Shown: piece after piece, positions 1 through 64,000 of the stretch | Position numbering within the stretch: position 1 is the first letter of the stretch | How the letters are laid out: each line of letters begins with the position of its first letter | DNA from: Elusimicrobiota bacterium | Lineage (GTDB): Bacteria > Elusimicrobiota > Elusimicrobia > UBA1565 > UBA9628 | DNA length: 64,000 bases | NCBI GenBank assembly: GCA_023249675.1 | Contig: JAHFCE010000003.1 | Coordinates: forward strand, 111,785 to 175,784 | Reading direction: 5' to 3' | The notes under the pieces: model-generated | Seen by the model: the letters and a program-made list of their open reading frames with translations, nothing else | Told to the model about the DNA's origin: nothing | The model's database searches: none | Translations under genes and position numbers: made by a program

Positions 1-602
1 TCATCGATGTGGACAGTTTCGCGCTTGAGAACGTCAACGAGAAGACCCGCGACGCGAAAGAGAGTCCGGGCGCCACTCTGTACCTCAATATTGGCCATCT
101 CGTGACGAATCTCTCGATCGTGGAGAACGGGGTTACGCGCGTCGTGCGCGACATGTTCATTGCGGGGAGCACGATGACGAAGGCGATCATGAAGGCCTTC
201 CAGTGCGATGCCGCCAAGGCTGAGGAGCTCAAGCACTCGCGCGGCGTGTTCGTCGATCCCGAGGAGAAGGAAAAGGCGCTTGCGGACGGCGACCGCGACG
301 GCCTCGGCGTCTCGCAGGCCGTCGGCCAGGTCGCGCGCGATCTTGTCGCCGAAGTCCACCGTTCCGTCGACTTCTACCTCTCGCAGGGTCCGGACCGCTC
401 GATTGGCCGCATCATACTTGCCGGCGGCACCGCGCGCCTCAAGAATCTCGACAAGCATCTTGCGCAGGAGTTGAAGGTGCCCGTCTCGGTGCTGAATCCG
501 TTTTCTTTTGTGAAGGGCGGCGTCAACGTGCCGGAGGCGCTGTCTGCCTCGTTCGGAGTGGCGGCGGGACTCGCTTTGAGACAGAACAGGGATTGGGAAT
601 AG
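1..602 (+). CDS. pilM: Type IV pilus assembly protein PilM (actin-like ATPase fold), C-terminal ~197 aa; 5' end lies outside the window
   Basis: ORF 9..602 has no upstream stop in frame. The C-terminus ('ILAGGTARLKNLDKHLAQELKVPVSVLNPF') is typical of PilM. It is followed directly by pilN/O/P/Q. Confidence 0.85.
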   Translation, partial: IDVDSFALENVNEKTRDAKESPGATLYLNIGHLVTNLSIVENGVTRVVRDMFIAGSTMTKAIMKAFQCDAAKAEELKHSRGVFVDPEEKEKALADGDRDGLGVSQAVGQVARDLVAEVHRSVDFYLSQGPDRSIGRIILAGGTARLKNLDKHLAQELKVPVSVLNPFSFVKGGVNVPEALSASFGVAAGLALRQNRDWE

Positions 603-608
603 AGAGCG

Positions 609-1151
609 ATGATTAAGGTCAACCTCGTTCCGGCGGGAATCCTCGCCAAGGCCAAGCAGCGGCAGCTGTTGCTGCAGGCCGCGGTGCTCGGCGGCCTTAT
701 GGCTCTTGTTCTAGCGGTCGTTTCCTGCGGCCATTGGTACGGAAAGCATGCGCTTGAAATCACTCTGGCCGCCGATGAAATCGAACTCAAGCGCCTGGAC
801 CGTGTGGTCAAGCAGGTCGAGGAGCTCGAGAAGGCGGCCGCCGCCGTGCGCGCGCGTCTGAGCGTCATCGAGGACCTGCTCCTTGGACGCGCCTACTACC
901 CCGTTTTTATGTCGGAGTTCGCCCGCTCGGTTCCGGCCGGCGTCCGGGTGAACTCGATGACGACCTCAACCGTGTCGTCCGGCGCCATCAAGCTCGTGAT
1001 CTCCGCCGCTGCGAACTCGAATGAGGACATTGCGGCCTGGGTGAAGACCCTGGAGAAAAACGCCAAGTTCAGCTTGATTGAGCTTGGGGCCGTTAACGCC
1101 GCGGTGGCTTTCTATAACTTTTCGATGACGGCGACCTACACAAGTAAATAA
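609..1151 (+). CDS. pilN: Type IV pilus inner-membrane assembly protein PilN (single TM plus coiled coil)
   Basis: 180 aa with an N-terminal 'VNLVP', one TM helix and a coiled-coil periplasmic part. It sits between pilM and pilO, 6 bp after the pilM stop. Confidence 0.75.
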   Translation: MIKVNLVPAGILAKAKQRQLLLQAAVLGGLMALVLAVVSCGHWYGKHALEITLAADEIELKRLDRVVKQVEELEKAAAAVRARLSVIEDLLLGRAYYPVFMSEFARSVPAGVRVNSMTTSTVSSGAIKLVISAAANSNEDIAAWVKTLEKNAKFSLIELGAVNAAVAFYNFSMTATYTSK

Positions 1152-1152
1152 A

Positions 1153-1698
1153 ATGGCCATGCAACTGTCGAAGCAGCAGCAGCAATACCTCGGCGCCGGC
1201 GCCGTGCTGTTCGTCGTCCTCGGCGCTGTCTATGTGAAGTTCTTTTGGCTGCCCATCGCGCAGGCCAAGGCCGAGGCCACCGAGAAGATCGCTCAGATCG
1301 AGGCCAAGATCGTGAAGGCCAAGCAGCAGGCGGCCCGCCTCGAGCGCCTGCAGGCTGAAATCGCGAGCCTGAATGAGCGTGCAGCCGAGGCCGAGAAGCG
1401 GCTGCCGAAGACGAAGTCCGTGCCCGACATCCTGCTTGCGATCTCTGGGCTCGCGCAGAAGAATCGCGTGGTGATTCAGAGTTTCGCGCCGGGACCGCAG
1501 AAGAGCCAGACATACTTTATCGAGCTGGCTTATCCTCTTGCGGTGCGTGGTTCCTATCACAATATTGGCCGCTTTCTGGCTGCCCTCTCGCTCGAGGAGC
1601 GGATATTCAATGTGAGGGACATCAATTATCCATCGGCCGACGCTTTTGGGGACATGACTGTGACCCTGACCTTGCTCTCGTATCAGTACAAAGGATGA
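1153..1698 (+). CDS. pilO: Type IV pilus assembly protein PilO
   Basis: 181 aa with an N-terminal TM, a coiled coil and a C-terminal ferredoxin-like region. It starts 1 bp after the pilN stop and overlaps pilP by 4 bp. Confidence 0.75.
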   Translation: MAMQLSKQQQQYLGAGAVLFVVLGAVYVKFFWLPIAQAKAEATEKIAQIEAKIVKAKQQAARLERLQAEIASLNERAAEAEKRLPKTKSVPDILLAISGLAQKNRVVIQSFAPGPQKSQTYFIELAYPLAVRGSYHNIGRFLAALSLEERIFNVRDINYPSADAFGDMTVTLTLLSYQYKG

Positions 1699-2177
1699 TA
1701 ACCTTCGCCCTCGTTTTACTTTTCGCGATGGCCGGTCCCACGCAAGCGGGACCGGCGCCGTCACCGGCCGCGTCAACGGGCGCCATTTTGCCGATTGGAG
1801 CTTCGACGCAGACCGTGTCGAGCCTCTACACCGGCGACCGCGTGCGCGATCCCTTTCTGCCCTCCGCGATGGGCGTCACCGGCCCGCGCCGAGTCGAGGA
1901 TGCGAAGACAGCCGGCTCTATGGTCTTGGACATTCACAGCATGCTTCTGCGCGGTATCATGAAGGACCCAAAAATCGACTACGCGCTGTTCACCTCCGAG
2001 GATGGCGGCACCTACCTTTTGCGCGGCGGCAAGCTCTACAACGAACGCAATAAGCCGGTCACGGGCATCACGGGCGTCATCAAACTCAAGCAAAAGACCG
2101 TGGAGCTCATCACGTCCGATAAGGACGTTCAGGTATTTCGTCTCGGCGAAGATGAGAAAGAAAAAGAGAAGCCCTAG
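1695..2177 (+). CDS. pilP: Type IV pilus assembly protein PilP-like (signal peptide, periplasmic)
   Basis: 160 aa with a signal peptide and a beta-rich C-terminal domain ending in a Lys/Glu-rich tail. Its position between pilO and pilQ matches the canonical pilMNOPQ order. Confidence 0.6.
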   Translation: MITFALVLLFAMAGPTQAGPAPSPAASTGAILPIGASTQTVSSLYTGDRVRDPFLPSAMGVTGPRRVEDAKTAGSMVLDIHSMLLRGIMKDPKIDYALFTSEDGGTYLLRGGKLYNERNKPVTGITGVIKLKQKTVELITSDKDVQVFRLGEDEKEKEKP

Positions 2178-2190
2178 CCGCGGAGAATTT

Positions 2191-4260
2191 ATGATCAATC
2201 ACCAATTGAAGAAAATCCTGTCCGCGGCGCTCGCCGTCGTCCTCTCCGTCCCTGCGGGCGTCGTTGAGGCCTTCGCCGCCGCGCCGGCCCCCGCTGTCTT
2301 CCAGGGCGTTGAAGTTTCCGACGATTTCGTCACGATCAAGCTCAGCGCCAACGCCCCATACAACAGCTTCTTGACCCAGACGCCTCCGCGTCTCGTGCTA
2401 GAGCTTCTCGACACCAAGCACGATGGGCCGACCCAGTCCGCTCCGGGCAAGGGAACGTTCCTTGCCGGCGTGCGTTCGGGCCAGTTCGAGAAGTCGCCGC
2501 GCCTGATCACCCGTGTTGTGATGGATCTTGTGAAGATGGCGGGCTATAAGGTCGGCGCGATCTCGGGGGGGCTGACCGTTCAGCTGATCGGCTCGGTTGA
2601 TGGCGGATCCAAGAACACGGTTTTGGCGCCGGCCCCCATCCCTGTGCCGGCTCTTCCGGCCATTAGGCCCGTTATCGCCAAGCGCGCGGCTGCGGCTAAA
2701 GCCCCCGCTCCCATCGTCGAGGTTCCCGTGGCCGCTGCGCCCGCTTACATGGCGCCGGCCCCGGAACCGGAAGTGCCGAAGGCGAGACAGCGTGTCAATG
2801 TGACGGCCGCGCAGGCGATGCGGCGCGCCGGTCTCGATGGGAGCATGACCCTGGAACTCGCAGCCGCGGCTCAAAGTTCAGATATCACGAGGAGTAAGGT
2901 TGATCCTGTCGGCGAGGTCGAGGATGGGGACAAGGTCGGGCACGCGGCCGGCGGGCGCATTTTCCGCGACATCATGAGCCGTCTGCCTCGCGACATCGTG
3001 ACGCTCGATTTCGACAATACCGACATCCGCGATGTGATTCATCTGCTCGCGGCGAAGGCCAAGGTTAATATCGTGTTCGGCCCGGACGTCACCGGCTCGC
3101 TGACGTTGCATCTTACCGATGTTCCATTTAATGAGGCCTTCCGCACAGCTCTGTCCATGATGAAACTGACGACCGATCAAGTCGGCGACAATATCCTGCG
3201 CGTGATCACCCCGGCCGAACTCACCAAGCAGCGCACCACCTCGACGGCCATCACCAAGGTCTATGTCCTCAACTACGCGAAGGCAACCGAAGTCAAGACA
3301 ACGATCGATTCTGTTCGGATGGCGGAAGGCCGCAATGGCAGCTCGACCGCCGACACGAAGACGAACACCTTGATCGTGACCGACTCCCTCGAGGGCCAGC
3401 TGTCCACGGAGAACCTGATCGCGCAGATGGACCAGCGGCCGCGCCAGGTGCTCATCGAGACCAAGATCATCGAGATCAACGCGAACTCCGGCCTCAACTA
3501 CGGTGTGCAGTGGGACTATCAAAGCGCCCAGCGGGGAACAATCGGTGGCCAGAAGGGAGTCTCGCTGATCGGCACGACCTCCAATCCAGCGGCGGCCTCC
3601 AGCCCCGTCCTCAATCCCCTTGACCAGAACGCGAACACCGCCGTTGGCGCCGGCGCATCCGGCCGCGGCACGGGCGTGGCGCTCGCCGCCGACCGCGTCT
3701 TCGGCGCGCTGACCCTGGGCCGCATCACGAACAACTTCATTCTGAACGCGACCTTGACTGCGGCGGCGTCCGAGGGCAAGGCGAAGATTCTCTCCGAGCC
3801 CAAAATCGCCACGCTCAACAACCAGGCGGCGAACATCAATGTCACGACGCAGATTCCCTATGTGACCTCGAACGTGGCCTCCACCGGCGTGCAGACCCAG
3901 TCGGTTGCCTATGTAACTACTGGCATTCAGTTGACGGTCACGCCGAGCATCAACGCCGACGGCCGCATCACCCTTCAGGTCAACCCGAACGTGAGCCAGC
4001 CTTCCGCGACCGCGGCCGGCAGCACGCAGACCGGCGCTCCCGCCGTTGATTCGCGCAACGCCACTACGACCGTGCTCGTGCGCGACGGCGAGACGATTGT
4101 GATCGGCGGCCTGATTACCGACACGATGCAGGACACGATTTCCAAGGTTCCCCTGCTCGGCGACATTCCGATCCTGGGTTGGCTGTTCAAGAAGAAGACC
4201 AAGACTCGCGTACGCGCGGAGCTCCTGATCTTCGTGACGACGAGAATATTGCCGGACTAA
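2191..4260 (+). CDS. pilQ: Type IV pilus secretin PilQ (AMIN domain, Pro/Ala linker, N0/N1 and secretin domains)
   Basis: The ORF 2002..4260 most likely starts at ATG 2191, which has a GGAGAA Shine-Dalgarno 5 nt upstream and lies just after the pilP stop. The C-terminal secretin motif reads 'VLVRDGETIVIGGLI...VPLLGDIPILGWLFKKK'. The N-terminus looks like an AMIN domain. Confidence 0.9.
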   Translation: MINHQLKKILSAALAVVLSVPAGVVEAFAAAPAPAVFQGVEVSDDFVTIKLSANAPYNSFLTQTPPRLVLELLDTKHDGPTQSAPGKGTFLAGVRSGQFEKSPRLITRVVMDLVKMAGYKVGAISGGLTVQLIGSVDGGSKNTVLAPAPIPVPALPAIRPVIAKRAAAAKAPAPIVEVPVAAAPAYMAPAPEPEVPKARQRVNVTAAQAMRRAGLDGSMTLELAAAAQSSDITRSKVDPVGEVEDGDKVGHAAGGRIFRDIMSRLPRDIVTLDFDNTDIRDVIHLLAAKAKVNIVFGPDVTGSLTLHLTDVPFNEAFRTALSMMKLTTDQVGDNILRVITPAELTKQRTTSTAITKVYVLNYAKATEVKTTIDSVRMAEGRNGSSTADTKTNTLIVTDSLEGQLSTENLIAQMDQRPRQVLIETKIIEINANSGLNYGVQWDYQSAQRGTIGGQKGVSLIGTTSNPAAASSPVLNPLDQNANTAVGAGASGRGTGVALAADRVFGALTLGRITNNFILNATLTAAASEGKAKILSEPKIATLNNQAANINVTTQIPYVTSNVASTGVQTQSVAYVTTGIQLTVTPSINADGRITLQVNPNVSQPSATAAGSTQTGAPAVDSRNATTTVLVRDGETIVIGGLITDTMQDTISKVPLLGDIPILGWLFKKKTKTRVRAELLIFVTTRILPD

Positions 4261-4263
4261 GCG

Positions 4264-5625
4264 GTGCTTGCCGGACTCGTCGGGACTGTTGTCGCCTCGG
4301 GCCTCCTGCTTCGAGGCGCGTGGGATCTCTGGGCGCAGTCGTTGGTTCTTCTTGGGCTCCTGGCTGCCTCCGCGGCCTGGTTGTGCGCCCGCCTCGTGTC
4401 GGGCTGGTTGCCTCGCCCTGAGGATAGAACGTTCGGTTGGATCCTCGCGCTCGTATCCCTGTCCGCGCTGTCGGCGTTCCTGAGCCCAGTTCCGGCCTAC
4501 TCGCGCCCGGCCTGGGCGGCGTCGGCGGCGGGCCTCTCCCTGTTCCCACTTATCTCCGTTCTCGATTCCGAGGGTCGAGAGCGTGTCGAGCGTTTCCTGC
4601 GCGGGGCGGGCTGGGCATTGCTCCTGCTCGCCGTCTATCAGAGACTTCATAGCGAGAGCCGCCCCCCCGCGACATTCATTAATCAGAACGCGTTTGCCGG
4701 AGCGATCCTGCTGCTGCTGCCCATCGCGTCGCGCGCGGGTCATTGGGCGCTCGCTGGCGGCCTGCTCCTGTGTCTGTGGTGGACGCGGTCCGTCGGGGCT
4801 TGGCTCGGGCTTGCGGCCGCTTTGCTCCTGCATCGGCGCGCGGCCGGCGCGGCAGCGTTTTGGCCAGCCGCCGCCGCGGGTTTCGTCGGCCTTGTTGCCG
4901 CCTACGCCAAGTTCCAGCCGCCGGAAACTTTGCATCGCGTCGAGTGGTGGAAGGCGGCTTGGCGCATGGCGGCCGAGGCGCCCTGGCTCGGCCTCGGTCC
5001 CGGCTCGTACGCGTACGCCCTGCCGGCGTACGCTGCCGGACGCCCAGAGCTGTCGTCCGTGTTCGCGCATCAATACTTTCTCGAGACCGCCGCCGAGCGC
5101 GGCTGGCCGTACGTCCTGCTGTGGATCCTGGGGCTCGCCGTGCTGCTCAAGCCGGCACCCGCCGCGCGGCGCTTCGGACCCGTCGCGGCCCTGATCCACG
5201 GACTCGTGGATTATCCGCTCTCCGTGCCCGGCGTGTTCTGGCTTTTCTGCGCGTCGACAGCGCTCGCGGCGCCGGAGTCGGGGCGTTCTGTCAACGTCCC
5301 GCTGCGCTGGCGTCCGGTTCTGTGCGCGAGCGTTCTCATCGCGGCTTCTGCGTCCGGAATTTTCGTATGGCGAGGCTGGTCGGCCGACCGTCTGCGTGCC
5401 CAGGGGATCGAGTCGATCCGTGCGGGACGTCTGGATGAGGCGGCCAGCACGCTGTCCGCTTCCGAGGTTTTGTCGCCTCATCCGGAGGCCGCGCGCCTGC
5501 GGGCGGAGATCATCCTGGCGCGCGGCGGCTCGGCGGTCGAGGCTGCGGGGCACCTCGCGCGTGCGATCGCACTCGATCCCTATCGCGCCTCGAACCAGAA
5601 GATGCTCAGGGCTTTGCAGAGATGA
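4264..5625 (+). CDS. Polytopic membrane protein with an O-antigen ligase/Wzy_C-like domain and a C-terminal TPR-like segment; candidate O-oligosaccharyltransferase or ligase
   Basis: GTG start 3 bp after the pilQ stop. About 10 TM helices. It has a Wzy_C-like core ('WWTRSVGAWLGLAAALLL', 'HQYFLETAAERGW') and a C-terminal helical TPR-like tail. Confidence 0.6.
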   Translation: MLAGLVGTVVASGLLLRGAWDLWAQSLVLLGLLAASAAWLCARLVSGWLPRPEDRTFGWILALVSLSALSAFLSPVPAYSRPAWAASAAGLSLFPLISVLDSEGRERVERFLRGAGWALLLLAVYQRLHSESRPPATFINQNAFAGAILLLLPIASRAGHWALAGGLLLCLWWTRSVGAWLGLAAALLLHRRAAGAAAFWPAAAAGFVGLVAAYAKFQPPETLHRVEWWKAAWRMAAEAPWLGLGPGSYAYALPAYAAGRPELSSVFAHQYFLETAAERGWPYVLLWILGLAVLLKPAPAARRFGPVAALIHGLVDYPLSVPGVFWLFCASTALAAPESGRSVNVPLRWRPVLCASVLIAASASGIFVWRGWSADRLRAQGIESIRAGRLDEAASTLSASEVLSPHPEAARLRAEIILARGGSAVEAAGHLARAIALDPYRASNQKMLRALQR

Positions 5626-7581
5626 ATGAACGCTGAACGCCTTCGTATCGGTCCGGAGACCCTTGTCGCCACGGCGCTCGCGGCAGCCGTCTTGGCGCTT
5701 CTCGGCGTCGCGTGGGCGCGCGGGCTGTCGGTGTTCTGGAGCGATCTCACTTATCTGCATCACGGCTGGCGCGCCGCGCCCGCCATGCTCGTCGTGGCCG
5801 GGCGCGCGCCTCTCTGGGAGCCGGCGCTTTACTTCGGCATGCCGATGGCGGGCACGATGCAAGGCGGGCTTTTTTATCCGGTGACTCTTTTCTACTACCT
5901 GTTCGGCTTCGCGACCGCGACCGCGTTGTTTCAGGCCTTGCATCTTTTCATCGCCGGGTGGCTGTGCGCGCTGTGGCTTCGTTCCTGCCGTTTGTCCTGG
6001 GGAGCGAGCTTTGGCGGGGCCTTTCTGTTCGCTTTTGGGGGCGTAATGATCGCGCGCCTTCCCTTCCTCAATCATCTCTCGACGTTGGCCTGGGCTCCCG
6101 CGCTCGCGCTGTTCTTTAGGCGTCCCGCGCCGTTGGGCCTCGCGTTGGCGTTGATGGTTCTTGCCGGCTACCCGACCTTCATCCCGGGGTGCGCGGCTGC
6201 CGCGTGGGTCGCGGCCTATGCGGCCCGCTCCAAGCGTTGGTCTTGGAGCGTCGCCGCCATCGACTGGGTCCTGGCGGCTGTGCTCGCCGGCGCGCTCAGC
6301 GCGGCGCAGCTTCTTCCGGGTTTGGAGCTTGCGACCCATTCCCGGCGTTCCTCCGGTGTCGGCCTTGCCGAGGCGTTGACGTGGGGCTTTACGCCTGCCG
6401 ATCTGCTCCAATGGATTGGGCCGCTGGCGGTCGGACTGTCGCATTTCCGTCCGTCCATCGATTGGACGATGTGCGTTTACCTTGGACTCGTGGGCGCGGC
6501 GGCGGCGGCTTACGGCGCCTGCGTTCTGCCGCGGCGCCGGGCTCTTGTTCTCGGCGCGGCCATTGTGGGCGTCGCATTCCTGACGCTCGGAGCCTCTCAC
6601 CCGCTGTCCGGCGCGTTGTGGCGCGTCCTGCCGCCCCTGCGCTTCGTCCGTTACCCGGGCAACCTGGCTTATATCGCTCTGCTCCCGTTGGCCGCGCTCG
6701 CCGCGGCGGGCTTCTCGGACCGTCGGGCGGGGCCGGTGCTCGTGATTCTGTCGGCGTTTGAGCTATTGGCGCTCGGCCGTTGCGCGACGCCGCTCGCTCC
6801 CCGCGCCCTATTCGCCGAACCTGGCCTGCTCGTGCGGACCCTGCAGAAAAGCCAGGGGGACGCGCGTTATCTGATTTCGCCGAGGGCCTTGCAGGCGTCG
6901 AAGGGCTCAGACATCTTCGACTGGAAGCAGCGCCTTTACGGCCTGACGAATGCGCCCTATCGCTTGCGTGCGGCCGCCAATTTTGGCGAGCCTTTGGTGC
7001 CGTCATCCTCCTATGCGGTGATGGACGCGTTGTTGAGTCTGCCGAGCGCCGACGCGGCTGCGGGCTGGATGCCGTGGATTGGGGCCGCGCGCCTGCTGAC
7101 CCCAGAACCGGCGACCTCGCCGCTGCTCACAGCCGAGACACGTTCTCTTTGGGATATCTCGAAATTGCGCGCAAGTCCGGTCTCGCTCGCCTATCAATTG
7201 ACGCCGCAGGATGGCGCGGCCCTGTCGGTGGCGTGGCCGGCGATTCCGCCGGACGCCGCCCGTTCGGCGCTCGAGGTGCGCCGTCCGCGCGAGGACCGTT
7301 TTGAAGTGTCCGGCGCAGGCGCGGGCTGGGCGTACGTCGCGGAGCCGCGCTTTCCGGGCTGGACGACCGTGCTCTCTGTTCCCTCGGGAGAGCGGCGCGT
7401 GACGCCCGAGCCGGCGCTGGGCGCCTTCCAGAAAGTTGAGACCCCGGCCGGTCCTTGGACCTTGCGCTGGCGCTATGAGCCGCAGCCGTGGCGGTTCGGG
7501 CTGCTTGCGACGTGGGCGGCGTGGATAGTCCTGGCGGCCTATTGGTATCATCGAACTCTCGCCTTAGGAGGGATTCAATGA
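5626..7581 (+). CDS. YfhO-family GT-C fold membrane glycosyltransferase (paralog 1)
   Basis: 651 aa polytopic protein. The N-terminal loop motif 'PLWEPALYFGMPMAGTMQGGLFYP' resembles the YfhO signature. Its ATG abuts the preceding TGA. A large C-terminal periplasmic domain follows. Confidence 0.6.
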   Translation: MNAERLRIGPETLVATALAAAVLALLGVAWARGLSVFWSDLTYLHHGWRAAPAMLVVAGRAPLWEPALYFGMPMAGTMQGGLFYPVTLFYYLFGFATATALFQALHLFIAGWLCALWLRSCRLSWGASFGGAFLFAFGGVMIARLPFLNHLSTLAWAPALALFFRRPAPLGLALALMVLAGYPTFIPGCAAAAWVAAYAARSKRWSWSVAAIDWVLAAVLAGALSAAQLLPGLELATHSRRSSGVGLAEALTWGFTPADLLQWIGPLAVGLSHFRPSIDWTMCVYLGLVGAAAAAYGACVLPRRRALVLGAAIVGVAFLTLGASHPLSGALWRVLPPLRFVRYPGNLAYIALLPLAALAAAGFSDRRAGPVLVILSAFELLALGRCATPLAPRALFAEPGLLVRTLQKSQGDARYLISPRALQASKGSDIFDWKQRLYGLTNAPYRLRAAANFGEPLVPSSSYAVMDALLSLPSADAAAGWMPWIGAARLLTPEPATSPLLTAETRSLWDISKLRASPVSLAYQLTPQDGAALSVAWPAIPPDAARSALEVRRPREDRFEVSGAGAGWAYVAEPRFPGWTTVLSVPSGERRVTPEPALGAFQKVETPAGPWTLRWRYEPQPWRFGLLATWAAWIVLAAYWYHRTLALGGIQ

Positions 7582-9419
7582 CCCGCCGTGACCTTCTCGT
7601 CGTTGGAGCCCTCGCGGCCGCCGTCCTCGCGCTGACAGCGCCCGTCTGGGCGCGACCGGGCCAAGCCTTCTTCAACCACGGCGACCTCTACGCCTATCAT
7701 TGGCCGCTGCGCCATCACACGGCGGCTGCAATCATTGAAGGCCATCTTCCTTTTTGGAATCCGTACGTCATGCTTGGTGTTCCGCACGCGGCCAACCCGC
7801 AGGCCGCATTATTTTATCCCGCCTCCGTTCTGGGTTTCCTCCTGCCCGCCATGACGGCCTTGGTTTGGGATCAGATCCTTCATCTCTTGTGGGCGGCGCT
7901 CGGCGCGTTCGTACTCGCGCGTTCGGGCCGCTTGCCGCGCGCGGCCGCCGCGGCGCTCGCGACGGCCTACGCGCTCTCGCCTTTTTTGGTCTACCGCGTG
8001 ACGGCGGGCATCCCGACCTTGGTCGCCGCGCTGTCTTGGGTGCCGTGGGCTTGGCTCGCGTGGCTCGGCGGTTCGGCGCCCCTGCTGGCGGCCGTCTTCG
8101 CTCTCCAGTTCTTCTCCGGCCACCCGCAGTTTCTTCTCGTCAACGCCGTTGGCATGGGTGTATGGGCGCTTTCGAAGGGTTCTTCGCGCGCGGTATTTCT
8201 GCTGTTCACGGGCGCGTGTGGCGCGTTGTTGCTTGCCGCGGTGCAGTGGCTGCCGACGCTTGAGCTGCTGCGCGGCTCCAGCCGTTCCGGCTGGCCGGCG
8301 CAATTCACGGCCGCCTATTCCATTCGTCCCGCGGACCTGCTGATGTGGCTGTCTCCCGGAGCGCTTGGCACGCCGTTCAACGGCGTCTGGGGCGGAGAGG
8401 TGTCCGTATTCTACGAAAGCGGCGGGGTCTGGCTTGGCTGCGCGGTGCTCGCGCTTGCGGTTGGAGGCCTCCGACTCGGGCGTGCGCGGCTCGGGCCGCT
8501 CTTGCTTATTGTGCTCGGCATTATTCTGGCGCTTGGGGCCAACGGCCCGCTTGGCCCGCTTCTGCACGCGCCCGGCTTCTCTTATCTGCGCACTCCCTCG
8601 CGCTGGTCCTTCCTTTCCTTGTGGGGTCTCTGGCTGCTTGCGGGCGCGGGCGCGCGGGCGGTGTTCTCATTGCCCAAGGTTGCGGGGGCGCTGTTCATCC
8701 TCCCGCTCATCGTGTTGGCGGAGCTCGGTTTTTGGGATTTAAGATTCCTTAAATCCATGAACGCGCGGGCGTTCACCCAGGGGAGCCCCGCCGTCGTCGC
8801 GCGCCTGGCCGGCCGCCCATCGCGTGTCCTCACCGATCCCGCGCTCGCCAATCCCAATAAGGCGATGGTCTACCGGATGCGCAACGTCAATGGTTATGAC
8901 GCGTTCTATCCCGCGAGCGCCGCTCGATGGGCCGCGCAAGCCGAGGGCGCTCCGGCCGCGGATCCGAGCTGGGTGCTGGCGTCGCGCTGGAAGTCGGATG
9001 CGGCTGTGCGCGCGGGCGTGTCCGCCCGCCTGGCGCCCTTCGGAATCGAGGAACGGGACGGCGCTTGGCCGCTGGCATCGTTTCTCAACGCGACAGGTGG
9101 CCGCGTGACCCCGGATCCGATTCTTCGCATTGACCGTCCCGAGCGTTGGCGAGTAACGGGATCAATCCCGAAGGGCGCGGTCGCGGTCGCGCTCGCCGAA
9201 ACGCGCTGGCCCGGCTGGCGCGCGGCCCTAGATGGGCGCGAGGCTCCGCTCGCGGCGTGGGGCCCTGCGTTCCAGTTCGTCTCCCTCACGCCGAATACGA
9301 CCGACGTTGATCTCCGCTTTGATTTTTCGCCGACCCGTTGGTTCTTATGGGCGGCTCTGTCGGTCGTCGCCTGGGTCTCTTGGTTTGTCGCCTTCCTGTG
9401 TCGCGCGGAGCCCGTATGA
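7578..9419 (+). CDS. YfhO-family GT-C fold membrane glycosyltransferase (paralog 2)
   Basis: The motif 'LPFWNPYVMLGVPHAANPQAALFYP' is the classical YfhO WNPY..G.P motif. The ATG at 7578 overlaps the upstream stop as ATGA. Polytopic N-terminus with a periplasmic C-terminal domain. Confidence 0.7.
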   Translation: MTRRDLLVVGALAAAVLALTAPVWARPGQAFFNHGDLYAYHWPLRHHTAAAIIEGHLPFWNPYVMLGVPHAANPQAALFYPASVLGFLLPAMTALVWDQILHLLWAALGAFVLARSGRLPRAAAAALATAYALSPFLVYRVTAGIPTLVAALSWVPWAWLAWLGGSAPLLAAVFALQFFSGHPQFLLVNAVGMGVWALSKGSSRAVFLLFTGACGALLLAAVQWLPTLELLRGSSRSGWPAQFTAAYSIRPADLLMWLSPGALGTPFNGVWGGEVSVFYESGGVWLGCAVLALAVGGLRLGRARLGPLLLIVLGIILALGANGPLGPLLHAPGFSYLRTPSRWSFLSLWGLWLLAGAGARAVFSLPKVAGALFILPLIVLAELGFWDLRFLKSMNARAFTQGSPAVVARLAGRPSRVLTDPALANPNKAMVYRMRNVNGYDAFYPASAARWAAQAEGAPAADPSWVLASRWKSDAAVRAGVSARLAPFGIEERDGAWPLASFLNATGGRVTPDPILRIDRPERWRVTGSIPKGAVAVALAETRWPGWRAALDGREAPLAAWGPAFQFVSLTPNTTDVDLRFDFSPTRWFLWAALSVVAWVSWFVAFLCRAEPV

Positions 9420-10408
9420 CCCGCAGGAAGGTCTTGTCGGGAGTTGTCGCCTTCGCGATCACGGGAATCTTCCTGTGGCTGGCTCTGCGCAAGGTTGAGT
9501 TCGCAGCGCTCGGCGCGGCCCTGTCGTCGGCGCGCCTGGTCTGGCTGATCCCGATGGTTGCCATCGTCTATTTTGACCTGCTCGTGCGTGCCGTGCGCTG
9601 GCGCGTCCTGCTCTCTCTCGCGCGCGTTCAGCCCGCGCCGGTGTGGGACCTCCTCAAGCTCGAGGCGATCGGTCTTGCGGTCAACAACGTCCTGCTGCTG
9701 CGCCTTGGCGAGCTTGCGCGCGCGGGCCTTGCGGCCCGCCGCCTGGGCATTCCGGCGGCCGCAGCGCTCGCGAGCGTGGCCGTCGAGCGCGCGCTCGACG
9801 TGGCCGCCCTTCTGACCATCTTCGTGCTCGCCTGCCGGTTGGCGCCCGGCATTGCGCCGGTCGCGGTCGTGCGCGCAGCGTTGCTGCTGCTCGCGGGCGC
9901 GATCGGAGCTTTGATCATCCTGGCCGCGGCGGAAAGCTCGTTGGCGCCAGGCGGTTTTGCCGAGAGCCGTCTACGCCGCTGGCCCCGAGTGCATAACTTC
10001 ATCGAGCAACTGGCGCTCGGCGCCGCGGTGCTTCGCTCTCCCGCCGCTGCCGCACAGGCCGCGTGCCTGAGCCTACTGCTGTGGACCGTGGATGCGGCTG
10101 TGTATTGGGCGGGGGCGTACGCGTTCGGCCTCGGCGGTCTGATGGACTATCCGCGGGCGGTCCTGACCTTGTCGTGGGCGGGGGCGATCTCCGCGATCCC
10201 GGCCGCGCCCGGCTCGATCGGCACGTTTGAGGCCTGCATCGTGTCGATCCTTCACACCTTCGGCGCAGCGCCCGAAACCGCTTTGGCGTACGCTTTGTTT
10301 ACGCACATGACCATGTATCTTCTGGTGACGGTGACGGGGCTCGTGTTCTTGTCGCGCGAGGGCGTGTCGCTAGCACGCCTGCGCGAGGACGTCGAGCGCG
10401 ACGCATGA
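9416..10408 (+). CDS. Lysylphosphatidylglycerol-synthase-TM-like (UPF0104, 'flippase-like') integral membrane protein
   Basis: ATG at 9416 in an ATGA overlap. About 8 TM helices. The start 'RKVEFAALGAALSSARLVWLIPMVAIVYFDLLVRAVRWRVLL' is typical of this family, which is usually partnered with GT2 polyprenyl-phosphate glycosyltransferases. Confidence 0.6.
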   Translation: MTRRKVLSGVVAFAITGIFLWLALRKVEFAALGAALSSARLVWLIPMVAIVYFDLLVRAVRWRVLLSLARVQPAPVWDLLKLEAIGLAVNNVLLLRLGELARAGLAARRLGIPAAAALASVAVERALDVAALLTIFVLACRLAPGIAPVAVVRAALLLLAGAIGALIILAAAESSLAPGGFAESRLRRWPRVHNFIEQLALGAAVLRSPAAAAQAACLSLLLWTVDAAVYWAGAYAFGLGGLMDYPRAVLTLSWAGAISAIPAAPGSIGTFEACIVSILHTFGAAPETALAYALFTHMTMYLLVTVTGLVFLSREGVSLARLREDVERDA

Positions 10409-11430
10409 AGCGCAGTCTGCTCGTCATCCTGGCGTGCCCCGTCTGCGGCGGCGACCTCACCTGCGCCCTGCTCGAAGTTGACCCGCGCCATGATGCGGAA
10501 ATCGAAGAAACGATGCTTGCCTGCAAGTTGTGCGCCCGGGAGTATCCGGTGGTCGGCGGCGTGCCGCGCCTGCGCCCTCCGAATCCCGTCCTGCGCGCGA
10601 CTGCCAAGACGCGCGAAGCGTTCGGTTGGGAGTGGCTGCGCTATCCTGGCTCGCTGTCCGGCGACAAGGATATTTTTCTTGAGGAGACGATGCTGCCGCC
10701 GCGCGAGCTCGCGGGCAAGCTCGTTCTTGACGCGGGCTGCGGCATGGGCCGCTACAGCGCCGTCGCTCTTTCTTTGGGGGCCGAGGTCGTGGCGGTCGAC
10801 ATGTCCGAGAGCCTCGAGCGCGTCGCCGCGCTCGCCCGAGATCAGCCGAAGCTTCACCCGGTCGAGGCCGATCTGCTTCATCCACCGTTCAAGAAGCGCG
10901 TCTTCGACGTCGCCTACAGCCAAGGCGTTCTGCACCACACCGCCGATACGCGTGCCGCTTTTGCGGCGGTGGCAGCGCTCGTCAAGCCGCGAGGCCTGTT
11001 CTCCGTGTGGTTGTACGGCAAGGCCGGGCGCTACTGCGATTTTGCATCAAACCCGCTCAAGCCCGGACGCGGCTGGATCGCCCGCCATCGGAGGGCCGCG
11101 TGGGTCCTCGTGCTCCTGCGTCACGCTGTCAGCGACCTCGTGCGCGCGTTCACGACGCGAATACCCATCCCCGTTGTTTACGCGCTGTGCCATCCGCTGA
11201 CCTGGCTCGGCGTCGTGCCCGGCCTGAGGTGGTTTACCTACTCTGTAGATCCGCGCTATCAGGTCCGTCTCATCGAGAACTTTGATTGGATTTCGCCGCC
11301 CTACCAGTGGCATCACACGAAAGAGGAACTGCTGCGGTGGTGCGCCGCAGAGGGCTTCTCAGTCGTCCGTGTCCTGCCGCACGGTTTGGTGCCCAAGCCC
11401 GGCGTTCTTGGCCGAAAGAATTCCCCATGA
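10405..11430 (+). CDS. Trm112-like zinc-ribbon fused to a class I SAM-dependent methyltransferase
   Basis: The N-terminal 'CPVCGG...CKLCAREYPVVGGVP' is a Trm112-like fold. 'LVLDAGCGMGRYS' is the methyltransferase motif I. ATGA overlap with the previous gene. Confidence 0.7.
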   Translation: MKRSLLVILACPVCGGDLTCALLEVDPRHDAEIEETMLACKLCAREYPVVGGVPRLRPPNPVLRATAKTREAFGWEWLRYPGSLSGDKDIFLEETMLPPRELAGKLVLDAGCGMGRYSAVALSLGAEVVAVDMSESLERVAALARDQPKLHPVEADLLHPPFKKRVFDVAYSQGVLHHTADTRAAFAAVAALVKPRGLFSVWLYGKAGRYCDFASNPLKPGRGWIARHRRAAWVLVLLRHAVSDLVRAFTTRIPIPVVYALCHPLTWLGVVPGLRWFTYSVDPRYQVRLIENFDWISPPYQWHHTKEELLRWCAAEGFSVVRVLPHGLVPKPGVLGRKNSP

Positions 11431-12557
11431 CCAAGCCGAGGACGCGGGTCGTCATGGTGAGTGCTGGTTTTTGGCCTGCCGTGGGAGGCGCGGAGCGCCA
11501 AGCGCTCGAGCTTTCGCGTGAACTGCGTGGGCGCGGCGCGGACGTGCTCGTGCTCACGCGCCGCGTCGGCTGCGCGCCATCCCGTGAGGAGGTGCATGGC
11601 GTGCCGGTGCGGCGCTTGCGCGTGTTCGGGACCGACGCCTTCGACTCCCTCTCTTTTCTCTTCGGCGCGCTTGGCTGGCTGCTCAAGCATGGCGGCGACT
11701 ATGACGCGATCCATGCTCACCTTGCCGGTTCGCCTGCGCTCGCGGCCGCCTTGGCCGGACGCTGGCTCGGCAAACCCGTGTTGATCAAGCTCGGCGGGGG
11801 GCGCGGCATTGGCGAGCTTGCCGTCTCCTCGCGCACTTATCTTGGCCGGCTCAAACTCCGCCTGCTGGCCCGGCTTCAGCCGCGCTTTCTCGCCGTAGTT
11901 CCTGATCTCGCCGCCGAGGCGCGCGAGCATCTTGGCGATGTGCTGATCGAGGTGTTGGCGAACGGAGTGGACGTGAACCGTTATAAGCCCGTTTCCCCAG
12001 AGGAGAGACAGGCCATGCGCGCGCGCCTGGGCTGGACGGGAACGGTCTTCCTTTATACGGGGAGGCTCTCGTGGGAAAAGCGCCTGCCTTGGTTCGCAAA
12101 AATATGGAATCAAGCGACGCAGGATCGCGAAGCGATCCTGGTTCTCGTTGGTGAGGGACCGGAGCGAGCCCTCATCGAGGCGTCGTTTCCGGCGGGCTCC
12201 TGCCGTATCCGCATTCTGCCGGCCGTGGACGATATTTCCGAGTTCTATGCCGCTGCCGACGCCTTCGTCCTGCCCTCCGTGTCCGAAGGACTTTCTAATT
12301 CATTGCTCGAGGCGATGGCCTCGGGACTTGCGGTGATCGCGAGTGCGGTCGGCGGAAGTGCTACGACGATCGAGGACGGCGTCACGGGGCTTTTGTTTGC
12401 GCGCGATGACGAGGCGGCTGCGGCGGCCTGCGTGCGCCGTGTGCTTGACCGGCCGGATCTGGCTGCGAAGCTGGGGGCCCATGCGAGGCGAGCCTGCGAG
12501 GAGCGGTACTCGCTGTCGCGCGTCGCGGCACGCCTTGAGGAGTTGTACACTGTCTGA
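11427..12557 (+). CDS. GT4-family (GT-B fold) glycosyltransferase
   Basis: Start at 'MTKPRTRVVMVSAGFWPAVGGAERQALEL', in an ATGA overlap. The C-terminal half carries an 'E..E'-type GT4 motif ('SEGLSNSLLEAMASGLAVIAS'). Confidence 0.8.
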   Translation: MTKPRTRVVMVSAGFWPAVGGAERQALELSRELRGRGADVLVLTRRVGCAPSREEVHGVPVRRLRVFGTDAFDSLSFLFGALGWLLKHGGDYDAIHAHLAGSPALAAALAGRWLGKPVLIKLGGGRGIGELAVSSRTYLGRLKLRLLARLQPRFLAVVPDLAAEAREHLGDVLIEVLANGVDVNRYKPVSPEERQAMRARLGWTGTVFLYTGRLSWEKRLPWFAKIWNQATQDREAILVLVGEGPERALIEASFPAGSCRIRILPAVDDISEFYAAADAFVLPSVSEGLSNSLLEAMASGLAVIASAVGGSATTIEDGVTGLLFARDDEAAAAACVRRVLDRPDLAAKLGAHARRACEERYSLSRVAARLEELYTV

Positions 12558-12563
12558 TCGAAC

Positions 12564-14486
12564 ATGTGCGGCATTTGTGGCGTCGTTTACGGCGATGGAC
12601 GTGCTCCTGATAAAGGGGTTCTCAAGCGCGCCAACGATCAGATCGCGCACCGCGGTCCCGATGACGAGGGCTACCATCTTGACGCGCCCGTCGGCCTCGC
12701 GATGCGGCGCCTTTCCATCATCGATCTCAACACCGGACATCAGCCGATCTCGTACGCGAACGAGAGCCTGTGGGTCGTCCTCAACGGCGAGATTTACAAT
12801 TATCAAGAGCTGAGGGTCGAGCTCGAGGCCAAGGGCCATCGGTTCAAGACCAAATCCGACACCGAGGTCATCCTCGCGCTGTATCAGGACGAAGGGCCTC
12901 ATTGCGTGGACAGGCTGCGCGGCATGTTCGCGCTTGCGGTGTGGGACAAGAATGCGCGCCGCCTGTTCCTGGCGCGCGACCGCATAGGCAAAAAACCGTT
13001 GTGCTACGCGGTTCGCCCGGATGGGACGCTCTTATTCGGCTCCGAGCTTCGGTGTCTGTTCTCTCTTGACCCGTCTTTGTCCCGCGAGATCGACCCGGTC
13101 GCCGTGGACATGTATCTCACTTTGCAGTACATCCCGTCGCCGCGCACGATCTACCTTTCCGCCCGCAAGCTTCCCCCGGCTCATACGTTGACCTGGCAAG
13201 ATGGCAAGATTTCTGTCGACCGCTACTGGGACCTGCCGATCGGACAGAAGCCCGTCACAACTGACTTCGAAGAGGCCAAGGGCCTACTGCGCGAGACCTT
13301 AACGGAAGCCACGCGCCTGCGCATGATCTCTGATGTGCCGCTCGGTGCGTTTTTGTCCGGCGGGGTCGACTCTTCGATCATCGTGGCGCTGATGTCGGGC
13401 CTCTCCCCCAAGCCAGTCAAGACCTTTTCGATCGGTTTTGAAGAAGAGCGTTTTTCGGAAATCAAATACGCGCGCCTCATCGCCGACCGCTACAAGACCG
13501 ATCACACGGAGTTCATCGTCAAGACCGAGATGGCCGACGTGCTTCCGAAGCTCGCCTGGCATTACGGCGAGCCCTACGCCGACGCCTCGGCCTTGCCGAG
13601 CTACTACGTCGCCCGCGAGACGCGCAAGTTCGTTACGGTGGCGCTCAACGGCGACGGCGGCGACGAGAACTTCGCCGGCTACATCCGCTATTTCGCGATG
13701 AAGGCCGCGCGGCTGACCGATGCGCTTCCCGGCCCGGTGCTGTCGGCGCTGCGCGCCGGCGCCGAGTTGTTGCCCGAGCACGATGCGCCGCTGGGCAATA
13801 TCTGGCGGGCCAAGCGCTTCCTACGCTCGATCCTGTCGAACGACATGGCCGGGCGGCATCTGAAGATGGTCGGCTACTTCTCCGAGGACGACAAGCCTGC
13901 GCTCTATTCCGAGTCGTTCAGGCTTCGCCTGAACGACTCGATCGGCGAGGCTCTGCGTTACATGCGCGCCGCGTTCGCCGCGTGCGAGGGCGAGGATTTC
14001 GTCAACCGCCTGCTGTGCGTGGACTTCAAGACCTATCTGCCGGAATGCCTGATGGCGAAGGTGGACGTGGCGACCATGGCGTGTTCGCTTGAAGGCCGCT
14101 CGCCGTTGTTGGATCACGTTTTCGTTGAAACGGCCTTCCGCATGCCGGGCGATTGGAAGCTGAAAGGGCTGCGCGGTCACAAGTACATCATGAAAGAAAC
14201 CTTCAAGGACCTCTTGCCGGAAGACATTCTCAGCCGCCCGAAGATGGGCTTCGGCATTCCGCTTGGCGCGTGGTTTCGCGGCGGGCTTAAGAACTTCTGG
14301 GAAGAGAACGTGCTGTCGTCGCAGGCGCTGGCGCGAGGCTACTTCAAAGAGAAGGCCATCCGTGGTCTTTGGAACGAGCATCAAAGTGGCCAGCGCGACC
14401 ACGGCTACCGCTTGTGGGCATTATTGATGCTGGAGTTGTTCCATCGCCATGCTGATGAGGCGCTCGCCTCGCCTATCCGAGCTTGA
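12564..14486 (+). CDS. asnB: Asparagine synthetase B-like glutamine-dependent amidotransferase
   Basis: 'MCGICGV' is the N-terminal nucleophile Cys of the class II GATase domain. It also has the PP-loop 'SGGVDSS'. Homologs of this kind occur in glycan clusters as sugar amidotransferases. Confidence 0.85.
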   Translation: MCGICGVVYGDGRAPDKGVLKRANDQIAHRGPDDEGYHLDAPVGLAMRRLSIIDLNTGHQPISYANESLWVVLNGEIYNYQELRVELEAKGHRFKTKSDTEVILALYQDEGPHCVDRLRGMFALAVWDKNARRLFLARDRIGKKPLCYAVRPDGTLLFGSELRCLFSLDPSLSREIDPVAVDMYLTLQYIPSPRTIYLSARKLPPAHTLTWQDGKISVDRYWDLPIGQKPVTTDFEEAKGLLRETLTEATRLRMISDVPLGAFLSGGVDSSIIVALMSGLSPKPVKTFSIGFEEERFSEIKYARLIADRYKTDHTEFIVKTEMADVLPKLAWHYGEPYADASALPSYYVARETRKFVTVALNGDGGDENFAGYIRYFAMKAARLTDALPGPVLSALRAGAELLPEHDAPLGNIWRAKRFLRSILSNDMAGRHLKMVGYFSEDDKPALYSESFRLRLNDSIGEALRYMRAAFAACEGEDFVNRLLCVDFKTYLPECLMAKVDVATMACSLEGRSPLLDHVFVETAFRMPGDWKLKGLRGHKYIMKETFKDLLPEDILSRPKMGFGIPLGAWFRGGLKNFWEENVLSSQALARGYFKEKAIRGLWNEHQSGQRDHGYRLWALLMLELFHRHADEALASPIRA

Positions 14487-15084
14487 GGGCGGACATAATC
14501 AGCTGGACGCCGATGGCGGCCAACAGCAAACCCATCAGGCGCGTGATGATGTTGAGTAGGGTGGAGGAGAGCTTCTTTGCGCTCGCCGCCGCGACGGTCA
14601 GCACCCAGTAGCTGAGCAAGGCCACCAAGGCGATGAGCGCGTAGAAGAGCATTTTTTGGGGAGCTCCCGACGCGCGGCCGCTGAGCACCATCGAGGTCGT
14701 GATTGCGCCGGGCCCGGCCAAGAGGGGGACCGCCAAAGGCGTAATCGCGATGTCGTCCTTGCTCATCCCTTCGGCGAACTCCTCAGGCGTCTCTCGCATC
14801 GGCGACTTCTGGGCGCGGATCATGTCGAGCGCGGACAGCAGAAGCACAAGGCCGCCGGCGATCTGGAAGGCGGGCAAAGTGATTCCGAACAGGCGGAAGA
14901 TCGCGGGTCCGAGCAGGGCGAAGGCCGACATGACGCCAGCACAGGTGATGCAGGCCGTGCGGGCCATGCGCCGCCGTTGCTCGGCGGTGTCGCGGGCCGT
15001 CATCGCGAGGAAGGTTGGGACCGCCGCGAAGGGGTCCACGATCGCGAAGAGGGATCCGAAGGTTAGAAACGCGTACTCGATCAC
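14473..15084 (-). CDS. MarC-family (UPF0056) integral membrane protein
   Basis: 203 aa with ~6 TM helices; 'LFAIVDPFAAVPTFLAMT' is the MarC signature. Its stop overlaps the asnB stop convergently by 14 bp. Confidence 0.7.
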   Translation of the reverse strand: MIEYAFLTFGSLFAIVDPFAAVPTFLAMTARDTAEQRRRMARTACITCAGVMSAFALLGPAIFRLFGITLPAFQIAGGLVLLLSALDMIRAQKSPMRETPEEFAEGMSKDDIAITPLAVPLLAGPGAITTSMVLSGRASGAPQKMLFYALIALVALLSYWVLTVAAASAKKLSSTLLNIITRLMGLLLAAIGVQLIMSALKLG

Positions 15085-15101
15085 TGGCCCATTTTACTAC
15101 A

Positions 15102-16298
15102 ATGAGGCCCATGGAGCGTGAAATCGGTGTCGGGGGCTTTGCCGTCAGCCCGCTGGCCCGGCGCTACGTTAACGAGGTTCTCGACTCAAACCGCCTGTCT
15201 TACGGCTCCTTTCATCGCCGCTTTGAGGCCGCTTTCGCCGCAGAGCACGACTCTAAGCATGCCGTGTTCTGCAATTCAGGCACCAGCGCGCTGCAGATCG
15301 CCCTTCAGGCCCTTAAAGAGAAGCATGGCTGGGACGATGGGGACGAGGTGATCGTCCCGGCCGTCACCTTCATTGCGACGTCGAACATCGTTCTGCACAA
15401 CCGCATGGTCCCGGTCTTCGCCGACGTGGAGCCGTTCACCTATACGCTCGATCCCGCGAAGTTCGAGGCCGCGATCACGCCGCGGACGCGCGCCGTGATC
15501 CCGGTCCATCTGCTCGGCCTGCCCGCCGACATGGATCCGATCTCCGCCGGCGCGCGCCGGCGCGGCCTTTCCATCATAGAAGACTCCGCCGAAACTATGT
15601 TCGCCCGCTACAAAGGGCGCAAGGTTGGATCCCTTGGCGACATCGGCTGCTTTTCGACCTACATCGCGCATTACATCGTCACCGGCGCGGGCGGCCTCGC
15701 CACGACGAATGATCTAGATCTCGCGGTTCGACTGAGAAGCTTGATGAGCCATGGCCGCGACTCGATCTACCTCTCCATCGATGACGATAAGAACGCGACC
15801 GGCGAGAAGCTCCATGAGATCGTGGCGAAGCGCTTCCAGTTCGTTTCCGTCGGCCATAGCTACCGCGCCACCGAGTTCGAAGCGGCTTTGGGCCTGGCCC
15901 AGCTTGAGGAAAAGGACGGCATCTACGCCGCGCGCACCGGCATGGCCAAGCGTCTGAGCGCCGGCCTCAAGGAATTCGAGGACAGGCTCCAACTGCCGTC
16001 CTGTCCGACCGACCGGGATCATAGTTTTATGTTGTATGGCCTCGTCGTGCGCGACCAGGATAAGACGCCGCTCGTCAATTTTCTTGAAGATCACGGCGTC
16101 GAGACGCGCGACATGCTTCCCCTGCTCAATCAGCCGGTGTACAAGAAGATGTTCGGCGACCTCGAATCCAAATATCCGGTCGCAAGGCGTCTTAACCGTT
16201 CCGCGTTCTACATCGGCTGCCATCAGTACATGACCCCGGAGGACGCCGACTACGTCGTTGAGCAATTCCGCGCCTTTTTTAAGACACGGCCTCATTGA
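15102..16298 (+). CDS. DegT/DnrJ/EryC1/StrS-family PLP-dependent sugar aminotransferase (ArnB/PglE-like)
   Basis: 'FCNSGTSALQIALQAL' and a downstream PLP-lysine region are characteristic. The start is taken at ATG 15102 (ORF 15015..16298). Confidence 0.85.
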   Translation: MRPMEREIGVGGFAVSPLARRYVNEVLDSNRLSYGSFHRRFEAAFAAEHDSKHAVFCNSGTSALQIALQALKEKHGWDDGDEVIVPAVTFIATSNIVLHNRMVPVFADVEPFTYTLDPAKFEAAITPRTRAVIPVHLLGLPADMDPISAGARRRGLSIIEDSAETMFARYKGRKVGSLGDIGCFSTYIAHYIVTGAGGLATTNDLDLAVRLRSLMSHGRDSIYLSIDDDKNATGEKLHEIVAKRFQFVSVGHSYRATEFEAALGLAQLEEKDGIYAARTGMAKRLSAGLKEFEDRLQLPSCPTDRDHSFMLYGLVVRDQDKTPLVNFLEDHGVETRDMLPLLNQPVYKKMFGDLESKYPVARRLNRSAFYIGCHQYMTPEDADYVVEQFRAFFKTRPH

Positions 16299-16299
16299 C

Positions 16300-17004
16300 A
16301 TGGCGCCGAGCGAGGCCTTCGATTTGACGGTGGTGGTGCCCGCGCTCAACGAGGAGGCCTCTCTGCGTCAGGTTCTGCCGCGCCTGCGGGAGACCTTCCA
16401 GCGCCTGAGCGTGCGCGGCGAGATTCTCGTCGTGGACGGTCGTTCGAAGGACGCGACGGTCGCCGTCGCCGAAGCGGGCGGCGCGCGCGTGTTCACCCAG
16501 AGAGGCCGCGGCCTGGGCGGAGCCCTGCGCGAGGGCCTTCTGGCCGCGGCCGCCCCCTGGATCGCCATCGTGGACGCCGACGGCTCGCACCCGCCCGAGG
16601 TTTTGGCGGACATGTGGAGCAGGAGGAACGAGGCCGACCTCATCATTGCCTCTCGGTACGTCCCGGGGGGGTCGGCTGTGATGGGACTCGCGCGCCAGGT
16701 TCTGAGTCGTTCGCTGAACCTGGTCTCGTGCTATGTACTCGATCTGCCCGCGCGCGATTCCTCCGGCGGCTTCCGCCTGTATCGCGCCGCGCTCGCCCGT
16801 GCGGCATGCGCGGACTCCGCCGCAAACGACTTTACCGTCCAACAGGAGCTGCTCGTCGCCGTTCTATCGCGCGGCGGCCGAGTTTTGGAGGTTCCATTCC
16901 GCTACGAGTCCCGTATCGATGGCGCATCCAAGGCCTCGGCCGTGCGCCTGGCGCCGGCGTATATTCGCATGCTGCTCAAGCTCCGGGCCCGAAGACACGC
17001 ATGA
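16300..17004 (+). CDS. GT2 polyprenyl-phosphate sugar synthase (DPM1/ArnC/GtrB-like), soluble type
   Basis: 'VVVPALNEE...VVDGRSKD...VDADGSHPPE' is the GT-A DXD region typical of Dpm1/ArnC. It starts 1 bp after the DegT stop. Confidence 0.75.
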   Translation: MAPSEAFDLTVVVPALNEEASLRQVLPRLRETFQRLSVRGEILVVDGRSKDATVAVAEAGGARVFTQRGRGLGGALREGLLAAAAPWIAIVDADGSHPPEVLADMWSRRNEADLIIASRYVPGGSAVMGLARQVLSRSLNLVSCYVLDLPARDSSGGFRLYRAALARAACADSAANDFTVQQELLVAVLSRGGRVLEVPFRYESRIDGASKASAVRLAPAYIRMLLKLRARRHA

Positions 17005-17696
17005 CGACTTTGACGCGCCTGGAGACGCTTTCCACGGCCGACCGATTCAATGACGAAGTGTGGAACAAAGTGCAGTCCTTCATTGGGGCCGACATCCTGG
17101 AGGTCGGCATGGGCATCGGAATCTTCACGGAGAAGCTGCTGAGCCGGGGGAAGGTCTGCGGCGTGGACATCGCCCCCGAATTCGTGGAAGTAGCGCGCCG
17201 TCGTCTCGGTGAGCGGCGGGGCTTTTCCTCTCTTGTCGCCGATATGGGGGGCGCCGTGTTGCCCGACTCCCTGCGCGCTCACGCCTTTGATACCATCGTC
17301 TGTATGAACGTTCTCGAGCATATCGAAGACGATCGCGGGACATTGTCGCGTTTTCGCGGCCTGCTCAGGCCGGGGGGCAAGCTCGTGCTCGTGGTGCCCG
17401 CTTACCGATGGCTGTACAATCCGCTGGATGCCCACGACGGCCATTTTCGGCGCTACGAGCGCGCGGAACTCAACGAGAGGCTTCGGACCGCCGGTTTTGA
17501 CCTCATCCATGAGTCGCGATTCAATTTATTCGGCATCGTCGGCTGGTTTCTCAATGGAACGATTTTGCGCCGCCAAGATCTGCCGTCGGAGCAGATGGGG
17601 CTGTTTAACAAGGTCGCCCCGTTTCTTTTTTGGCTTGAACATCTGATCGGCCCGCCTCTCGGCCTCTCGCTTCTCGCCGTCGGGGCCAGGCCGTGA
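17001..17696 (+). CDS. Class I SAM-dependent methyltransferase (Methyltransf_11/12-like)
   Basis: 'ILEVGMGIGIFTEKL' is motif I. The ATG at 17001 makes an ATGA overlap. The upstream ORF extension 16614..17000 is rejected. Confidence 0.75.
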   Translation: MTTLTRLETLSTADRFNDEVWNKVQSFIGADILEVGMGIGIFTEKLLSRGKVCGVDIAPEFVEVARRRLGERRGFSSLVADMGGAVLPDSLRAHAFDTIVCMNVLEHIEDDRGTLSRFRGLLRPGGKLVLVVPAYRWLYNPLDAHDGHFRRYERAELNERLRTAGFDLIHESRFNLFGIVGWFLNGTILRRQDLPSEQMGLFNKVAPFLFWLEHLIGPPLGLSLLAVGARP

Positions 17697-18850
17697 ACGA
17701 AAGTCTTTCCATTGTCATTCCGGCCTACAACGAAGAAGACTCTGTTGACGGCATATTAAAGCGCTGCCTCGAGGCGAGGGCTGTGCTGATGAAGGATGCG
17801 GGGCTTTCCGGAGTGGAAGTCGTGATTGTCGATGACGGCTCCCGTGACAGGACGCAGGAGAGGGCCTCCCGCTGGACCGAGGCTAAACTGGTCGTCCATG
17901 AGAAGAATAAGGGCTATGGCGCCGCGCTAATGACCGGCTTTCGCGCTTCTTCGGGCGATCTTCTGTCGTTTCTCGATGCGGACGGCACCTGCGATCCCCT
18001 GGCTTTCAAGGATCTCATACTCGCCCTCCGCCGCGAGAAGGCGGATATGGCGGTCGGAGCTCGTTTGCATAGGGACTCCGAGATGCCCATCATCAGAGCC
18101 TTTGGCAACCGCCTGTACGCTCTTTTGCTGCAAAGCCTGACCGGCAGGCGTGTGACCGACGCCGCGAGCGGCATGCGCGTATTCAAGCGCGCGCTCCTGC
18201 CGCGCCTGGCTCCCCTGCCGACGGGCCTGCACTTCACGCCGGCGATGACTGCACGCGTCGTCTGCATGGGCGCTCTCTTGATCGAGCGCCCGATTCCTTA
18301 TTCCGAGCGCGTCGGTCGGTCGAAGCTCTCCGTCTTGCGCGACGGCGTGCGCTTCCTGCGCGTGATCCTCGGCACCGTCTTCGCCTACTTCCCGATGAGA
18401 GTGTTCGCTCCTTTAGCCGCCGCATGCTTTGCGTTGGCGGCGGGCCTGGTCCTTATGCCTGTGCGCGTCTACCTACGCGTCTCGATGCTTGAGGACTGGA
18501 TGATTTACCGCCTGCTCACCGTGCTGACATTGTCGGTGTGCGGAGCGATCTTTGCCGCGATCGGCTTGCTCGCGCAAAAAGCCTCGAACGCCGCCCTTGG
18601 GCGGCCGGGCTCGTGGCTGGACCATCCGTCTGTGCGCGAGGCGTCGGGCTTGGCCGGCGGCGTGCTGTGGTTGAGCGGCGTCGGCGTCAATTGGCCGACC
18701 GCGACTGAGTACGCAATGACCGGGCACATCACTCGTCACTGGGCCTGGGTGCTCATCGGCGCGCTGGCCGTTATCTGCGGCACGGTCCTTATTTCACTGT
18801 CGATCGCGCTCGGCGCTTTCGCGCATCTGCCTTCCCGAGAGGACGCGTGA
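17693..18850 (+). CDS. GT2 polyprenyl-phosphate glycosyltransferase with C-terminal transmembrane helices (GtrB/ArnC/CsbB-like)
   Basis: 'LSIVIPAYNEE...VVIVDDGSRD...FLDADGTCDP', followed by 3-4 C-terminal TM helices. GTG start overlapping the upstream stop. Confidence 0.8.
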   Translation: MNESLSIVIPAYNEEDSVDGILKRCLEARAVLMKDAGLSGVEVVIVDDGSRDRTQERASRWTEAKLVVHEKNKGYGAALMTGFRASSGDLLSFLDADGTCDPLAFKDLILALRREKADMAVGARLHRDSEMPIIRAFGNRLYALLLQSLTGRRVTDAASGMRVFKRALLPRLAPLPTGLHFTPAMTARVVCMGALLIERPIPYSERVGRSKLSVLRDGVRFLRVILGTVFAYFPMRVFAPLAAACFALAAGLVLMPVRVYLRVSMLEDWMIYRLLTVLTLSVCGAIFAAIGLLAQKASNAALGRPGSWLDHPSVREASGLAGGVLWLSGVGVNWPTATEYAMTGHITRHWAWVLIGALAVICGTVLISLSIALGAFAHLPSREDA

Positions 18851-19827
18851 GCTTCTGGACCCGCAAGAAGGTTCTTGTCGCTGGGGGTGGCGGTTTTATT
18901 GGCAGTCACGTGGTTGAGCGGCTCATCCGGGAGCACCGCGGAGTCCGCGTGACCGTGGCCGCCCGCATGACGCCTGAGAACAAGCGCAATCTCGCGGCCG
19001 TCATCAAGGACGTCCGCATTATGAAGGCCGATCTGCGCGATCCTGCAGTCTGCCGCCGCGCCTGCAAGGGCCAGGACGTGGTTCTCAACCTCGCCGGCGT
19101 CATCGGCGGGGTCGGCTACAACAGCCGACATCATGCCAGCTTGTTTCGCGACAACATGTCTCTTGCCATTAACATGATCGAGGCCGCGCGTCTTGAGGGG
19201 GTCTCCCGCTACCTCGTTGTGAGCACAGCCTGCGTTTATCCGCGCAACTGCGCCATTCCCACGCCGGAGACGGAAGGGTTTCTCGATGAGCCGGAGAAAA
19301 CGAATAGGGGATATGGATGGGCCAAACGCATGGCCGAGTACCTGGGCAAAGCGTACGCCGATGAGTATGGCATGGAGATCGCGATCGTGCGTCCCTACAA
19401 TGCTTACGGTCCGCGCGATCATTTCGACCCGGAGAAGTCCCATGTCATCGCGGCCCTTGTGCGCCGCGTCTGCATGGGGGAGAACCCGCTGACGGTCTGG
19501 GGAGACGGCAGATCGACGCGCGCGTTCTTGTATGCCGAGGACTTCGCGCGCGGCCTTCTCGCTGCGGCTGCAAAGCATCCGAAGGCCGATCCGGTCAACA
19601 TCGGCTCCTCCGATGAGGTCTCAATCAAGGAGCTGGCCAAGGCCGTCTTGCGGGCGGCCGGAGCCGAAAAAATGAAGCTCGTGTTCGATCCTTCCCAACC
19701 TTCGGGCCAGCCCCGGCGGGCCTGCGACACGACGAAGTCCAAGACAGTGCTCGGCTTTACGGCAACGACATCTCTTGATGAGGGCCTGCGGCGCACGGTC
19801 GCGTGGTACCGGGAGAACTTGCTGTGA
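18847..19827 (+). CDS. NAD-dependent epimerase/dehydratase (extended SDR; UDP-GlcA decarboxylase / GDP-fucose synthase-like)
   Basis: It has the 'VAGGGGFIGSHV' Rossmann motif, the catalytic 'YGWAK' motif and 'RPYNAYGPRD'. Confidence 0.8.
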   Translation: MSFWTRKKVLVAGGGGFIGSHVVERLIREHRGVRVTVAARMTPENKRNLAAVIKDVRIMKADLRDPAVCRRACKGQDVVLNLAGVIGGVGYNSRHHASLFRDNMSLAINMIEAARLEGVSRYLVVSTACVYPRNCAIPTPETEGFLDEPEKTNRGYGWAKRMAEYLGKAYADEYGMEIAIVRPYNAYGPRDHFDPEKSHVIAALVRRVCMGENPLTVWGDGRSTRAFLYAEDFARGLLAAAAKHPKADPVNIGSSDEVSIKELAKAVLRAAGAEKMKLVFDPSQPSGQPRRACDTTKSKTVLGFTATTSLDEGLRRTVAWYRENLL

Positions 19828-20552
19828 GAGGCAAGAGACTTTTGGTCCTGCTGACCTTCAACGAGGCCGAGGCCCTGCCTAAAATTTTCGACCGACTTCC
19901 ATTGTCCGCGGCCGATGAAGTTCTCGCCGTGGACGGCGGCTCGAAGGACGGCACGATTGAGTTCCTGCGGTCGAAGGGTCTGAAGGTCCTCAATCAACCG
20001 CGTCCCGGCCGGGGCGTGGCTTTCCGCTTGGCGCTTGAGAGCACGGACGCCGATACGATCTGCTACTACAGCCCTGACGGCAATGAGGACCCCGGCGACA
20101 TTCCAAAAATATTCGAGAAGATCGAAGCGGAAGGCCAGGATCTCGTCGTCGCCTCGCGCATGATGAACGGGGCTTACAATGAGGAGGACGTCCACTGGTG
20201 GCGCCCGCGCAAGTGGGTCAACCAGCTCTTCACGCTGGCGGCCAACCTGCTCTGGAACCGCGGGCCTTACGTGGAGGACACGATCAACGGCTTTCGCGCG
20301 GTGCGCGCCGATTCGCTGCGCCGCTGCGCTTGCGATGCCGACGGCTTTCCGATCGAGTACCAGATGTCGATTCGCATGATGAAGCTTGGATGCGTGATCG
20401 GCGAGATGCCGACGCATGAGTACCCGCGCCTCGGGGGGCGGAGCACCGCCGAATCGTGGCCCACGGGAGTGATCTTCGTCAAAACCCTCCTGCGCGAGAT
20501 GTCGATGGGCCACCGCGTCGGGCGCAATGGAACGGTCGGCGGCCATGGCTGA
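19803..20552 (+). CDS. GT2 glycosyltransferase (DPM1-like, soluble)
   Basis: 'LLVLLTFNEAEAL...VLAVDGGSKDGT' is a GT-A fold motif. The start may be GTG 19824, which would overlap the upstream stop. Confidence 0.7.
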   Translation: MVPGELAVRGKRLLVLLTFNEAEALPKIFDRLPLSAADEVLAVDGGSKDGTIEFLRSKGLKVLNQPRPGRGVAFRLALESTDADTICYYSPDGNEDPGDIPKIFEKIEAEGQDLVVASRMMNGAYNEEDVHWWRPRKWVNQLFTLAANLLWNRGPYVEDTINGFRAVRADSLRRCACDADGFPIEYQMSIRMMKLGCVIGEMPTHEYPRLGGRSTAESWPTGVIFVKTLLREMSMGHRVGRNGTVGGHG

Positions 20553-23136
20553 CCAACGCCGCGACCTGCGCGCCGAGGCGGAAACCGCCGCTCATCGAGC
20601 GATCATCGCCTGGCTTCCGCTCCTCTACCTGCTGATCTCCTCCCTCTTCTTTCTGCGCACTTACGACTCCGCGCAGGTGAAGATATCGATGATGCAGATG
20701 GGCGGTCTCGGGCTGCTGACGTTGTGGCTCGTGCGCCTGGCTGTCGCCGGTCGCCATGCCCTCAACAAGGAAGACTTGGTCTGCCTGTCCCCGTTTCTCG
20801 CCTGCCTTCTTTGGGGCGTGTTCTCCTACCTGAAGTCGCCGTATCACATGGCATCCACCGACTTCTTCCTGCGTCACCTCTTCTACATGATCGTGGCGCT
20901 GATCACGATTTATGAGTTTGACGAGGCGGCGGTTTCACGCCTTTTCAAGATTATGATCGGGACCGCTTGGATTGCGATCGGCTACGGCGCCCTTCAGTTC
21001 GTGGACAACGCGGCCTTCCCGCGCGGCATCGGCAAGGGCATCGACCCCTTCGTTTGGCGCGGTGCGTTCGGCGACCGCGTATTCTCAACGTATGGAAACC
21101 CGAATTTCTACGGCGACTTCCTCGTCATCATGTTCCCAATCCTGCTCACGCAGTGGTTCAAGACGCGGCGCTGGAGCCTTGTCGTCTTGATTGGCCTTCT
21201 CCTGCTCAGCCTCGTCAAGACGGGCACGAAGGGCGCGTGGCTTGGCTTCGCGCTGGTCTGCGCGATCTTCGGGGTGATCGCCTTCGTCTTCTTCCCGGAC
21301 CAAACCAAGAACTATCGCAAGCAGGTCCTTGGCATCACGGGAGGTTTGGTTCTGGGCTTCATCGGTTACACGGCCAAGGATCTGACCTCGCGCGTCGTCT
21401 CGATCAATTTCCGTCTGTTCACCTGGGAGGCGACCTGGGAGATGATCCGCACCCAGCCATGGACCGGCACGGGCATTGGCTCCTTCCCTCCGATCTACCC
21501 GGCCTTTCGCCGTCCCGCGATCTTTCATATTGAGGGCAAGCACAACACCGAGACCGATCACGCCGAGAACGAATACCTCGAGCAGTTTTTCGACAACGGC
21601 ATCTTGGGTTTCGGCATCTTCCTCTGGCTCATCGTCAGCACCTTGGTCGTTGGCTTCCGCTCGTTAGGCCAGCTCACGATGACGGCCATGCTCAAGGACG
21701 GCCGTCCGCCGCCGCGCGCCTTCGACCTGATTGGCGTGGTCGTCTCGTTCATGGGCATGCTCGGGCACAACTGCTTTGACGTCAGCCTGCGCTTTGTGTC
21801 CTCCGGAGTATATTTGGGTCTGCTGTCTGGCCTCATCGTCAACGTCGCGCGCGGCAAGGCGCTCTACGAGCTCCATGCGCGGCCGGCGGTCCCGGCCGCC
21901 GACCCCGCCGTGGAGGCGTCCCTGTGGGCCACCGTGTCGGAGATGCTGATTTGGCCCCTGCGACTTGCCGCTGCCGGCGGCGTCCTCTACCTCGCTTTCT
22001 TCAAGGGCTGGGCTCAGCTGCGCCAGGTTCCGTTCGGCGGCATGTTCGGAGAGTTCTGCCTGCTCCAGGGCCCGCTCTCGCGCGTGCCCGGAGGCGGGGA
22101 GCTGCTGCAATGGTGGCTTGCCTGGGGCGTCTTCGCGGGGTGCATGCTTTGGCTCGGCGGGGTCATGATCCGCCTGTGTCTTCTCGCGGAGAATCCCGTC
22201 GTGTCCTTGATCGTGCTCGCGATGCTCTCGCCCCTGTACCAGTTTTGGGGCTACTTCAAGGCGGACATTCACCATAATATCGCGATCTATTTTTCGAAAG
22301 AACGCCAATGGGAGCCGGCCGTCGCCAACTACTTGATCGTCAACAAACTCAACCCAGATTTCGTGATGTCGAAGTACTTTCTTGGCAACGTCTTCAACGA
22401 CCGTTTCACCATGACGAAAGCGTATCTCCCCAATTGGGGCGATACGGGCAACGTCCCGCACGACGACTACGAGCGCGCGATGTATTGGTACGACGAAGTC
22501 CGCAAGCTTGCGCCGAACTACGTTCAGATGCATCACCAGATCGGCAACCTGCACCTGCGCCGGGCCGAGTGGGCGACCAACAACGGGCGTCCCGATGAGG
22601 CGGAAAAATATCTCGAGATGGCGTTGGTCCGCTTCAAGCTCTACTCTCAGGTTGACCCTGTCTTCGCGCCGAACTACTACCGTATGGCGCAGGTCTATAT
22701 GATCCGCAAACAGTACGATCTCGCGGTGAAGACCTACCAGGCCCTCATCGACGCGCAGCGCTGCGCCGCAGACCCGTCCTTGCTCGCGAAGGCCTGGCGG
22801 CGCAACACCATCCTCTCCTATCAGCCCTATGAGCAGGTGAACGGTCGGTGGATTCATCGTCACGTCGGCGCGGATTACCCGCATGAGTCCGCCGAGGTTT
22901 ATACGAGCATGGCCAACGCCTTGTTCATGGGCGGCCGCTTCGAGGAGGCCGAGCGGGCCTATCGCACCGCCCTCTCATATGACCCGGCCTTCGATATGGC
23001 CAAGAAGAATCTTGATGTCACCTACCACCGCGCCCAGCAAGAGGGCCGTCTCAAGCCGGCGACGGCGAATGCCGGCGCAAAGGCCGTTCCTGGAACGCCG
23101 GTTCAGACGGGCTGGATGATTATTCCGAAGAAGTAG
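20527..23136 (+). CDS. Large polytopic membrane protein with an O-antigen ligase/polymerase (Wzy_C) domain and C-terminal TPR repeats
   Basis: 869 aa. 'TKGAWLGFALV...HNTETDHAENEYLEQFFDNGILGFGIFLWL' is the Wzy_C core. The C-terminal ~300 aa are TPR-like. An alternative start is ATG 20545. Confidence 0.7.
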   Translation: MERSAAMADQRRDLRAEAETAAHRAIIAWLPLLYLLISSLFFLRTYDSAQVKISMMQMGGLGLLTLWLVRLAVAGRHALNKEDLVCLSPFLACLLWGVFSYLKSPYHMASTDFFLRHLFYMIVALITIYEFDEAAVSRLFKIMIGTAWIAIGYGALQFVDNAAFPRGIGKGIDPFVWRGAFGDRVFSTYGNPNFYGDFLVIMFPILLTQWFKTRRWSLVVLIGLLLLSLVKTGTKGAWLGFALVCAIFGVIAFVFFPDQTKNYRKQVLGITGGLVLGFIGYTAKDLTSRVVSINFRLFTWEATWEMIRTQPWTGTGIGSFPPIYPAFRRPAIFHIEGKHNTETDHAENEYLEQFFDNGILGFGIFLWLIVSTLVVGFRSLGQLTMTAMLKDGRPPPRAFDLIGVVVSFMGMLGHNCFDVSLRFVSSGVYLGLLSGLIVNVARGKALYELHARPAVPAADPAVEASLWATVSEMLIWPLRLAAAGGVLYLAFFKGWAQLRQVPFGGMFGEFCLLQGPLSRVPGGGELLQWWLAWGVFAGCMLWLGGVMIRLCLLAENPVVSLIVLAMLSPLYQFWGYFKADIHHNIAIYFSKERQWEPAVANYLIVNKLNPDFVMSKYFLGNVFNDRFTMTKAYLPNWGDTGNVPHDDYERAMYWYDEVRKLAPNYVQMHHQIGNLHLRRAEWATNNGRPDEAEKYLEMALVRFKLYSQVDPVFAPNYYRMAQVYMIRKQYDLAVKTYQALIDAQRCAADPSLLAKAWRRNTILSYQPYEQVNGRWIHRHVGADYPHESAEVYTSMANALFMGGRFEEAERAYRTALSYDPAFDMAKKNLDVTYHRAQQEGRLKPATANAGAKAVPGTPVQTGWMIIPKK

Positions 23137-24142
23137 CCGCGGCGAGATCATCGACTGCACGGCCTGCCTGGCGCCAAGCCTCGGGCACGAAGGCGGGGTG
23201 GTAGCGGGTCCTCAAGAACCAGGTCCGTAGGCTCTTGGCCCAGCCCAGCGGCGCGATCGGCAGAAAAGTCCGCCAATAGGCCCAGGTGCCCTTGGCCCGG
23301 CGGCCTTGGATCAGAATCAGCAGCTCCCGAGACTGTGCGGGTTTGAGCGCCTTCCACAGATAGCCGGCAACTTCCAAGGCGATTCTCTCGCGTGCCTTCG
23401 CCTGGACATCGGGGCGCGCGCCGGAGCTTTTGAGCGCCACCATCGACTCCGAAAAATCACGCTCATGGTCGCGAGTGATCTGGCTTTCGTGGATGAAGCG
23501 CACCGCCAACGGTTCGCGCAGGACGCCGACGGGAAGGCCATCCTTGAGCATGCGGGCGTAGAGTTCCGTGTCCTCCAGAATTTTTAGATCTTCGCGAAAA
23601 AATCCGGTCTTGAGGAACGCCCCCCGGCGCACCGCCACCATGGTCGTGACGTACGGCAGGAAGGCATCGCCCACCGCGTAATGGCCGGGCACGACACCTT
23701 CGGGGATATCCCGTTTAGGATCGAAGAGCAGGCCTATGATGCGTCCGTAGCGATGAAGATACGCGTTGGTGAACCAGAATCCTGTCTCCGGCCGTTTCTC
23801 GATCGCTTCGCGAAGACGTTCCAGCCGCAGGGGCAAAAAAAGGTCGTCGGAATCCAAGAAGCATATCCATTCTCCTTGCGCCTCTCTGATCGCTTGATTG
23901 CGGCAGGCGTGCTGGCCGCGATTCTTCTGGTTGACCAGCACGTGGACGCGGGCATCGCCTTGGAAGCGGCCCAAGCGTGCGGCGGTGTCATCGGTCGAAC
24001 CGTCGTCAACGATGAAGAGCTCAAAGTCGGTCTCAGTCTGGGCGAGAGCCGAGCGGATGGCGGTACGGACCGATGCGGACCGGTTATAGGTTGGGATGAC
24101 GATGGAGAACAACGGCGGCCGTCTGCGCGGCGGCTCGCTCAC
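23120..24142 (-). CDS. GT2-family glycosyltransferase
   Basis: 'LFSIVIPTYNRSASV...FIVDDGSTDDT...FLDSDD'. Its 3' end overlaps the preceding + strand gene convergently by 17 bp. Confidence 0.8.
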   Translation of the reverse strand: MSEPPRRRPPLFSIVIPTYNRSASVRTAIRSALAQTETDFELFIVDDGSTDDTAARLGRFQGDARVHVLVNQKNRGQHACRNQAIREAQGEWICFLDSDDLFLPLRLERLREAIEKRPETGFWFTNAYLHRYGRIIGLLFDPKRDIPEGVVPGHYAVGDAFLPYVTTMVAVRRGAFLKTGFFREDLKILEDTELYARMLKDGLPVGVLREPLAVRFIHESQITRDHERDFSESMVALKSSGARPDVQAKARERIALEVAGYLWKALKPAQSRELLILIQGRRAKGTWAYWRTFLPIAPLGWAKSLRTWFLRTRYHPAFVPEAWRQAGRAVDDLAAATSSE

Positions 24143-24732
24143 GCGGTCAGCAACGCCTCGATCTTCCCGACGATCCCCCTGCCGACGGGGTTGGCGTCGG
24201 GGCCGAAGCGCGCGACAACTTTTCCTTCTTGATCAACGAGGAACTTGGAAAAATTCCAGGGGATCTCGCCGTTGCAGCCGGCTTCCATCGTTAGATATTT
24301 GTACAGCGGATGGATCGCGGGGCCTTTCACGCGGATTTTGGAGTAGAGATCGAACGACAAGGCGAATGTCGTTAGGCAGAAGTTCTTGATGTCGGCGTCG
24401 GTGCCCGGCTCCTGCGCGCCGAATTCGTTGGCCGGAAACGCCGCGATGCGCAGGCCTTTGTCTTTATACTTCTGGTACAGCGCCTCGAGATCTGTATATT
24501 GCGGAGTGAAGCCGCACAGGGACGCCGTGTTCACGATGAGAAGGGGATGGCCCTTGTACTTCGACAGCCTCGCCGGCCTGCCTTCGATAGTGGCCATCTC
24601 GAATTCGTAGATGCGGCCCTTTGTCTTTTCGGCTTGCATCGAGTTCACCTCGGGTTTCTTGGAGAAGGCGGCGCCGGCGGCGAATGCCGCCGAAGACAAG
24701 CTCAGCTTCACCTTGCGAATGATTTCCTTCAT
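24139..24732 (-). CDS. Glutathione peroxidase with N-terminal signal peptide
   Basis: 'LIVNTASLCGFTPQY' and 'FPANEFGAQEPG' are GPx motifs; the active residue here is Cys rather than Sec. Confidence 0.85.
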   Translation of the reverse strand: MKEIIRKVKLSLSSAAFAAGAAFSKKPEVNSMQAEKTKGRIYEFEMATIEGRPARLSKYKGHPLLIVNTASLCGFTPQYTDLEALYQKYKDKGLRIAAFPANEFGAQEPGTDADIKNFCLTTFALSFDLYSKIRVKGPAIHPLYKYLTMEAGCNGEIPWNFSKFLVDQEGKVVARFGPDANPVGRGIVGKIEALLTA

Positions 24733-24827
24733 CGCCAGATTCTACCTTTCCGGTTGGGTCTTCTGGTCGAGAATGAAGGGGCCTTTCGACCCTTCCGGCT
24801 TAGCGCTTTTTCCGGCATACTGGCTTT

Positions 24828-25361
24828 GTGAAGCCATGGATTGTCCTGCTGGTGTTGGCGGGGCCCGCCGGCGCGGTTGGGCGCGCGACCGTAAACTTCG
24901 ACGGCGCCCCAGCGCTGAGCGCGTTTCGGACAGTCGAGGGCACGCCGTTCATGCGCTGCGGACCGACCTTGATCGACACGCGCGCTCCGGGCGCGGCGGA
25001 GTGGATCCAGTCGGCCGCATCCCCGGAGCGCCTTCCGATCGTGGGCATCTTCGAGGCGCGCACGGCGCGGGTCGTCAACGCTTTCGTGCTGGGCTCTTTC
25101 GGCGTGCGCGGCCATTCCGACGCCCTTCCTCTCGGCCGCGAGCGTGGCGAGCATGGCGGCTATACGTTATTGCTCGGTCCTGATGGCGGCGTGCGCTTCC
25201 GGCGGTCCGGCTCTCTTGCCGCGCCGATCACGCCGGCCGTCGAACGCTCCATCCTGCGCTTTGTCGGCGCGCGCCCGGCCGAGGAGGCGCTCCACGCGCG
25301 TCTGCTCCGCGCGTGGTTGCGCTTCTATGACGAGGCGCGCCTGCTTCTCGGCGGGTGGTAA
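24828..25361 (+). CDS. Hypothetical secreted protein
   Basis: ORF with an N-terminal hydrophobic signal-like segment, placed upstream of gmhB. No recognisable domain. Confidence 0.35.
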   Translation: MKPWIVLLVLAGPAGAVGRATVNFDGAPALSAFRTVEGTPFMRCGPTLIDTRAPGAAEWIQSAASPERLPIVGIFEARTARVVNAFVLGSFGVRGHSDALPLGRERGEHGGYTLLLGPDGGVRFRRSGSLAAPITPAVERSILRFVGARPAEEALHARLLRAWLRFYDEARLLLGGW

Positions 25362-25377
25362 AAGCTAGAATTTCTCC

Positions 25378-25923
25378 GTGAACCGACGCCCTAAGGCCGT
25401 CTTCATCGACCGCGACGGCGTCCTGATCCGGGATGCGGATTATCTGAGCTCCGTCGCGGGCCTTGTGGTGTTGAAGGGCGCGTCCCAAGCGCTCAGGCTC
25501 CTGCGCAAGGCGGGTTTTAAGATTGTCATCGTCACCAACCAGTCGGGCGTCGCCCGCGGGTACTTCACCGCGGCGGTCGTGCGCAAGATACACGCCGAGC
25601 TCAAGCGTCGCTTGGCCAAGGGTGGAGCGCGCTGGGATGCGATCTATGTCTCGCCGCATGGTCCAGACAGCGGGCACCCGTGGCGCAAGCCTGGGACCGG
25701 GATGCTTCTGGCCGCCAAACGGAAGTTCGGCCTAGACCTCGGGAATTCATTTTTGATCGGCGACAAGACCTCGGACATCGAGTGCGCGCGCCGGGCCGGC
25801 TGCGCCGGGGTACTCGTTCGCACAGGCAAGGGCGGGCGGGATAAAAAATACAAGGCCAAGCCCTTGGTTATCCGCCACAATCTTCTGTCCGCGGCCCGCT
25901 GGATCGCCGCCCGATCGATTTAG
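25378..25923 (+). CDS. gmhB: D-glycero-D-manno-heptose 1,7-bisphosphate phosphatase (HAD-IIIA)
   Basis: 'AVFIDRDGVL' (DxDGT-like motif I), 'VTNQSG' and 'GDKTSD' are HAD-IIIA motifs. Confidence 0.8.
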   Translation: MNRRPKAVFIDRDGVLIRDADYLSSVAGLVVLKGASQALRLLRKAGFKIVIVTNQSGVARGYFTAAVVRKIHAELKRRLAKGGARWDAIYVSPHGPDSGHPWRKPGTGMLLAAKRKFGLDLGNSFLIGDKTSDIECARRAGCAGVLVRTGKGGRDKKYKAKPLVIRHNLLSAARWIAARSI

Positions 25924-27302
25924 TGGCCGATGGGAGCCGAGCCGTCTTCAATGTACTCGCGGACTTTGTAGCGCGACGCGGTCCAGATGAAGATGGCGGA
26001 GACGCCGCCCATGAGCGCCGCGAAGAACCAGAAGAAAGAAGCGCCCGAAAATTTATTAATCTCGGACACGTAGGCCGTCAGCAGGTTGCCCGCGAAGATC
26101 GTGAGGAAGAAGAAGCTCATGATCGTGCTCTTCATCGAGCGCGGCGCCTGAGTGTAGGCGAATTCAAGTCCCGTGATCGAGATCATGATCTCGGCGACCG
26201 TGATCAGGAGGTAGGGGATGAACTGCCAGGCCACCGAGGGGCGCCCGCCCTGATCGATCGCGATTTGAATCAGCGCCGCACCGACGAACGAGGTTGCCGC
26301 GACGACCATGCCGCCCGACATGCGCCGCAAGGGCGTCATCTGGAATGTGAAGGCACTCTCGATCCACGGATAGATCCACCGAGCGAACACCGGGATCAGG
26401 ACCATCACCATGATCGGGTTGAGCGCCGAGATCTGGGAGGCTTCGAAGTGGACGCCGAGCACATCGAGGTTCATCTGTTCGGCCTGGAGCACCCATGAGG
26501 AGCCGTGCTGGTCGAACAGCGCCCAGAACACGGAGACCGTCGCGAAGACCTTGCAGACGTCCTTGACGGCCCGCCCGGCTTCGACCTCATCGGCCGAATA
26601 CTTCGAAAGCGCCGCAGAGAAAAAGTCGCCGCCGGGCTTGCGCTTGCCGACGATCGCCGCCCACAGGATGGGTAGGAAGCCGTGCTTGCCGGTTTTCCCC
26701 GTCGGGGGGACGTTCACGTACTGCGGGTGGCCGCGCCAGAACACGATGGTCGCGACCGCCATCAGGATGCCGGGAATGCCGAACGCCCACGCCGGGCCGT
26801 ACTTGACCAGCACCCACGGCGTCAACAAGGTCGAGAAGAATGAGCCGAAATTGATCGCGAAGTAGAAGATGTCGTAGATTTTCTGGATCAGATGCTTGTT
26901 CTTCTCGGTGAACTGGTCGCCGACGTGGGTGGATACGCAGGGCTTGATGCCGCCGGAGCCGAGGGCGATGAGGCCCAGACCCCAGTACAGGGCGGTCCTG
27001 CCATCGAACAGCGCAAGCACCGCATGGCCGAGGCAGTAGACGATCGAGAGGGTCATGATCGTCTTGTATTTGCCCCAGTAGCGGTCCGCGATGTACGCGC
27101 CCAAGAGCGGCGTGAAGTAGCAGGCTGAGACGAACAGGTGATAGGCGGCGGTCGCCTCGTGCTTGGGCATCATCAGGTGCGAGACCATGAACACGGTCAG
27201 GATCGCGCGCATGCCGTAGAAGCTGAAGCGTTCGCAGGCCTCGTTGCCGACGATGTACTTGATCTGGGGCGGGAATCCGGCCGTCTTGGTCGATGTCGTC
27301 AT
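25920..27302 (-). CDS. POT/PTR2-family proton-dependent oligopeptide transporter
   Basis: 'ERFSFYGMRAILTVFM' is the PTR2 signature 'ExxERFxYYG'. About 12 TM helices. Confidence 0.85.
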   Translation of the reverse strand: MTTSTKTAGFPPQIKYIVGNEACERFSFYGMRAILTVFMVSHLMMPKHEATAAYHLFVSACYFTPLLGAYIADRYWGKYKTIMTLSIVYCLGHAVLALFDGRTALYWGLGLIALGSGGIKPCVSTHVGDQFTEKNKHLIQKIYDIFYFAINFGSFFSTLLTPWVLVKYGPAWAFGIPGILMAVATIVFWRGHPQYVNVPPTGKTGKHGFLPILWAAIVGKRKPGGDFFSAALSKYSADEVEAGRAVKDVCKVFATVSVFWALFDQHGSSWVLQAEQMNLDVLGVHFEASQISALNPIMVMVLIPVFARWIYPWIESAFTFQMTPLRRMSGGMVVAATSFVGAALIQIAIDQGGRPSVAWQFIPYLLITVAEIMISITGLEFAYTQAPRSMKSTIMSFFFLTIFAGNLLTAYVSEINKFSGASFFWFFAALMGGVSAIFIWTASRYKVREYIEDGSAPIGH

Positions 27303-28180
27303 ATCAATCCGAAATTCTTGAGCTCTTTCCTCAGCGCGAGGCGGTTGGGAGTCGACAGCGGGGTCAGCGGCAGGCGCGGTTCAGGGCGGCAGACGCCCAT
27401 CATCGCGAGAGCGGCCTTGACCGGAATCGGGTTGGTTTCGATGAACAATGATTTGATCAGTGGAAAGAGCTTCAGGTGTAAGGCCTTGGCTTTCCTTAGA
27501 TCGCCTTTGAGGGCCGCGGCGCACAACGCTTGCGTCTCTTGAGGCGCGACATTTGCCACAACGGAAACGACTCCGCGAGCCCCAACGGACATCATCGGCA
27601 AGGTGAGGCTGTCATCGCCGGAGAGAACGGTGAAGCTGGGCTTTGTGAGCGTCAAAATCTCGGAGACCTGGTCAAGAGAGCCCGCCGCTTCCTTGACCGC
27701 GACGATTGTCGGCAGGTCCTTGGCCATGCGCGCGAGTGTCCGCGGCAGGATATTGACGCCTGTGCGACTGGGAATGTTGTAGGCGACGATCGGTAAGCGC
27801 GATTCGCGCGCGACGGCGCGGAAATGCTGGTAAATCCCTTCCTGGGTCGGCTTGTTGTAATAGGGAGCGAGCACGAGCAGGGCGTCGGCGCCGAGGCTCT
27901 CGGCTTCGCGCGCGGACTCGACCGCTTTCCAGGTCGCGTTGGCGCCGACGCCGGCGATGACGGGGATTTCGCCGCGGGACTCGTCGCAGGCGATTTCGAT
28001 GGCGCGGCGGGACTCCTCGTGGATCAAGGTCGCGGCCTCGCCCGTTGAGCCACAGGGCACGAGGCCCTGCGTGCCGCCCTTGAGCTGGAGGCGGATCAGG
28101 TGGCGGTAAGCGTCTTCATCAAGGCGTCCATGCCGGTCGAACGGGGTGATCAATGCGACGTACGATCCTTCGAACTTCAT
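27299..28180 (-). CDS. dapA: 4-hydroxy-tetrahydrodipicolinate synthase
   Basis: Start at 'MKFEGSYVALITPF', with 'GSTGE' and 'KEAAG' motifs. The start is taken at ATG 28180 (ORF reaches 28348). Confidence 0.85.
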   Translation of the reverse strand: MKFEGSYVALITPFDRHGRLDEDAYRHLIRLQLKGGTQGLVPCGSTGEAATLIHEESRRAIEIACDESRGEIPVIAGVGANATWKAVESAREAESLGADALLVLAPYYNKPTQEGIYQHFRAVARESRLPIVAYNIPSRTGVNILPRTLARMAKDLPTIVAVKEAAGSLDQVSEILTLTKPSFTVLSGDDSLTLPMMSVGARGVVSVVANVAPQETQALCAAALKGDLRKAKALHLKLFPLIKSLFIETNPIPVKAALAMMGVCRPEPRLPLTPLSTPNRLALRKELKNFGLI

Positions 28181-28956
28181 ATCAATACCTCTCCGGAAAA
28201 GATGACCTTGCCCGGGCCTTTCAGACGGGGGCCGTGATTGAAGGAAACGGAAAGAATCTCGCCGCTTCGGACCTTCACTTTGACGGGCGAGCGGTCGAAG
28301 CCCAGCACGCGTGCAACAAACGCCGATGCGACGATCCCGGTGCCGCAAGCCAACGTTTCATCTTCAACGCCCCGTTCATAGGTTCTGATCAGCAAAATGC
28401 CGCTACGAATTTCGATGAAGTTGGCGTTGGCGCCCGCGCGGCCAAAAATCTTATGGAATCGAAGCGCCCGGCCGAGTTCTCTGACGTTGATCTTTTCTAT
28501 GTCGGGTACGAACACAACGGCATGGGGGACCCCCGTGTCGACGGAGTGCACCGGCAAAGAATGCCCCGCGACGTTCAGAGTCCGTCCCAGATGAAGGTTC
28601 TTCGGGGCCGGCATGGACACTTCGGCTTGCTCCTTGCTCGTCAGACGTACAGCGAGTGGCCCGCGGTTTGTTTCGAGCACGAACTCTTTGCTCTTGAGCC
28701 AGCCCTGCGCCGAGGCCCACAGGGCCGCGCAGCGCGCGCCGTTGCCGCAGAAGGCCGCAGAACCGTCGGCGTTCCAGTAGCCGAGGTGAACCGTGCCGGA
28801 GCGTCGTGTCATCAGCAGTAATCCGTCGGCGCCGATCCCGAGGCGGCGATCGCACAAAGTTCTCGCGAGCGCGGCGCCAGAGCGGCTCCGCGGCTTCCTC
28901 GACAGAAGGATGAAGTCATTGCCCGCCCCGGACATCTTCCAGAAGGGTATTTTCAT
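28177..28956 (-). CDS. dapF: Diaminopimelate epimerase
   Basis: 'MSGAGNDFILL' and 'FCGNGARC' are the DapF catalytic Cys motifs. Confidence 0.85.
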   Translation of the reverse strand: MKIPFWKMSGAGNDFILLSRKPRSRSGAALARTLCDRRLGIGADGLLLMTRRSGTVHLGYWNADGSAAFCGNGARCAALWASAQGWLKSKEFVLETNRGPLAVRLTSKEQAEVSMPAPKNLHLGRTLNVAGHSLPVHSVDTGVPHAVVFVPDIEKINVRELGRALRFHKIFGRAGANANFIEIRSGILLIRTYERGVEDETLACGTGIVASAFVARVLGFDRSPVKVKVRSGEILSVSFNHGPRLKGPGKVIFSGEVLI

Positions 28957-29909
28957 TTTTTAGGGGGCGAGGAAAGCGTGTTGCGCAGGCTGCGGGCTGC
29001 GCGAGCAGAAAAGTCGATGCGCGTGGGAGCTGTCAGGGGGGACAGTTCGAGGACCGCGTCTGCGGTTTGGCCGCGGGCGAGCTCGACGCGCGTGCGCGCC
29101 CAAAGGGCCGCGGCGTCGCCGGGAGACTCTTTGAGCACCAAGGCTGCTTCTACGAGGGCCTCCCCAGGACGACCCGCCTCAACGAGCCAGAGCGCCTTGG
29201 CTCGGCGTGCGCCGATGTCCGCGCCGTGTGCCAGCGCGGCGTCGAGGGCGGCAAGAGCGCCCGTCAGGTCTCCCTGCGCGCGGCGCGCGAAGGCGGTCAG
29301 GATATGGCCCTCGGGATTATTTGGATCGAGAGCGATCGCGCGCTCGATGGCCAGGCCAGCGGTTGCCCAGCTGCGCTGCGCCAGCAAAGTTTCAACGTAG
29401 GAGCGCCACACGTCCGCGCGGCCATCGAGGGTTTCGAGCGCGGTCTCGTAGTGCGACGCGGAGCGGTCGAGGAAGCCGAAACGGCGGTCGATCTCGGCGA
29501 GGCCCAGATGAGCGCCGAAGTGTTTTGGCTCGTAGACGATCGCCTTGAGGTAGAAAACACGGGCCTGCTCATCAAGGCCGGCGCTATGAAGTAGGTCGCC
29601 CTGGCGTGTCAGCAGGTCTACGTTCTTGGGGAACAACTTCACGCCGAGCTGGTAGACGCCGAGAGCTTCATCCACGCGTCCGAGCAAGTCGAGGCTGTCG
29701 CCCATGAGCACATAAGCCTGCCGCAGGTCGGTGCCGCGTAGGGTCTGTAGGAAGTCCGGGGTCAGCGCCGCGATGACTTCGGCAGGTTTGTGCGCATCTG
29801 AGAGTGTCTGCACCGGGCGAATCTTCTTGTCCGACGGCTCGCCCCACAGTCGCCAGGCGCGGGCGGGGCTCGCGAGGAACAGCAAAGACAGCAGGAGCGC
29901 CGATTTCAT
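28953..29909 (-). CDS. TPR-repeat protein with signal peptide
   Basis: Signal peptide followed by several TPR-like helical repeats. Confidence 0.6.
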   Translation of the reverse strand: MKSALLLSLLFLASPARAWRLWGEPSDKKIRPVQTLSDAHKPAEVIAALTPDFLQTLRGTDLRQAYVLMGDSLDLLGRVDEALGVYQLGVKLFPKNVDLLTRQGDLLHSAGLDEQARVFYLKAIVYEPKHFGAHLGLAEIDRRFGFLDRSASHYETALETLDGRADVWRSYVETLLAQRSWATAGLAIERAIALDPNNPEGHILTAFARRAQGDLTGALAALDAALAHGADIGARRAKALWLVEAGRPGEALVEAALVLKESPGDAAALWARTRVELARGQTADAVLELSPLTAPTRIDFSARAARSLRNTLSSPPKK

Positions 29910-30859
29910 TTGACCGCCTTCGCCCCCCAGCCGTCCGTCAGCTTAGGGATCGAGGCCAGGATGAGGCTTTCTTTTGCCGCCTCGAGGCGCGTGGAGGCGG
30001 CGATGATGCCCTTCTCGATCGCCTCGACGACACGGTGATCCTCGAACATGCCGATGTCGCCGACGGGCGGCTCGATGATAAAGTCGGCCTGTTTGCGTTG
30101 CTCGTGCGATAGGTAGGAGCCGCGGATGTCGATGACCTGCATGAGGGATTCAAGGACGTTCTGCGGGCGCGCGGCCGTGTAGTCCGTCTCGGTGACGCTT
30201 GCGATCGTCCACTCGGCGCCGAGCAGCCGCGAGGCGTCCACCGGGATATAGTCCACGACGCCGCCGTCGACGAGGAAGCGGTGGCGGTACTCGAGAGGGC
30301 GGAAGATGCCTGGCAGGTTCATACTCGCGCGCACGGCCTTAGCGACGTCCCCGTCGCGGAAGATAATGGCCTCGCCGGTGTAGACGTCCATTGCCACGCA
30401 GGCGAAGGGCTTGAGCGTTTGGTCGAAGCGGATGCCGCCGATGCCTTTGCGCAGCAGCAACTCGGTCTTCTCAGAGGACAGGAGCCTGTCGAAGAGCAGC
30501 AGGGAGATCAGCCGCGCCGACGAGAGGTCGTTGCCGCTGCCAACCCGGATTGAGGCGGCGTACTCGCGTAGCCGCTGCAGCGGCATGCCCGAGGCGTAGA
30601 GCGCGCCCATGACCGCGCCCATGGAAGTGCCCACGACCGAGTCGATTGGGAAGCCCGCGTCTTCGAGCACCTGTATCACGCCGGCGTGCGCGACGCCGCG
30701 CAGGGAGCCGGCGGAGAGCACGAGGCCGACTTTGGGGCGGCGATTTTCCGGGGCCTGGCGCACCTCGCGCCACAGATGATCGCGCAGGAGTGCCTCGGCC
30801 GATAGATCGGGAGCGGCGTATGCGGGAGCTGCGAGCAGCAGCGCCAGCAGGAGCTTCAC
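29906..30859 (-). CDS. Secreted patatin-like phospholipase
   Basis: Signal peptide. 'GLVLSAGSLRGVAHAGV' is the oxyanion hole, 'GTSMG' is the GxSxG motif and 'VDGG' is the catalytic Asp. Confidence 0.8.
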   Translation of the reverse strand: MKLLLALLLAAPAYAAPDLSAEALLRDHLWREVRQAPENRRPKVGLVLSAGSLRGVAHAGVIQVLEDAGFPIDSVVGTSMGAVMGALYASGMPLQRLREYAASIRVGSGNDLSSARLISLLLFDRLLSSEKTELLLRKGIGGIRFDQTLKPFACVAMDVYTGEAIIFRDGDVAKAVRASMNLPGIFRPLEYRHRFLVDGGVVDYIPVDASRLLGAEWTIASVTETDYTAARPQNVLESLMQVIDIRGSYLSHEQRKQADFIIEPPVGDIGMFEDHRVVEAIEKGIIAASTRLEAAKESLILASIPKLTDGWGAKAVK

Positions 30860-32151
30860 TGCGGGAGCTCCCGACCCACGGCGCGCTCGAATCGCGCGCG
30901 GGCCAGGATATGCTCCGTGACGGCGGAGAGATAGGCGAGCCGCAGCTCAAGGACGCCGTCGCGGGCGCGCAGGCGTGAGAGCGCCGGGCCGGATTTGTCG
31001 GCGGCCTCATCGTAGAGGGCCGAGACTCTCTTCCATTGGCTCTCGCGGCGCGGCCACTCTTCCTGCCACCAGCGCAAAGTCTCGGCGGCCTGGCGGACCT
31101 CGAGGCGCACGCGGTCCTGCAATTCGGCGCGGGTCAACTCGCCCTGGCGCTGTTCGGCGCGTTTTTGCTTGAGCTGGCTCCAGAAGTCGTAGGCGAAGGG
31201 AATCCTGATGCCGAGCGTCATATCCCAATTGTTATTCTTGAGCGGAAAGCGCTGGGCGGTCAGTTCATAGTCGCCGGCGAGGAACACGGTCGGGTTGCGG
31301 CGGCTGATCGCGAGGTTCACGCCGATCGCGTCCATCTGCACGCGGTAGGTCTGCGACTGGAGCTCGGGGCGCAGCTCCATCGCCCAGATGACGGCTTTCT
31401 CCACCTCGGCCTTTGCGGACCGAGTCTCAAGAGCGCCCTGCACGCGGAAAGGCGTGTCGAGCTCGAGGCTCAAAGTGTTGAGGAACTGCAGGCGCGCGCT
31501 GTCGAGCATGTGCTTGGCTTCCGCGGCGCGCGAGCGCGCGAGACCCAGTCCGACCTCGGCCTCGACTCGCTCCCACGGCCCCAGGTCGCCTGTCGAGGCG
31601 GCCGCCTCGACGTTCCTCAGATGAAGGTCGAAGGCATTCGCGCGTTCCTGCGCAAGCAGGAGGCGGTAGAAGGCTTCTTTCCCGCGCAACGTGACGTCCA
31701 GCTTGACCGAATCCCTATTGGACTGAGCCTGTTTGAGGGAGGCTTGCGCGAGGCGCAGCGTGTTCATCGTTCGCTGGCCTTCGTAGAGCGGCATGTTGAA
31801 GTAGGCGCGCCCGGAGTAGATATTCTCGCTCGATGCGCCCGGGAATAGGAGCAGGCTGCGAAACTCGGGTGACAGCGCGAACGGGGAGCGCGCATCGTAT
31901 TTGGTGGCGCTTGCTTGCAGACCGACGTCGGGCAGGAAGCGCAGCCGTGCCTCCGTGACGCGCGCGTCGGCGATGATGACGTCCTGCTCGGCGCTTTGAA
32001 GTTTGGGATCGTTGCGCAGCAGGCGCAAGGTCTCTTCGAGCGTGTACACGCGGTCGGGCAGGGAGGGGCGCGCCGCGCCCTGCGCTCGCGCTGGGGGCGG
32101 CGTCCCGGCGAGAGCGAGGCAGAGCGCTGCGGTAAAGAGTCGGTTGATCAT
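30856..32151 (-). CDS. TolC-like outer membrane efflux protein (OEP family)
   Basis: Signal peptide plus two OEP repeats with coiled-coil segments. Confidence 0.7.
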   Translation of the reverse strand: MINRLFTAALCLALAGTPPPARAQGAARPSLPDRVYTLEETLRLLRNDPKLQSAEQDVIIADARVTEARLRFLPDVGLQASATKYDARSPFALSPEFRSLLLFPGASSENIYSGRAYFNMPLYEGQRTMNTLRLAQASLKQAQSNRDSVKLDVTLRGKEAFYRLLLAQERANAFDLHLRNVEAAASTGDLGPWERVEAEVGLGLARSRAAEAKHMLDSARLQFLNTLSLELDTPFRVQGALETRSAKAEVEKAVIWAMELRPELQSQTYRVQMDAIGVNLAISRRNPTVFLAGDYELTAQRFPLKNNNWDMTLGIRIPFAYDFWSQLKQKRAEQRQGELTRAELQDRVRLEVRQAAETLRWWQEEWPRRESQWKRVSALYDEAADKSGPALSRLRARDGVLELRLAYLSAVTEHILARARFERAVGRELPQ

Positions 32152-32172
32152 ATCGAGGGACGTCGAAAATGG

Positions 32173-32751
32173 TCAGACTTTGAACGACCTGGTCATATGG
32201 TCGAGTTCGACCTTAAGCGCCTTCAGATCCTCTCGCGCGCTCCCGGCCTCGGCGGGCAGGCGTTTGGCTATTTCCCCGACTTGCTCGGACAGACGCTGGG
32301 CGAGGTTGCGGTCTTTCTGGAGCAAAGTCTGCAGTGCTGCGGCCATGCCGTTGAACTCCTCTTGGAGTTCCATGAGTTCGTCGCCGGTGCGCAGGCAGAC
32401 GCGGTGTGTCAGGTCTCCGGCGCCCAGCGACTGGCAGCTTTTTTCGAAGCGGTAGATCGGCCCCGCGAAGCGATGCGAGACATACAGTGAGATCAGGAGC
32501 ATCAGCCCCAGATACAGAGCGATTTTGACGAGCAGGACCGTATTAAACTGAACGATGCGGTCGGTGACCGACGGGCACTCCGTCAGCACCGCGCGCATCA
32601 GCGAGTAATACACATCGCCGCCCACGATCATTGATGCGACCAGCACGCTCAAGAACACCATGCCGATGTATTTGAGCTGTAGGGCGCGTTTGACGAGAAC
32701 GGTCTTGCGTTGGAACCGCTGATCTTCGCCGGATTTCTTTTCCGTGCTCAT
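32173..32751 (-). CDS. Two-TM membrane protein with a HAMP domain and no output domain
   Basis: Two TM helices followed by 'SHRFAGPIYRFEKSCQSLGAGDLTHRV...ELQEEFNGMAAAL', a typical HAMP. The start is uncertain (32751 or 32781). Confidence 0.55.
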   Translation of the reverse strand: MSTEKKSGEDQRFQRKTVLVKRALQLKYIGMVFLSVLVASMIVGGDVYYSLMRAVLTECPSVTDRIVQFNTVLLVKIALYLGLMLLISLYVSHRFAGPIYRFEKSCQSLGAGDLTHRVCLRTGDELMELQEEFNGMAAALQTLLQKDRNLAQRLSEQVGEIAKRLPAEAGSAREDLKALKVELDHMTRSFKV

Positions 32752-32767
32752 CGTCCCCCCGTTTCGG

Positions 32768-33793
32768 TCAGAGCAGATCATCCGAGAGCCTGAGCCACGC
32801 AGGCGTTACGGTCTTGAGCTTTGCGGTCGCGGCTTCGAGGCTGACAGCGATCACGGCGTCGCCCTTGAGCGCGACCATGCTGCCGAATTTTCCTTCGTGC
32901 ACGAGGTCCGTGGCCGCGACGCCGACGCGGGTGCCGAGGATACGGTCGAAGAGGGTGGGGGGGCCGCCGCGCTGCATGTGGCCGATGACGGCGGAGCGCG
33001 TCTCGATCTTGGTCTCGGTCTCGATGATCTTGGTCAGGCGTTCGGCGACGCCGCGGTCCTTGAGGATCATGTGTCCGAACTCATCGAGCTCCTCCTCCTT
33101 CTTCTCGCCGGGGATGTCCACGGCCTCGGAGGCAATCACGATCGCGACGTCGCGCCGCGCGTGCGCGGCCTTGAGTTTGGCGCACATGTCCTTGATATCG
33201 ACGGGACGCTCGGGCAGGCAGAGGTAGTCGGCGCCGGCGCCGATTGCGGTGTAGAGGGCGACCCAGCCCGCGTGACGGCCCATAACCTCCAAGACCATTA
33301 TGCGGCGGTGGGAGCGGCCCGTGTCGATCAAGCGCTCGGCGGCTTCCATCGCAAGCGTGGCCGCGGTATCGAAGCCGAACGTGTAGTCAGTTGCGTCAAG
33401 ATCGTTGTCCATCGTCTTCGGCACGCCGATGACGTTGATCTTGTGCTCTTTGTAGAGCTTGTTAGCCACGCCGAGCGTGTCCTCACCGCCCATCGCGACG
33501 AGCGCGTGCAAGTTGAGCGTCTGAAAAGTTTCGAGGACTTTTGGCACGCAGCCATTTTTATAGGGATTTGTGCGCGAGGTGCCGAGCATCGTGCCGCCCT
33601 TGCCCGTCATCTCGCGGACGTCGTCAGGGCCGATCGGCTTGGCCGCGGCGTTGATCATGCCCTTCCAGCCCTCCTGGATGCCGACGCACTCGTAGCCGAG
33701 CTTGCTCGCCTTCAGGACGACGCCGCGGATCGCCGGATTGAGTCCCGGGCAGTCCCCGCCGCCGGTGAGGATCGCGATTCTCTTTCTCGCCAT
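32768..33793 (-). CDS. 6-phosphofructokinase (PfkA family; ATP- or PPi-dependent)
   Basis: 'IAILTGGGDCPGLN', 'GGEDTL' and 'PKTMDNDL' are PFK motifs. Confidence 0.85.
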   Translation of the reverse strand: MARKRIAILTGGGDCPGLNPAIRGVVLKASKLGYECVGIQEGWKGMINAAAKPIGPDDVREMTGKGGTMLGTSRTNPYKNGCVPKVLETFQTLNLHALVAMGGEDTLGVANKLYKEHKINVIGVPKTMDNDLDATDYTFGFDTAATLAMEAAERLIDTGRSHRRIMVLEVMGRHAGWVALYTAIGAGADYLCLPERPVDIKDMCAKLKAAHARRDVAIVIASEAVDIPGEKKEEELDEFGHMILKDRGVAERLTKIIETETKIETRSAVIGHMQRGGPPTLFDRILGTRVGVAATDLVHEGKFGSMVALKGDAVIAVSLEAATAKLKTVTPAWLRLSDDLL

Positions 33794-33820
33794 GATTCGA
33801 GGGCTCTTCTCTACAAACGG

Positions 33821-34615
33821 TTAGAAGCTGTTGCTGTACTTCAACTGCACGGTGCGTTCGGGGCCTCGCGGGGCGCCGTCGCCGTAGAAGCCGCCCGCGC
33901 CGATCGCGCGCACTGCGAAGTCCACATGGAAATTCGGGGTCAGGTACGTGCGTAGGCCCATGTTCAGGCGTGAATCGCTCCAGTTGTTGATGTTGTCCCA
34001 CTCGATGAGAATCGCGGCCTTGTCGCGGATGTTGATCGTCATCGGCAGGCAGCCGAAGAGGCCGTTCGAGTCGAAATCGGAGACATTGAACGACGGGTGC
34101 AGCTGGAGGCCCGGCACGCCAAGCTCTTGCGTCGCCGCGACATAGAAGCCGCGCTGGCGCTGATTGAAGCGGCGGTCGTTCGCGTTGTAGAGGTAGCCCT
34201 GGCCGTCGAAGCCGACCGCGAGGGCTGGCATCTTGCTGTCGCCATCGTAGAAACGCCACTTGACCTGTGCTGTCGGGGCGCGCATGCGCACTTTGCGTTC
34301 GTCGCCGATCAGGCCGTCCACCGCGGCGGAGGCGCCGAGGTTGACGCCGGGGTACACGCCGAATGAGATGTGCTGCAGAATGCCGCCGCGCGCGTAGAAG
34401 CGCGAGCGCGCGGAATACCCGTAGTTGTCAAGCACCGCGGTCGTCGGCGCGTCGATGATGTCGGTGTCGGGCTGGACGTTGCCGTCGCGCGCGGAGCGCG
34501 GGGCGGAAGAAGCCTTGGGCTTGATCTTTACCGGTGAGGAGGCGGACTCTTCGGAGCGCAGGCTGGTGGTTCCCAGGAGGAGCAGCGCGGTCAGGAGGGG
34601 AAGTCGGATTTTCAT
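33821..34615 (-). CDS. Outer-membrane beta-barrel protein (hypothetical)
   Basis: Signal peptide, alternating amphipathic strands and a C-terminal Phe. Confidence 0.5.
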   Translation of the reverse strand: MKIRLPLLTALLLLGTTSLRSEESASSPVKIKPKASSAPRSARDGNVQPDTDIIDAPTTAVLDNYGYSARSRFYARGGILQHISFGVYPGVNLGASAAVDGLIGDERKVRMRAPTAQVKWRFYDGDSKMPALAVGFDGQGYLYNANDRRFNQRQRGFYVAATQELGVPGLQLHPSFNVSDFDSNGLFGCLPMTINIRDKAAILIEWDNINNWSDSRLNMGLRTYLTPNFHVDFAVRAIGAGGFYGDGAPRGPERTVQLKYSNSF

Positions 34616-34631
34616 TGATCAGCCTGATGGG

Positions 34632-35015
34632 TCAAGCGGGTTTTGCCAGGATCGCTGTGATGCGCGCGTGGAGCTTGGCCATCTCGAAAGGCTTCTGCAG
34701 GACCTCGGTGGCGCCGCTCATCAGCGCGATGCCTTTTTCTTTAACTGTGTCGCGGCTGGTCATGATTAGGATGCGCGGAGCTTTTGCGCCAAGCTTGTTC
34801 GTCAGCTCGTAGGCCACGTGATAGCCGTCGATATAGGGCATCATGACGTCGAGCAGGACGAGGTCAATGGGTTCGTTGAGGGCGGTCTGCAGCGCGTCTT
34901 TTCCGTTCGCTGACGAGAGAACCTCGTATCCCTGATGAGCGAGATCCATCTTGAGCAGGTCGAGCAGATCCGGATCGTCATCGGCAACGAGGATTCGCTT
35001 CTTCGTGTCGGCCAT
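34632..35015 (-). CDS. Single-domain response regulator receiver (CheY-like)
   Basis: 'ILVADDDPDL', 'LVLLDVMMP' and 'TS...K' are receiver motifs. Confidence 0.85.
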   Translation of the reverse strand: MADTKKRILVADDDPDLLDLLKMDLAHQGYEVLSSANGKDALQTALNEPIDLVLLDVMMPYIDGYHVAYELTNKLGAKAPRILIMTSRDTVKEKGIALMSGATEVLQKPFEMAKLHARITAILAKPA

Positions 35016-35095
35016 TCCCTCTCCTTAATTGGTACGAATACCTTCGTGGATTTTAACCCATTTTCCCGGACCGCCACAACAGTTTAGCTTATCCA

Positions 35096-38000
35096 TCATT
35101 TGCGAGGGGCACGAACGGCGGGGGCCCCGGAGGCGTCGATGTTCCAGGAGCGCTCACCCAGGATGGCCTCGATGGCCTCAAACAGAGCCTGGTTGAGGTT
35201 GACGCGCTGGTCAAGGTCAAGCACCGCGGTGCCTTCGGAGGTTTCCTGTTCGAGAGCGACCGGGCAGGGACCCTCGAAGCGATCGAGGACGTCGCGCAAG
35301 GCCTCGAGCTTCTCGGTGCCGACGGTCGCATCGCACTTGAGGCGCAGGCGCTTGGCGAACTGCGCCGCGGACGAGTCGAGCGGGGCGATCTCATCGACGA
35401 TGAGCTCGGGAGTGCTCGCGCCGGCATCTTCTCCCTTGAAGGAAACCCTCCCGGTGACGGCGACGAACGCGCCGATCTTGGCGAGATTGTTGGCGCCTGA
35501 AGCGTAGGTTTTGGGGAAGCAGAGCAGGATGAGTTCGCCCGTCAGGTCCTCGAGCGTGATGATCACCCAGGGCTCGCCGGTCTTCTTGGAGACCATTTTG
35601 CGCATTTTGCTGATCATTCCGGCCAGGCGCACGGGCGTTGTGGTCGCGGGCGTCAATTGGCTGACTTCGTGAGTCGCGGCGGCCTTGAGCTGGGCTTTGA
35701 CCGACAGCAGCGGATGGCCGGAGAAGTAGAAGCCGAGGACCTCGCGCTCAAAGGCCAACGTGTCGTGTTCGGAGAGCGGTTTGATCAGGGTGCCGCCGGC
35801 GGTGAAGGAATCCTTCGCCGCCGGCGGCGCTGACGCCCCGAACAGCAGGCCCTGGCCTTTGTCGAGGTCGGCTCTTACCTTCTGTTGGCGGCTGACGGCT
35901 TCGTCCACGGCGAGCAGCAGGCGCGCCCGCGCGGCGGGCGCGGGTTCGCCGGGGCGCAGCCCGTCGAGGGAGCCGGCTTTGATCAGGGACTCCACAGCTT
36001 TTTTGTTGACGGCGTGCAGATCGACGCGCGCACAGAAGTCCTCTAATGAAACGAACCTTTTTTCACGAGCGGCCTTCACGATTGATTCCGCCGCCCCTGA
36101 TCCGACGTTCTTGATGGCGAGGAGCCCGAAACGGATCTCGTTGTTCTGGATGTCGAAGCAGGTTTCCGACAGGTTGACGTCGGGGGGCAAAACCACGAGG
36201 CCCATGCGGCGGGCCTCATCGAGATAAGTGACGAGCTTGTTTTCCTTGTCCTCGGCGCCGATCGAGGAGTGCCCGATCTCCGAGGTGAGCACCGCGGTCA
36301 TGAATTCGATCGGGTAGTTGGCCTTGAGATAGGCCGTTTGGTAGGCGACGAGGCCGTAGGCCACCGAGTGCGACTTGTTGAAGCCGTAGCCGCCGAATTT
36401 GACCATCATGTCGTAGATCTTATTCGCGAGCTTGGGGCTGACCTTGTTGGCCGCGGCGCCTTTGACGAACTTGTCGCGCATTTTTTCCAAGTCCTCGGCG
36501 ATCTTCTTGCCCATGGCCTTGCGCAGGCCGTCGGCCTCGCCGGGCGTGAATCCCGCGAGCTTCTTTGCGATCTCCATGACCTGTTCTTGGAAGACCATGC
36601 AGCCGTAGGTATCCTTCAGGACGGCCTCAAGGAGCGGATGGTCGTACTTGACCGCCTCGCGCCCGTGCTTGCGGTCGACGAACATGTCGAGCATGCCGGA
36701 CTGCATCGGACCGGGACGGAACAGCGCGATCAAGGAAACGATATCGTCAAAAACGGTCGGCTTGATGCGGAACAGTAGGTCGCGCATGCCTTGGGAATCC
36801 AGCTGGAACACGGCGAGCGCCTTCGCGGTGCGCAGCATGTCGAATGTTTTCGGGTCGTTCATCGGGATCTCATCGATCACGAAGTCGGCATTTCCCCGTT
36901 TGATGATGAACTTGACCGCGTCGTCGATGATGGAAAGGGTGCGCAGGCCGAGGAAGTCGACCTTGAGCAGGCCGAGCTTCGGGCAGACGTCGCCGTCGTA
37001 CTGCGTGGTCACGACGTCGGACTTAGCGCCCTTGGCGAGCGGCGTGTAGCGCACGACGGGCTCCTTGGTGATGAGCGTTCCGGCCGCGTGGACGCCGGTG
37101 TGGCGCTTGAGGCCCTCGAGCTTGAGCGCGAGGTCGAGCAGGCGCTTGACCTGGGGATCTTTCGCGAGCTCCTGGAGCTCGGGGCCCTGCATCGCCTCGT
37201 GCAGATGAACGTTCGGGCCGATAGGGATTTTCTTGGCGATCTCATTGACCTGCATCAGCGGCATGTCGAGGACGCGGCCCACGTCGCGGATGACGAGCTT
37301 AGCGCCCAGCGAGCCGAAGGTGATGATCTGCGCTACGCACTCCTTGCCGTACTTCTCGCGGACGTACGCGATGACGCGGTCGCGTCCGGTGTCCGCGAAG
37401 TCGATGTCCAGGTCGGGCATGGATTTCCGGTCCGGGTTCAGGAAGCGTTCGAACAGCAGGCGGTGCTCAAGCGGATCGGCGTTCGTGATTCGCAGCGCGT
37501 ACGCGACGATGGCTCCCGCGCCGGAGCCGCGGCCGGGGCCGACGGGAATGCCGACGGAGCGGGCGTACTTGATGAAGTCCCAGACGATGAGAAAGTAGCC
37601 GGAAAAACCCATGCGCCGAATGACGCCGAGTTCATACTCAAGCCGTTCTTTATAGTCCGGCCGCACGCCGGCCTTAAAACGCTCCTTGAGGCCTTCGAGG
37701 CAGAGATGCTCGAGGTACGTGTCTTGGGTGAAGCCTTCCGGGACCTTAAACTCGGGCAGCAGCATCTGGTCCATGGGGATTTGAAGATGACACATCTCGG
37801 CAATTTTCAATGTGCTCGATAGCGACTCGGGAGAGAAGGAAAAAAGTTTGTGCATCTCTTCCGGCGACTTGATGTAGAACTCGTGGCTGTCGAATTTCAG
37901 GCGTTCGGTGTCCGCGAGCTTGCGGCCGGTGGCGATGCACACGCGGGCGTCGTGCGCATCGTGGTCAGCGGGCTTCCAGTAGTGGCAGTCGTTGGTGGCA

Positions 38001-38629
38001 ACGAGAGGAATCTTGGTGCGGCGGTTGAGTTCGAGCAGGGCCTGCGTCACCTGCTTCTGCTTGTCGATGCCGTGGTCCATGATCTCGAGGTAGTAGCTCT
38101 CGGGCTCAAGGTTGTCGCGAAACCACGTGACGAGCTTTTCGGATTGGGCCAAATCGCCGGACAAAATCGACTGGTTCAATTCGGATTTTAAGCATCCGGA
38201 CAAAACGACAAGGCCTTTGGAGTGTTTGGCGAGCAGCTCTTTGTCGATGCGGGGGTCGTAATAATAGCCTTCCTGGAACGCGATCGAGCACAGCTCCATC
38301 AGGTTCTGGTAGCCCTCGAAGTTCTTGGCCAGGACCGTGAGGTGGCAGTTCTCTTTCTGGCTATGGCCGCGGTCGAAACGCGTGCCCTTCGAGATGTACA
38401 TCTCGCAGCCGATGATCGCCTTGAGGCCGACGGCTTTCGCGTTCGAGTAGAACTCGACGGCGCCGTACATGTTGCCGTGGTCGGTGAGCGCAAATCCCTT
38501 GGCGCCCGCGGCGGCCAGGTCCTTGAGCGCCTGCGACGGCCGCCCGTCCTTGTCGGACAGGCGGATGACCCCGTCCATCAGGGAATATTCGGAGTGGTTG
38601 TGCAGGTGGACGAATTCGGGCTTTGACAT
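35096..38629 (-). CDS. dnaE: DNA polymerase III alpha subunit
   Basis: 'FVHLHNHSEYSLMDG' is the PHP domain start, and polIII alpha finger motifs are present. The start is taken at ATG 38629. Confidence 0.9.
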   Translation of the reverse strand: MSKPEFVHLHNHSEYSLMDGVIRLSDKDGRPSQALKDLAAAGAKGFALTDHGNMYGAVEFYSNAKAVGLKAIIGCEMYISKGTRFDRGHSQKENCHLTVLAKNFEGYQNLMELCSIAFQEGYYYDPRIDKELLAKHSKGLVVLSGCLKSELNQSILSGDLAQSEKLVTWFRDNLEPESYYLEIMDHGIDKQKQVTQALLELNRRTKIPLVATNDCHYWKPADHDAHDARVCIATGRKLADTERLKFDSHEFYIKSPEEMHKLFSFSPESLSSTLKIAEMCHLQIPMDQMLLPEFKVPEGFTQDTYLEHLCLEGLKERFKAGVRPDYKERLEYELGVIRRMGFSGYFLIVWDFIKYARSVGIPVGPGRGSGAGAIVAYALRITNADPLEHRLLFERFLNPDRKSMPDLDIDFADTGRDRVIAYVREKYGKECVAQIITFGSLGAKLVIRDVGRVLDMPLMQVNEIAKKIPIGPNVHLHEAMQGPELQELAKDPQVKRLLDLALKLEGLKRHTGVHAAGTLITKEPVVRYTPLAKGAKSDVVTTQYDGDVCPKLGLLKVDFLGLRTLSIIDDAVKFIIKRGNADFVIDEIPMNDPKTFDMLRTAKALAVFQLDSQGMRDLLFRIKPTVFDDIVSLIALFRPGPMQSGMLDMFVDRKHGREAVKYDHPLLEAVLKDTYGCMVFQEQVMEIAKKLAGFTPGEADGLRKAMGKKIAEDLEKMRDKFVKGAAANKVSPKLANKIYDMMVKFGGYGFNKSHSVAYGLVAYQTAYLKANYPIEFMTAVLTSEIGHSSIGAEDKENKLVTYLDEARRMGLVVLPPDVNLSETCFDIQNNEIRFGLLAIKNVGSGAAESIVKAAREKRFVSLEDFCARVDLHAVNKKAVESLIKAGSLDGLRPGEPAPAARARLLLAVDEAVSRQQKVRADLDKGQGLLFGASAPPAAKDSFTAGGTLIKPLSEHDTLAFEREVLGFYFSGHPLLSVKAQLKAAATHEVSQLTPATTTPVRLAGMISKMRKMVSKKTGEPWVIITLEDLTGELILLCFPKTYASGANNLAKIGAFVAVTGRVSFKGEDAGASTPELIVDEIAPLDSSAAQFAKRLRLKCDATVGTEKLEALRDVLDRFEGPCPVALEQETSEGTAVLDLDQRVNLNQALFEAIEAILGERSWNIDASGAPAVRAPRK

Positions 38630-38684
38630 GGAACCGCTGCGGAGAGGCATCATACCAAAAGCCGCTTTGCTACAATGCGGCGCG

Positions 38685-39224
38685 ATGAGAAAGGGCGATA
38701 AGGGCCTGATCGAGACATTCGTCAGCAAAAAAACGGTCTGGCGCGGCAGGGCGGTCAACTTCGATGTCGACACCGTGCGGCTTCCGAACGGAAAACTTGC
38801 GACTCGCGAGTACATCTCTCATCCCGGCGCTGTCGGCGTCGTGCCCTTTCTCAACCGCGATACGATCGTCATGGTTCGCCAGTATCGTCATCCTGTCGGC
38901 GAGGTGACGCTCGAGCTTCCCGCCGGCAAGATCGATCCGCGCGAGTCCATCCTTGCCTGCATCAAGCGCGAACTCGCGGAGGAAACCGGCTACACCGCCC
39001 GCGCCTTTAGGCCGCTGATCCGATATTGGCCGACCCCGGCCTTCGCCAACGAAGTCCTGCATTTGTACGTCGCGACGGGTCTCAAGGCAGGCCGCGTGAA
39101 CACCGATGCGGATGAGTTTCTCGAGGTGGTCAACGTGCCTTTCCGGCGGGCCCTCGAGATGGTGCGCCGCGGCAAGATTCGGGACTCAAAAACCGTCGTG
39201 GGCTTGCTCGCCTGCGCCGTCTAG
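38685..39224 (+). CDS. NUDIX hydrolase (ADP-ribose pyrophosphatase-like)
   Basis: Nudix box 'GKIDPRESILACIKRELAEETG'. A TACAAT -10-like box lies about 9 nt upstream of the chosen ATG. Confidence 0.75.
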   Translation: MRKGDKGLIETFVSKKTVWRGRAVNFDVDTVRLPNGKLATREYISHPGAVGVVPFLNRDTIVMVRQYRHPVGEVTLELPAGKIDPRESILACIKRELAEETGYTARAFRPLIRYWPTPAFANEVLHLYVATGLKAGRVNTDADEFLEVVNVPFRRALEMVRRGKIRDSKTVVGLLACAV

Positions 39225-41255
39225 ATGAAGCCTGAAGAAATCCAGACGTGGGAGTCCTTCCTCAAGCGAACGCCCTTGTTCGCGGGCCTGTCGGCTGAGG
39301 ACTTGGGCAAGCTTGCCTCGCGTCTGCAGCTGCTGTCCCTGCCGAAGGGCGCGACTTTGTTCAAGCAAGGCGGCGAGTCCGACGCGCTGTACCTGATCGT
39401 CTCGGGCCATGCGCGCCGCTACCGCCTGACCGATGGGCGCGACGCGCTGGTGGCCTATCTCGGCCGCGGCGACATCGTCGGAGAGACGGGCCTGCTCACG
39501 AGCGCGCCGCGCTCTTCGACCGTTCGCGTGGACGCAACCAGCGAGCTGCTGAAGCTGCCGCGCAAGGATTTCGAAGACGTCCTGCGCGAACACCCGACCA
39601 TCCTGCGGCACCTGTCGCGCACGCTCGCCCACCGCCTCATCGAGGGCGGCCAGTCTTCGCCGCGCCCTTCTTCCGAGCAGGCCCGTCTCGTGGCGCTTGA
39701 CTGCGCTTTGCCGCGCAGCGAGCGGGCCTTGATCTCCTGGCGTCTTGGCGCCGAGCTGGCGGCGCAGACCCGGAAAAAAGTTCTTATCGTGGACCTGGCG
39801 GTCGAGCCCGGCGACATCGCGCGCGCCGCCGGCCTCAAGCCTTCGCCCGTGACCGAGACCGAGCTGCGCGGCGCGAATTTGCGCGACCCCGCCGCGCTGG
39901 CGGCGATGGCGCAGGAGCATCCATCGGGCGTGCGCGTTCTGTCGGTCTCGCCCGCCGCGCTCGGCGGCCGCCTGTTCAGCCAGCTGTACCTGTTCCTGAA
40001 CGCCGTGCGCGATAGCCACGAACTCGCCTTGCTGTGCTTGGGAGGGCCGCGCGGCGATGTCGAACGCGCAGCGCTCACCGAGGCCGATCTGATCCTGATG
40101 GCCGGCTGCGACGCGATGCGCCCGCAGTACCGCCACATGGAAGTCGAGGTGCCGCCGCTCGCTGAGGAGTCGCGCCGCCTCTTGAGGCTGTGGATCGGAG
40201 ATCTCGAACCCGAGGACGCTCCGCTGCTCATCGGAGCTGAGCGCGTCCTCGTGCCGTGGAGCGAGGCCGCGACCGAGGCCTATGAGCGCGACGGCGAGGC
40301 TGACGCCGCTTTCGCCCTCGAGCCGAAGGCGGCGAAAACGCTCGGCCGCCTGGCGCGTCGCATCGGCGGCGTCCAAGTGGGTCTGGCGCTGGGCACGGGC
40401 GCAGCGCTCGGCCATGCGGCGATCGGCGTGCTGAAAGTATTGAAACGCGAGGGCATTCCGGTGGATCTCATCGCCGGCACCTCCATGGGCTCCCTGATCG
40501 GGGGTTGCTATGCCGCCGGCTATGAGCCAGAGGAAATCGAGGAGCTTGTCCTGCGCATCGACAAGTCCTGGGTGTATGAGAATCTGTTCTGGGACCTCAC
40601 GATCCCGCGCTCGGGCTTCTTCGCGGGCGATACGATGCTGCGTTTTATCCGCTCTTACATGGGCTCGCGCGAGTTCGGCGACATGGACATTCCGTTCGCT
40701 TGCGTGGCCGCCGATATCGAGACCGGGGAGGAGGTCGTCCTCCGGCACGGCCGCGTTGCCGAGGCAATTCGCGCTTCGTGCGGCCTCCCCCTGATTTTTG
40801 AGCCGACCCAGCTGTCCGGGCGCTGGCTCGTTGACGGAGGCCTCGTCAATCCGGTGCCGACGCGCGTCATCGCCGATATGGGCGCTGACATCCTGCTCGC
40901 GGTCAACCTGACCTTGCCCGCCGGCGAGCGCAAGACGTCGGTGCACGAACGCCACAGTCGGCGCCTCTTGGATCAGCCGTTGTCATTGGAGACCTTGCGC
41001 CAGGCGGCGTTGCCCGTGCTGCCCAAGGCTTTCCGCGCGCCCAATTTTCTCGAGGTATTCTTCCAGATGATCTACACGATGGAGTACGAGGTGGCGCAGT
41101 CGCGTCTGGATTTGGCGCATGTGACCATGTTCCCCGATTTGAAGGGCTTCTCATGGACCGAGCTACATCGCGCCGGCGAGATCATTCGCGCGGGTGAGCT
41201 CGCGGCGGAAGAGGCGTTGCCGCGTCTTAAGGCCTTGATTCCCTCTCGACGTTGA
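39225..41255 (+). CDS. Cyclic-nucleotide-binding domain fused to a patatin-like phospholipase
   Basis: The N-terminal CAP-family cNMP-binding fold reads 'GGESDALYLIVSGHAR...GETGLL'. The C-terminal patatin has 'GLALGTGAALGHAAIGV', 'GTSMG' and 'VDGG'. Confidence 0.8.
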   Translation: MKPEEIQTWESFLKRTPLFAGLSAEDLGKLASRLQLLSLPKGATLFKQGGESDALYLIVSGHARRYRLTDGRDALVAYLGRGDIVGETGLLTSAPRSSTVRVDATSELLKLPRKDFEDVLREHPTILRHLSRTLAHRLIEGGQSSPRPSSEQARLVALDCALPRSERALISWRLGAELAAQTRKKVLIVDLAVEPGDIARAAGLKPSPVTETELRGANLRDPAALAAMAQEHPSGVRVLSVSPAALGGRLFSQLYLFLNAVRDSHELALLCLGGPRGDVERAALTEADLILMAGCDAMRPQYRHMEVEVPPLAEESRRLLRLWIGDLEPEDAPLLIGAERVLVPWSEAATEAYERDGEADAAFALEPKAAKTLGRLARRIGGVQVGLALGTGAALGHAAIGVLKVLKREGIPVDLIAGTSMGSLIGGCYAAGYEPEEIEELVLRIDKSWVYENLFWDLTIPRSGFFAGDTMLRFIRSYMGSREFGDMDIPFACVAADIETGEEVVLRHGRVAEAIRASCGLPLIFEPTQLSGRWLVDGGLVNPVPTRVIADMGADILLAVNLTLPAGERKTSVHERHSRRLLDQPLSLETLRQAALPVLPKAFRAPNFLEVFFQMIYTMEYEVAQSRLDLAHVTMFPDLKGFSWTELHRAGEIIRAGELAAEEALPRLKALIPSRR

Positions 41256-42816
41256 CGAGGGACAGGTGCGCGCCCTCGAGATCGCCCGAGGCGATCTGGC
41301 CGAAAATCGCCGTGAAGCACGACAGCCTGCGGTGGCGGCCCGCGACCTTGCGTCCGTATGACGTGGACTTCGCGTATGTGACGATCACATCATCGAGGAT
41401 CTCGCGCCAGCGGGGTTGCTTGAATGAGTTCTCGGCCACCCGGTAGGCAACCAGGCGATAATCAGACATGTCGCGTGAGAGATCGCGGCGCAGGCCGCGG
41501 CTTTCGGCCATCCTCTTCTCGATCGCGGCGATCTGTGAGAGCCATCCATCGGACCGCAGGGCGTCGAGCGATTGGCGGGCGTTCTCTTTGAGCTTGGCCA
41601 GGCGCTCCTCGTAGGACTCTCCGCGGCGTTTGTAGGATGCGCGGACGGCGGCGGCGGCCGGCGCCGCGGCGATGACGGCGAGCAAGTCAGCAGTGAGGAA
41701 TCCTTCTTCGGATTCGATGCGTGCGAGCTCCTCTTCCAGCGACGCCACGGTGAGCCAGCGCGCGGCCTCGCGTTGGCGGACGGAGAGTTCGATGAGAAGG
41801 GTCTTGGTGATTTGATTCGGGTCCTTGCTCTTCTCGGCGGCGGCTGCGAAGGAGGCGAGCGCCGACTTGGCCCGGTCGACCGCGGCGGCGCGTGCGATGA
41901 AGCGCTGCGATAATTTGTCCGCCGAGGTCTTGGCGAGCAGACGCGTCTCAAGGCCCGGGTCCTGCATGTCCTGTGCGGTCAGCTGGACCCCGCCCAACGT
42001 CGCAAGCTCGGCGAGGCGCGCGCGGCGCAGGCGCTCCTCGAGGTTGACGAGGTCATACGTGAGGCCGTACGTGGGATAGGACAGGGTCGCGTGGTCGAGT
42101 TTGCCGGTTTCGATCAGCTTCGGCGCGCCTGGGGGGCGGCGCGCGTTGAGCGCGCTCTGCAGGGACATCAGTTGGGGGGAGTAGCCGCGGATGTTACCGG
42201 CGGAGAGGCGGTCGTAGAATGAGCTCGCGAGCGCGGCGCTTGCCGAGGTATCGGAGGAGGCCTTGCCTTCGGGCGCCTGTGCCGCGATGACCTTCTCGCC
42301 TTGCGAACCCCTGCCCTCGAACAGGCTGCGGAGAAGTTCGCGCTTCTCCTCCTCGCCGGTCTGCTGGTCGGGGCTGCCCATGAGCTTTGACGTCTTCGCC
42401 GCACCCTTGAGCACGCCGAAGGCGCCGCGATCGGTGTTGTTGCGCTGGAAGGTTTGCTTGATGCGCTTGACCACGGTGTTCTCAAAGAGGTGCGTGCCGT
42501 CGGCCTCATCCTTGGCGAGACCGAGCGCAATCTCGGCGGCTGGGCCGAGGTCGCCCTGCACCCAGGCGCGGATGTCGGAGCGTTTTTTCTGGTCGTCGCG
42601 CTCCTCGCTGATGGCGCGCGCGATTTTCGACCGTAGAATGCGGTCGACGAGAGCCTCCTGAAGGCCGGGGTCGCTTTCGAGTTGTCGACGCATGTCGGCG
42701 ATGGCCTCGGAGCGGTCGCCCTCGACCGCGGTTCCTGCGGGTGTCGAGCTCGGTTCGCCGTCGTCGGCACGTAACACAGGGGTGAAGAGAAGGATCGTGA
42801 GGAGGGCCGTTCTCAT
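41227..42816 (-). CDS. Hypothetical secreted alpha-helical protein
   Basis: Signal peptide with helical low-complexity content. It is the last gene of the HK-TldD operon. Confidence 0.45.
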   Translation of the reverse strand: MRTALLTILLFTPVLRADDGEPSSTPAGTAVEGDRSEAIADMRRQLESDPGLQEALVDRILRSKIARAISEERDDQKKRSDIRAWVQGDLGPAAEIALGLAKDEADGTHLFENTVVKRIKQTFQRNNTDRGAFGVLKGAAKTSKLMGSPDQQTGEEEKRELLRSLFEGRGSQGEKVIAAQAPEGKASSDTSASAALASSFYDRLSAGNIRGYSPQLMSLQSALNARRPPGAPKLIETGKLDHATLSYPTYGLTYDLVNLEERLRRARLAELATLGGVQLTAQDMQDPGLETRLLAKTSADKLSQRFIARAAAVDRAKSALASFAAAAEKSKDPNQITKTLLIELSVRQREAARWLTVASLEEELARIESEEGFLTADLLAVIAAAPAAAAVRASYKRRGESYEERLAKLKENARQSLDALRSDGWLSQIAAIEKRMAESRGLRRDLSRDMSDYRLVAYRVAENSFKQPRWREILDDVIVTYAKSTSYGRKVAGRHRRLSCFTAIFGQIASGDLEGAHLSLVNVERESRP

Positions 42817-43559
42817 TTCCGCGCCCCATTTTTTTCCGTTGATGTTGACGTTTCCGTTTCAAAAGAGAACACGTCCCGCCTTCCCGAACGCACCACCCCA
42901 TCGTCGCCGATGCGGGCCAGCCCGAGCGTTAAATCCGAGGTCTCAATGTCCTTGCGCGTCTTCGTCCACAGATCAAAAAATGAATGCGTGTCGCTCTTGT
43001 CGGGCACGTTCCAGCGCGCGACCGCGTAGCGGCCTCCGGGTGTGAGAGCGAGGCTCACGAGGCGGGGGAAGGGCCCCGCCTGCAGCTGGGAGCCGCCCGT
43101 CCAGTCGCGCGCCTCGACGGACCACGACTCATCGACATGGCACGCGATCAGGATAACCTTCGAGTCGTTTGAAAATACGACGGGATCGCCTTTCTCCGGC
43201 CAGTCGACCGCGTCGTGGCTCCACAGCGTCTGTCCCGTTGAGCCGTGGATCTTGAGCACGCGGTGGGACTCGAGCAGTTTGCTTCGCGAGGGGCTCCAGG
43301 TGAGCTTGCGCTCAAGCGTCCAGGCCGCGCGCCCGTCCGGGGACGGGCCGCCGAGGACCTCGCGCGTGACGGTGCTGCTCTCCTCGCGCACTAGGCCAAT
43401 TTCGAAGACGAGGGCGCCCGCGGCGTCATAGAGCACAAGCGACTTGCCCTGTTTCGACCAGCCCGGCGTCGAGCGCGGTACGACCATCTCAGGCAGTGCG
43501 AGCACCTCCGCCGCGGAGGTGGGAAGCGCGAGCGCTGCGGCGAGCAGAGCGGCGATCAC
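42813..43559 (-). CDS. Hypothetical secreted beta-rich protein
   Basis: Signal peptide; Trp/Ser-rich beta strands. 4-bp overlaps with both neighbours. Confidence 0.45.
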   Translation of the reverse strand: MIAALLAAALALPTSAAEVLALPEMVVPRSTPGWSKQGKSLVLYDAAGALVFEIGLVREESSTVTREVLGGPSPDGRAAWTLERKLTWSPSRSKLLESHRVLKIHGSTGQTLWSHDAVDWPEKGDPVVFSNDSKVILIACHVDESWSVEARDWTGGSQLQAGPFPRLVSLALTPGGRYAVARWNVPDKSDTHSFFDLWTKTRKDIETSDLTLGLARIGDDGVVRSGRRDVFSFETETSTSTEKNGARK

Positions 43560-43981
43560 TTCGGCGCGGCCTCATCTGGCGGGACGGGAACGACGAATAT
43601 TTTCCCCTTCACGCGCGTGAACGCACGCACTGTCCAGGGACGAGAGATGACCTGGGTTGTGAAGCCGGTTGGGGTCTTGATCTTGTAGCGCACGGTCAGG
43701 TCCATGCCCCTGGGGATCGGTTTGAGGAACTCGACGGTGTAGCCGCCGGTCGGGCGCTCGCCCGCGAACACCGCGACGGCGAAATGAGTCTTGAAGTTGA
43801 GAGGGGGCGCGTCCTGGCCGAGCGTGCGCCACAGGCGCGTCCAGGCTCTCGCGTCGGCGGCGACCTCGGCGCCGGCGTCGATCGGGCCGCCGTGCTGTCC
43901 CTTCCACTCCAGGGTCTTCTCCACTTGCTTTGCGTGCGCGGGGCTCGCGCACAGAATTGCCGCGATCATCCAATTAATCAT
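43556..43981 (-). CDS. Hypothetical secreted protein, possibly PrcB_C-like
   Basis: Probable start at 'MINWMIAAILCASPAHA'. The segment 'FAVAVFAGERPTGGYTVEF' resembles the PrcB C-terminal domain consensus; this is from memory and not verified. Confidence 0.4.
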   Translation of the reverse strand: MINWMIAAILCASPAHAKQVEKTLEWKGQHGGPIDAGAEVAADARAWTRLWRTLGQDAPPLNFKTHFAVAVFAGERPTGGYTVEFLKPIPRGMDLTVRYKIKTPTGFTTQVISRPWTVRAFTRVKGKIFVVPVPPDEAAPK

Positions 43982-45353
43982 GACTGCCCCCCACGATGAG
44001 TTTGGGCATGCGGATCGTGGGCTGGCCATCGCTGACCGGAACGTTTTGCCCCTCTTTACCGCAGACGCCGATACCCCAGCCGATGTCCCAGCCGACGCGA
44101 TCGATCGAGCGTAGGGCTTCGGGCCCGACGCCGAGCAGGTTCGCGTCGCGCACGAGGTGCTTGACGGCTCCGTTCTCGATGCGCCAACCTTCGTCCACTT
44201 CGAAGACGAACTCGCCGCTCGCGGTGTCCACTTGGCCGCCGCCCATGCGCGTGACGAGCAGGCCGCGCTGAAGCTCCTTGATGATCCTGGCCGGATCGTC
44301 CTTGCCGGGCGCGATGTAAAGGTTCGACATGCGCGGGATCGGGCGCGCGGCGAAGGATTCGCGGCGTCCGTGCCCGTTTGAGGCGCGGTTCTCGCTCAGG
44401 GCCGTGGCGCGATCATACAGAAAGTCCGTGAGGACCCCATTGCGCACGAGCTCGGTCGCCCGCGCCGGCACGCCCTCGTCGTCGAACGCAAACGAGCCGC
44501 GCTGGAACGGCAAAGTGGGGTCGTCGACGACGGTGATCGTCTCGGGTGCGACGATCTTGCCCCGCATGCCCCGGTACGCGGGCGAGGAGCCCTCCTGGAC
44601 GTGGTCCGCCTCGAGTGAATGGCCGATGGCCTCATGGATGAAGGTGCCGCCCGCCGCCGCGGCGAGGACGACCGCCATCTCGCCGGCCTTGGCTTTAGGC
44701 GCATCGAGTTTGGCGAGCGCGCGCGCCGCGGCCCGGCGCGCGGCCTTGAGCGCCGCCCCGTCATCGAACACCTCAAAGCCGCGCTGTGCGCCGATGACCT
44801 CCATGCCGGTCTGCAGAATTCCGTCGCGCTCGGCGACGACGGAGACCAAGAGGCTGATCGACACGCGTCTTTGGACGATGTCGGTCCCTTCGGAATTGAG
44901 CAGGCGAGTGTCTTTTCTATGGTCGCTGTAGACGGCTGTCACTTGGCGCACAAGCGGGGAGAGAGACCGCGCGGCGCGGTCGATCCGGCTCAGCAGCGCC
45001 AGCTTATGCTCGAGCGGGACCGCCGCCGGATCGAGCCGGCACACGCTCGCGGCCGGGCGCGTCGCCGAAAACATGGGCCCGCGTTCGGGCGCGCCGGGCA
45101 GCAGCCGCTCGCGCAGGCGAGCTGCGGCGGCGGCCGACATGTCTTGCGCGCTGCCGAACAATGTTTCGACGCGGCCGCGGCCTCGCCGCAGGAGACGGAG
45201 TCCGAGGCCGCGCTCGTCGCTTGAGCCGATGTCGCGCACGGCTCTGTCCTCGAGCCGCGCGGTGGACTCGCGGGACTCCTCAAAGAAGACCTCACCGTAG
45301 TCGGTTCCGCAGAGAGCCGGGCCGTAGTCGTCGGCCCTGTCGCCAAGGCTCAC
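43974..45353 (-). CDS. tldD: TldD/PmbA-family metalloprotease
   Basis: 'HEAIGHSLEADHV' is the HExxxH motif and 'GGQVD' is present. The C-terminus is typical of TldD. Confidence 0.8.
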   Translation of the reverse strand: MSLGDRADDYGPALCGTDYGEVFFEESRESTARLEDRAVRDIGSSDERGLGLRLLRRGRGRVETLFGSAQDMSAAAAARLRERLLPGAPERGPMFSATRPAASVCRLDPAAVPLEHKLALLSRIDRAARSLSPLVRQVTAVYSDHRKDTRLLNSEGTDIVQRRVSISLLVSVVAERDGILQTGMEVIGAQRGFEVFDDGAALKAARRAAARALAKLDAPKAKAGEMAVVLAAAAGGTFIHEAIGHSLEADHVQEGSSPAYRGMRGKIVAPETITVVDDPTLPFQRGSFAFDDEGVPARATELVRNGVLTDFLYDRATALSENRASNGHGRRESFAARPIPRMSNLYIAPGKDDPARIIKELQRGLLVTRMGGGQVDTASGEFVFEVDEGWRIENGAVKHLVRDANLLGVGPEALRSIDRVGWDIGWGIGVCGKEGQNVPVSDGQPTIRMPKLIVGGSHD

Positions 45354-46885
45354 GCGTCTCTCTTGCGCGGCAAGGTCAGCGTGACGGTCGAACCCATGCC
45401 GAGCTTGGAGCTCAGGATCGCGCTGCCGCCGTGCAGCTCCGCGACCTTGCGCACGAAGGCGAGGCCCAGGCCCATGCCTTCCTGCTGGCCGGTAAAATCC
45501 TTCTCCACCTGATGAAAGCGGGAGAACACGCGCTCAAGCTCCTCCGGCGGCACGCCGGGTCCCGTGTCGGTCACCGTCACCGCGGCCCAGTCGCCTTGGG
45601 ACTCGGCGCGCAGCGCTATTGCCGGCGAATGCTTTACATTAAACTTGACCGCGTTGTCGATCAGGTTTTTGAGCGCCTCGACGACGAGCCGTTTGTCGCC
45701 CATGAGGATTAAACCGGTGGCGGTCGCCTCCACCGTCGCCTCGCGTTTGTCGATTTTTTCCTTAAGCGCCTCGAGTGCTTCCTTGATCGCCTCATCGAGC
45801 GAGAAAGGCTCCGGCTTGATTTGCGTGTCGGAGCTTTCGATGGTTGTGTAGCTAAGCAGCTTGTCGACGAGCTCGCTGACCTTGCCGCTCTGCGAGCGGA
45901 TCGCGCGCACGGCCTTGCTGATCGGTTGTTCGGTCTCCGCACCGAGCTCGCTGAGCAGAATGTCGGCAAAACCGGTCACGATCGCAAGCGGGGTGCGCAG
46001 TTTGTGCGAAATGAAGCTCAGAAACGTCCTCTTGAGCCTCTCCTGGCGGAAGCTTTCGGTGCGGTCACGGAACACGAATAGGCGCCCGTCGCTGTCGCCC
46101 AGGGGCGCGCGCGTCACGCGTCCCTCAAGGACGAGGAGGGTCGGATCTTTGCGTACCGCGGCAAAATCGAGCACCGGCCTATCGCCTGAGAACAGTTCGG
46201 GGATGGAGGGTGTGACCGCCATCGCGCTCAGACTCGCGACGAGATCCGTCAGCTCCGTTCCGAGAAGATGTGAGGCGGCCGCATTGGAGAGCAGGACCTT
46301 GCCTGCGGGATCCGTCAGGGCTGCGCCGTCGGTCATCTGCTCGAATACGGTCGCGAGCTTGAAGCGCTCCTCTTTGAGCGAGGAGAATAGCCGCGCGTTC
46401 TCAAGAGCGACCGCCGCTTGGGAGGCGAAAGCCTCGAAGGCGCGCAGGTCCGCGTCGCTGAAATCGCCGTCGCGCTTGTTGATGGCCTCGAGCACTCCGA
46501 CGAGGCGTCCTTTGATCAGCATCGGCACCGCCAGAATCGAGCGCGTGACGAACCCAGACTGCTCGTCTATCGCAGGCGACCAGCGCGGGTCTTCGCGCGC
46601 CACGTTGATGATCTCGGGCGCGCGGTTTTTGGCCACCGCCCCGGCGATGCCCTGGCCGAGCGGTAGGCGGATTTTTGTCGCATCGGGGCCGAGGCCTAAA
46701 GCCACGTCGAAGTAGAGTTCCTGGGTTTTCTCATCGAGCAGAAGGAGCGAGGCGCTTTCCGCCCCCACGACGTGAGTGGACAGCTCGAGTACCGCGGTCA
46801 GAAGTTCGCTGAGCTCGAGCTTAGAAGACAAGAGCCGTCCAACCTCGAGAAGCAGCTCCAACGTCTGCGCGTTCGTCGCGGGCAT
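45350..46885 (-). CDS. Sensor histidine kinase with N-terminal GAF domain
   Basis: A GAF domain is followed by a second sensory region, an H-box 'SHKLRTPL' and HATPase N/G boxes ('DNAVKF', 'DTGPGV', 'GLGL'). Confidence 0.8.
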   Translation of the reverse strand: MPATNAQTLELLLEVGRLLSSKLELSELLTAVLELSTHVVGAESASLLLLDEKTQELYFDVALGLGPDATKIRLPLGQGIAGAVAKNRAPEIINVAREDPRWSPAIDEQSGFVTRSILAVPMLIKGRLVGVLEAINKRDGDFSDADLRAFEAFASQAAVALENARLFSSLKEERFKLATVFEQMTDGAALTDPAGKVLLSNAAASHLLGTELTDLVASLSAMAVTPSIPELFSGDRPVLDFAAVRKDPTLLVLEGRVTRAPLGDSDGRLFVFRDRTESFRQERLKRTFLSFISHKLRTPLAIVTGFADILLSELGAETEQPISKAVRAIRSQSGKVSELVDKLLSYTTIESSDTQIKPEPFSLDEAIKEALEALKEKIDKREATVEATATGLILMGDKRLVVEALKNLIDNAVKFNVKHSPAIALRAESQGDWAAVTVTDTGPGVPPEELERVFSRFHQVEKDFTGQQEGMGLGLAFVRKVAELHGGSAILSSKLGMGSTVTLTLPRKRDA

Positions 46886-47036
46886 GTTTCGCTACCCTAC
46901 CAAATCTCCACCACGAGCGAAGTATAGGAGGAAGCTCCGGAGAGCGCAAGTCAGGGATGTTACAGCCCATTCGTCCCGACAACGGCCTGACGGGAGAATG
47001 GTATGATGGGCCCGGGAAAAACCTTAAGATCTCGAT

Positions 47037-48173
47037 ATGAAGAAATTATTCATCGCCGTCGTCGCGCTGGTCGCGCTCAATGCCCAGGCCGACCCCGTTG
47101 CCGCCGGCCGCGCCCGCGCTCGGGAACTCGGCATCATCGTTGGCCGCATGACGCCCGGCAAACTCAACGCGATCACGGACGTCGCCGGCGTCCGGGTGGG
47201 CCACGTCACCGTGAGCCGGGGCGATGGTCCTCATGCGGCGCGCACCGGCGTGACCGCGATCCTGCCTCACGGCGGAGACCTCTGGAACGAGAAGGTGCCG
47301 GCCGCGACCTGGGTCTATAACGGCAACGGCGAAATGACGGGCGTTCTTTGGCTCAACACGCAGGGCGCCCTCGATGTCCCGCTTCTGCTCACCAACACGA
47401 TGAATATCCCGCGCGTGGCCGACGGCGCTGTCTCCTACATGCTCAAGCGCTACCCGGCCATCGGCAAAAGCGACGATGTGGTGATTCCGGTGGTGGGCGA
47501 GTGCGATGACTCGACTCTCAATGACGCCCGCGGCCGGCACGTGACGTCCGAGGACGCGATCTTGGCCATCGAGTCCGCCCAATCCGGCCCGGTCGCCGAG
47601 GGCTCGGTGGGCGCTGGCGCTGGCATGATCGCCTATGGCTTCAAGGCCGGCATCGGCACGGCCTCGCGGGTGTTATCGGCGCAAGACGGGGGCTGGACGA
47701 TCGGGGTTTTGGTCAACGCGAACATGGGCTGCTGCCGCGAAAACCTGACCATGGCGAACGCTCCGGTCGGCAAGGAGATCGGCGAGTTGCCGGTCAAGGC
47801 CTCGGACGGCTCCATCATCGTCGTGGTGGCGACCGATGCGCCGCTCGATCACCTCAAGCTTCAGCGGCTTGCTTCCAAGGCCGCCATGGGCCTGGCGCGG
47901 ACGGGAAGCACGGCCCGCCATGGGAGCGGCGACATCTTTCTCGCCTTCTCCACCGGCAATCGCATTCCCCACTATCCGAAGGGCCTAACTTACGCGATGA
48001 AGATCGTGGATGATGATCACTTAAATCCCCTGTTCGAGGCCGCCCAGGAGTCGACGGAAGAGGCGATCCTCAACGCCCTGACCACCGCGACGACCACGGC
48101 GGGCAGGGACGGCAACGTCGCTTACGCAATTCCACTCGATCGGCTGCGCGAAGTGATGAAAAAGCGCCCGTGA
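47037..48173 (+). CDS. Peptidase S58 (DmpA/OAT family aminopeptidase) with signal peptide
   Basis: 'ITDVAGVRVGH' and the self-processing 'G|S/T' region are characteristic of DmpA. Confidence 0.7.
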   Translation: MKKLFIAVVALVALNAQADPVAAGRARARELGIIVGRMTPGKLNAITDVAGVRVGHVTVSRGDGPHAARTGVTAILPHGGDLWNEKVPAATWVYNGNGEMTGVLWLNTQGALDVPLLLTNTMNIPRVADGAVSYMLKRYPAIGKSDDVVIPVVGECDDSTLNDARGRHVTSEDAILAIESAQSGPVAEGSVGAGAGMIAYGFKAGIGTASRVLSAQDGGWTIGVLVNANMGCCRENLTMANAPVGKEIGELPVKASDGSIIVVVATDAPLDHLKLQRLASKAAMGLARTGSTARHGSGDIFLAFSTGNRIPHYPKGLTYAMKIVDDDHLNPLFEAAQESTEEAILNALTTATTTAGRDGNVAYAIPLDRLREVMKKRP

Positions 48174-49156
48174 ACGCGTTTCGTCTGGGACTGATTTTTC
48201 TGGTGGTCGCCCAGACATCCTGCCGGCACGGCGCTGTTCAAAGCTCGTCTCGCCAGGCCTCAACCTCCTCGGCGGATGGGCGCATGTCCTTGCCGCAACT
48301 TGATGGCCGTTTGACGTCCTTGGGCGTCGATGGCCGCTGGAAGATGGACGTGGTCTACGCGTATCCCCAGGAAGAGGCCTTGAAGATTGTCGCTTGGCGC
48401 ACCCGGCGCGAAGGCAAGGCTCTTTGGCTCCTGGCCGGCATTCATGGAGAGGAGCCCGCCGGCCCCAACGCGATCATCCGCAGCCTGAAGAGCCTCTCCG
48501 CCTTAGCCGACTTAGGCGTGCCGATCGTCCTCATCGCGATGTGCAATCCCAAGGCTTACCGCAGCAACTGGCGTTATCCCAATACGCCGGAAAGGGATTG
48601 GCGCAAAGGCGGCTACAGTGTCGGCGACGCCGAATACCTGCTTCCAGATTTGGCGGGGGGACAGGCGCCGCGCGCGGCAAGCCCCGTCGGTCCGGAGGCG
48701 CGAGCCCTCACGTCTTACGCCCTGCGACTTTCCGAGTCCTATCCGCCCCGACTGGTGCTGGATTTGCACGAGGACGAGCTTTCCATGGAAGGCGGCTATA
48801 TTTATTCGCAGGGTCAACAGTCGATCGACAATCCGGCGGGAGAAAAAATTATCCGTTTGCTTCAGTCTTCCGGCATCCCCCTGCGACTGTCCGGCAAGAC
48901 GCGTTTCGGAGAACCTGTCCAGAATGGCGTGGTCAGCCGGGATGAAAAGGGGCTTCCGATCCGGGACGGCTCGATCGATGAATTATTCGCCTCCACTCAA
49001 GTCTTCAAAAATAAAAAACTGATTCCGGGTCCTTCCGCCCAAACGGTGATTGTCGTCGAGACGCCGGCTTTTTCAGGCTCTAATCTGGACAAGCGCGTGG
49101 GCGCGCAGAGTGCCATCCTCAACGCGATTGAGGAGCTGTGGACACTAAGCCCGTAG
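48170..49156 (+). CDS. M14-like zinc carboxypeptidase/deacylase (AstE/AspA subfamily)
   Basis: 'GIHGEEPAG' and 'DLHED' are the zinc-ligand motifs. Signal peptide present. Confidence 0.6.
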   Translation: MNAFRLGLIFLVVAQTSCRHGAVQSSSRQASTSSADGRMSLPQLDGRLTSLGVDGRWKMDVVYAYPQEEALKIVAWRTRREGKALWLLAGIHGEEPAGPNAIIRSLKSLSALADLGVPIVLIAMCNPKAYRSNWRYPNTPERDWRKGGYSVGDAEYLLPDLAGGQAPRAASPVGPEARALTSYALRLSESYPPRLVLDLHEDELSMEGGYIYSQGQQSIDNPAGEKIIRLLQSSGIPLRLSGKTRFGEPVQNGVVSRDEKGLPIRDGSIDELFASTQVFKNKKLIPGPSAQTVIVVETPAFSGSNLDKRVGAQSAILNAIEELWTLSP

Positions 49157-49252
49157 CAGGGCGCAACGCACGGTGTTTCTCCAGAAGCAGTTCAGTGAAT
49201 TGCCGGCCGCTGTCCGCGGCGGTCAGCCGGAGAGTGATGGTCACTGTTTTAT

Positions 49253-49453
49253 TCATTCGTATTGCATGTTGTAATACGAATCCTCTCGACCGTCAAGCCC
49301 GTCTCGCGCCTTGCTCCTGAGGCGCCCGAGATGCCGCGCCAGCAGCAGCCGCTGCGCTTCGTCGCGCGCCTCCTCCGTCGCCTCGACAAGTTCGAGCCTC
49401 TTCAACCGCGCGATGAGGCGCCGCGCCGTGCGTTCCGGCATTTCATTTCTCAT
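49253..49453 (-). CDS. Possible small basic helical protein (66 aa)
   Basis: An internal ATG has a strong GGAGGAAG Shine-Dalgarno 4 nt upstream. The product is an Arg-rich amphipathic helix. Its stop lies inside an AT-rich palindrome. Confidence 0.25.
   Translation of the reverse strand: MRNEMPERTARRLIARLKRLELVEATEEARDEAQRLLLARHLGRLRSKARDGLDGREDSYYNMQYE
49255..49281. promoter_or_regulatory. AT-rich 9-bp inverted repeat (ATTCGTATT-n9-AATACGAAT) in the 408-bp gap upstream of the HEAT/SulP operon
   Basis: A perfect palindrome in a local AT-rich patch of an otherwise GC-rich sequence; candidate operator or terminator. Confidence 0.4.
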
Positions 49454-49564
49454 GGCTTCCTCCCGGGGCGCCTGGGCGCCCGTACTCACTAGACGATTGA
49501 CCCCCCGAAAAAGTTTCATGGTCCGGGCCTCGACAGACCGCCGAGAACCCGGTATGCTTCCGGG

Positions 49565-50623
49565 GTGAAGAAAACGCTTGTCGTCTTAGCGGCGCTTCTC
49601 CTGTGCCCCGCCGTCCAGGCCCGCAAACCAAAAATAAAAACCCTTCTCTCGGCTTTCGAAGCCGCAAAAACCGACGAGCGCATCCGTCTGGCCGCCGCTC
49701 TCGGCCGCAGGAAAAACAAAAAAACCACCGACGCCCTGCTCCTCGCCTTCGACGTCAAGCGCGGCGACCCGCGCGAAAGCGCCGCCTACGTGGACGCCCT
49801 TGGCCAAGCGGGCGATCCGCGCGCCGTCGAGCCGCTTGCCGCCGCTTGGGACTACCTCCGTTCCCTAATCCTTCCGATGGGCGGGCTCCCGGGGCAACTC
49901 CAGGTCCTGAGCGAGAAGATCCTCGACGCCCTGAGCCGTCTCGGCGGCGACCGGGCGGTGCGCGTTCTTTTTGAAGCGCTCGCCGATCCAGACCCGCGCG
50001 TGGCCCAAGAAGCCGTGCGCGGCCTCGGCCGTCTCCGGGTGAAGGACGCCGTCCCGGTTCTCCAGCAGAAGTTGGCGGCGGGCGCTTCGGGCAACCTCCT
50101 CCAGGCGATTTGTGAGGCCCTGGGCGACATCGGCGACAAGCGTGCCCTCTCCACTCTTGAGAAGTCGGCCGCGAATCCAGACACGCTCGTCGCGGCCGAG
50201 GTCTCCTACTCTCTCGTCAAGCTCGGCAAGAAGGAGGACCTGGTTCGCCTGCAGGGTTTCCTGGAGGGCGATTCCGGCGCGGGGGCCGCGGGCCTGCTCG
50301 CGGCCTACTACCTCGTCAAGCTCGATAAGGACGCGGGTCTTGAGTACCTCGAGAAAACGATGAAAAAGCGGGACAGCGCGCTGGCTCCCGTCGCGGCCGA
50401 GACCTTGGGCAAAACCGGCAATCCGCGCGCGGTCCTCGTTCTCATCGAGGTTCTCCAGGCGCCGGATTCCGCCGTGCGCCTCTCGGTGGCGCGCGCTTTG
50501 GGGCGCTTGGGCGGGCCGCGCGCGGTGACGGCCTTAAAGAAGCTGCGCGCCGACCCCGATCCCGGCGTGAGCGGCGCGGCCGTCAACAGCCTGAACGATC
50601 TTGGCGAAATCGACTTGAGATGA
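49565..50623 (+). CDS. Periplasmic HEAT-repeat (PBS-lyase HEAT-like) protein
   Basis: Signal peptide followed by repeated 'D..VR..A..ALG.lgd..A...L' units. Confidence 0.7.
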   Translation: MKKTLVVLAALLLCPAVQARKPKIKTLLSAFEAAKTDERIRLAAALGRRKNKKTTDALLLAFDVKRGDPRESAAYVDALGQAGDPRAVEPLAAAWDYLRSLILPMGGLPGQLQVLSEKILDALSRLGGDRAVRVLFEALADPDPRVAQEAVRGLGRLRVKDAVPVLQQKLAAGASGNLLQAICEALGDIGDKRALSTLEKSAANPDTLVAAEVSYSLVKLGKKEDLVRLQGFLEGDSGAGAAGLLAAYYLVKLDKDAGLEYLEKTMKKRDSALAPVAAETLGKTGNPRAVLVLIEVLQAPDSAVRLSVARALGRLGGPRAVTALKKLRADPDPGVSGAAVNSLNDLGEIDLR

Positions 50624-52824
50624 GCCGAGAGACGCGCATCGGCGACTGTTGGGGCGGCCTGGCTGCGATGCTCGTCGCCCTTCCCCAGGCCTTGGCTTTC
50701 GGCGTGGCGATTTTCGCCCCGCTGGGACCCGAGCGCGCGGCCGAAGGGGCTCTCGCCGGCCTCGTGGGCGCGGCCGCGCTCGGCATGGTGGCCGCCTGGC
50801 TGGGAGGCGCGCCGCGCCTGGTCTCAGCGCCCTGCGCGCCGGCCGCGGCGGTGCTGGGCGGCCTTGCCGCCGTGCTTGCCGCGCGCTATGGGCCTGAGCG
50901 AGCGGCGGCACTTCTGATGCTCACCGGCCTGTTCTCGGCTTTGCTCCAGCTCGCCTACGGCTTAGCGGGGGGAGGTCGCCTCATCAAATTTATTCCCTAC
51001 CCGGTCGTGACCGGCTATCTGAGCGGCGTCGCCGTGCTCATGGCGCTCAGCCAGCTGCCGCGCCTGCTGGCCTTGCCCGCGGGCGCCGGCCTCGCTGCCG
51101 GGCTCGCGTCTCCGTCCTCCTGGAGCGGGCCGGGCTTGATCGTGGGCCTAACGGCGATGTTCGCCATGGTCGTGGCCCCGCGCCTGACCAAGGCCGTTCC
51201 CGCGCCCGTCGTGGGGCTGGCCGCGGGTGTGACCGCGTACTGGGCGGCCAGCCTTGTCCATCCTGAATTGCGCACTGTGTCGGGCAACGCGCTCGTCGTC
51301 GGGCGTCTGCCGGGCGGCATCGCCGGGATGTGGTCGGCGCTGGGTTCGCGCTGGTCGGGCTTGAGCGGTTTTGACGCGGGCATGTTCAAGGCGGCGGCCA
51401 TGCCCGCGGCCACGTTATCGCTTCTTCTCTCCGTCGACACGCTCAAGACCTGCGTGGTCGTCGACACGCTCACGCGCTCGCGCCACGATTCTGATCGCGA
51501 ATTACGCGGCCAGGGCCTGGGCAACCTTGCCGCGGCTTTGCTCGGAGGGGCCGCGGGTGCTGGCACGATGGGGGCCACCCTGGTCAACATCAATGCGGGC
51601 GGGCGCACGCGTCTCTCCGGTGCGCTGGCCGGGGCCTTCACTGTGCTGACCCTTCTGCTGGCCGGCCCGCTCGTCGCCTGGGTGCCGGTGCCGGCGTTGG
51701 CCGGCATCCTGCTCATCGTGGCTTGGCGCATGTTCGACCGGAAAAGCCTTCGTCTTCTGAGACGCCGCTCGACCCAGCTTGATTTCGCCGTGAGCGCCGC
51801 CGTCATCGTCGCCGCCGTCAGCATCGATTTGATCGCCGCCGCGGGAATCGGCATCGGCCTGGCCGCGCTTCTCTTCCTGCGCGACCTCTCGCGCGGCTCC
51901 GTCGTGCGCCGCAAGGTCCGTGGCGACGCCGTGACCTCGCGTCAGCGCCGCCTGCCCGCCGAGCGCGAGGCCCTGCGCGAGTTGGGCTCGGCCGTCGTCC
52001 TCTGCGAGCTGCAGGGAAGCCTCTTTTTCGGCACCACGGACCAGCTGCTCAGCGAGCTCGACGCCGACCTCAAGACCTGCCGCTTCGTCATCCTCGACCT
52101 CAAGCGCGTGCAAAGCGTCGATTTCACCGCCGCGCACATGCTCAAGCAGATCGAGGACCGTCTGCACGAGCGCGGCGGCCGCCTGCTGCTGTGCCAGCTG
52201 CCGCAAAACCTGCCCACCGGCCAGGACCTCGAGTCCTATTTCGCCGAGGTGGGATTGGTCAAGCCCGAGCGCTTTGTCAGCGTTTTTGGCGAGCTCGACG
52301 CCGCCCTCGAGTGGGTCGAAGACCGGCTCCTGTCCGACGCGGGCCTGGCTCCGCCCGTTTCGGCGGCGCCGCTGGGCCTTCAAGACATCGAGCTGTTCCG
52401 CGAGCTCGACGCCGATGAGACGGCCTCCGTGCGCTCCATCCTGCGCGAGCTTTCCGCGCCCGCGGGTTCGGCCGTCTTTCGCCGCGGCGAGGCCGGCGAT
52501 GAGGTTTTTCTCATCCGCAAGGGCCGCGTGCGCATCCTCCTTCCCCTCGAGGGCGGCAAGGAGCATCACAAGGAACACCATGTGGCCACCTTCGGCCGGC
52601 GCGACTTCTTCGGCGAGGTCGCCTTCCTCGACCGGGGCGCTCGCACCGCCGACGCCGTGGCGCTGACCCCCACGGAGCTTTTCGCGCTGTCGCGCGCGCG
52701 CTTCAACGACCTGTCCCGCTCCCACCCCGCCTTGGGCGCCATGCTTTTTGCGCGCTTGTCGCACGCCCTGGCCCTGCGCCTGCGCCAGGCCGATGAGGAG
52801 CTGGGACTGCTCCACGACGCTTAG
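50620..52824 (+). CDS. SulP-family anion transporter with STAS domain and C-terminal cyclic-nucleotide-binding domain
   Basis: The SulP TM core is followed by a STAS domain ('VVLCELQGSLFFGTTDQL') and a cNMP-binding fold ('FRRGEAGDEVFLIRKGRVRI...FGEVAFL'). Confidence 0.8.
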   Translation: MSRETRIGDCWGGLAAMLVALPQALAFGVAIFAPLGPERAAEGALAGLVGAAALGMVAAWLGGAPRLVSAPCAPAAAVLGGLAAVLAARYGPERAAALLMLTGLFSALLQLAYGLAGGGRLIKFIPYPVVTGYLSGVAVLMALSQLPRLLALPAGAGLAAGLASPSSWSGPGLIVGLTAMFAMVVAPRLTKAVPAPVVGLAAGVTAYWAASLVHPELRTVSGNALVVGRLPGGIAGMWSALGSRWSGLSGFDAGMFKAAAMPAATLSLLLSVDTLKTCVVVDTLTRSRHDSDRELRGQGLGNLAAALLGGAAGAGTMGATLVNINAGGRTRLSGALAGAFTVLTLLLAGPLVAWVPVPALAGILLIVAWRMFDRKSLRLLRRRSTQLDFAVSAAVIVAAVSIDLIAAAGIGIGLAALLFLRDLSRGSVVRRKVRGDAVTSRQRRLPAEREALRELGSAVVLCELQGSLFFGTTDQLLSELDADLKTCRFVILDLKRVQSVDFTAAHMLKQIEDRLHERGGRLLLCQLPQNLPTGQDLESYFAEVGLVKPERFVSVFGELDAALEWVEDRLLSDAGLAPPVSAAPLGLQDIELFRELDADETASVRSILRELSAPAGSAVFRRGEAGDEVFLIRKGRVRILLPLEGGKEHHKEHHVATFGRRDFFGEVAFLDRGARTADAVALTPTELFALSRARFNDLSRSHPALGAMLFARLSHALALRLRQADEELGLLHDA

Positions 52825-54959
52825 AGCCGGACGCCCTGGCGCTTGAAGTAAGACGCGACGGCCTCGACGGCGAGGTACGTAAATCCCAGAACGTCGGCGT
52901 GCCCGGATAGCTTGGCAAGGCGCTTCAGCTTGCCGATGGTTTTGAGCGCGGCCCGGCGTCCGCCGCCGGCTTTTCTCCAATCTTGAACGTACCGCGCGCG
53001 GAACCATTCCATGGCATCCGTGGCGTCCATGTCCCGGATGGAGTCCTTGTCGTTGTCGTTCTCGAGGGGCAAACGTCGTAGAAAGGCCGCCTGCCGCTTG
53101 ACCCCGGCTTGATGGAGCCGCTCGAGTTTGCGCAAAAGCGGCGTGGGCTTGCCGAGAAGGTTGGAGAGGGCCGCGTTGCCGAGCGTGGGATTCCTGCCGG
53201 CGTCCAGGGAGAAGCTCTGCGTCCCCGGGTTCGTCTCGATGATGACGTAGTCTCCGTCCCGGCGCTTGGCGACGTCGAAGCCTCCGCTGAAATAGCGGCC
53301 TTTTTCGGGGAGCCTGTCCAGAAAACTTTCGATAAGCCGCTTGGCCTGGCTTTCCTCATCGGGCCGATAGTCCCAGCCGTAACGGAACCGAGAGTTCACG
53401 ACGTGCCCATCCAAGACGTCGACGCGAAATTCGATAAGCTCGCCCCTGCGGTTCTTCGCAAGGTCGAGCTTCTCCTGCACCAGGACGTCCCCGGGGCGGG
53501 CGATCAACGCGTGGATCACCGCCGTCCGCGAGGGGCCCTCCGTCATCAGACGCCTCAGCTCGGGATCGAGGGCCGAGATCGGATGGAGGCCCAGGAAGTC
53601 CTTGACCTTTTTCAGGTCGGAGAGGTAGTCGGCGGCCATCTCGTCCGGGTCGCTCAAAAAGGTGGCGACCATGGACGCGCTCTCGCGCGTGGCGTACGCC
53701 GTGCGGAACTTGATGAAAGCGCCCTTTGGGAACTTTTCACGGGACAGTCGGAAGAACTCCTTGACGAGACCCGCGACCTCGCGTTGACGTTCGTCCGCGC
53801 CGGCCTCGTCCGGATTGCCGATATATTCCTCGATGAGGCGCCGCACCTCGGCTTGGCGGCTCTTGAATGCCCCCGTCCGCTTCTTCACAAGAGCCTGACC
53901 GGTCAGTCCCTTGGCCATGAAAGAGGGATCCGCGGAGCGGACCCACGCGGATTCGGTGACCTTATCGAGGCGGGCCAAGAGCCGCCCTTGGCCTAACAGG
54001 GGATTGAGATCTCCTCGAACCAGAAAGGACTTGGGGGAGGGGGAAATAGGCAGGACAAGGCCCGGCAGTTTCACGGGCGTGGAATGATCGGCAAGGTCTT
54101 CGGCATAGAACACGCGGGCCCCGTAAAGCCTCTCGTTGTCCCGCATGTGCTCCTCATTGACTGGACGCCATCCGGGGAGCACGATTGTCACGCCCTTCTC
54201 GGCTGCCTGGCGGATCGCGGCGAGAGTTCGCGGGGGCGTGCCGCGGGGCGTGGGCGCGTTCGTCCAAAGCTCGAAATCGCTGGGCTCTGGATTCTCCGGC
54301 GCCGCGCGACTGGAGCGCTTGCCATCGCGCCAGACGTAGATCGTGTGCAGCGTCGCCGAGGTGCGCTCGATGGAGCGCACTCCTCGGACTCGGCTCAAAC
54401 TCTTGAGGTCGCGGGGGTTCGCCTCGCCCGGCAGGGCCTTGCCCGGTTCAGGTCGACCAAGAACGCGGAAGCCCCTTTTCGCCAGCCGTGCCGCGACTGT
54501 GCGAGCACCCTCCGCCGAGAGCCGCGGGCTGAGCACGGCGCTTGCCAAGCGGGTCTGCGCCAGGGGAAAGTGCCGGGCGGGCTCTTCCAAAAACATCAAC
54601 GCGCGCTGACCGGGAGGCGCGGGTTCGACGTCTTCTAAGGAGAAGGAGGCGGTCTGATCGAAAAGCGCGGCTGCGGACTGATGCTGAGCCGCCAGGGGGT
54701 CATTGCGTTTCTGCGCGAGAACGCCAGCCGGCGCGACGTTGACGCGGGGCGCAGGCACAGTCGGCGCCGCGACGAAGAGAGTTGGAGAGACGGGGGGCGC
54801 GTACGGCGCCAAGCCGACGGCCGGGACGATCGGCGCAAGCGCGATTGTCGGCGCCGCGCCGCCGCCGACCTCCGCCGCCGGCAGCGCCGCGAGAGCGGCG
54901 CCGGCCCACGTCCGAAGCAGGAGGGAAAGGACGACTGCGATCAGGGACCGAACTCTCAT
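52821..54959 (-). CDS. Signal-peptide/anchor protein with a C-terminal ATP-grasp-like domain
   Basis: N-terminal hydrophobic segment, then a Pro/Ala linker. The C-terminus ('IEFRVDVLDGHVV...DYVIIETNPG') resembles the ATP-grasp 'E.N..PG' motif. Confidence 0.55.
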   Translation of the reverse strand: MRVRSLIAVVLSLLLRTWAGAALAALPAAEVGGGAAPTIALAPIVPAVGLAPYAPPVSPTLFVAAPTVPAPRVNVAPAGVLAQKRNDPLAAQHQSAAALFDQTASFSLEDVEPAPPGQRALMFLEEPARHFPLAQTRLASAVLSPRLSAEGARTVAARLAKRGFRVLGRPEPGKALPGEANPRDLKSLSRVRGVRSIERTSATLHTIYVWRDGKRSSRAAPENPEPSDFELWTNAPTPRGTPPRTLAAIRQAAEKGVTIVLPGWRPVNEEHMRDNERLYGARVFYAEDLADHSTPVKLPGLVLPISPSPKSFLVRGDLNPLLGQGRLLARLDKVTESAWVRSADPSFMAKGLTGQALVKKRTGAFKSRQAEVRRLIEEYIGNPDEAGADERQREVAGLVKEFFRLSREKFPKGAFIKFRTAYATRESASMVATFLSDPDEMAADYLSDLKKVKDFLGLHPISALDPELRRLMTEGPSRTAVIHALIARPGDVLVQEKLDLAKNRRGELIEFRVDVLDGHVVNSRFRYGWDYRPDEESQAKRLIESFLDRLPEKGRYFSGGFDVAKRRDGDYVIIETNPGTQSFSLDAGRNPTLGNAALSNLLGKPTPLLRKLERLHQAGVKRQAAFLRRLPLENDNDKDSIRDMDATDAMEWFRARYVQDWRKAGGGRRAALKTIGKLKRLAKLSGHADVLGFTYLAVEAVASYFKRQGVRL

Positions 54960-55119
54960 CGCCTCAGTATGCCCGGCGCACCCCGCGCCCGCGAGAGTCT
55001 TGCGGCCCAAACCGTCTAGGTCTGATATCTGAACGCAAACGCCCCGAAAGACCCATGCCTTTTAAGTCGGTTGCTGGTAGCATACGCTGTCGCTGAAATC
55101 CAAACTTTGAGGTTTTAAA

Positions 55120-55479
55120 ATGAAAAATATCCGTCTCCTGATGGCGTCAGTGCTGTTCGCTTCACTGGTCATGATCGGCTCGGCCTCCGCCCAGTCGGAC
55201 GCTGATTTCGCCCGGAAGCTCACGGAGGGCATGGGGGCGATGGTGAAAAAGGCGAAGGAACCCGCGACTGTCCAGGGAACGCCCGTCCGTCCCGTCGCAA
55301 AGAGTGTGTCGAGCGGCGATGGGGTCATCTGCGATTGCTATGCGGGGGGGCTCTGGTATGTCTATCTCGGGAACGTCGCCGGAGACACGAAGCAGGACGC
55401 TTTCCGCGAGTGTCGGCGCGTGTCCAAGAAACGGGGCTTCGACGACAACTGCAACATCATCGTCAATAATTGTCAGTGA
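55120..55479 (+). CDS. Small secreted Cys-containing protein
   Basis: Signal peptide, four Cys residues and a GAGG Shine-Dalgarno. It overlaps the next gene by 10 bp. Confidence 0.5.
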   Translation: MKNIRLLMASVLFASLVMIGSASAQSDADFARKLTEGMGAMVKKAKEPATVQGTPVRPVAKSVSSGDGVICDCYAGGLWYVYLGNVAGDTKQDAFRECRRVSKKRGFDDNCNIIVNNCQ

Positions 55480-57206
55480 AACATCGAGCCCCCATTGCCG
55501 GGCTCATCTCGCTGATCCTCGCCTCATCCTCTTTTGCCCAGACCGTGGGCGCCGTTGCGGCGCCAAACTTCCCCGGAGGCGTCCCGGCGCCAGTCATCCC
55601 CGGCGCGCCGGCGCTCGGCGGCGGCTTCTCGATGCCGCTGCCTTCAACATTCGCGCTGACTCCCACGATCACGCCGGCGCTCTCTGTCTCGGGGTCCGCA
55701 GCTCCACGCGCCGCTTCCATCAACCCTTCGATGGCTGCCCCCCGGCGTGCGCGCCGCCTCAAAGAAGACGCGGCAACGGCGGCGGTCAGCAACCCTCGAT
55801 CCGCCCCGCGCGCGCTTCGGACACTGTTCGACGGGAGTTCCGACGCCGACGAAGAATCCCCGGTCGCACCCGGAGTTCCGTTCAATTGGGTTCAGCAGAT
55901 GATCGGACAGTCCGCGGCGTCGAATACGAAACTGCAGGACGCCGTTCGGCGCAAGGGATTCGCGAAAGCGGCGGTCAATTCAGAGGTGCTGAAAAAACAC
56001 AACAACCGCTACACCGTCGAGCTCCCGGTGGGGCCAGTCATGAACCAGGAGGGGACGGAGCAATGCTGGGTCTACGCGGGCCAGAACGTGCTGCGTTCGA
56101 TGCTGATCGCCGCGGGCAAGGTCCCGAAGAATTTTGAGTTTTCTCATACCTACCTGCATTTCTTCAACATGCTCGAAAAAGCGAATCACCAGCTGGAAAC
56201 GGCCGCGGTGCGAATCTATAAACGCGGGAGGAAATCGGAGACCGCGACCAGTCGACGCAAGGCTCTCGTTCCTCGCATGGAGGACAACGGTGAATACGCC
56301 TATTTTGCCTTCCTCGTGTCCAAATACGGCTTGGTTCCGAAGAGCGCGATGAAGAATACGGTTTCCTCCGAGAAAACCGCCCTTTTGAATGAGGAGCTCA
56401 ATGCGCGCCTGGCTCTTGTCGAAGCGGAGATGATGGCCAACGCGCGGCGGCACAAGGCTGGACGCGCGCCTGACCTTGCGATGGAAATCTTGGAGCGCGG
56501 TCGGTCGCGTATCTGGAATATCCTGGCCGCGCATCTCGGCATCCCGCCCACGCAGTTCGCATATCGCCCGAACCCATCAAAGAGACCTCGGACGTTCACC
56601 CCGCGTAAATTCGCCCAAAAGTTCGTGGGGTTCGACCCGAATGACTATGTCTTGGTCGCGAGCTTCCCGGGCAAAAAGACGGGGACGACGTACGAGATCA
56701 AGGATTCGGCCATTGGCGCGTCGTCGCCGGGCCGCCCGCGCTCCAACGTGCGTTTTCTGCAAGTGGCTCTGGAGCGGCTCGAGGTGTTGGCCGTTGCGGC
56801 GATTGCGGGCGGGCAACCGGTCTATTTCGCGGCGGACCACTACAACGACATCCACTTGGAAAGCGGGATCATGCACCCGGAGATTTACAATCGCGCGGCT
56901 CTCTATCAGTCAGCCGATGAGGGACGCTTGTCCCGCGCGGAAGCATTCTATCTCGGACGCCTCCGCACGCGGCATGCAATGGCGTTGACGGGTTTCGACC
57001 GCCCGGATAACGATAAGCCGGTCGTTAAATTCAAGGTGGAGAACTCCTGGGGCGCGGACGTCGGCAGCCGCGGCGTTTTCCACCTCTACCGCGAGTGGTT
57101 CCATCGGAACGTGCTGGAGATACTCGTCCACCGCAGGTTTCTCAGCCGGCCCGAAAGGAAATCCTGGAACAACGCCATTCAGGTGAAGAATCCCGAATTA
57201 GGTTGA
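55470..57206 (+). CDS. Secreted papain-superfamily cysteine peptidase (C1, aminopeptidase C/bleomycin hydrolase-like) with a disordered Pro/Ala-rich N-terminal region
   Basis: 'QEGTEQCWVYAG' carries the catalytic Cys. 'KVENSWGADVG' plus an upstream His form the C-terminal catalytic motif. Confidence 0.7.
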   Translation: MSVKHRAPIAGLISLILASSSFAQTVGAVAAPNFPGGVPAPVIPGAPALGGGFSMPLPSTFALTPTITPALSVSGSAAPRAASINPSMAAPRRARRLKEDAATAAVSNPRSAPRALRTLFDGSSDADEESPVAPGVPFNWVQQMIGQSAASNTKLQDAVRRKGFAKAAVNSEVLKKHNNRYTVELPVGPVMNQEGTEQCWVYAGQNVLRSMLIAAGKVPKNFEFSHTYLHFFNMLEKANHQLETAAVRIYKRGRKSETATSRRKALVPRMEDNGEYAYFAFLVSKYGLVPKSAMKNTVSSEKTALLNEELNARLALVEAEMMANARRHKAGRAPDLAMEILERGRSRIWNILAAHLGIPPTQFAYRPNPSKRPRTFTPRKFAQKFVGFDPNDYVLVASFPGKKTGTTYEIKDSAIGASSPGRPRSNVRFLQVALERLEVLAVAAIAGGQPVYFAADHYNDIHLESGIMHPEIYNRAALYQSADEGRLSRAEAFYLGRLRTRHAMALTGFDRPDNDKPVVKFKVENSWGADVGSRGVFHLYREWFHRNVLEILVHRRFLSRPERKSWNNAIQVKNPELG

Positions 57207-57210
57207 GCGC

Positions 57211-58293
57211 CTACTTAAAAACAGACTTTTCGATCCAGGCGCTTACGTTTGGATTGGTCAGTCGCATAAGCTCTGGTTCGTAAAATGTGTAGGCGACAAA
57301 TTCGGCGAAGGCCTCGCTCGGTCCACCCAGCATCGAGTAGAGGGAGGGGAAGCCGAGCTTTTGGGCATAACCATTGACCCGCTCGTTGATTGAAGTAACG
57401 AACGCGGCTCTTTCTGGACCCTCCGGCATAGTCGCGGCGATCGTAAACTGAGAGTAATACCAGTCTTTCATCTCGCCGAGTTCCTTTGCGTCGACGCCCA
57501 CAAGCGACCACTCCCCGTCGGAACCAAGATTAAATCCTGTCAATTGGAGAAATTCGGGCAAGATGGAGGTATCTGGAAGATCCTGTTCGTCTCCATCGAA
57601 TATATGCGCAAGCTCGTGCAGAAGACCCAGGTCCGCCATATCGTGAGTCATTCCCGTGGTTCTGATGTGCGTACGCTTGCTCATGAAAAGTCGGTCCGTC
57701 ATATTGATGCTCTTGTCAAAGGAGTCATACCATGCAGAATTCATCTTCGCTTGCCACTGCCCTGAGTCCACGTCGAACTCCGCCCTTTGGGTATAGCGGA
57801 AAATAGTCGTATAACCGTTTCTGTTGACTTTTTGGAAGAAGGCGGTGAGCCGTGGATCGTTGACCAAGCCTGAGAACACCGGGCTAAAAAGATCGATTTC
57901 CTGGGGAGTCCACTCCTTGGGACCAGCGATCTGGCAGAACTGAGGTGGGGCCCATGGCGTCGCGCAGGTCCGGCCGGGGGAAAGAGAGAATGTCCCGAAG
58001 GTTGCTTGGACTGGCATGACAGGCGCCGGGATCGAGAGGTCAAAGGCCTTCGCGGACAACATGCGGATGTCATCGGCGCGAACCTGCGCCCGCTCTTTTT
58101 CCCCAGGGCTATCATCGCGCGGGATGTACGGCAGCACGACAGCCGCTGTCCCAGTGGCCGGAGCGATCTCGGCTGGGAGTTCACCTTCCGCCTTCAACTG
58201 CTCCAAAGCGTTTTCTTGGGCCGAGGCGGCAAGTAAAGAGGACCGAGCAATTAAAAGAGCCAACGCGACTGAGATCATGTTCTTCCTCCGCAC
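57211..58293 (-). CDS. Secreted putative zinc metallopeptidase (HEXXH)
   Basis: Signal peptide; 'LLHELAHIFD' is an HExxH motif, and a downstream 'EAFAEF' supplies a candidate third ligand. Confidence 0.5.
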   Translation of the reverse strand: MRRKNMISVALALLIARSSLLAASAQENALEQLKAEGELPAEIAPATGTAAVVLPYIPRDDSPGEKERAQVRADDIRMLSAKAFDLSIPAPVMPVQATFGTFSLSPGRTCATPWAPPQFCQIAGPKEWTPQEIDLFSPVFSGLVNDPRLTAFFQKVNRNGYTTIFRYTQRAEFDVDSGQWQAKMNSAWYDSFDKSINMTDRLFMSKRTHIRTTGMTHDMADLGLLHELAHIFDGDEQDLPDTSILPEFLQLTGFNLGSDGEWSLVGVDAKELGEMKDWYYSQFTIAATMPEGPERAAFVTSINERVNGYAQKLGFPSLYSMLGGPSEAFAEFVAYTFYEPELMRLTNPNVSAWIEKSVFK

Positions 58294-58446
58294 TCTGTAT
58301 TCGGGGGTGCCAAGTTATTGTACGGCAAACCGGGACATCCGCCATGAGTCCTAGGTCCTAGGAGTGGGGCCTCTTTGGACCTGTGCCGTTCGGGGGAATT
58401 AGGACCAAAGGACGCGCCGGCGTCCTTCCCTTGATCTATTCTCGAT

Positions 58447-58478
58447 GATAATGACTCGGTCCAGAACGAGTCATTATC
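58447..58478. other. Perfect 12-bp inverted repeat (hairpin) downstream of brnA
   Basis: GATAATGACTCG-gtccagaa-CGAGTCATTATC. There is no adjacent U-run. Confidence 0.6.
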
Positions 58479-58510
58479 TATCGCCGTAGATCGGATTGCC
58501 GATGAAGTCC

Positions 58511-58786
58511 CTAGCGCGTGATGCGGCGCTCCGGGTCGAGGCGCTCGCGCAGCCACATCTTGATGACCGCTTGTCGGGAGACGTTGAGCTTCACCGCCTC
58601 CTCGTCGAGCTTCTGGACCATCCACTCCGGGAAATCGACGTTGACTCGCTTAACCTTGACCCGCGTAAAGACCGCGCTTTCCATGTCAAGGTAGGGGGTG
58701 ATGTCCTTTCCCGAATCGAACATCCGGTCGAATTCCCTGCCTGTGATCGGCTTAAGAGTCTGTTTTCTTTTTATCCTGGTCTTCAT
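58511..58786 (-). CDS. brnA: BrnA-family (CopG/RHH-like) type II antitoxin
   Basis: 'DFPEWMVQKLDEEAVKLNVSRQAVIKMWL' matches the BrnA C-terminal RHH motif. Confidence 0.75.
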   Translation of the reverse strand: MKTRIKRKQTLKPITGREFDRMFDSGKDITPYLDMESAVFTRVKVKRVNVDFPEWMVQKLDEEAVKLNVSRQAVIKMWLRERLDPERRITR

Positions 58787-58825
58787 CGATTCTCTCCAAC
58801 CGTCTGTCCGCCCGGTGGCAGCTGA

Positions 58826-58930
58826 TTAAGCGTACGACCGCGCCTCCCAGAGCGCCTGCGCCTCCTCGAAATCAACCCCGTGCCGTTCCCAATTGAGACG
58901 GCTTTTCCTGGGGTCGAACTCGAACAACAC
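58826..58930 (-). pseudogene. brnT: Truncated BrnT (DUF497) toxin remnant, 34 codons then TAA
   Basis: The minus-strand translation 'VLFEFDPRKSRLNWERHGVDFEEAQALWEARSYA*' matches the BrnT N-terminus. It is in frame with brnA and sits directly upstream of it. Confidence 0.6.
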
Positions 58931-59049
58931 CGGCTTTTTAAAGTATAACAGTTATACCTCCTCGGTGCCAGGGCGAACTGCATCATTCTCCATGTCTTTA
59001 TACGATCGACCCCCGCCGAAAGTTCCATCAAAAGCGGTATCCTAGACGA

Positions 59050-60837
59050 ATGATCCTGCTCCTTCTCTCCGTCTTCCTCTCGGTTCCCAGCCTCGCCGCC
59101 GCTCCGACCGCCAAGGATGCCGCCACCTTCATGACTCGCGCCGAGGCCTCCCTTGACGAACTCGGTCGCCGCTCGAGCTTCTCCTCCTGGGCCCAGCAGA
59201 CCGACATCAACTACACCACCGAGTGGCTCGCCTCCGACGCCGACCGCGCCTTCGCCGCCGAGGCCGCCAAGCTCGCTCACGAGGCGCGCCGATTCGACCG
59301 CCTTCAGCTTCCGGCCGACCTCAAGCGCAAGTTCCTGCTCCTCAAGCTTGCGGTGGACTCTCCCTCCCCGCCCGACCTGAAAGAACAAAAAGAGCTGTCC
59401 GACGCCAAGGTCTGGCTCGAAGGGACCTACGGCAAGGGCAAGTATTGCCCGACTCCCGACAAGTGCCTGACCTTGGACGACATGGAGGACGTCCTCAAGG
59501 AGTCCCGCGACCCGAAGACGCTCCTCGACCTCTGGACCGGCTGGCGCAAAATTTCCGTTCCCATGCGCCCGCGCTACCGGCGCTTCGTTGAGCTCTCCAA
59601 CAAGGGCGCGCGGGACCTTGGTTTCAAAGACACCGCCGACCTGTGGCGCTCCGGCTACGACATGACGCCTGAGGCGTTCTCCGCCGAGCTCGACCGGCAG
59701 TGGCTGCAGATCAAGCCGTTGTATGAGGCTCTCCACGCCTACGTGCGCCGGCGCTTGACCGAGAAGTACGGCAGCGATGTCGTGGGCCCCGACGGCCTCA
59801 TTCCTGCGCATCTTCTTGGCAACATGTGGGGGCAATCCTGGGAGAACATTTACGATCTCGTCGCTCCCCCCAAGAGCAAACCCGCCTTCGACCTCACTGA
59901 GCGCCTGAAGGCCGCCAAGCTCGACGAGAAAACCATGGTGCAGTATGGCGAGAGGTTCTTCACCTCGATGGGCTTCGATCCCTTGCCCGCGACTTTTTGG
60001 GAACGCTCCATGCTGACGCGGCCCCGCGACCGCGAGGTCGTCTGCCACGCTTCGGCCTGGGACGTCGAAAGCGGCCAGGACCTGCGCATCAAGATGTGCA
60101 TCAAGATCAATGCCGAGGATTTCGTCACCATCCACCACGAGCTCGGCCACAATTTTTATCAGCGCGCGTATGAAAAGCAGCCGTACTTCTTCCGCGGCTC
60201 CGCCAACGACGGCTTCCACGAGGCACTGGGCGACACCATCGCGCTCGCGGTGACGCCGGAGTACCTGAAGGAGGTCGGGCTCATTGACTCTGTTCCCGGC
60301 CCGGAGGGGGACATCGACCTTCTCTTGAAGATGGCGCTTGAGCGGGTGGCGTTCCATCCCTTCGGCCTCCTGGTCGATCAGTGGCGCTGGGGCGTGTTTT
60401 CCGGCGCTATCGCGCCGGAAAACTACAACGACGCCTGGTGGGCCCTTGTTAAGAAGTATCAGGGCTTGAAGCCGCCGGTCGCCCGCACCGAGGCCGACTT
60501 CGACCCGGGCGCCAAGTACCACATCCCGGGCAACACCCCGTACGCGCGCTACTTCCTAGCACAGCTCTACCAGTTCCAGTTCTACCGCGCTTTGTGCCGG
60601 CAGCATGGGCACACCGGCCCGCTGCACCGCTGCTCGTTCTACGGGGACAAAGCCGCCGGCAAGCGCTTGGGCGACATGATGGCGATGGGCTCGAGCCGCC
60701 CGTGGCCCGACGCGCTTGAGGCCGCGACGGGCCAGCGCCGGATGGACGCGACGGCGATCCTGGAGTACTTCGCGCCGCTCAAGGCCTGGCTCGACGAGCA
60801 GAACAAGGGGCAAAGTGTTGGCTGGAAGGCGGACTGA
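59050..60837 (+). CDS. M2-family peptidyl-dipeptidase (angiotensin-converting-enzyme-like) with signal peptide
   Basis: 'HHELGHNFYQ' with a downstream 'HEALGD' matches the ACE motifs HHEMGH...EAIGD. Confidence 0.8.
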   Translation: MILLLLSVFLSVPSLAAAPTAKDAATFMTRAEASLDELGRRSSFSSWAQQTDINYTTEWLASDADRAFAAEAAKLAHEARRFDRLQLPADLKRKFLLLKLAVDSPSPPDLKEQKELSDAKVWLEGTYGKGKYCPTPDKCLTLDDMEDVLKESRDPKTLLDLWTGWRKISVPMRPRYRRFVELSNKGARDLGFKDTADLWRSGYDMTPEAFSAELDRQWLQIKPLYEALHAYVRRRLTEKYGSDVVGPDGLIPAHLLGNMWGQSWENIYDLVAPPKSKPAFDLTERLKAAKLDEKTMVQYGERFFTSMGFDPLPATFWERSMLTRPRDREVVCHASAWDVESGQDLRIKMCIKINAEDFVTIHHELGHNFYQRAYEKQPYFFRGSANDGFHEALGDTIALAVTPEYLKEVGLIDSVPGPEGDIDLLLKMALERVAFHPFGLLVDQWRWGVFSGAIAPENYNDAWWALVKKYQGLKPPVARTEADFDPGAKYHIPGNTPYARYFLAQLYQFQFYRALCRQHGHTGPLHRCSFYGDKAAGKRLGDMMAMGSSRPWPDALEAATGQRRMDATAILEYFAPLKAWLDEQNKGQSVGWKAD

Positions 60838-63131
60838 TGAGCCAGTCTGTGAGCGCCAAGAATCGCAGGATCTTCGCCGTGGGGATGTTTTTCCTGTCCG
60901 GATTCACCGCCTTGGTCTACGAGACGGTTTGGACGCGCCGCTTGGTGCTCGTTTTCGGAGCGACGATGACCTCGGCGAGCGCGGTTCTGGCCGGCTTCAT
61001 GGCGGGGATGGCCCTCGGCGCGCTCTGGGGTTCGAGGCTCGTCGGTCGGACGCGTGAACCTCTGAGGCTCTACGGTTTTTTGGAGCTGGGCGTTGCCGCC
61101 GCCGCGGCGGCCTTCCCATGGATCGTCGAAGGGGTTCTTCTGATCGTCGAGCGGACCGACCTCCCGGCGGGGCCTCTGCGCTTTGCCCTCATTTTCGCGG
61201 CCCTGCTCCCCGCGACGACGTTGATGGGCGCCACCTTCCCAGTCCTCGCCCACTTCACCGCTGAGGATGATTCGGGGCGCGGCGTCGGACATCTCTACGC
61301 CGCGAACTTAATCGGCGCGTGTCTCGGCACGCTGGTCACAGCCTACATCCTGCTGGCCTGCATCGGACTTGCCGGAAGCCACTGGCTTGCGGTGTCCGTC
61401 AACCTCGGTATCGGCGCGCTCGCCCTTTCCAGGCCGCGTCAGCCGCAAGCTCCGGCGCCAGCGAAAAGGACCCGTTTCTCCGAACGGCCCGCGATTGCCT
61501 GCCTGTTCGCCGCCGGCCTGTGTGGGATGGCGTATGAGGTCGTTTGGTTGCGGATTTTGATGCCGTCGTTCAATAATTCGGCGTATGGCTTTGCGGCGGT
61601 GATCTTCGTCTTCCTTCTCGGCTTGGGCGGAGGCAGCTTCCTTGCGGCGCGCAGTCCGGGATTGGATATCGTGGCGCTGGGGGGGCTCCAACTTCTGGCC
61701 GCGTTGTTCGCGTTCGTCGGCTACAGCCTCTTTGAACTCGCCGAACTCGTCCAGATTCGGCTCGGCACGATGGCTCCATCGACGATACGGCCGGTTATCT
61801 TTGCCCCCCTCATCGAGACCATGCTTGTCCTCTTGCCGTTGGCCGTGCTGCAAGGCATGCTTCTCCCCGCCGCCGTGCGCCTGACCGCGTCGCGCGTGGA
61901 CGCGGGGCCGACGGCCGGTCGCTTCTATTTCTGGAACACCGTCGGCGGCATCCTGGGCGCGCTGGCGGCCGGCTTTTGGTTGATTCCAGCGATCAACGTG
62001 CAGAATACGCTCTTCCTGACGATCACGCTCAGCGCGGCGTCCGGCGCGGGGCTGATGGCGTGGTCGACGCGAGTTCCGCGCTTGCGTTGGGGGGCGCCCG
62101 TATTTGCGGCCTCCGCACTCGCGCTCATGTGGGGAGCATTCGCGGGTCGGCACCTTCCCGAGAAGGTCTTGCTCGACTGGCTCAATCGCTCTCCGAGCTC
62201 GCAGACGGAACTCCTCTTTTACGCCGATGATCCCGAAGCCTCCGTCGCGGTGCCCGCGCCCGTCCGTCGCCTGATCATCAACGGCGTCGGCGTGACCGGC
62301 TACACGAACGCGACGAAGATGATGGCGCATATCCCCCTGCTTCTGCACCCGAAGCCCCAGCGCGTGCTCATCATCTGCTTCGGCATGGGAACGACTTTCC
62401 GCTCGGCCCTGAGGCATCCGGTGGACGTCGAGGTCGTCGACCTTGTTCCCTCGGTGTTTGAAACCTTCCGTTTCTTTTATGCGGACGCTGCAGCCCGTGC
62501 GGCGGACCCGCGCGCGAAACGCTTCGTCGATGACGGGCGCAACCATCTTCTGCGGTCTCACGGAGGCTACGATGTGATCATCGTGGATCCGTCGCCGCCG
62601 CTGTACGCGGCCGGAACGGTGAACCTCTACAGCAAGGACTTCTTTGAACTGGCGCGACGCCGCCTGCGGCCGGGGGGGATTCTCTCCGTCTGGCTTCCCG
62701 AGTATCCGGAACCGGATTTCAAGATGGTGATGAAGAGTTTCGTCTCCGCCATGCCGCAGACCCAGTTCTGGCTGGGCACCGCCGACAAGGGCGGCATCGT
62801 GATGCTGGGAAGCCAGACGCCCCTGCCGCGAGACCGCGTGCGCGTGCGCGAGCGCATGAAAGATCCCGGTCTGCGCACGGATCTGCGCGAACTCAATGGA
62901 GAATTCGAGAGAGAGGATGCGTTCTGGGAGCTTGCGCTCGGATCCGGAGAGAGCTTCCGCGATTACTTGTCGGGAAGCCCTGAGATCACCGATGATTTTC
63001 CACGCCTCGAGTATCCGTACCATCGCGCCAAGACGTCCGCCTATTTGAAGCATCCCGCGATTCTGGCGGCCGCCAGCGCGCCGGTCGTTGGGAGCGCTCA
63101 AGAGAGCCGGGTCTACGAAAAGCTAGAATAG
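60837..63131 (+). CDS. Polytopic membrane domain fused to a spermidine synthase-like (aminopropyltransferase/class I MTase fold) domain
   Basis: About 12 N-terminal TM helices. The C-terminus has 'VLIICFGMGTTF' and 'VIIVDPSPP' (compare the spermidine synthase motif 'DxxDP'). ATG overlaps the upstream TGA. Confidence 0.65.
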   Translation: MSQSVSAKNRRIFAVGMFFLSGFTALVYETVWTRRLVLVFGATMTSASAVLAGFMAGMALGALWGSRLVGRTREPLRLYGFLELGVAAAAAAFPWIVEGVLLIVERTDLPAGPLRFALIFAALLPATTLMGATFPVLAHFTAEDDSGRGVGHLYAANLIGACLGTLVTAYILLACIGLAGSHWLAVSVNLGIGALALSRPRQPQAPAPAKRTRFSERPAIACLFAAGLCGMAYEVVWLRILMPSFNNSAYGFAAVIFVFLLGLGGGSFLAARSPGLDIVALGGLQLLAALFAFVGYSLFELAELVQIRLGTMAPSTIRPVIFAPLIETMLVLLPLAVLQGMLLPAAVRLTASRVDAGPTAGRFYFWNTVGGILGALAAGFWLIPAINVQNTLFLTITLSAASGAGLMAWSTRVPRLRWGAPVFAASALALMWGAFAGRHLPEKVLLDWLNRSPSSQTELLFYADDPEASVAVPAPVRRLIINGVGVTGYTNATKMMAHIPLLLHPKPQRVLIICFGMGTTFRSALRHPVDVEVVDLVPSVFETFRFFYADAAARAADPRAKRFVDDGRNHLLRSHGGYDVIIVDPSPPLYAAGTVNLYSKDFFELARRRLRPGGILSVWLPEYPEPDFKMVMKSFVSAMPQTQFWLGTADKGGIVMLGSQTPLPRDRVRVRERMKDPGLRTDLRELNGEFEREDAFWELALGSGESFRDYLSGSPEITDDFPRLEYPYHRAKTSAYLKHPAILAAASAPVVGSAQESRVYEKLE

Positions 63132-63154
63132 ACTCCCGCAGAACACCAATTTGG

Positions 63155-63241
63155 GGAGAGGTGGCCGAGCGGTTTAAGGCACCAGTCTTGAAAACTGGCG
63201 ACGTGTAACAGCGTCCGTGGGTTCGAATCCCACCCTCTCCG
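63155..63241 (+). tRNA. tRNA-Ser (anticodon UGA)
   Basis: Acceptor stem GGAGAGG/CCTCTCC, D-loop 'GCCGAGCGGTTTAAGGC', anticodon loop 'CTTGAAA', long variable arm and T-loop 'GGTTCGAATCC'. No encoded CCA. Confidence 0.85.
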
Positions 63242-63284
63242 AAGTTTTTAGGGAACAAAATCGGGGTCTCGATCGTCTGGTAGT

Positions 63285-63770
63285 ATGGAGATCTCGAAGA
63301 TCGATGGATTGATTCACGTTCTGCGGGGCCAGCGGGTCATGCTCGATGTTGACCTGGCTGAGCTTTATGGCGTCGAAGTCCGCCAGCTCAAGCGGCAGGT
63401 TCGCCGTAATAAGGAGCGTTTCCCTGAGGATTTTTTATTTACGCTCACCGCGCGGGAGTATGAAATCTTAAGGTGCCAAATTGGCACCTTAAGTTGGGGG
63501 CGACATTCGAAGTATCTTCCCTTTGCTTTCACCGAGCACGGTGTCGCCATGCTGTCGAGCGTTCTAAACAGTCCGCGGGCGATCTCGGCCAATATTGAGA
63601 TCATGCGGGCGTTCACGCGACTGCGCGGCATTCTCGCGGAACAGCGTCAGCTGATCGCTCGTCTTAACGAGCTTGAGGGCCGCTATGACGCGCAGTTTAA
63701 GGATGTGTTTGCTGCGATACGGCAGCTGATGGAGCCGCCGGTTGCCCCAAAGAAGAAGATCGGGTTTTAG
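63285..63770 (+). CDS. ORF6N-domain protein (phage/antirepressor-associated)
   Basis: 'IHVLRGQRVMLDVDLAELYGVEVRQLKRQVRRNKERFPEDFLFTLT' is the ORF6N signature. Confidence 0.7.
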   Translation: MEISKIDGLIHVLRGQRVMLDVDLAELYGVEVRQLKRQVRRNKERFPEDFLFTLTAREYEILRCQIGTLSWGRHSKYLPFAFTEHGVAMLSSVLNSPRAISANIEIMRAFTRLRGILAEQRQLIARLNELEGRYDAQFKDVFAAIRQLMEPPVAPKKKIGF

Positions 63771-63806
63771 CCGAACTGGGTCGAAAGGCCCGCGCGGACG
63801 CCCCCT

Positions 63807-63833
63807 CATGGAAGGTAGAATGTACCTTCCATG
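63807..63833. promoter_or_regulatory. 11-bp perfect inverted repeat spanning the SD-like sequence and ATG of the downstream ABC-F gene
   Basis: CATGGAAGGTA-gaatg-TACCTTCCATG. GGAAGG pairs with CCTTCC. An 8-codon uORF MEGRMYLP* ends in an ATGA overlap. Confidence 0.5.
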
Positions 63834-64000
63834 ATCTCCGTTCGCGGCCTCAAGAAGTCTTTCGGCGAGCAGGTTCTCTACGACGGCGCCGAGCTCCAGC
63901 TCAACGCGGGGGACCGCTACGCCTTGGTGGGTCCGAATGGTGCGGGCAAGACGACGCTGTTTAAGATGCTCCTCGGTGAGGAGGAGCTCGAGGGCGGCTC
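63831..64000 (+). CDS. ABC-F type ATP-binding cassette protein (N-terminal fragment; 3' end outside window)
   Basis: 'ISVRGLKKSFGEQVLYDGAELQLNAGDRYALVGPNGAGKTTLFKMLLGEEELEGG' contains a Walker A motif, and the 'GEEE..G' phrasing is typical of ABC-F. Confidence 0.75.
   Translation, partial: MISVRGLKKSFGEQVLYDGAELQLNAGDRYALVGPNGAGKTTLFKMLLGEEELEGG

Follow-up and report, generated by a model that had tools for sequence, protein, structure and literature searches.

Is the hydrolysis of lipids under the control of a cyclic nucleotide in this bacterium, and if so, by which protein design? The question is raised by a gene in the window, i.e., the whole stretch of 64,000 nucleotides analysed here, and by a second gene 9 kb away. 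The first-pass annotation assigned a cyclic-nucleotide-binding (CNB) domain of the CAP family and a patatin domain to the first gene, and a SulP-STAS-CNB architecture to the second. Our ORF check found the coordinates of both to be exact. Pfam assigns both domains to the first product with scores above their cutoffs (78.9 and 116.6 bits), as had been claimed. This protein, which we call the lipase, is most likely a cytoplasmic, three-domain signalling lipase. The features discussed below are the following:

38685..39224, plus strand: NUDIX hydrolase gene (NudE / ADP-ribose-pyrophosphatase-like), 179 aa, from Pfam and NCBIfam
39225..41255, plus strand: gene of the lipase (CNB / predicted pseudo-MinD / patatin), 676 aa
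39225..39650, plus strand: N-terminal CAP-family CNB domain, residues ~1-142, from Pfam and PDB matches
~39480-39512, plus strand: phosphate-binding cassette G86-E87...R96, invariant in the orthologue alignment
39672..40376, plus strand: central MinD/ParA/TadZ-like domain, predicted pseudo-ATPase, residues 150-384 (~235 residues)
40377..41252, plus strand: C-terminal patatin (RssA/PlpD-like) acyl-hydrolase domain, residues ~385-676
50620..52824, plus strand: SulP/SLC26 anion transporter with cytoplasmic STAS and C-terminal CNB domain, 734 aa, from Pfam

Residues 38-123 of the lipase match the Pfam family cNMP_binding (PF00027) with E = 2.9e-22 and 78.9 bits at a cutoff of 27.5, and the best matches of the CNB domain among PDB sequences are PKA regulatory subunits and CRP. 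The phosphate-binding cassette, GETGLLTSAPRSSTV, fits the canonical pattern GE..L....PR[ST].T. Its residues G86, E87 and R96 do not vary among the 23 aligned orthologues, which reach down to 55% identity, and 118 of 120 lipase homologues have a cassette of the same form. The transporter, whose CNB domain is 31% identical to that of the lipase, as in ordinary paralogues, carries the cassette GEVAFLDRGARTADAV; its 118 homologues all have the Gly and the Arg, and all have either Glu or Asp. With both cassettes intact and conserved, the CNB domains are not degenerate. Loss of these residues, which the first-pass annotation had named as the mark of non-binding folds, is thus not borne out, since both proteins retain Gly-Glu/Asp...Arg. 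From the conserved cassettes, control of the lipase as well as of the anion transporter by cyclic nucleotides (cNMP) may reasonably be inferred. The cassette Arg is directly followed by Ser or Thr in these CNB domains, a residue found in cAMP-binding CRP and cGMP-binding PKG alike. Several distant members of the lipase family (P0249, P0253, P0256, P0259, P0267, P0272 and P0325) have lost the Arg, and hence cNMP binding is not obligatory for keeping the fold.

At the other end of the protein, residues 387-548 match the Pfam family Patatin (PF01734) with E = 2.1e-33 and 116.6 bits (cutoff 27.7). The closest matches of the catalytic domain are PlpD (5fqu, 1.9e-38) in the PDB and RssA (NF007623, 2.3e-45) in NCBIfam; at 155.1 bits, the lipase stays below the RssA equivalog cutoff of 272. 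The nucleophile Ser420 in GTSMG and Asp537 in DGG are both invariant in the 23 orthologues, and G-x-S-x-G is present in 119 of 120 homologues. Together with the many invariant residues around them, this points to selection on catalysis. The Gly-rich oxyanion loop, in turn, deviates from the G-G-x-[R/K]-G pattern, which the first-pass annotation did not mention. It reads G390-T-G-A-A-L-G396, i.e., the glycines are kept and the usual Arg/Lys position is taken by Leu, as in 116 of 120 close homologues; distant members of the fused family have Leu, Tyr or Phe. All stand-alone outgroup patatins with a recognisable loop show G-x-G-x-A-R-G or GGGAKG. The window encodes a second patatin, which is secreted and has the basic loop GSLRG. 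The neutral-lipid hydrolases PNPLA2-5 typically have a hydrophobic residue here, and the loop of PNPLA2/ATGL is G-x-G-x-x-G. The non-basic loop of the lipase suggests that its substrate is not the usual anionic phospholipid head group, or that its basal activity is reduced; the PNPLA2-5-like residue is only a lead to the possible substrate.

What lies between sensor and hydrolase had gone without comment before: about one third of the lipase (residues ~150-384) is an apparently inactivated MinD/ParA-like domain. A Pfam scan of residues 150-384 gave no match, including to AAA_31, CbiA and ParA, whereas structure and profile searches place the segment in the MinD/ParA (SIMIBI) fold. Alignment with AAA_31 ATPases and MinD reveals that the Walker A motif KGGxGK[ST] is replaced by ALPRSER at unchanged loop length, and that Leu or Ser occupies the position of the Walker B Asp. 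In the switch motif DxD, only the first Asp (D190) remains, while the second is gone. The P-loop is likewise absent from the middle domains of distant family members. We searched a profile of the middle segment against 1.84 billion representative proteins and obtained 198 matches at E <= 1e-3, 29 of them at E <= 1e-10. The strong matches that were sampled again show a CNB / X / patatin architecture. Weaker ones combine a receiver or TadZ_N domain with AAA_31 (CpaE/TadZ type), and one protein, P0309, combines CNB with AAA_31. Direct comparison with MinD is weak: hhalign of the middle-domain profile with an E. coli MinD sequence yields a 36-column match at E = 0.18, and the sole match among PDB sequences is BceF (E = 0.086). 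It took structure and profile searches to reveal the relationship to MinD. With Walker A, Walker B and the second switch Asp lost, and with no P-loop in distant members either, we regard the domain, as judged from its sequence, as an ancient pseudo-ATPase of the MinD/ParA/TadZ lineage. Relatives of the TadZ/CpaE type have roles in dimerisation, as scaffolds or in localisation; by analogy, the dead domain probably is a module of one of these kinds.

The predicted structure of the full-length lipase has an overall pLDDT of 69.9. Residues 136-151 form a low-confidence linker from the CNB to the middle domain, the final helix of which (367-380) leads directly into strand 1 of the patatin domain. 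Patatin residues 452-545 are poorly predicted (pLDDT < 50). How the CNB domain might autoinhibit the patatin domain in geometric terms is a guess from this model.

The gene directly upstream likewise escaped the first-pass annotation, although it abuts the lipase gene translationally. It starts with the ATG at 38685, as read from the sequence, and its TAG stop codon is followed without a gap by the ATG of the lipase gene. Its product matches Pfam NUDIX (7.5e-17) and NCBIfam NudE (4.8e-23, below the equivalog cutoff), and the Nudix box, GKIDPRESILACIKRELAEETGY, is intact. From the abutting stop and start codons, the NUDIX gene probably leads an operon of two genes and would be co-transcribed with the lipase gene. 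As a side result, the start of dnaE was placed near 38630 rather than at 38815.

Searching the window's neighbour genes against the loci of relatives by tblastn, we found the region to be syntenic across about 46 Elusimicrobiota MAGs at 47 to 91% identity. The conserved block comprises pfk, two hypothetical genes and dnaE on one strand, nudix and the lipase gene on the opposite strand, and, beyond the lipase gene, two secreted hypothetical proteins, pmbA/tldD and a GAF histidine kinase. In all full-length loci with upstream sequence left (46 of 47), the lipase gene is directly preceded by NUDIX. The pair is kept where dnaE has moved away (L040, L042) and where the downstream genes differ (L025, L028, L034, L035). 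Inspection of their neighbour genes showed two distant family members to be without a NUDIX neighbour, and thus the NUDIX link may be a lineage-specific synteny without functional coupling. In one of them, L081, the upstream protein was tested as a diverged NUDIX protein and is none; the other, L082, has a divergent CRP-family gene as neighbour instead.

Our distribution scan covered one genome per species with search patterns that lay in the patatin domain. Full-length relatives were found at 47 loci, L072 among them, all in MAGs labelled as Elusimicrobiota save two labelled 'bacterium'; L044 is an additional, N-terminally truncated fragment. Outside the Elusimicrobiota, these patatin-derived patterns matched the patatin domain alone. 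All named homologues stem from Elusimicrobia/Elusimicrobiota MAGs, where databases label them 'NTE family protein' or 'patatin-like phospholipase family protein'. The lipase gene belongs to the core genome of one Elusimicrobiota lineage, in which it is passed on vertically.

The transporter encoded at 50620-52824 was identified correctly by the first-pass annotation, all three Pfam domains being matched: Sulfate_transp at residues 8-394 (E = 3.1e-47, 161.6 bits), STAS at 459-529 (E = 3.5e-11, 43.3 bits) and cNMP_binding at 612-701 (E = 1.1e-18, 67.4 bits, cutoff 27.5). The family scores for CNB, patatin and SulP in the two proteins are far above the curated thresholds, and so the matches did not arise by chance. 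The SulP membrane domain and STAS are shared with BicA and DauA, whose equivalog cutoffs, however, are not reached; the bit scores are 222 for BicA (cutoff 880), 200 for DauA (614) and 173 for sulP (380). The first 4 nt of the transporter gene are also the last 4 nt of a HEAT-repeat gene (49565-50623). The SulP-STAS-CNB architecture recurs in more than 120 clusters at >=53% identity, from Elusimicrobia, Myxococcota, Verrucomicrobia, Acidobacteria and Gammaproteobacteria. A C-terminal CNB domain as cytoplasmic regulatory module is a recurring design, known from CNB-regulated transporters and channels such as MloK1 and SLC9C1. The SulP-STAS-CNB protein is thus an independent, widespread anion transporter fused to a cNMP sensor. 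Our literature search found no experimental study of such a protein, and the design is widespread, annotated and apparently unstudied.

A cNMP sensor calls for the question of the cyclase, none of which the first-pass annotation had seen in the window. About 45 ORFs of the window, selected by codon-position GC, were scanned against Pfam. Guanylate_cyc, CYTH, CD-NTase or any other cyclase family did not occur among them. To this extent the earlier statement stands; its limit is set by six ORFs without a Pfam match (5626-7581, 7479-9419, 33821-34618, 41227-42816, 42813-43559 and 52821-55010). Three of these, 41227-42816, 42813-43559 and 52821-55010, all on the minus strand and flanking the CNB genes, have signal-peptide-like N-termini, which makes a cytoplasmic cyclase unlikely there. 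Motifs of class III cyclases were not found in the window and 80 loci (1.35 Mb) by a regex scan, which was crude and had no positive control, so that it does not show the absence of cyclases. With Rfam, a single RNA was matched in the window, a tRNA at 63155-63241. Lipase and SulP protein, by their domain content, together indicate that the organism would use cNMP signalling, with a cyclase encoded elsewhere in the genome.

Our main reading, to which we assign a probability of roughly 0.6, is that the lipase would be a cytoplasmic cNMP-regulated lipid acyl hydrolase, in which the CNB domain governs the patatin active site, with the dead MinD-like domain in a scaffolding, dimerising or localising role. 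It builds on observed domain identities, conserved motifs, the loss of the ATPase motifs, synteny and distribution. In the proposed mechanism, MinD-like and patatin domain would form one rigid unit, to which the CAP-type CNB domain is attached by ~15 flexible linker residues. Binding of a 3',5'-cyclic nucleotide, cAMP or cGMP, to the CNB domain would then most likely switch the Ser-Asp hydrolase on or off, while the MinD-like module, predicted not to bind ATP, would hold, pair or place the protein. We infer here the ligand and the direction of regulation, as well as the role of the middle domain, the substrate and the functional link to NUDIX. Among the points against the main reading are two findings: no cyclase was seen in the window or, as far as the crude regex scan goes, in the related loci (1.35 Mb), and the cassette Arg is missing in several distant family members.

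The same two findings would favour a CNB domain that is structural or senses something other than a cNMP, in the manner of the CAP-type proteins CooA, CprK and FNR, in a housekeeping lipid-remodelling esterase which is constitutive or otherwise regulated. The members without the Arg have kept the architecture, and the adjacent NUDIX protein, as an enzyme acting on nucleoside-diphosphate compounds, hints at another nucleotide ligand. We nevertheless judge this explanation unlikely, as the cassette is canonical with Gly86, Glu87 and Arg96 invariant in the clade of the window, the best sequence matches, PKA-R and CRP, are true cAMP binders, a second CNB protein with invariant Arg is encoded in the window, and L082 has its CRP-family neighbour. 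Doubt may also fall on the patatin domain. It could be impaired or repurposed, which would turn the protein into a cNMP-dependent scaffold or lipid-binding protein, an acyltransferase, or a neutral-lipid hydrolase like PNPLA2-5. This would account for the family-wide loop G-x-G-A-A-[L/Y/F]-G as against R/K in every related stand-alone patatin; PNPLA2/ATGL-type enzymes are hydrophobic at that position, and one third of the protein already appears to be a pseudo-enzyme. The invariance of Ser420, Asp537 and many surrounding residues argues for catalysis, and we rate the idea as quite unlikely.

A role in defence was suggested by the first-pass annotation, which likened the protein to anti-phage phospholipase effectors. 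According to this view, the lipase would be a membrane-degrading phospholipase of the CapV/Pycsar kind, activated by a cNMP from a cyclase encoded elsewhere. PADLOC indeed relates its CNB domain to the CNB part of the Pycsar PycTIR model (6.4e-16) and its patatin domain, weakly, to phospholipase effectors (1.5e-7), and there is a weak match to the CBASS_lipase model. Yet these PADLOC matches are generic and confined to single domains, and the CBASS_lipase (CapV) model scores 18.1 bits at a cutoff of 200. CapV itself senses cGAMP and has no CNB domain. Neither a CD-NTase nor PycC was detected within the window by Pfam and PADLOC, in good agreement with the earlier remark that no cyclase or CD-NTase is adjacent. 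The gene sits by dnaE in a core block whose synteny extends over about 46 MAGs, contrary to what a variable defence island would show. Context, model scores and PADLOC results led us to reject the defence reading, which we consider highly improbable. More speculative than the main reading, and in our view less likely than not, is that the proteins form an undescribed family of signalling lipases. Here a P-loop-less, TadZ-like MinD domain would couple the CNB domain to a patatin with an ATGL-like loop, perhaps with NUDIX as partner and with a nucleotide-linked or neutral lipid, not bulk phospholipid, as substrate, and the family would derive from CNB+MinD-ATPases similar to P0309.

The nearest known design is that of the NTE family (PNPLA6/NTE, PNPLA7, yeast Nte1 and the bacterial 'NTE family'), in which one polypeptide combines a CNB domain of the CAP type with a patatin Ser-Asp hydrolase, as in the lipase. 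NTE has three CNB domains and an N-terminal membrane anchor, whereas the Elusimicrobiota lipase has one CNB domain, no anchor, and the 235-residue P-loop-less MinD/TadZ-like domain between sensor and hydrolase. The Gly-rich loop of NTE is GGGGARG, with Arg where the lipase has Leu. Among the bacterial CNB-patatin proteins of this family, Rv2565 of M. tuberculosis is listed as a CNB-domain esterase (PMC4886424, PMC10865251). With RssA and PlpD, the patatin domain of the lipase shares GxSxG and DGG; patatins of this type carry R/K in the Gly-rich loop instead of Leu and lack the two extra N-terminal domains, while the POTRA domain and beta-barrel of PlpD are absent from the lipase. TadZ/CpaE-type ATPases (e.g., PDB 3fkq) join a receiver-like domain to AAA_31. 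In the lipase, the CNB domain takes the place of the receiver, other residues stand in for Walker A, Walker B and the second switch Asp, a lipase is fused to the C-terminus, and there are no pilus genes around the gene. CBASS CapV and Pycsar effectors resemble it in the concept of control by a nucleotide second messenger, and Pycsar effectors use a CNB domain, too; the lipase differs by having no cyclase partner, by its core-genome synteny and by its score far below the CapV cutoff.

CNB + patatin and SulP-STAS-CNB are known domain combinations, annotated in public databases. Literature searches on CNB-patatin proteins and on cyclases of Elusimicrobia returned no relevant experimental paper, and as far as these searches show, three features are undescribed: the pseudo-MinD domain between sensor and lipase, the non-basic loop found throughout the family, and NUDIX as a conserved partner. 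The findings overturn nothing in current understanding. CNB-patatin fusions, including human NTE/PNPLA6, are poorly understood, both in whether they respond to cyclic nucleotides and in how. With its single canonical CNB domain, a compact and soluble lipase from bacteria would offer a tractable model for the coupling of sensor and lipase. It would be a further case in which a MinD/ParA ATPase appears to have been recycled into a pseudo-enzyme module of a signalling protein. For the uncultured Elusimicrobiota, the lipase and the SulP protein indicate that cNMP signalling may reach both lipid and anion homeostasis.

The fused lipase (39225-41255, plus strand) combines a CAP-family cyclic-nucleotide-binding (CNB) domain, a pseudo-MinD part and a patatin, and its relatives in the representative-protein library vary at several points. 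In P0309 (577 aa), a genuine AAA_31 MinD/ParA ATPase, its KGGTGKTT motif intact, comes after the CNB domain, and the C-terminal 250 residues carry no annotation; this architecture is plausibly ancestor-like for the family. The phosphate-binding cassette Arg is substituted (e.g., by His, Gln, Tyr or Cys) in the distant members P0249, P0253, P0256, P0259, P0267, P0272 and P0325, all of which retain the pseudo-MinD and patatin parts, and the substitutions thus suggest that cNMP binding may have been lost repeatedly within the family. Members at 59% identity or less (P0089-P0120 and the distant members) share a C-terminal tail, LP.F[AS]D[YH]C[KR]VP.R, in which the Cys never varies (columns 700-718 of the homologue alignment A1); this conserved tail is missing from the fused lipase and its close relatives.

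Upstream of the fused lipase, the longest-ORF calls start dnaE at 38815 and the NUDIX gene at 38469 and overlap by approximately 350 nt (38469-38815). Both were rejected as too long; from homology and sequence we place the starts near 38630 (MSKPEFVHLHNHSEYS) for dnaE and at 38685 for NUDIX. This leaves a 54-nt divergent intergenic region, within which a TACAAT box is found at 38671-38676.

Further features of the window are as follows:

1-4260, plus strand, type IV pilus cluster pilM-pilN-pilO-(gap)-pilQ secretin
29906-30946, minus strand, stand-alone patatin (Pfam, 4.6e-31)
45350-46885, minus strand, GAF-HisKA-HATPase histidine kinase
52821-55010, minus strand, 729-aa protein, convergent with the SulP-CNB anion transporter gene
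58942-60837, plus strand, peptidase M2, angiotensin-converting-enzyme (ACE)-like (E = 6.4e-223)

The histidine kinase is translationally coupled to pmbA/tldD (43974-45353), and the synteny of this pair is kept across the clade; no receiver partner was found nearby. Cyclic nucleotides are possible ligands of GAF domains, too. The 729-aa protein has a signal-peptide-like N-terminus and no match in Pfam, NCBIfam or PADLOC; by eye, its C-terminal half looks ATP-grasp-like (…IEFRVDVLDGHVV…YVIIETNPG…). After the pil cluster, O-antigen-ligase-like and glycosyltransferase genes extend to approximately 23 kb, and two large ORFs (5626-7581 and 7479-9419) have no family match. ACE homologues are uncommon in bacteria; the one present in this Elusimicrobiota genome is full-length (profile positions 3-581 of 581).

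The stand-alone patatin, which has a signal-peptide-like N-terminus and adjoins a TolC/OEP-like gene (30856-32172), shows a normal Gly-rich loop, GSLRG, with the Arg present, whereas the fused lipase carries Leu in this loop. The Arg-loop patatin provides a useful contrast to the Leu-loop fused lipase inside one window.

Follow-up and report, generated by a model that had tools for sequence, protein, structure and literature searches.

Peptidases of the TldD/TldE type are among the most widespread in bacteria and archaea, and their documented substrates, microcin B17 and CcdA, are plasmid-borne. Regarding their native cellular function, there are suggestions only (PMC5810440). In the 64-kb stretch of DNA analysed here (the window), from a metagenome-assembled genome of Elusimicrobiota, a tldD gene is translationally coupled to the gene of a sensor kinase and to the genes of three predicted exported proteins, which raises the question of whether this linkage is meaningful and, if so, what TldD does in such company. 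A literature search returned no publication pairing TldD/PmbA with Elusimicrobia and, among the results listed, none describing the operon.

The operon extends on the minus strand over positions 46885..41227 and is composed of five ORFs with successive start/stop overlaps of 4, 8, 4 and 4 nt. In the order of transcription, these encode a soluble sensor histidine kinase (HK; 511 aa, 45350..46885) of the GAF-PAS-HisKA-HATPase_c type, a TldD-type metallopeptidase (459 aa, 43974..45353) with intact catalytic residues and without an export signal, a PrcB_C-domain protein (141 aa, 43556..43981), and two proteins named for their lengths, hyp248 (248 aa, 42813..43559) and hyp529 (529 aa, 41227..42816), with the last three being predicted to be exported. 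At the HK/TldD junction, the overlap reads GTGA, the tldD start lying over the kinase stop. The preliminary description had proposed five overlapping genes forming a single operon; the minus-strand ORFs and their coordinates agree with this, as does the tight coupling through the four overlaps.

Upstream, a 151-bp intergenic region (46886..47036) between the HK gene and a divergent plus-strand gene for an S58 peptidase is the presumed operon promoter region; since a scan of positions 40900-47300 for the sigma-70 consensus gave no promoter-like site, this role is assigned from position only. A terminator scan returned only two weak terminator-like sites, both within coding sequence. Downstream, outside the operon, lies the convergent gene of a patatin-like phospholipase with a cNMP-binding domain (39225..41255, plus strand; Pfam Patatin 2.1e-33, cNMP_binding 2.9e-22), whose 3' end overlaps that of the operon by 29 nt and which keeps this downstream position in many related loci. 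Further peptidases encoded in the window besides S58 are M14-like, C1-like and M2 ones, together with a POT peptide transporter; the peptidase genes other than tldD, S58 included, are located 0.2-15 kb from the operon, and their synteny in relatives is inconsistent.

Of 80 other species-level genomes, nearly all show the same gene order and overlaps, with the identity of their TldD to that of the window ranging from 50 to 90%. The operon is also carried by GCA_965283875.1, a single-contig Elusimicrobiota genome of 3.1 Mb. A 4-nt overlap is found at the HK/TldD junction in 55 of 68 genomes, at the PrcB_C/hyp248 junction in 39 of 54, and at the hyp248/hyp529 junction in 51 of 55, an arrangement far beyond chance. 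TldD and the PrcB_C protein constitute an invariant core which is retained in nearly all relatives, including those in which the kinase was lost and those in which hyp248 and hyp529 were lost. A reverse search with a hyp529 profile yielded 51 metagenome loci, and in none of these did hyp529 occur apart from TldD. The proposal of a TldD system for exported substrates had been made dependent on the conservation of the hypothetical proteins with tldD, and they are indeed conserved with it in the 80 genomes and the 51 metagenome loci. Every example of the operon comes from one phylum, Elusimicrobiota. The linkage of TldD with exported proteins is real and previously undescribed, while its function has to be inferred.

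All three Pfam domains of the family were detected in the window TldD above their respective cutoffs—PmbA_TldD_3rd (PF19289; 3.5e-65, 219.7 bits, cutoff 22), PmbA_TldD_2nd (PF19290; 1.8e-18, 67.4 bits, cutoff 20.9) and PmbA_TldD_1st (PF01523; 2.8e-06, 27.8 bits, cutoff 20.9). Its identity to E. coli TldD amounts to 38% over the full length, compared with 24% to TldE. Its HEAIGH motif (residues 240-245) and C431 align with HEAVGH and C454 of the E. coli enzyme, and H240, E241 and C431 are invariant in 76 of 76 TldD sequences. The HExxxH motif with a C-terminal Cys ligand, which separates TldD from TldE, places the protein on the TldD branch (MEROPS U62/M103). It scores below the NCBIfam equivalog cutoffs for both NF008006 (279.7 bits, cutoff 513) and the archaeal NF040952 (225.4 bits, cutoff 635); by sequence, it is TldD-type, yet an equivalog of neither. 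Of 77 TldD orthologues, 76 have neither a Sec nor a Tat signal; lacking an export signal and carrying the Cys ligand, TldD should therefore act in the cytoplasm.

A second ORF of the TldD/E family is absent from the 64-kb window, and an E. coli TldE query (phmmer) matched only TldD in the window and in every related locus. Likewise, no TldE/PmbA gene is present within 10 kb in the 80 genomes and 51 metagenome loci. The idea that one of the downstream ORFs might be a diverged TldE was rejected: none of the ORFs following tldD, for which TldD/PmbA HMMs had been recommended, gave any Pfam or NCBIfam signal of the family, and the TldE phmmer search matched TldD only. The claim of a lone TldD with no tldE nearby is, thus, correct locally, in the window and within 10 kb in relatives, but the local gap says little about the genome. 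As the two genes are unlinked and far apart in E. coli, too (tldD at 3.39 Mb, tldE at 4.46 Mb), local absence of tldE is weak evidence for a lone TldD. Going by record names only, each of the 80 genome loci seems to derive from a different assembly. From these sequence comparisons, the window TldD looks like the ordinary orthologue of the phylum and not like a specialised extra copy.

The first gene of the operon encodes a two-component sensor kinase according to its HisKA (2.3e-11) and HATPase_c (1.2e-26) domains, accompanied by a GAF domain (GAF_2; 1.8e-20) and a weak PAS match; the translation contains the H-box SHKLRTPL. With a maximum of 1.71 for the Kyte-Doolittle mean over 19 residues, no segment reaches the hydrophobicity of a transmembrane helix. 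HK is found in 68 of the 80 related loci (41-80% identity); in one clade it is missing, with TldD being the first gene and the other genes retained. The preliminary description had noted a kinase without a cognate response regulator nearby. This holds for the operon, which encodes no receiver domain and no adjacent response regulator, but 6.2 kb downstream on the same strand a stand-alone receiver of 130 aa is encoded (34635..35024, minus strand; Pfam Response_reg 1.5e-23), which is the nearest candidate partner of the kinase. Several close relatives possess a receiver-domain ORF of equal size at a similar distance downstream, and the kinase may pair with such a receiver.

Signal-peptide-like N-termini, absent from HK and TldD, are present on all three proteins encoded after tldD, in line with the preliminary description, and on most of their orthologues (PrcB_C protein 65/71, hyp248 53/61, hyp529 60/65). 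One of the three had, in addition, been described as containing a PrcB_C-like segment, which Pfam substantiates (PF14343; 39.7 bits, cutoff 24, E 5.6e-10); this protein also carries the conserved PTGGY motif. The longest ORF for its gene starts at 44029; in identical public contigs, gene prediction has placed the start at the ATG of position 43981, giving the 141-aa product. The full-length PrcB equivalog NF033596 is not reached (28.3 bits, cutoff 125). A lipobox is absent from the window protein and present in 8 of 71 orthologues, and neither the operon nor the scanned neighbours contain a PrcA-like or a subtilisin gene. The PrcB_C domain family comprises more than 5,000 representative proteins, in which the domain occurs in tandem arrays or fused with ECF-sigma, FecR or SLH domains; given the known properties of the partner domains, we read these settings as extracytoplasmic.

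For hyp248, no Pfam family was found; its predicted fold is all-beta with four-stranded blades and structural similarity to known propellers, indicating a partial beta-propeller of about 4-5 blades. The best structural matches of the predicted model are propeller domains of peptidases, but these matches are generic, with WD40 and PD40 proteins being nearly equal in score and the rmsd being high. For hyp529, the last gene product, Pfam searches with 43 orthologues returned no family and a profile search revealed no PDB sequence relative. It possesses a near-invariant motif at residues 211-248, GYSPQLxALQSxLNxRRxPGAPxLxETGKLDYxTLxYP, which at first sight resembled PG_binding_1; a peptidoglycan-binding function was rejected, as neither Pfam (43 orthologues, E<=0.1) nor the PDB profile search supported it.

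The analysis shows which genes are present, how they are coupled and conserved, that the catalytic residues are intact, and which folds are predicted; localisation, complex formation, the partner of TldD and the physiological task are inferred as follows. We tentatively favour, as possible rather than probable, a vertically inherited, translationally coupled and Elusimicrobiota-specific module in which the kinase, a cytoplasmic TldD and the exported trio take part in envelope-spanning turnover. The soluble GAF-PAS kinase would sense a cytoplasmic signal, with its output passing through a receiver encoded elsewhere. By analogy to E. coli TldD/E, an ordinary, intact cytoplasmic TldD would degrade unfolded peptides within a closed, dimeric shell, pairing either with another TldD or with a TldE whose gene lies elsewhere. 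The PrcB_C protein, the partial propeller and hyp529 would be exported via Sec and assemble outside the cytoplasmic membrane. What links them to TldD may be co-expression in fixed proportions and not an enzyme/substrate relationship, with the two halves serving one task, the turnover of proteins and peptides across the envelope—the periplasmic half would handle proteins by means of PrcB-like modules and propellers such as occur in protease complexes, while the cytoplasmic TldD would dispose of the peptides produced. Besides the conserved linkage, the intact TldD and the distribution of signal-like N-termini, the module is favoured by the role of PrcB in T. denticola, by the peptidase matches of the propeller, and by the further peptidases and the POT transporter of the window. 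It counts against this module that the operon contains no gene for an extracytoplasmic protease, that the PrcB_C match is confined to the Pfam domain, that the propeller matches are generic, and that the other peptidase genes are distant and inconsistently syntenic. Conserved operons may also combine functionally unrelated genes. Taken more broadly, a TldE-free Elusimicrobiota TldD functionally bound to a phylum-specific periplasmic complex of three proteins around the PrcB_C protein would represent an as yet unrecognised trans-envelope proteolytic or signalling system and would reveal a native role of TldD; in this wider form, we consider the proposition unlikely.

A direct functional link is not needed if an ancestral transcription unit happened to combine a housekeeping tldD with envelope genes unrelated to it and was preserved by inheritance and by the cost of breaking the overlaps. 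Mixed-function operons are common, rearrangement of overlapping start and stop codons would be costly, and TldD appears to be an ordinary orthologue; moreover, all examples are from one phylum, and independent origins of the linkage are, therefore, not demonstrated. Yet the linkage persists to 50% TldD identity while the flanking genes differ, hyp529 is separated from TldD in 0 of 51 independent metagenome loci, and the TldD-PrcB_C pair outlasts gene loss on either side, which makes a mere relic of inheritance not very likely. Following the preliminary description, TldD without TldE may instead be a dedicated, kinase-regulated maturation protease for at least one of the three exported proteins. 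The tight translational coupling, the two-way conserved linkage and the lack of a TldE nearby are compatible with this, as are the maturation of microcin B17 by TldD/E via leader removal (PMC5810440) and the reported activity of a Sulfolobus TldD as a dimer without TldE (PMC3497727). The candidate substrates, however, are folded proteins of 140-530 aa and not short peptides, and they carry ordinary N-terminal signal peptides that are needed intact for export. Maturation of Sec-exported proteins is topologically unlikely because N-terminal trimming would take off the signal peptide, an awkwardness compounded by a TldD that has no export signal and keeps its Cys ligand. A missing tldE nearby is also true of E. 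coli, and the operon encodes neither a precursor peptide nor modification enzymes as would be expected of a RiPP/microcin-type cluster, since a small ORF would not fit between the overlapping genes and none of the scanned neighbours is a RiPP enzyme. Altogether, proteolytic maturation of the secreted proteins is quite improbable.

Two further explanations assign the exported trio a more specific part. In one of them, it would sense the state of the envelope, with kinase and TldD serving as cytoplasmic output and TldD degrading a regulator. This would accord with the fusion of PrcB_C to ECF sigma-factor and FecR domains in other bacteria and with the first position of the kinase, overlapping tldD by 4 nt in 55 of 68 genomes; in the MtrAB-LpqB system, extracytoplasmic propeller lipoproteins modulate kinases. 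Degradation of CcdA by TldD/E provides a parallel for the proposed output (PMC5810440, PMC3497727). However, the kinase has no transmembrane segment and the operon no membrane-spanning component, and therefore no path for a periplasmic signal is evident; one clade has the remaining genes without the kinase, and a candidate regulator as TldD substrate is missing, so that envelope sensing is improbable on balance. The other explanation envisages a non-classical export of TldD into an extracytoplasmic protease complex which is stabilised by the PrcB-like protein and in which the propeller gates access of substrates. PrcB of Treponema denticola is a subunit that stabilises the protease of its own operon (PMC8167434), in nearly all relatives the PrcB_C gene comes immediately after tldD, and S9 and tricorn peptidases use propeller domains to gate their substrates. 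Against this stand the missing Sec/Tat signal in 76 of 77 TldD orthologues, the Cys metal ligand kept in all, which fits a reducing compartment, and the lack of precedent for export of a signal-less TldD; it is a highly improbable alternative. An anti-phage defence system was rejected, since the one PADLOC match, of 22 bits, was a weak and generic one to an ATPase domain in the kinase, with none for the other four proteins.

Whichever of these explanations applies, a phylum-wide coupled operon offers a tangible genetic setting for studying the cellular role of TldD, and the PrcB_C family, linked with a protease in dentilisin, gains a second such context. If whole genomes lacked tldE, these bacteria would provide a natural case of a bacterial TldD that is independent of TldE.

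The best-investigated relative, E. coli TldD/E, is a heterodimeric metalloprotease which degrades unfolded peptides within a closed shell and accounts for microcin B17 leader removal and CcdA degradation (PMC5810440). The window TldD has in common with E. coli TldD the set of Pfam domains, the HExxxH motif with the C-terminal Cys ligand, the lack of a signal peptide, and a gene apart from tldE. Unlike the E. coli protein, it lacks D216 and D218, the acidic residues of the plug loop, and its gene is translationally coupled to a kinase gene upstream and to genes of exported proteins downstream. TldD of Sulfolobus solfataricus (Sso0660) has the identical HEAIGH motif and is reportedly active as a self-dimer, which is a precedent for TldD without TldE (PMC3497727). 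Sso0660, unlike the window TldD, is archaeal and its gene adjoins that of the TldE-like Sso0661, and its interpretation as a disulfide dimer was disputed by structural work on the E. coli proteins (PMC5810440).

Concerning the exported proteins, the closest parallel is the prcB-prcA-prtP operon of Treponema denticola, which likewise combines a small exported PrcB_C-domain protein and a protease, and whose PrcB is a lipoprotein subunit required for the stability of that protease (PMC8167434). The dentilisin protease is, in contrast, an exported, acylated subtilisin whose gene is preceded by prcB, whereas the window operon encodes neither a PrcA nor a PrtP homologue, and its PrcB_C protein has no lipobox. 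With the ECF sigma-factor and FecR fusions, the operon shares the PrcB_C domain (roughly 115 residues), its presumed extracytoplasmic location and a link to a signalling protein; in the fusions, the domain is joined to the signalling protein itself, whereas in the window it constitutes a separate secreted protein encoded together with a soluble kinase.

On the minus strand of the window, from 46885 to 41227, reading of the open reading frames (ORFs) gives five genes in a row, i.e., a histidine kinase of 511 aa (45350-46885; Pfam GAF, weak PAS, HisKA and HATPase_c), a TldD protein of 459 aa (43974-45353; all three PmbA/TldD domains), a PrcB_C-domain protein (43556-43981; Pfam PrcB_C, E 5.6e-10; 141 aa when counted from the ATG chosen by gene callers on identical public contigs), and the 248-aa and 529-aa proteins hyp248 (42813-43559) and hyp529 (41227-42816), to which neither Pfam nor an NCBIfam scan assigns a name. 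For the operon proteins, NCBIfam is in accord with the Pfam domain calls. The overlaps at the four junctions are, from the kinase gene onwards, 4 (GTGA), 8, 4 and 4 nt. The last three products have short, signal-peptide-like N-termini, and a sequence scan of the kinase and TldD found no hydrophobic segment, either N-terminal or internal. The operon structure of the preliminary description is, thus, right in every detail. A gap of 151 bp separates the kinase gene from a divergent S58 peptidase gene; at the other end, the convergent gene of a cNMP-binding patatin-like phospholipase (39225-41255, plus strand), syntenic in many relatives, shares 29 nt of its 3' end with that of the operon.

A search of public data gave a 100% match to the window TldD, along with over 120 relatives of 62–88% identity, and every relative with a source name comes from Elusimicrobia or Elusimicrobiota MAGs. 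Scanning one genome per GTDB species yielded 80 loci, all from Elusimicrobiota (TldD identity 50–90%), and tblastn with the five window proteins recovered the order kinase-TldD-PrcB_C-hyp248-hyp529 in most of them. With starts re-called beside the upstream stop, the kinase/TldD junction is -4 in 55 of 68 loci, the TldD/PrcB_C junction -8, -4 or -11 in 59 of 69, and the PrcB_C/hyp248 and hyp248/hyp529 junctions -4 in 39 of 54 and 51 of 55, respectively. All five genes are also present in the single-contig, 3.1-Mb genome GCA_965283875.1 (TldD identity 68%). In the reverse direction, a profile built from orthologues of hyp529 picked up 51 metagenome loci, among which hyp529 was never found away from this context; TldD and PrcB_C genes precede it, in the same order, wherever enough upstream DNA is available. 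The secreted hypotheticals are, thus, conserved with tldD, and the coupling of the operon genes is clearly real and upheld by selection or a strong constraint.

The module varies at its edges. The kinase gene is absent in one clade (L037, L038, L046, L048, L052, L057, as well as L100, L104, L116 and L129), where the operon begins at tldD; at locus L057, for instance, tldD is the first gene, and the divergent genes upstream appeared unrelated when inspected. In the most divergent loci (L067, L070, L081, L083), the kinase, TldD and PrcB_C genes remain, but no hyp248 or hyp529 adjoins them, a weak hyp529-like gene lying 3.8 kb off in L070 (hhalign probability 81%). Because of these losses at either end, TldD and the PrcB_C protein are the pair retained in nearly all relatives.

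The window TldD shares 38% identity with E. coli TldD (over 457 residues) and 24% with TldE. Its HEAIGH motif and Cys431 align with the metal-binding motif and Cys454 of the E. coli protein, and since these positions are invariant in 76 of 76 sequences, this TldD-type subunit is predicted to be catalytically competent. It scores under the NCBI equivalog cutoffs for bacterial and archaeal TldD alike. Full-length similarity, together with the finding that, judged by record names, each of the 80 genome loci seems to come from a separate assembly, suggests that it is the ordinary TldD of the phylum rather than an extra, specialised paralogue. When E. coli TldE from the annotated K-12 genome was used as a phmmer query, TldD was picked up in every locus, indicating adequate sensitivity, and neither the 64-kb window nor the 1.28 Mb of the 80 genome loci nor the 0.47 Mb of the 51 metagenome loci gave a second TldD/TldE-family match; hence, tldE is never a neighbour of the operon in the DNA scanned. 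This local absence is no proof of genome-wide absence, as tldD and tldE are also far apart in E. coli K-12 (3.39 and 4.46 Mb) and an unlinked gene is expected to escape when only 20 kb of a 3-Mb genome are sampled. Literature on TldE-independent TldD points in both directions: the E. coli protein needs TldE for activity (PMC5810440), while a Sulfolobus TldD is reportedly active as a homodimer (PMC3497727).

Among the exported proteins, the one with the PrcB_C domain shows a conserved N-terminus of the mature form (MEWKGQxGGP) along with the motifs PTGGY and GFxTQAxxQPW, and its relatives carry the NCBI name "protease complex subunit PrcB family protein". The PrcB_C profile has 5,109 members among 1.84 billion representative proteins; many of them form tandem arrays, and other members are fusions with ECF sigma-factor, FecR, SLH or Lcl_C-ankyrin domains, settings which we read as extracytoplasmic and often tied to signalling or cell-wall anchoring. 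For hyp529, which bears a near-invariant motif of 38 residues, no family and no PDB relative were found.

The kinase had been described as lacking a cognate regulator nearby, which holds for the operon itself, where no receiver domain is present, but less so for its surroundings, where a 130-aa stand-alone receiver is encoded on the same minus strand beyond dnaE (34635-35024). In several close relatives, too, an equally long ORF with a receiver domain is found about as far downstream. In L039 (14829-15542), L049 (14271-15053) and L061 (14633-15370), a minus-strand receiver-domain ORF follows immediately after hyp529, in the opposite orientation, and is a candidate partner different from the stand-alone receiver of the window clade. 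Both are candidates only, as none of these positions proves pairing. The operon, headed by the GAF-domain kinase gene, is flanked by two cyclic-nucleotide-binding proteins, the patatin-like phospholipase and a SulP-STAS-cNMP transporter (50620-52824, plus strand); a cyclic-nucleotide theme common to operon and flanking genes is possible.

Elsewhere in the window, AT skew is strongly negative (-0.23 to -0.40) over 4000-12000, at 66–68% GC, where envelope/membrane genes are located (a Wzy_C O-antigen-ligase-like protein, two 640-650-aa ORFs without a Pfam family and an LPG_synthase_TM protein); a secretin gene (2002-4260) lies just upstream. Two large ORFs of 729 and 360 aa (52821-55010 and 57211-58293, both minus), putative genes in this high-GC sequence, match no Pfam family at E<=1e-3. 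S58 (DmpA-like), AstE/AspA M14-like, C1-like and M2 (angiotensin-converting-enzyme-like) peptidases and a POT-family transporter occupy 47037-49156, 55470-57206, 59050-60837 and 25920-27302; the complete genome L003 likewise has an M2 peptidase close to the operon.

Tentatively, and with less than even confidence, we regard the operon as a co-expressed two-compartment module, in which an exported complex would be assembled around the PrcB-like subunit and the propeller of hyp248—elements accompanying proteases elsewhere—while cytoplasmic TldD may serve peptide disposal, with the soluble GAF-PAS kinase encoded upstream. The other peptidases and the POT peptide transporter fit such a peptide-turnover setting, although their synteny in relatives is not consistent. 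That the operon is historically frozen, its genes lacking a functional link, is unlikely, and an envelope-sensing pathway with TldD as effector protease is rather improbable. Maturation of the secreted proteins by TldD, as initially proposed, seems quite unlikely for four reasons: TldD has no export signal and retains its Cys ligand; it is known to work on unfolded peptides that thread into a closed shell; the proposed targets are folded and need an intact N-terminal signal peptide to be exported; and neither a precursor peptide nor a modification gene is present. An exported, dentilisin-like complex containing TldD is very improbable.

Each recognisable part of the operon is a member of a known family; in the literature searched, we found no description of this conserved set of genes, of the almost invariable pairing of TldD with PrcB_C or of the two families so far encountered only in Elusimicrobiota. 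Interest would climb sharply if whole genomes prove tldE-free or if the TldD-PrcB_C adjacency turns up in other phyla. Compared to true dentilisin PrcB, the window protein matches the C-terminal domain only (28 vs. 125 bits). In contrast to E. coli TldD, whose acidic surface loop with Asp216 and Asp218 has been proposed as a channel "plug" (PMC5810440), the window TldD has this loop deleted at about residue 196 (E. coli 216-220), and both aspartates are missing in 76 of 76 Elusimicrobiota-type sequences compared.

What the first reader, a model, noticed from the sequence alone, without database searches (positions are those of the whole stretch)
52821..54959. ATP-grasp-like domain on a protein with an N-terminal signal/anchor and Pro/Ala linker
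ATP-grasp ligases are cytoplasmic, ATP-dependent enzymes. Here a ~710-aa protein starts with a hydrophobic segment and a long Pro/Ala-rich linker and ends in an ATP-grasp-like 'D..IIETNPG' region. Either the N-terminus is an N-in membrane anchor holding a cytoplasmic ligase at the membrane (for example for peptide or poly-amino-acid modification of an envelope component), or this is a non-catalytic ATP-grasp fold.
Basis: inference. Interest (0 to 1): 0.6.

Follow-up and report, generated by a model that had tools for sequence, protein, structure and literature searches.

The report
Exported ATP-grasp ligase of unknown target
This gene encodes what looks like an intact ATP-using ligase that carries an export signal, which is odd because bacteria are not thought to have ATP outside the cytoplasm, and it belongs to an undescribed family of about 140 such proteins found mostly in predatory Bdellovibrio-like bacteria and Elusimicrobia.

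Summary
Window 52821-54959 (minus strand) is a real, conserved 712-aa gene. It has a Sec-type signal peptide (aa 1-21), a disordered Pro/Ala-rich linker (aa 22-~110), a small alpha/beta domain, a complete three-subdomain ATP-grasp module (aa ~245-590) and a helical C-terminal domain.

The catalytic set K417, Q495, E510-x-R512, D562 and E575-x-N577 is nearly invariant in 142 sequences. D562/E575/N577 align to E. coli DdlB D257/E270/N272.

A single N-in anchor places the ligase outside the cytoplasm, not inside. The active site is conserved, so a dead fold is unlikely.

Signal-peptide-like N-termini occur in about 50-56 of 77 complete relatives. Relatives from Oligoflexia and Bdellovibrionaceae add aldehyde-dehydrogenase and GNAT domains behind the same signal.

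Best reading: an exported ATP-dependent amide ligase acting where ATP is available, probably in or at other cells. Target and ATP source are unknown. It is not a strict R2K-clade member. I rate it a new variant of a known kind.

The parts
52821..54959 (-). Whole coding sequence, 712 aa plus stop at 52821-52823. Its stop overlaps the stop of the convergent SulP-STAS-cNMP transporter gene (50620-52824, +).
54962..54965 (-). GAGG Shine-Dalgarno, 2 nt upstream of the ATG at 54957-54959
54897..54959 (-). Sec-type signal peptide, aa 1-21 (MRVRSLIAVVLSLLLRTWAGA). The predicted cleavage AGA|A comes from inspection only.
   Evidence: SignalP was not available.
54630..54896 (-). Pro/Ala/Val-rich low-complexity linker, aa 22-110, predicted disordered. 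Present in the three closest relatives (P0002, P0003, P0004); P0024 shows a similar Pro/Ala-rich N-terminal stretch.
54270..54557 (-). [not shown]
53925..54227 (-). Pre-ATP-grasp (substrate-side) subdomain, aa ~245-345. Family motifs are G-V-x-L-H, R-G-x-x-N-P and (N/D)-K-x-x-E (K333/E336). The query has Pro at position 304, where 100 of 109 relatives have His.
53190..53924 (-). ATP-grasp catalytic module (RAGNYA plus protein-kinase-like subdomains, with helical inserts), aa ~346-590
53709..53711 (-). K417, at the end of the predicted RAGNYA strand (FIKF). Predicted ATP-phosphate-binding Lys; 120/121 in the family.
53466..53486 (-). VLVQEKL predicted hinge strand. Q495 is kept in 130/135.
53418..53432 (-). 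EFRVD, predicted first strand of the kinase-like subdomain. E510 is kept in 135/135 and R512 in 136/137.
53223..53285 (-). GGFDVAKRRDGDYVIIETNPG, the last two strands. D562, E575 and N577 align to E. coli DdlB D257, E270 and N272.
52824..53189 (-). C-terminal all-helical domain, aa 591-712, with family motifs G-x-P-T-P-L and W-x-R-x-R-Y. No informative structural match.

Best explanation
The gene encodes a catalytically competent ATP-grasp carboxylate-amine (amide-bond-forming) ligase that is exported by the Sec pathway.

After translocation, the signal peptide is probably cleaved after Ala21. The 90-residue Pro/Ala linker is a flexible spacer. The folded part (alpha/beta domain, then pre-ATP-grasp, RAGNYA and kinase-like subdomains, then a helical domain) sits outside the producer's cytoplasm.

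There it would do standard ATP-grasp chemistry. K417, Q495 and E510 hold ATP. D562, E575 and N577 hold Mg2+. A substrate carboxylate is phosphorylated to an acyl-phosphate, and an amine attacks it to form an amide. R512, R526 and the pre-ATP-grasp motifs would bind substrate.

The periplasm is not thought to contain ATP. Relatives carry NAD(P)- and acyl-CoA-dependent domains (ALDH, GNAT) behind the same kind of signal. So the most likely place of action is one where cytoplasmic cofactors are available, that is, in or at another cell (prey, host or lysing neighbour). On this reading it is a secreted effector-type peptide or protein ligase.

Shown: the gene, its conservation, the fold and the active-site conservation. 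Inferred from heuristics: export signals across the family. Inferred only: cleavage site, substrate class, place of action and ATP source.

For: Profiles: R2K_2 and R2K_3 match the query at E 5e-4 to 3e-3. 26 of 61 relatives match R2K_3 and 16 match R2K_2. P0028 passes the R2K_3 gathering score.

Active site: the catalytic residues are nearly invariant. They sit in the predicted strands where the ATP-grasp template puts them (against the template in PMC4431377). D562/E575/N577 align to DdlB D257/E270/N272.

Export: the query has n-h-c architecture. 50 of 77 N-terminally complete relatives pass a strict hydrophobic-core test, and about 6 more look like signal peptides by eye. Positive-inside asymmetry holds in 60/74.

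Cofactor argument: long forms are signal + ALDH (E 1e-10 to 1e-24) + this module, and P0049 adds GNAT.

Taxa: named members come from Oligoflexia, Bdellovibrionaceae and Elusimicrobiota MAGs. From my own knowledge, not tested here, cultured Bdellovibrio-type bacteria are predators.

Precedent for a periplasm-targeted ATP-dependent enzyme: DNA ligase Lig E (PMC10799422).
Against: No signal-peptide predictor could be run, so export rests on heuristics.

About a quarter of complete relatives lack an obvious signal. Some of these may have wrong start calls, and some may be genuinely cytoplasmic.

No conserved gene neighbourhood, secretion-system link, immunity gene or substrate gene was seen in nine loci. 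That gives no independent support for an effector role.

Nothing shows that this window's organism is a predator or symbiont.

The query has Pro at position 304, where 100/109 relatives have His. That may weaken this particular copy.

The first ~230 residues are not shared by most of the family.

No biochemical data exist for any member.
Confidence: 0.42

Rival explanations
1. Periplasmic envelope-modifying ligase. The N-terminal segment stays uncleaved as an inner-membrane anchor (N-in). The Pro/Ala stretch acts as a TonB/TolA-like periplasm-spanning spacer. The ATP-grasp domain then amidates or adds amino acids to a peptidoglycan, lipoprotein or outer-membrane component of the producer itself, using periplasmic ATP or another phosphoryl donor.
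For: A 19-residue Kyte-Doolittle window over aa 6-24 averages 1.97, so an uncleaved anchor cannot be excluded. The anchor, Pro-rich spacer and C-terminal domain layout resembles TonB (my own knowledge, not tested here). D-Ala-D-Ala ligases are among the top structural neighbours. Lig E shows that periplasm-targeted ATP-dependent enzymes exist.
Against: R16 interrupts the hydrophobic stretch after 11 residues and is followed by a textbook c-region, RT(W/Q)AGA|A, in all three close homologues. Most relatives have no Pro/Ala spacer and have short signal-peptide-like uncharged spans (median 18 aa). No source of periplasmic ATP is known. This reading is even harder for the ALDH and GNAT fusions, which need NAD(P) and acyl-CoA. 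No envelope-biogenesis genes are conserved nearby.
Confidence: 0.25
2. Cytoplasmic (or cytoplasmic-face) ligase. Either the hydrophobic N-terminus is not a working export signal, or translation starts downstream (for example at Met121), so the enzyme meets ATP in the usual place.
For: ATP-grasp enzymes characterised so far in bacteria are cytoplasmic (my own knowledge; RloC and RimK are described that way in PMC11957051). An in-frame Met121 exists just after the linker. About a quarter of complete relatives show no signal. The N-terminal 110 codons evolve under relaxed constraint.
Against: The signal plus linker stays in frame in four lineages, with only in-frame indels. GAGG precedes the ATG at 54959. 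Signal-like N-termini recur in about 65-73% of complete relatives from very different lineages. Their charge asymmetry predicts N-in/C-out in 60 of 74 and the opposite in only 1. A single N-in anchor cannot leave the C-terminal domain in the cytoplasm.
Confidence: 0.13
3. Non-enzymatic or ATP-independent use of the fold outside the cell. Examples are a nucleotide or ligand-binding module, an assembly chaperone like eukaryotic Cdc123, or an enzyme running a hydrolytic or reverse reaction alongside the exported peptidases encoded next to it.
Against: Near-invariance of every ATP- and Mg-binding residue across 142 sequences is what selection for catalysis predicts. The peptidase neighbourhood is not conserved in the orthologous loci.
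Confidence: 0.1

Closest known systems
R2K clade of ATP-grasp enzymes (Pfam R2K_3 PF14243, R2K_2 PF18299; Cdc123 = R2K.1; Burroughs et al. 2015, PMC4431377)
   Different: The query scores below the gathering cut-off (18-21 vs 26 bits). The N-terminal half does not match the R2K models. [quoted passage not shown] No second K/R is conserved after the strand-2 Lys. It keeps ExN, not the ExGD of R2K.3. It carries a Sec signal, whereas the secretion proposed for bacterial Cdc123 was through T6SS or T4SS.
RimK / LysX / ArgX and D-Ala-D-Ala ligase / DcsG (amino-acid and peptide ATP-grasp ligases)
   Different: 9-18% identity. No NCBIfam or Pfam membership. Large helical inserts and an extra ~120-residue helical C-terminal domain. 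An extra N-terminal domain. An export signal; from my own knowledge, those enzymes are cytoplasmic.
[quoted passage not shown]
   Same: Functional analogy only. It is an ATP-dependent enzyme with an N-terminal leader that directs it out of the cytoplasm, so it raises the same question of where the ATP comes from.
   Different: Unrelated fold and chemistry. Lig E works through a covalent enzyme-adenylate, whereas ATP-grasp enzymes use a non-covalent acyl-phosphate intermediate.
Metazoan C7orf58 (CPED1) secreted TTL-like ATP-grasp fused to a PC-esterase (PMC2824669)
   Same: An ATP-grasp ligase domain predicted to be secreted and to modify surface polymers or proteins.
   Different: It is eukaryotic, where the secretory pathway contains ATP, belongs to the TTL clade and has a different architecture.

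Membership tests
ATP-grasp superfamily | Three-subdomain fold (pre-ATP-grasp, RAGNYA, protein-kinase-like) | tested here: met
   [not shown]
ATP-grasp superfamily | [quoted passage not shown] | tested here: met
   K417 is kept in 120/121. It lies at the end of predicted strand 310-314 of the model, which is aa 414-418.
ATP-grasp superfamily | Acidic residue in the penultimate strand and ExN at the end of the last strand | tested here: met
   D562 135/137, E575 124/136 (plus 10 Asp), N577 135/136. hhalign pairs them with DdlB D257, E270 and N272.
ATP-grasp superfamily | [quoted passage not shown] | tested here: met
   R512 is kept in 136/137 within EFRVD, which is predicted strand 406-412 of the model.
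ATP-grasp superfamily | [quoted passage not shown] | tested here: inconclusive
   K/R333 is conserved in 113/113 and lies between the two subdomains in sequence. Its position relative to the ATP site could not be checked because model coordinates are not exposed.
ATP-grasp superfamily | ATP binding and ATP-dependent ligation | not testable with these tools
   This needs biochemistry.
R2K clade (PMC4431377) | Score at or above the Pfam gathering threshold for R2K_2 or R2K_3 | tested here: not met
   The query scores 18.4-20.7 bits against cut-offs of 26.2-26.3. Relative P0028 scores 28.6 bits.
R2K clade (PMC4431377) | Second conserved Lys/Arg in the loop just after the strand-2 Lys, replacing the linker Lys, which is absent | tested here: not met
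   Positions 418-435 have no basic residue conserved across the family. R419 is not conserved across the family, and R425 occurs in only 10 of 109 relatives. A basic residue at 333 is conserved in the linker.
R2K.3 family | ExGD in place of ExN in the last strand | tested here: not met
   The query has IIETNPG, and N577 is kept in 135/136.
Sec (type I) signal peptide | Positive n-region, 7-15-residue hydrophobic h-region, polar c-region with small residues at -3 and -1 | tested here: met
   MRVR / SLIAVVLSLLL / RTWAGA|A. The pattern is conserved in P0002 and P0003. This is inspection only.
Sec (type I) signal peptide | Call by a trained predictor (SignalP, DeepTMHMM) and discrimination from a signal anchor | not testable with these tools
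   No predictor is installed. A 19-residue hydropathy window of 1.97 leaves an uncleaved anchor possible.
Lipoprotein / Tat signals | Lipobox Cys, or twin-arginine motif | tested here: not met
   The protein has no Cys at all, and its n-region is RVR, not RR-x-F-L-K.
   [not shown]

The most novel reading that the evidence does not exclude
This is the founding example of a previously undescribed family of Sec-exported, catalytically active ATP-grasp ligases. Some members are fused to NAD(P)-dependent aldehyde-dehydrogenase and GNAT domains. Bdellovibrio-like predators and Elusimicrobia would release them to ligate amino acids or peptides onto targets inside or on other cells, using the victim's ATP. 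On this reading it is a new class of Sec-dependent effector enzymes. Alternatively, it would be evidence that usable ATP exists in the bacterial periplasm.
Probability: 0.3. Interest if true: 0.75.

Novelty: new variant of a known kind. Interest (0 to 1): 0.6.

Why it matters
ATP-grasp ligases are textbook cytoplasmic enzymes, and the bacterial periplasm is generally taken to lack ATP. Here a whole family keeps every ATP- and Mg-binding residue while carrying export signals, and some members drag NAD(P)- and acyl-CoA-dependent domains along. That points to one of two things. These may be enzymes delivered to work inside other cells, which would be a new effector chemistry in predatory bacteria. 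Or there may be an unrecognised extracytoplasmic ATP supply, the question already raised by the periplasmic DNA ligase Lig E.

Either answer can be tested with simple reagents: export reporters, the purified mature domain and active-site mutants. In practical terms, the family has no Pfam or NCBIfam model of its own, and its members are annotated 'hypothetical protein' or 'aldehyde dehydrogenase family protein'.

Tried and rejected
- AlphaFold with the 3-sequence alignment gave pLDDT 42 and was unusable. It became reliable only with 61 sequences.
- The word-indexed homologue search found 3-5 proteins, whether queried with the full protein, the linker-less protein or the profile. The low-complexity linker and the 8000-candidate filter probably limited it. 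The exhaustive search was needed.
- PDB sequence searches with the protein and with profiles gave nothing significant. The best relevant hit was the microviridin ligase 5ig8, at the two motif strands, with E 0.4.
- Genome and metagenome scans found only 1 and 2 loci. Two earlier attempts failed because the alignment had no stretch conserved enough to search with.
- The afdb50 fold library was not available.
- Gene-neighbourhood analysis of nine loci found no conserved partner.
- PADLOC gave no hit, and PHROGs gave only weak hits to families of unknown function. I therefore dropped a defence-system or phage reading.
- I tested whether the Pro/Ala linker is homologous to the similar-looking linker of the neighbouring C1 peptidase. 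It is not (BLASTP E 2.7). The resemblance is compositional only.
- I tested whether a basic pI is a family trait pointing to a polyanionic substrate. It is not: the query has pI 10.0, but the family ranges from 5.0 to 10.0.
- I suspected a paralogue next to P0011 in L009. It is not one.
- Promoter and terminator scans around the gene were uninformative.
- Literature searches found no description of a Sec-exported bacterial ATP-grasp family in the held library. Iyer et al. 2009 could not be read.


Full report
**1. What is there**

The window has an ORF on the minus strand from 52821 to 55010 (729 aa from a TTG). It is the better start. A GAGG Shine-Dalgarno lies at 54962-54965, and the homologues P0002 (84-85% identical) and P0003 (58-61%) begin at the same Met.

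The gene is real. An exhaustive HMMER search of 1.84 billion cluster representatives finds 140 relatives at E<=1e-3 and 55 at E<=1e-30. Codon-level comparison with the P0002 gene shows third-position-biased change in aa 111-712 (50/42/118 differences at codon positions 1/2/3). Change in the first 110 codons is relaxed but in frame (16/12/18).

The stop codon overlaps the stop of a convergent SulP-STAS-cNMP transporter gene.

**2. N-terminus and linker**

Residues 1-21 read MRVR / SLIAVVLSLLL / RTWAGA. That is a positive n-region, an 11-residue hydrophobic core broken by Arg16, and a polar c-region with Ala at -3 and -1.

P0002 and P0003 keep the same pattern (RTQAGA, RIQAGA). There is no Cys in the whole protein, so there is no lipobox. 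There is no twin-arginine motif either.

Residues 22-~110 are Ala/Pro/Val-rich (24/15/11%). They have pLDDT below 50 in both models. The three closest relatives (P0002-P0004) have the same kind of linker, and P0024 shows a similar stretch.

I could not run SignalP. A 19-residue hydropathy window of 1.97 means an uncleaved anchor is not excluded. In either case the charge distribution puts the N-terminus in the cytoplasm and the rest of the protein outside it.

**3. The ATP-grasp call**

Pfam gives only sub-threshold hits to R2K_2 and R2K_3 at aa 508-582 (E 5e-4 to 3e-3; 18-21 bits against cut-offs of 26). NCBIfam and PDB sequence searches give nothing significant.

Evidence from the rest of the family is stronger. 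26 of 61 short-form relatives match R2K_3 and 16 match R2K_2, with best E about 2e-6. P0028 passes the R2K_3 gathering score (28.6 bits).

The first AlphaFold run, with three sequences, was useless (pLDDT 42). With a 61-sequence alignment the model of aa 105-712 reaches pLDDT 91.3 and pTM 0.90.

- Foldseek agrees: Ddl, PsnB and DcsG at E~1e-5, in alignments of about 400 columns against ~300-residue targets.
- The viral library gives phage ATP-grasp proteins, giant-virus Cdc123 and TTLs.

**4. Is it catalytic?**

I aligned all 142 sequences to the family HMM and counted residues.

| Residue | Conservation |
|---|---|
| K417 | 120/121 |
| T/S424 | 113/116 |
| D/E426 | 101/106 |
| Q495 | 130/135 |
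| E510 | 135/135 |
| R512 | 136/137 |
| R526 | 136/138 |
| D562 | 135/137 |
| E575 | 124/136 (plus 10 Asp) |
| N577 | 135/136 |
| G569, G579, S582 | strongly conserved |

In the model these residues sit where the ATP-grasp template of Burroughs et al. (PMC4431377) puts them:

- K417 is at the end of a RAGNYA strand.
- Q495 is in the strand I read as the hinge (VLVQE).
- D562 is in the penultimate strand.
- E575-x-N577 is at the end of the last strand.

A profile comparison with E. coli DdlB aligns GGFDV...IIETNP to DdlB 254-273. That pairs D562, E575 and N577 with D257, E270 and N272. From my own knowledge, those are DdlB's Mg/ATP ligands.

The pre-ATP-grasp subdomain has its own conserved motifs: G-V-x-L-H304, R-G-x-x-N319-P, and (N/D)-K333-x-x-E336, with a basic residue at 333 in 113/113 and an acidic residue at 336 in 113/113.

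This is the pattern expected of an active enzyme. One caveat is specific to this copy. Codon 304 is CCT (Pro), where 100 of 109 relatives, including P0002, have His.

**5. Export is a family trait**

Of 77 relatives that look N-terminally complete, 50 pass a strict hydrophobic-core criterion. About six more have obvious signal-like N-termini on inspection.

Among the 74 sequences with such a core (any that start with Met, whether or not N-terminally complete), the N-flank is more positive than the C-flank in 60, equal in 13 and less positive in 1. The uncharged span has a median of 18 residues. This predicts N-in/C-out topology with spans of signal-peptide length.

Named members come from Elusimicrobiota MAGs (P0003, P0004) and from Oligoflexia and Bdellovibrionaceae MAGs (P0036, P0045, P0049, P0072, P0111).

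About 25 relatives are ~1000-1200 aa long. The eight I scanned are mostly signal + aldehyde-dehydrogenase domain + this module (Pfam Aldedh E 1e-10 to 1e-24 in seven of eight). P0049 adds an N-terminal GNAT acetyltransferase. So ATP-, NAD(P)- and acyl-CoA-dependent domains all sit behind export signals.

**6. Context**

In the window the gene is flanked as follows:

- the SulP transporter (convergent);
- a divergent pair made of a small Cys-rich exported ORF (55120-55479) and an exported C1-like peptidase (55470-57206);
- further along, an exported HExxH protein (57211-58293), an M2 peptidase (59050-60837) and a spermine-synthase-like protein.

In the P0002 locus, the M2 peptidase, spermine-synthase-like gene and the convergent downstream gene are in the same arrangement, but a HigB/HTH toxin-antitoxin pair replaces the peptidase pair. 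The loci of P0003, P0005, P0006, P0011, P0028, P0045 and P0046 share no neighbours.

The gene therefore appears to be solitary. Context says nothing about its substrate.

**7. Mechanism and alternatives**

Shown: a conserved gene, an ATP-grasp fold and an intact active site. Supported by heuristics only: export signals across the family.

Inferred: the enzyme performs ATP-dependent acyl-phosphate formation and amide ligation outside the producer's cytoplasm. The periplasm is not known to supply ATP, and the fused relatives also need NAD(P) and acyl-CoA. I therefore think it most likely acts where cytoplasmic cofactors are available, that is, in or at other cells. This is consistent with the Bdellovibrionota bias and with the earlier proposal that bacterial R2K-type ATP-grasp proteins act in conflicts. 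Confidence is about 0.42.

The main rival is a TonB-like tethered periplasmic enzyme that modifies the producer's own envelope (0.25). Lig E shows that periplasm-targeted ATP-dependent enzymes exist.

A cytoplasmic location (0.13) conflicts with the topology evidence. A non-catalytic role (0.10) conflicts with the residue conservation.

**8. Comparison with known families**

The protein works like an amide-forming ATP-grasp ligase of the RimK/LysX/Ddl type. Its nearest profiles are the R2K families.

It is not a strict R2K member:

- the query scores below the gathering cut-off;
- no second Lys/Arg is conserved after the strand-2 Lys;
- a conserved basic residue (K/R333) lies in the linker, where R2K proteins have none;
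- the last strand has ExN, not the ExGD of R2K.3.

The family has no Pfam or NCBIfam model of its own. Its members are annotated 'hypothetical protein', 'aldehyde dehydrogenase family protein' or, for one remote member, 'ATP-grasp domain-containing protein'.

I found no paper in the held library that describes Sec-exported bacterial ATP-grasp enzymes. The nearest conceptual precedents are the secreted metazoan C7orf58 ATP-grasp and the T6SS/T4SS-delivered bacterial Cdc123 proposed by Burroughs et al..

**9. Verdict**

- Novelty: a new variant of a known kind.
- Interest: 0.6. The compartment paradox is genuine and holds across the family. Function, substrate and even export still rest on computation alone.

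Noticed in passing
family level (P0005-P0135); equivalent spot in the window protein is about aa 118-125, window ~54585-54608: 47 of 74 relatives with a signal-like N-terminus have a Cys within 25 residues after the hydrophobic core, usually as C-x-x-L-(L/F). Cys is otherwise very rare in these proteins (0.21%, so about 5% expected by chance). The motif occurs in both short forms and ALDH-fused long forms, and it is not a lipobox. The window protein has no Cys at all. The function is unexplained; it could be a disulfide, a tether or a sorting motif.
   Followed up: partly
window 54048-54050 (-), codon 304: The query has Pro (CCT) where 100 of 109 family members, including the 84%-identical orthologue, have His in the motif G-V-x-L-H. 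It may be a real variant that weakens this copy, or an assembly error. The identical Logan-derived protein P0001 is 100% identical to the query, so it presumably has it too.
   Followed up: partly
long-form relatives P0015, P0028, P0033, P0036, P0037, P0049, P0072: In P0015 the fused aldehyde-dehydrogenase domain keeps the catalytic Cys (GQDCIAP aligns with the GQICMAI of an ALDH structure), and several relatives keep an F-T-G-x-x-x-x-G NAD-type motif. The position of the ALDH 'ELGG' motif reads (F/L)G(A/S)G(M/L)NP in these seven relatives. From my own knowledge, that Glu is the general base for thioester hydrolysis. An ALDH without it, next to an acyl-phosphate-forming ATP-grasp, could be a carboxylate reductase, analogous to ProB-ProA.
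   Followed up: partly
window 55470-57206 (+): A C1-like (aminopeptidase C / bleomycin-hydrolase type) cysteine peptidase (Peptidase_C1_2, E 1.6e-66). It has a signal peptide and its own ~120-residue Pro/Ala/Ser-rich linker. The design matches the ATP-grasp protein, but the linkers share no sequence similarity (E 2.7). This family is usually cytoplasmic (my own knowledge), so it is a second 'cytoplasmic-type enzyme behind a signal plus linker' in the same region.
   Followed up: partly
window 55120-55479 (+): A small (119 aa) ORF with a signal peptide and a Cys-rich C-terminal half, no Pfam hit. Its end overlaps the start of the C1 peptidase ORF by 10 nt. A sigma-70-like promoter match lies at 55093-55121. 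It could be a secreted inhibitor or partner of the peptidase.
   Followed up: no
window 57211-58293 (-): A 360-aa protein with a signal peptide and an HELAH (HExxH) zinc-peptidase-type motif, but no Pfam or NCBIfam match. Together with the S58 peptidase (47037-48173, with signal peptide), the C1-like peptidase and the M2 (ACE-like) peptidase (59050-60837), it makes this stretch unusually rich in exported peptidases.
   Followed up: no
window 50620-52824 (+): A SulP anion transporter fused to STAS and a C-terminal cyclic-nucleotide-binding domain. A second cNMP-binding protein, fused to a patatin phospholipase, is at 39225-41255. The transporter's stop codon overlaps the stop codon of the ATP-grasp gene on the other strand.
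   Followed up: no
L001 9075-9705 compared with window ~55100-58300: In the orthologous locus of the 84%-identical protein, a HigB/HTH toxin-antitoxin pair occupies the place of the window's small ORF, C1 peptidase and HExxH protein. The flanking M2 peptidase and spermine-synthase-like genes are syntenic. This is a variable slot next to the ATP-grasp gene.
   Followed up: no

Follow-up and report, generated by a model that had tools for sequence, protein, structure and literature searches.

Loss of the toxin gene through an internal deletion in a brnTA module of an uncultured Elusimicrobiota bacterium

BrnT is a RelE-like ribonuclease of the DUF497 family, and brnTA is a type II toxin–antitoxin (TA) module. 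In the window analysed here, the whole 64-kb stretch (64,000 nucleotides) from an uncultured member of the Elusimicrobiota, an intact brnA gene is preceded by only parts of a brnT gene. The locus raises the question of how the toxin gene was lost, and whether the antitoxin gene left behind is a remnant that has yet to decay or has been kept for a role of its own. The initial annotation had read the pair as an instance of TA-module decay, and HMM matches together with DNA alignment to intact relatives bear this out.

The remains of brnT and a 106-bp deletion

On the minus strand, an open reading frame of 34 codons extends from a GTG to a TAA (58826–58930; translation MLFEFDPRKSRLNWERHGVDFEEAQALWEARSYA*). 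The HMM comparison that had been proposed as a check aligned this peptide with profile positions 1–27 of 77 of the Pfam family BrnT_toxin (PF04365) with E = 2e-6. The score of 28.4 bits lies below the gathering score of 34.5 because the 34-residue peptide is only a fragment. Searching the window by tblastn with intact BrnT proteins of relatives gave E-values of 1e-15 to 7e-22 and revealed two separate remnants. The 5′ remnant (58844–58930, minus strand) comprises the GTG start and codons 1–29, as delimited by the PF04365 match, by the tblastn alignment of residues 1–28/29 in frame −1 and by DNA alignment. The 3′ remnant (58752–58838, minus strand; VVRLISCHRADRRLERIDEDQDKKKTDS*) consists of the last 28 codons, 67–94, plus the stop codon. 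It lies in another frame (−3 in tblastn), and its residues 67–94 (58838–58755) are 79–93% identical to the intact toxins of relatives. Residues ~30–66 are missing from the locus. The initial annotation had recognized an N-terminal fragment only, which is correct for the 34-codon reading frame but leaves out the 3′ end of the gene.

A Pfam score below the gathering threshold might be taken to mean that the BrnT-like stretch is a chance similarity within a short reading frame unrelated to toxins. The probability of this is negligible in our view, given the E-value of the match over just 27 residues, a nucleotide identity of 80–90% to intact brnT genes at both ends, and the same position relative to brnA behind the same operator.

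Intact brnTA modules, which the initial annotation had suggested looking for in relatives, served as reference. The comparison set comprised the five nearest loci (L004–L008), with BrnA proteins 80–91% identical to that of the window. In four of them, brnT encodes a protein of 94 residues; the start of the gene lies 250 nt ahead of that of brnA, and the two genes share 35 nt. At the fifth and closest locus (L006, BrnA 91% identical) the contig begins inside brnT, and the frame is open across the critical region. The DNA of the window is collinear with all five apart from a single clean gap of 106 bp. DNA alignments and the family alignment place the deletion junction at 58843–58847 (minus strand), with an ambiguity of about 4 nt due to a GAGG/GGG microhomology. 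The 3′ remnant overlaps the start of brnA by 35 nt, as at the intact loci. The alignment to five loci, the conserved overlap and the retention of both gene ends demonstrate descent from a toxin-first brnT–brnA operon.

The TAA that closes the 34-codon frame (58826–58828, minus strand) came to be read only through the frameshift. In the frame of the intact gene its bases belong to CGC TTA ATC (R L I), and relatives have a TGA at the same out-of-frame place. The toxin gene was thus killed by a 106-bp internal deletion with a frameshift, and not by a nonsense mutation. The TAA does end the BrnT fragment after about 34 residues, as had been noted, but the explanation first considered, a genuine nonsense mutation, has to be replaced. 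With 106 bp gone, the toxin is beyond repair by any single-base change, which disposes of the possibility, raised at the outset, that a single-base error conceals a full-length gene. The observation that the frame of the remnant continues into brnA is correct: the distance from 58930 to 58786 is 144 nt, or 48 codons. A BrnT(1–34)–BrnA fusion or read-through product is ruled out by the intervening TAA, and the shared frame is a matter of arithmetic (250 − 106 = 144).

The window derives from a metagenome-assembled genome (MAG), and simple frameshifts at some of the other loci surveyed below could be sequencing errors. It could be argued, then, that the interruption is an error of sequencing or assembly, or a nonsense mutation at a single position, and that the real brnT is full-length or trivially restorable. 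A gap of 106 bp relative to relatives is neither a base change nor a homopolymer slip. Moreover, the same BrnA protein is encoded on three short contigs of other assemblies from different runs (SRR14366766 from Logan, and ERZ27279563 and ERZ27276474 from ENA). All three are 100% identical to the window over 580 bp that include promoter, remnant, junction and brnA, and each also carries the 5′ part of the adjoining M2 peptidase gene. Since the gap is reproduced in separate assemblies, it is not a sequencing or assembly error, and we consider an artefact extremely improbable. Both this reading and that of a chance match are effectively refuted. An exact 24-mer specific for the window allele, used to seek an intact allele of the same lineage, had 0 matches in JGI metagenome contigs.

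The toxin gene is dead. According to the review PMC5086665, Asp6, Glu7, Lys9, Arg41 and Glu78 of Brucella BrnT are important for RNase activity. Judged by position, the deletion would have removed most of the β-sheet core, from which the loss of activity is predicted; the equivalent of Arg41 would fall within the deleted segment and that of Glu78 within the out-of-frame 3′ remnant. The locus resembles Brucella BrnTA in its composition and gene order, with a DUF497/PF04365 toxin encoded ahead of a ribbon-helix-helix, CopG-type antitoxin of the BrnA family. Unlike the Brucella module, it is not a functional TA pair, the toxin lacking residues ~30–66 and being frameshifted, and its host is an uncultured member of the Elusimicrobiota. 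As the locus has no full-length DUF497/PF04365 reading frame, residues ~30–66 being gone and 67–94 out of frame, the appropriate annotation is a brnT pseudogene with an orphan brnA antitoxin gene, instead of a functional BrnTA system.

The antitoxin gene and its expression signals

The brnA gene (58511–58786, minus strand) is intact. It begins with an ATG at 58786, 39 nt past the stop of the remnant, ends at 58511 and encodes a ribbon-helix-helix antitoxin of 91 residues. The protein matches the NCBIfam equivalog NF047399 (BrnA_antitoxin_add) over profile positions 2–70 of 70 with E = 1.8e-30 and 104.9 bits (cut-off 60), and more weakly the Pfam family CopG_antitoxin (E = 5e-6). Full-length homologues exist: a protein search returned 124, the closest from Elusimicrobiota MAGs. 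Among GTDB species representatives, a set from which the genome of the window is absent, the best match was 66% identical. A phmmer search of PDB sequences gave no match for BrnA, and only 7vd7_A (E = 1.7e-4) for the BrnT proteins of relatives. For a second copy of either gene, the 64-kb window was searched by tblastn; the queries, four intact BrnT and six BrnA sequences, gave nothing with E < 0.05 beyond the locus itself. The antitoxin gene is therefore complete and has no functional cognate toxin gene in cis.

Upstream of the remnant, a consensus scan found a σ70-like site at 58971–58942 (minus strand), which consists of CTGGCA, an 18-nt spacer and TG-TATACT and agrees with the consensus at 9 of 12 positions; the scan yielded three sites where 0.3 were expected. 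The hexamer CTGGCA (58966–58971, minus strand) would be the −35 element of a brnTA promoter, and the CCTGGC of this region is conserved in relatives. The promoter-like site overlaps an 18-mer, GGTATAACTGTTATACTT (58941–58958, minus strand), which contains the perfect palindrome GTATAAC-T-GTTATAC (58943–58957) as well as the −10-like TATACT (58942–58947) and is presumed to be the BrnA operator. It is identical in every relative for which upstream sequence is available. Only 11 nt separate the −10 element from the GTG of brnT, which suggests a nearly leaderless brnT message.

The overlap of a 7-1-7 palindrome with a −10-like hexamer is widely conserved. As stated in the review PMC5086665, which cites Heaton 2012 on this point, Brucella BrnT and BrnA associate in a 2:2 complex, which binds to the promoter of the module and represses it. 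The palindrome-bearing promoter of the window is consistent with such autoregulation, which we predict for this locus as well. The 18-mer also occurs in identical form upstream of brnT genes from two distinct DUF497 subfamilies. We regard it as a strong candidate for a conserved BrnA operator.

A Shine–Dalgarno-like GGAGAG (58792–58797, minus strand), located 5 nt from the ATG of brnA and conserved in relatives, is the probable ribosome-binding site. Downstream of brnA, a structured region (58408–58478, minus strand) presumably marks the end of the transcript. It contains a hairpin with 15-bp arms (58447–58478) and a GC hairpin, AAGGACGC/GCGTCCTT (58408–58427), followed by TTTGG, and the predicted RNA fold of 58395–58515 has −48.7 kcal/mol (z = −4.65). 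Conservation with the nearest relative, L006, extends up to about 58411. In that relative the long hairpin lies at ~475–505 with its stem preserved and a different loop (TTCTGGAC versus the GTCCAGAA region), so the hairpin belongs to the cassette and not to its flank. A scan for strict intrinsic terminators downstream of brnA detected none, only hairpins without a long T-run. Rfam returned nothing credible on 58250–59100, the one match being sub-threshold at 20 bits.

The deletion has left the promoter-like site, the palindrome, the ribosome-binding site and reading frame of brnA and the 3′ hairpins untouched. Everything needed to produce BrnA alone thus appears intact, from which expression and DNA binding of the protein are to be expected.

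Residence of the module and age of the deletion

The brnTA locus is oriented divergently from a gene for an M2 (ACE-like) peptidase (59050–60837, plus strand; Pfam E = 5e-223). The assembly GCA_030696455.1 (L004) carries an intact brnTA, likewise divergent from the orthologous peptidase gene, with a truncated ORF6N gene of 121 codons between peptidase and brnT. The proteins of the two loci have similar identities, 81% for the M2 peptidase and 80% for BrnA. Synteny and similar identities indicate that the module has long been resident at this locus; its vertical inheritance would give the pattern observed. Closely related cassettes are also found in unrelated contexts and therefore appear to move as well. 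One relative (L005) has its cassette in a cluster of other TA-like pairs, and in L006 the similarity to the window extends no further than ~110 nt past brnA.

For brnA codons 13–91, dN/dS values according to Nei–Gojobori are 0.13–0.23 between the window and its relatives, indistinguishable from the 0.10–0.23 found between pairs of intact modules. The nearest relative is already at a dS of 0.43, so almost all of the divergence of brnA may predate the deletion. More informative are the remnants of brnT. The 5′ remnant shows dN/dS values of 0.06–0.34, and the 3′ remnant has 3–6 synonymous against 1–2 non-synonymous differences. A long-dead pseudogene drifts towards a dN/dS of 1. As dN is still far below dS in both remnants, the deletion must be recent relative to the split from the known relatives. 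Given this and the dS of the nearest relative, the signal of selection on brnA stems mostly from the time before the deletion, and the intactness of the gene is uninformative on selection for an orphan role.

The most convincing explanation, to which we assign a probability of about 0.88, is that a long-resident chromosomal brnTA module recently lost its toxin through a microhomology-flanked 106-bp deletion, leaving behind a brnA that is probably autoregulated and still expressed but now purposeless. The ancestor would have resembled L004–L008, with a 94-residue BrnT encoded first and a 91-residue BrnA starting 35 nt inside the 3′ end of its gene. By analogy with Brucella BrnTA, the BrnT–BrnA complex would have repressed its own promoter at GTATAAC-T-GTTATAC over the −10 element. 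A deletion at 3–4 nt of flanking microhomology would then have removed BrnT residues ~30–66 and shifted the frame, so that translation from the GTG would end after 34 codons. BrnA is probably still made and probably still represses its own promoter.

Loss of the antitoxin first would be lethal. Loss of the toxin first is therefore the only decay route permitted, and a state with dead toxin and intact antitoxin is the expected transient intermediate. Since the remnants still resemble coding sequence under selection and the event is young, brnA is most likely a leftover that has not yet decayed, and not a gene kept for some new function. Taken alone, the locus matters little, as it represents a textbook intermediate of TA-module decay. 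The phenomenon is well known, and what is new is an instance in an uncultured phylum, with the value added by a reconstructed lesion, a frequency estimate and a candidate operator sequence.

Several further features were noted around the locus. Upstream of the brnT promoter, a stretch of ~50 nt (58973–59030, minus strand; ACTTTCGGCGGGGGTCGATCGTATAAAGACATGGAGAA) shows homology to ORF6N genes in their leader and start codon, as seen by comparison with 2345–2420 of L004 and with 63242–63310 of the window. The same leader remnant precedes brnT in L005 and L163, and L007 is consistent over the part covered. This suggests that the cassette once had the order ORF6N–brnT–brnA or was inserted into an ORF6N gene. 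Upstream of and inside its truncated ORF6N gene (2205–2360 and 2583–2603), L004 has a series of similar ..CAAATTG.. palindromes, e.g. AAGTCGCAAATTGCGACTT, GAGGTCACAAATTGTGACCTC, AAGGTTGCAAATTGCAACCTT and AAGGTGCCAAATTGGCACCTT. Elsewhere in the window, a tRNA-Ser(UGA) gene (63155–63241, plus strand) is followed after 44 nt by a gene for a 161-residue ORF6N-domain protein (63285–63770, plus strand), which matches the PADLOC candidate defence family PDC-S05 with E = 1.6e-51; this could be the border of an integrated element that extends beyond the window. On the other side of brnA, a neighbouring gene (57211–58293, minus strand) encodes a 360-residue protein that starts like a signal peptide and has no Pfam match, and PADLOC returned no defence-system match for this protein, BrnA or BrnT. 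It is preceded in the window by a gene for a C1-like aminopeptidase with an N-terminal extension of ~150 residues (55470–57206, plus strand). A reading frame of 734 codons (50620–52824, plus strand) combines SulP sulfate-permease, STAS and cyclic-nucleotide-binding domains.

Toxin-dead loci elsewhere and the fate of brnA

Two surveys addressed the frequency of loci with dead toxin and intact antitoxin. In survey A, the regions upstream of 80 BrnA loci from GTDB species-representative genomes were scanned with a BrnT HMM that was derived from the intact relatives and refined in one iteration; 77 loci were assessable. An intact brnT was present at 51 of these and a fragmentary one (incomplete, interrupted by stops or frameshifts, or with an internal deletion) at 17, and nine had no brnT upstream. 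BrnA is a complete reading frame at 25 of the 26 toxin-dead loci. No BrnT match was found within 2.5 kb on either side at eight of the nine loci without brnT, which shows that solo BrnA can persist for long in some lineages. Three of the seven loci from Elusimicrobia (L009, L012 and L014) have toxins truncated in different ways.

In survey B, metagenome contigs were scanned for GGTATAACTGTTATACTT, and 120 loci were returned (L089–L208). At 59 of them, brnT and/or brnA lies directly downstream, and the matches include the second, more distant DUF497 subfamily. Where both the 18-mer and BrnA are present (51 loci), brnT is intact in 41 cases and not intact in ten. One locus (L163, Ga0315281_10243717) has an in-frame deletion of 81 bp, resulting in a BrnT of 68 residues without HMM positions 39–64. 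Large 5′ deletions have removed ~183 bp of brnT in L196 and ~190 bp in L174. In L176, brnA starts 8 nt after the 18-mer and brnT is entirely absent. Stop codons or frameshifts break brnT in L130, L136, L144, L160, L171 and L208. A brnT without brnA was seen only where the contig ends; as both surveys started from an intact BrnA or from the operator, they provide no independent measure of the frequency of antitoxin loss.

Toxin-first decay is thus recurrent and ordinary, and has occurred by many independent lesions. This agrees with the lethality of losing the antitoxin first and with surveys of orphan antitoxins (PMC7192599). As a rough frequency, about 20–34% of BrnA loci are without an intact upstream BrnT, a range that may include frameshifts due to errors of MAGs or long reads and that leaves out loci with both genes decayed, these being invisible to either survey. 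It may be of use to TA specialists. Orphan antitoxins are abundant in Klebsiella (PMC7192599), and the degraded TA loci of the Klebsiella pneumoniae complex resemble the window in that an intact antitoxin gene remains in its original context beside a disrupted toxin gene. They have also been given the same competing readings, a degrading pair or anti-addiction (PMC7192599). They differ in TA family and phylum, and for the window, comparison with intact relatives reveals the exact lesion and how recent it is.

The second of these readings had also been proposed in the initial annotation. Selection would have kept the orphan BrnA as anti-addiction or immunity protection against BrnT arriving with mobile elements that carry related cassettes or, going beyond that proposal, as a transcriptional regulator in its own right. 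The idea has been discussed for orphan antitoxins (PMC7192599). It is plausible in principle. Promoter, operator, ribosome-binding site and reading frame are all intact, closely related cassettes occur in different contexts and are apparently mobile, and many cassettes share the 18-mer operator, so that a resident BrnA could repress or neutralize incomers. Independent deletions in L163, L196, L174 and L176 have likewise kept operator and brnA, and solo BrnA genes without a trace of brnT exist.

At this locus, the reading finds no specific support. With a deletion so young that brnA has had too little time to decay, an intact gene carries no information on selection, and its dN/dS, the same as in intact modules, mostly reflects history before the deletion. 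Surveys that start from an intact BrnA or operator cannot count doubly decayed loci, and no second BrnT for BrnA to counteract was found in the 64-kb window, although a further brnT elsewhere in the genome might be served by it. Selective retention of brnA is therefore unlikely, and we prefer to regard the gene as a leftover.

Chromosomal TA genes reportedly can act in this way: Saavedra De Bast et al. are said to have shown experimentally in 2008 that the chromosomal ccd of Erwinia chrysanthemi protects against the ccd of the F plasmid. The likeness is conceptual, in that a chromosomal antitoxin could neutralize a related incoming toxin. The Erwinia system is a complete TA pair, unlike the orphan BrnA of the window.

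The pattern of lesions invites a broader and rather doubtful proposal. The deletions in the window, L163, L196, L174 and L176 all remove brnT sequence and spare the 18-mer with the promoter as well as brnA, and those in the window, L163 and L196 also spare the 50–70 nt that carry the translation signals of brnA. Repeated loss of the toxin might then be more than neutral decay, with a domesticated BrnA providing immunity against incoming cassettes that have the identical operator, or repressing them. If true, this would amount to a population-level anti-addiction system in Elusimicrobiota. The candidate operator GTATAAC-N-GTTATAC, identical across two BrnT subfamilies in many metagenomes, is directly testable.

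A deletion hot spot was also considered, as a stretch of ~20 nt contains the right-hand breakpoints of all three deletions in the window, L163 and L196. It was rejected: the comparison is post hoc with P roughly 0.01–0.03, and the toxin fragments of the GTDB survey start anywhere from HMM position 36 to 64. Two of the metagenomic loci deserve separate mention. The frameshift in L208 joins BrnT(1–67) in frame to BrnA. L175 has an otherwise intact brnT in which GTA replaces the GTG start of the family (CCGGTACGATTC); this may be a case of start-codon loss that was scored as intact in the HMM-based tally.
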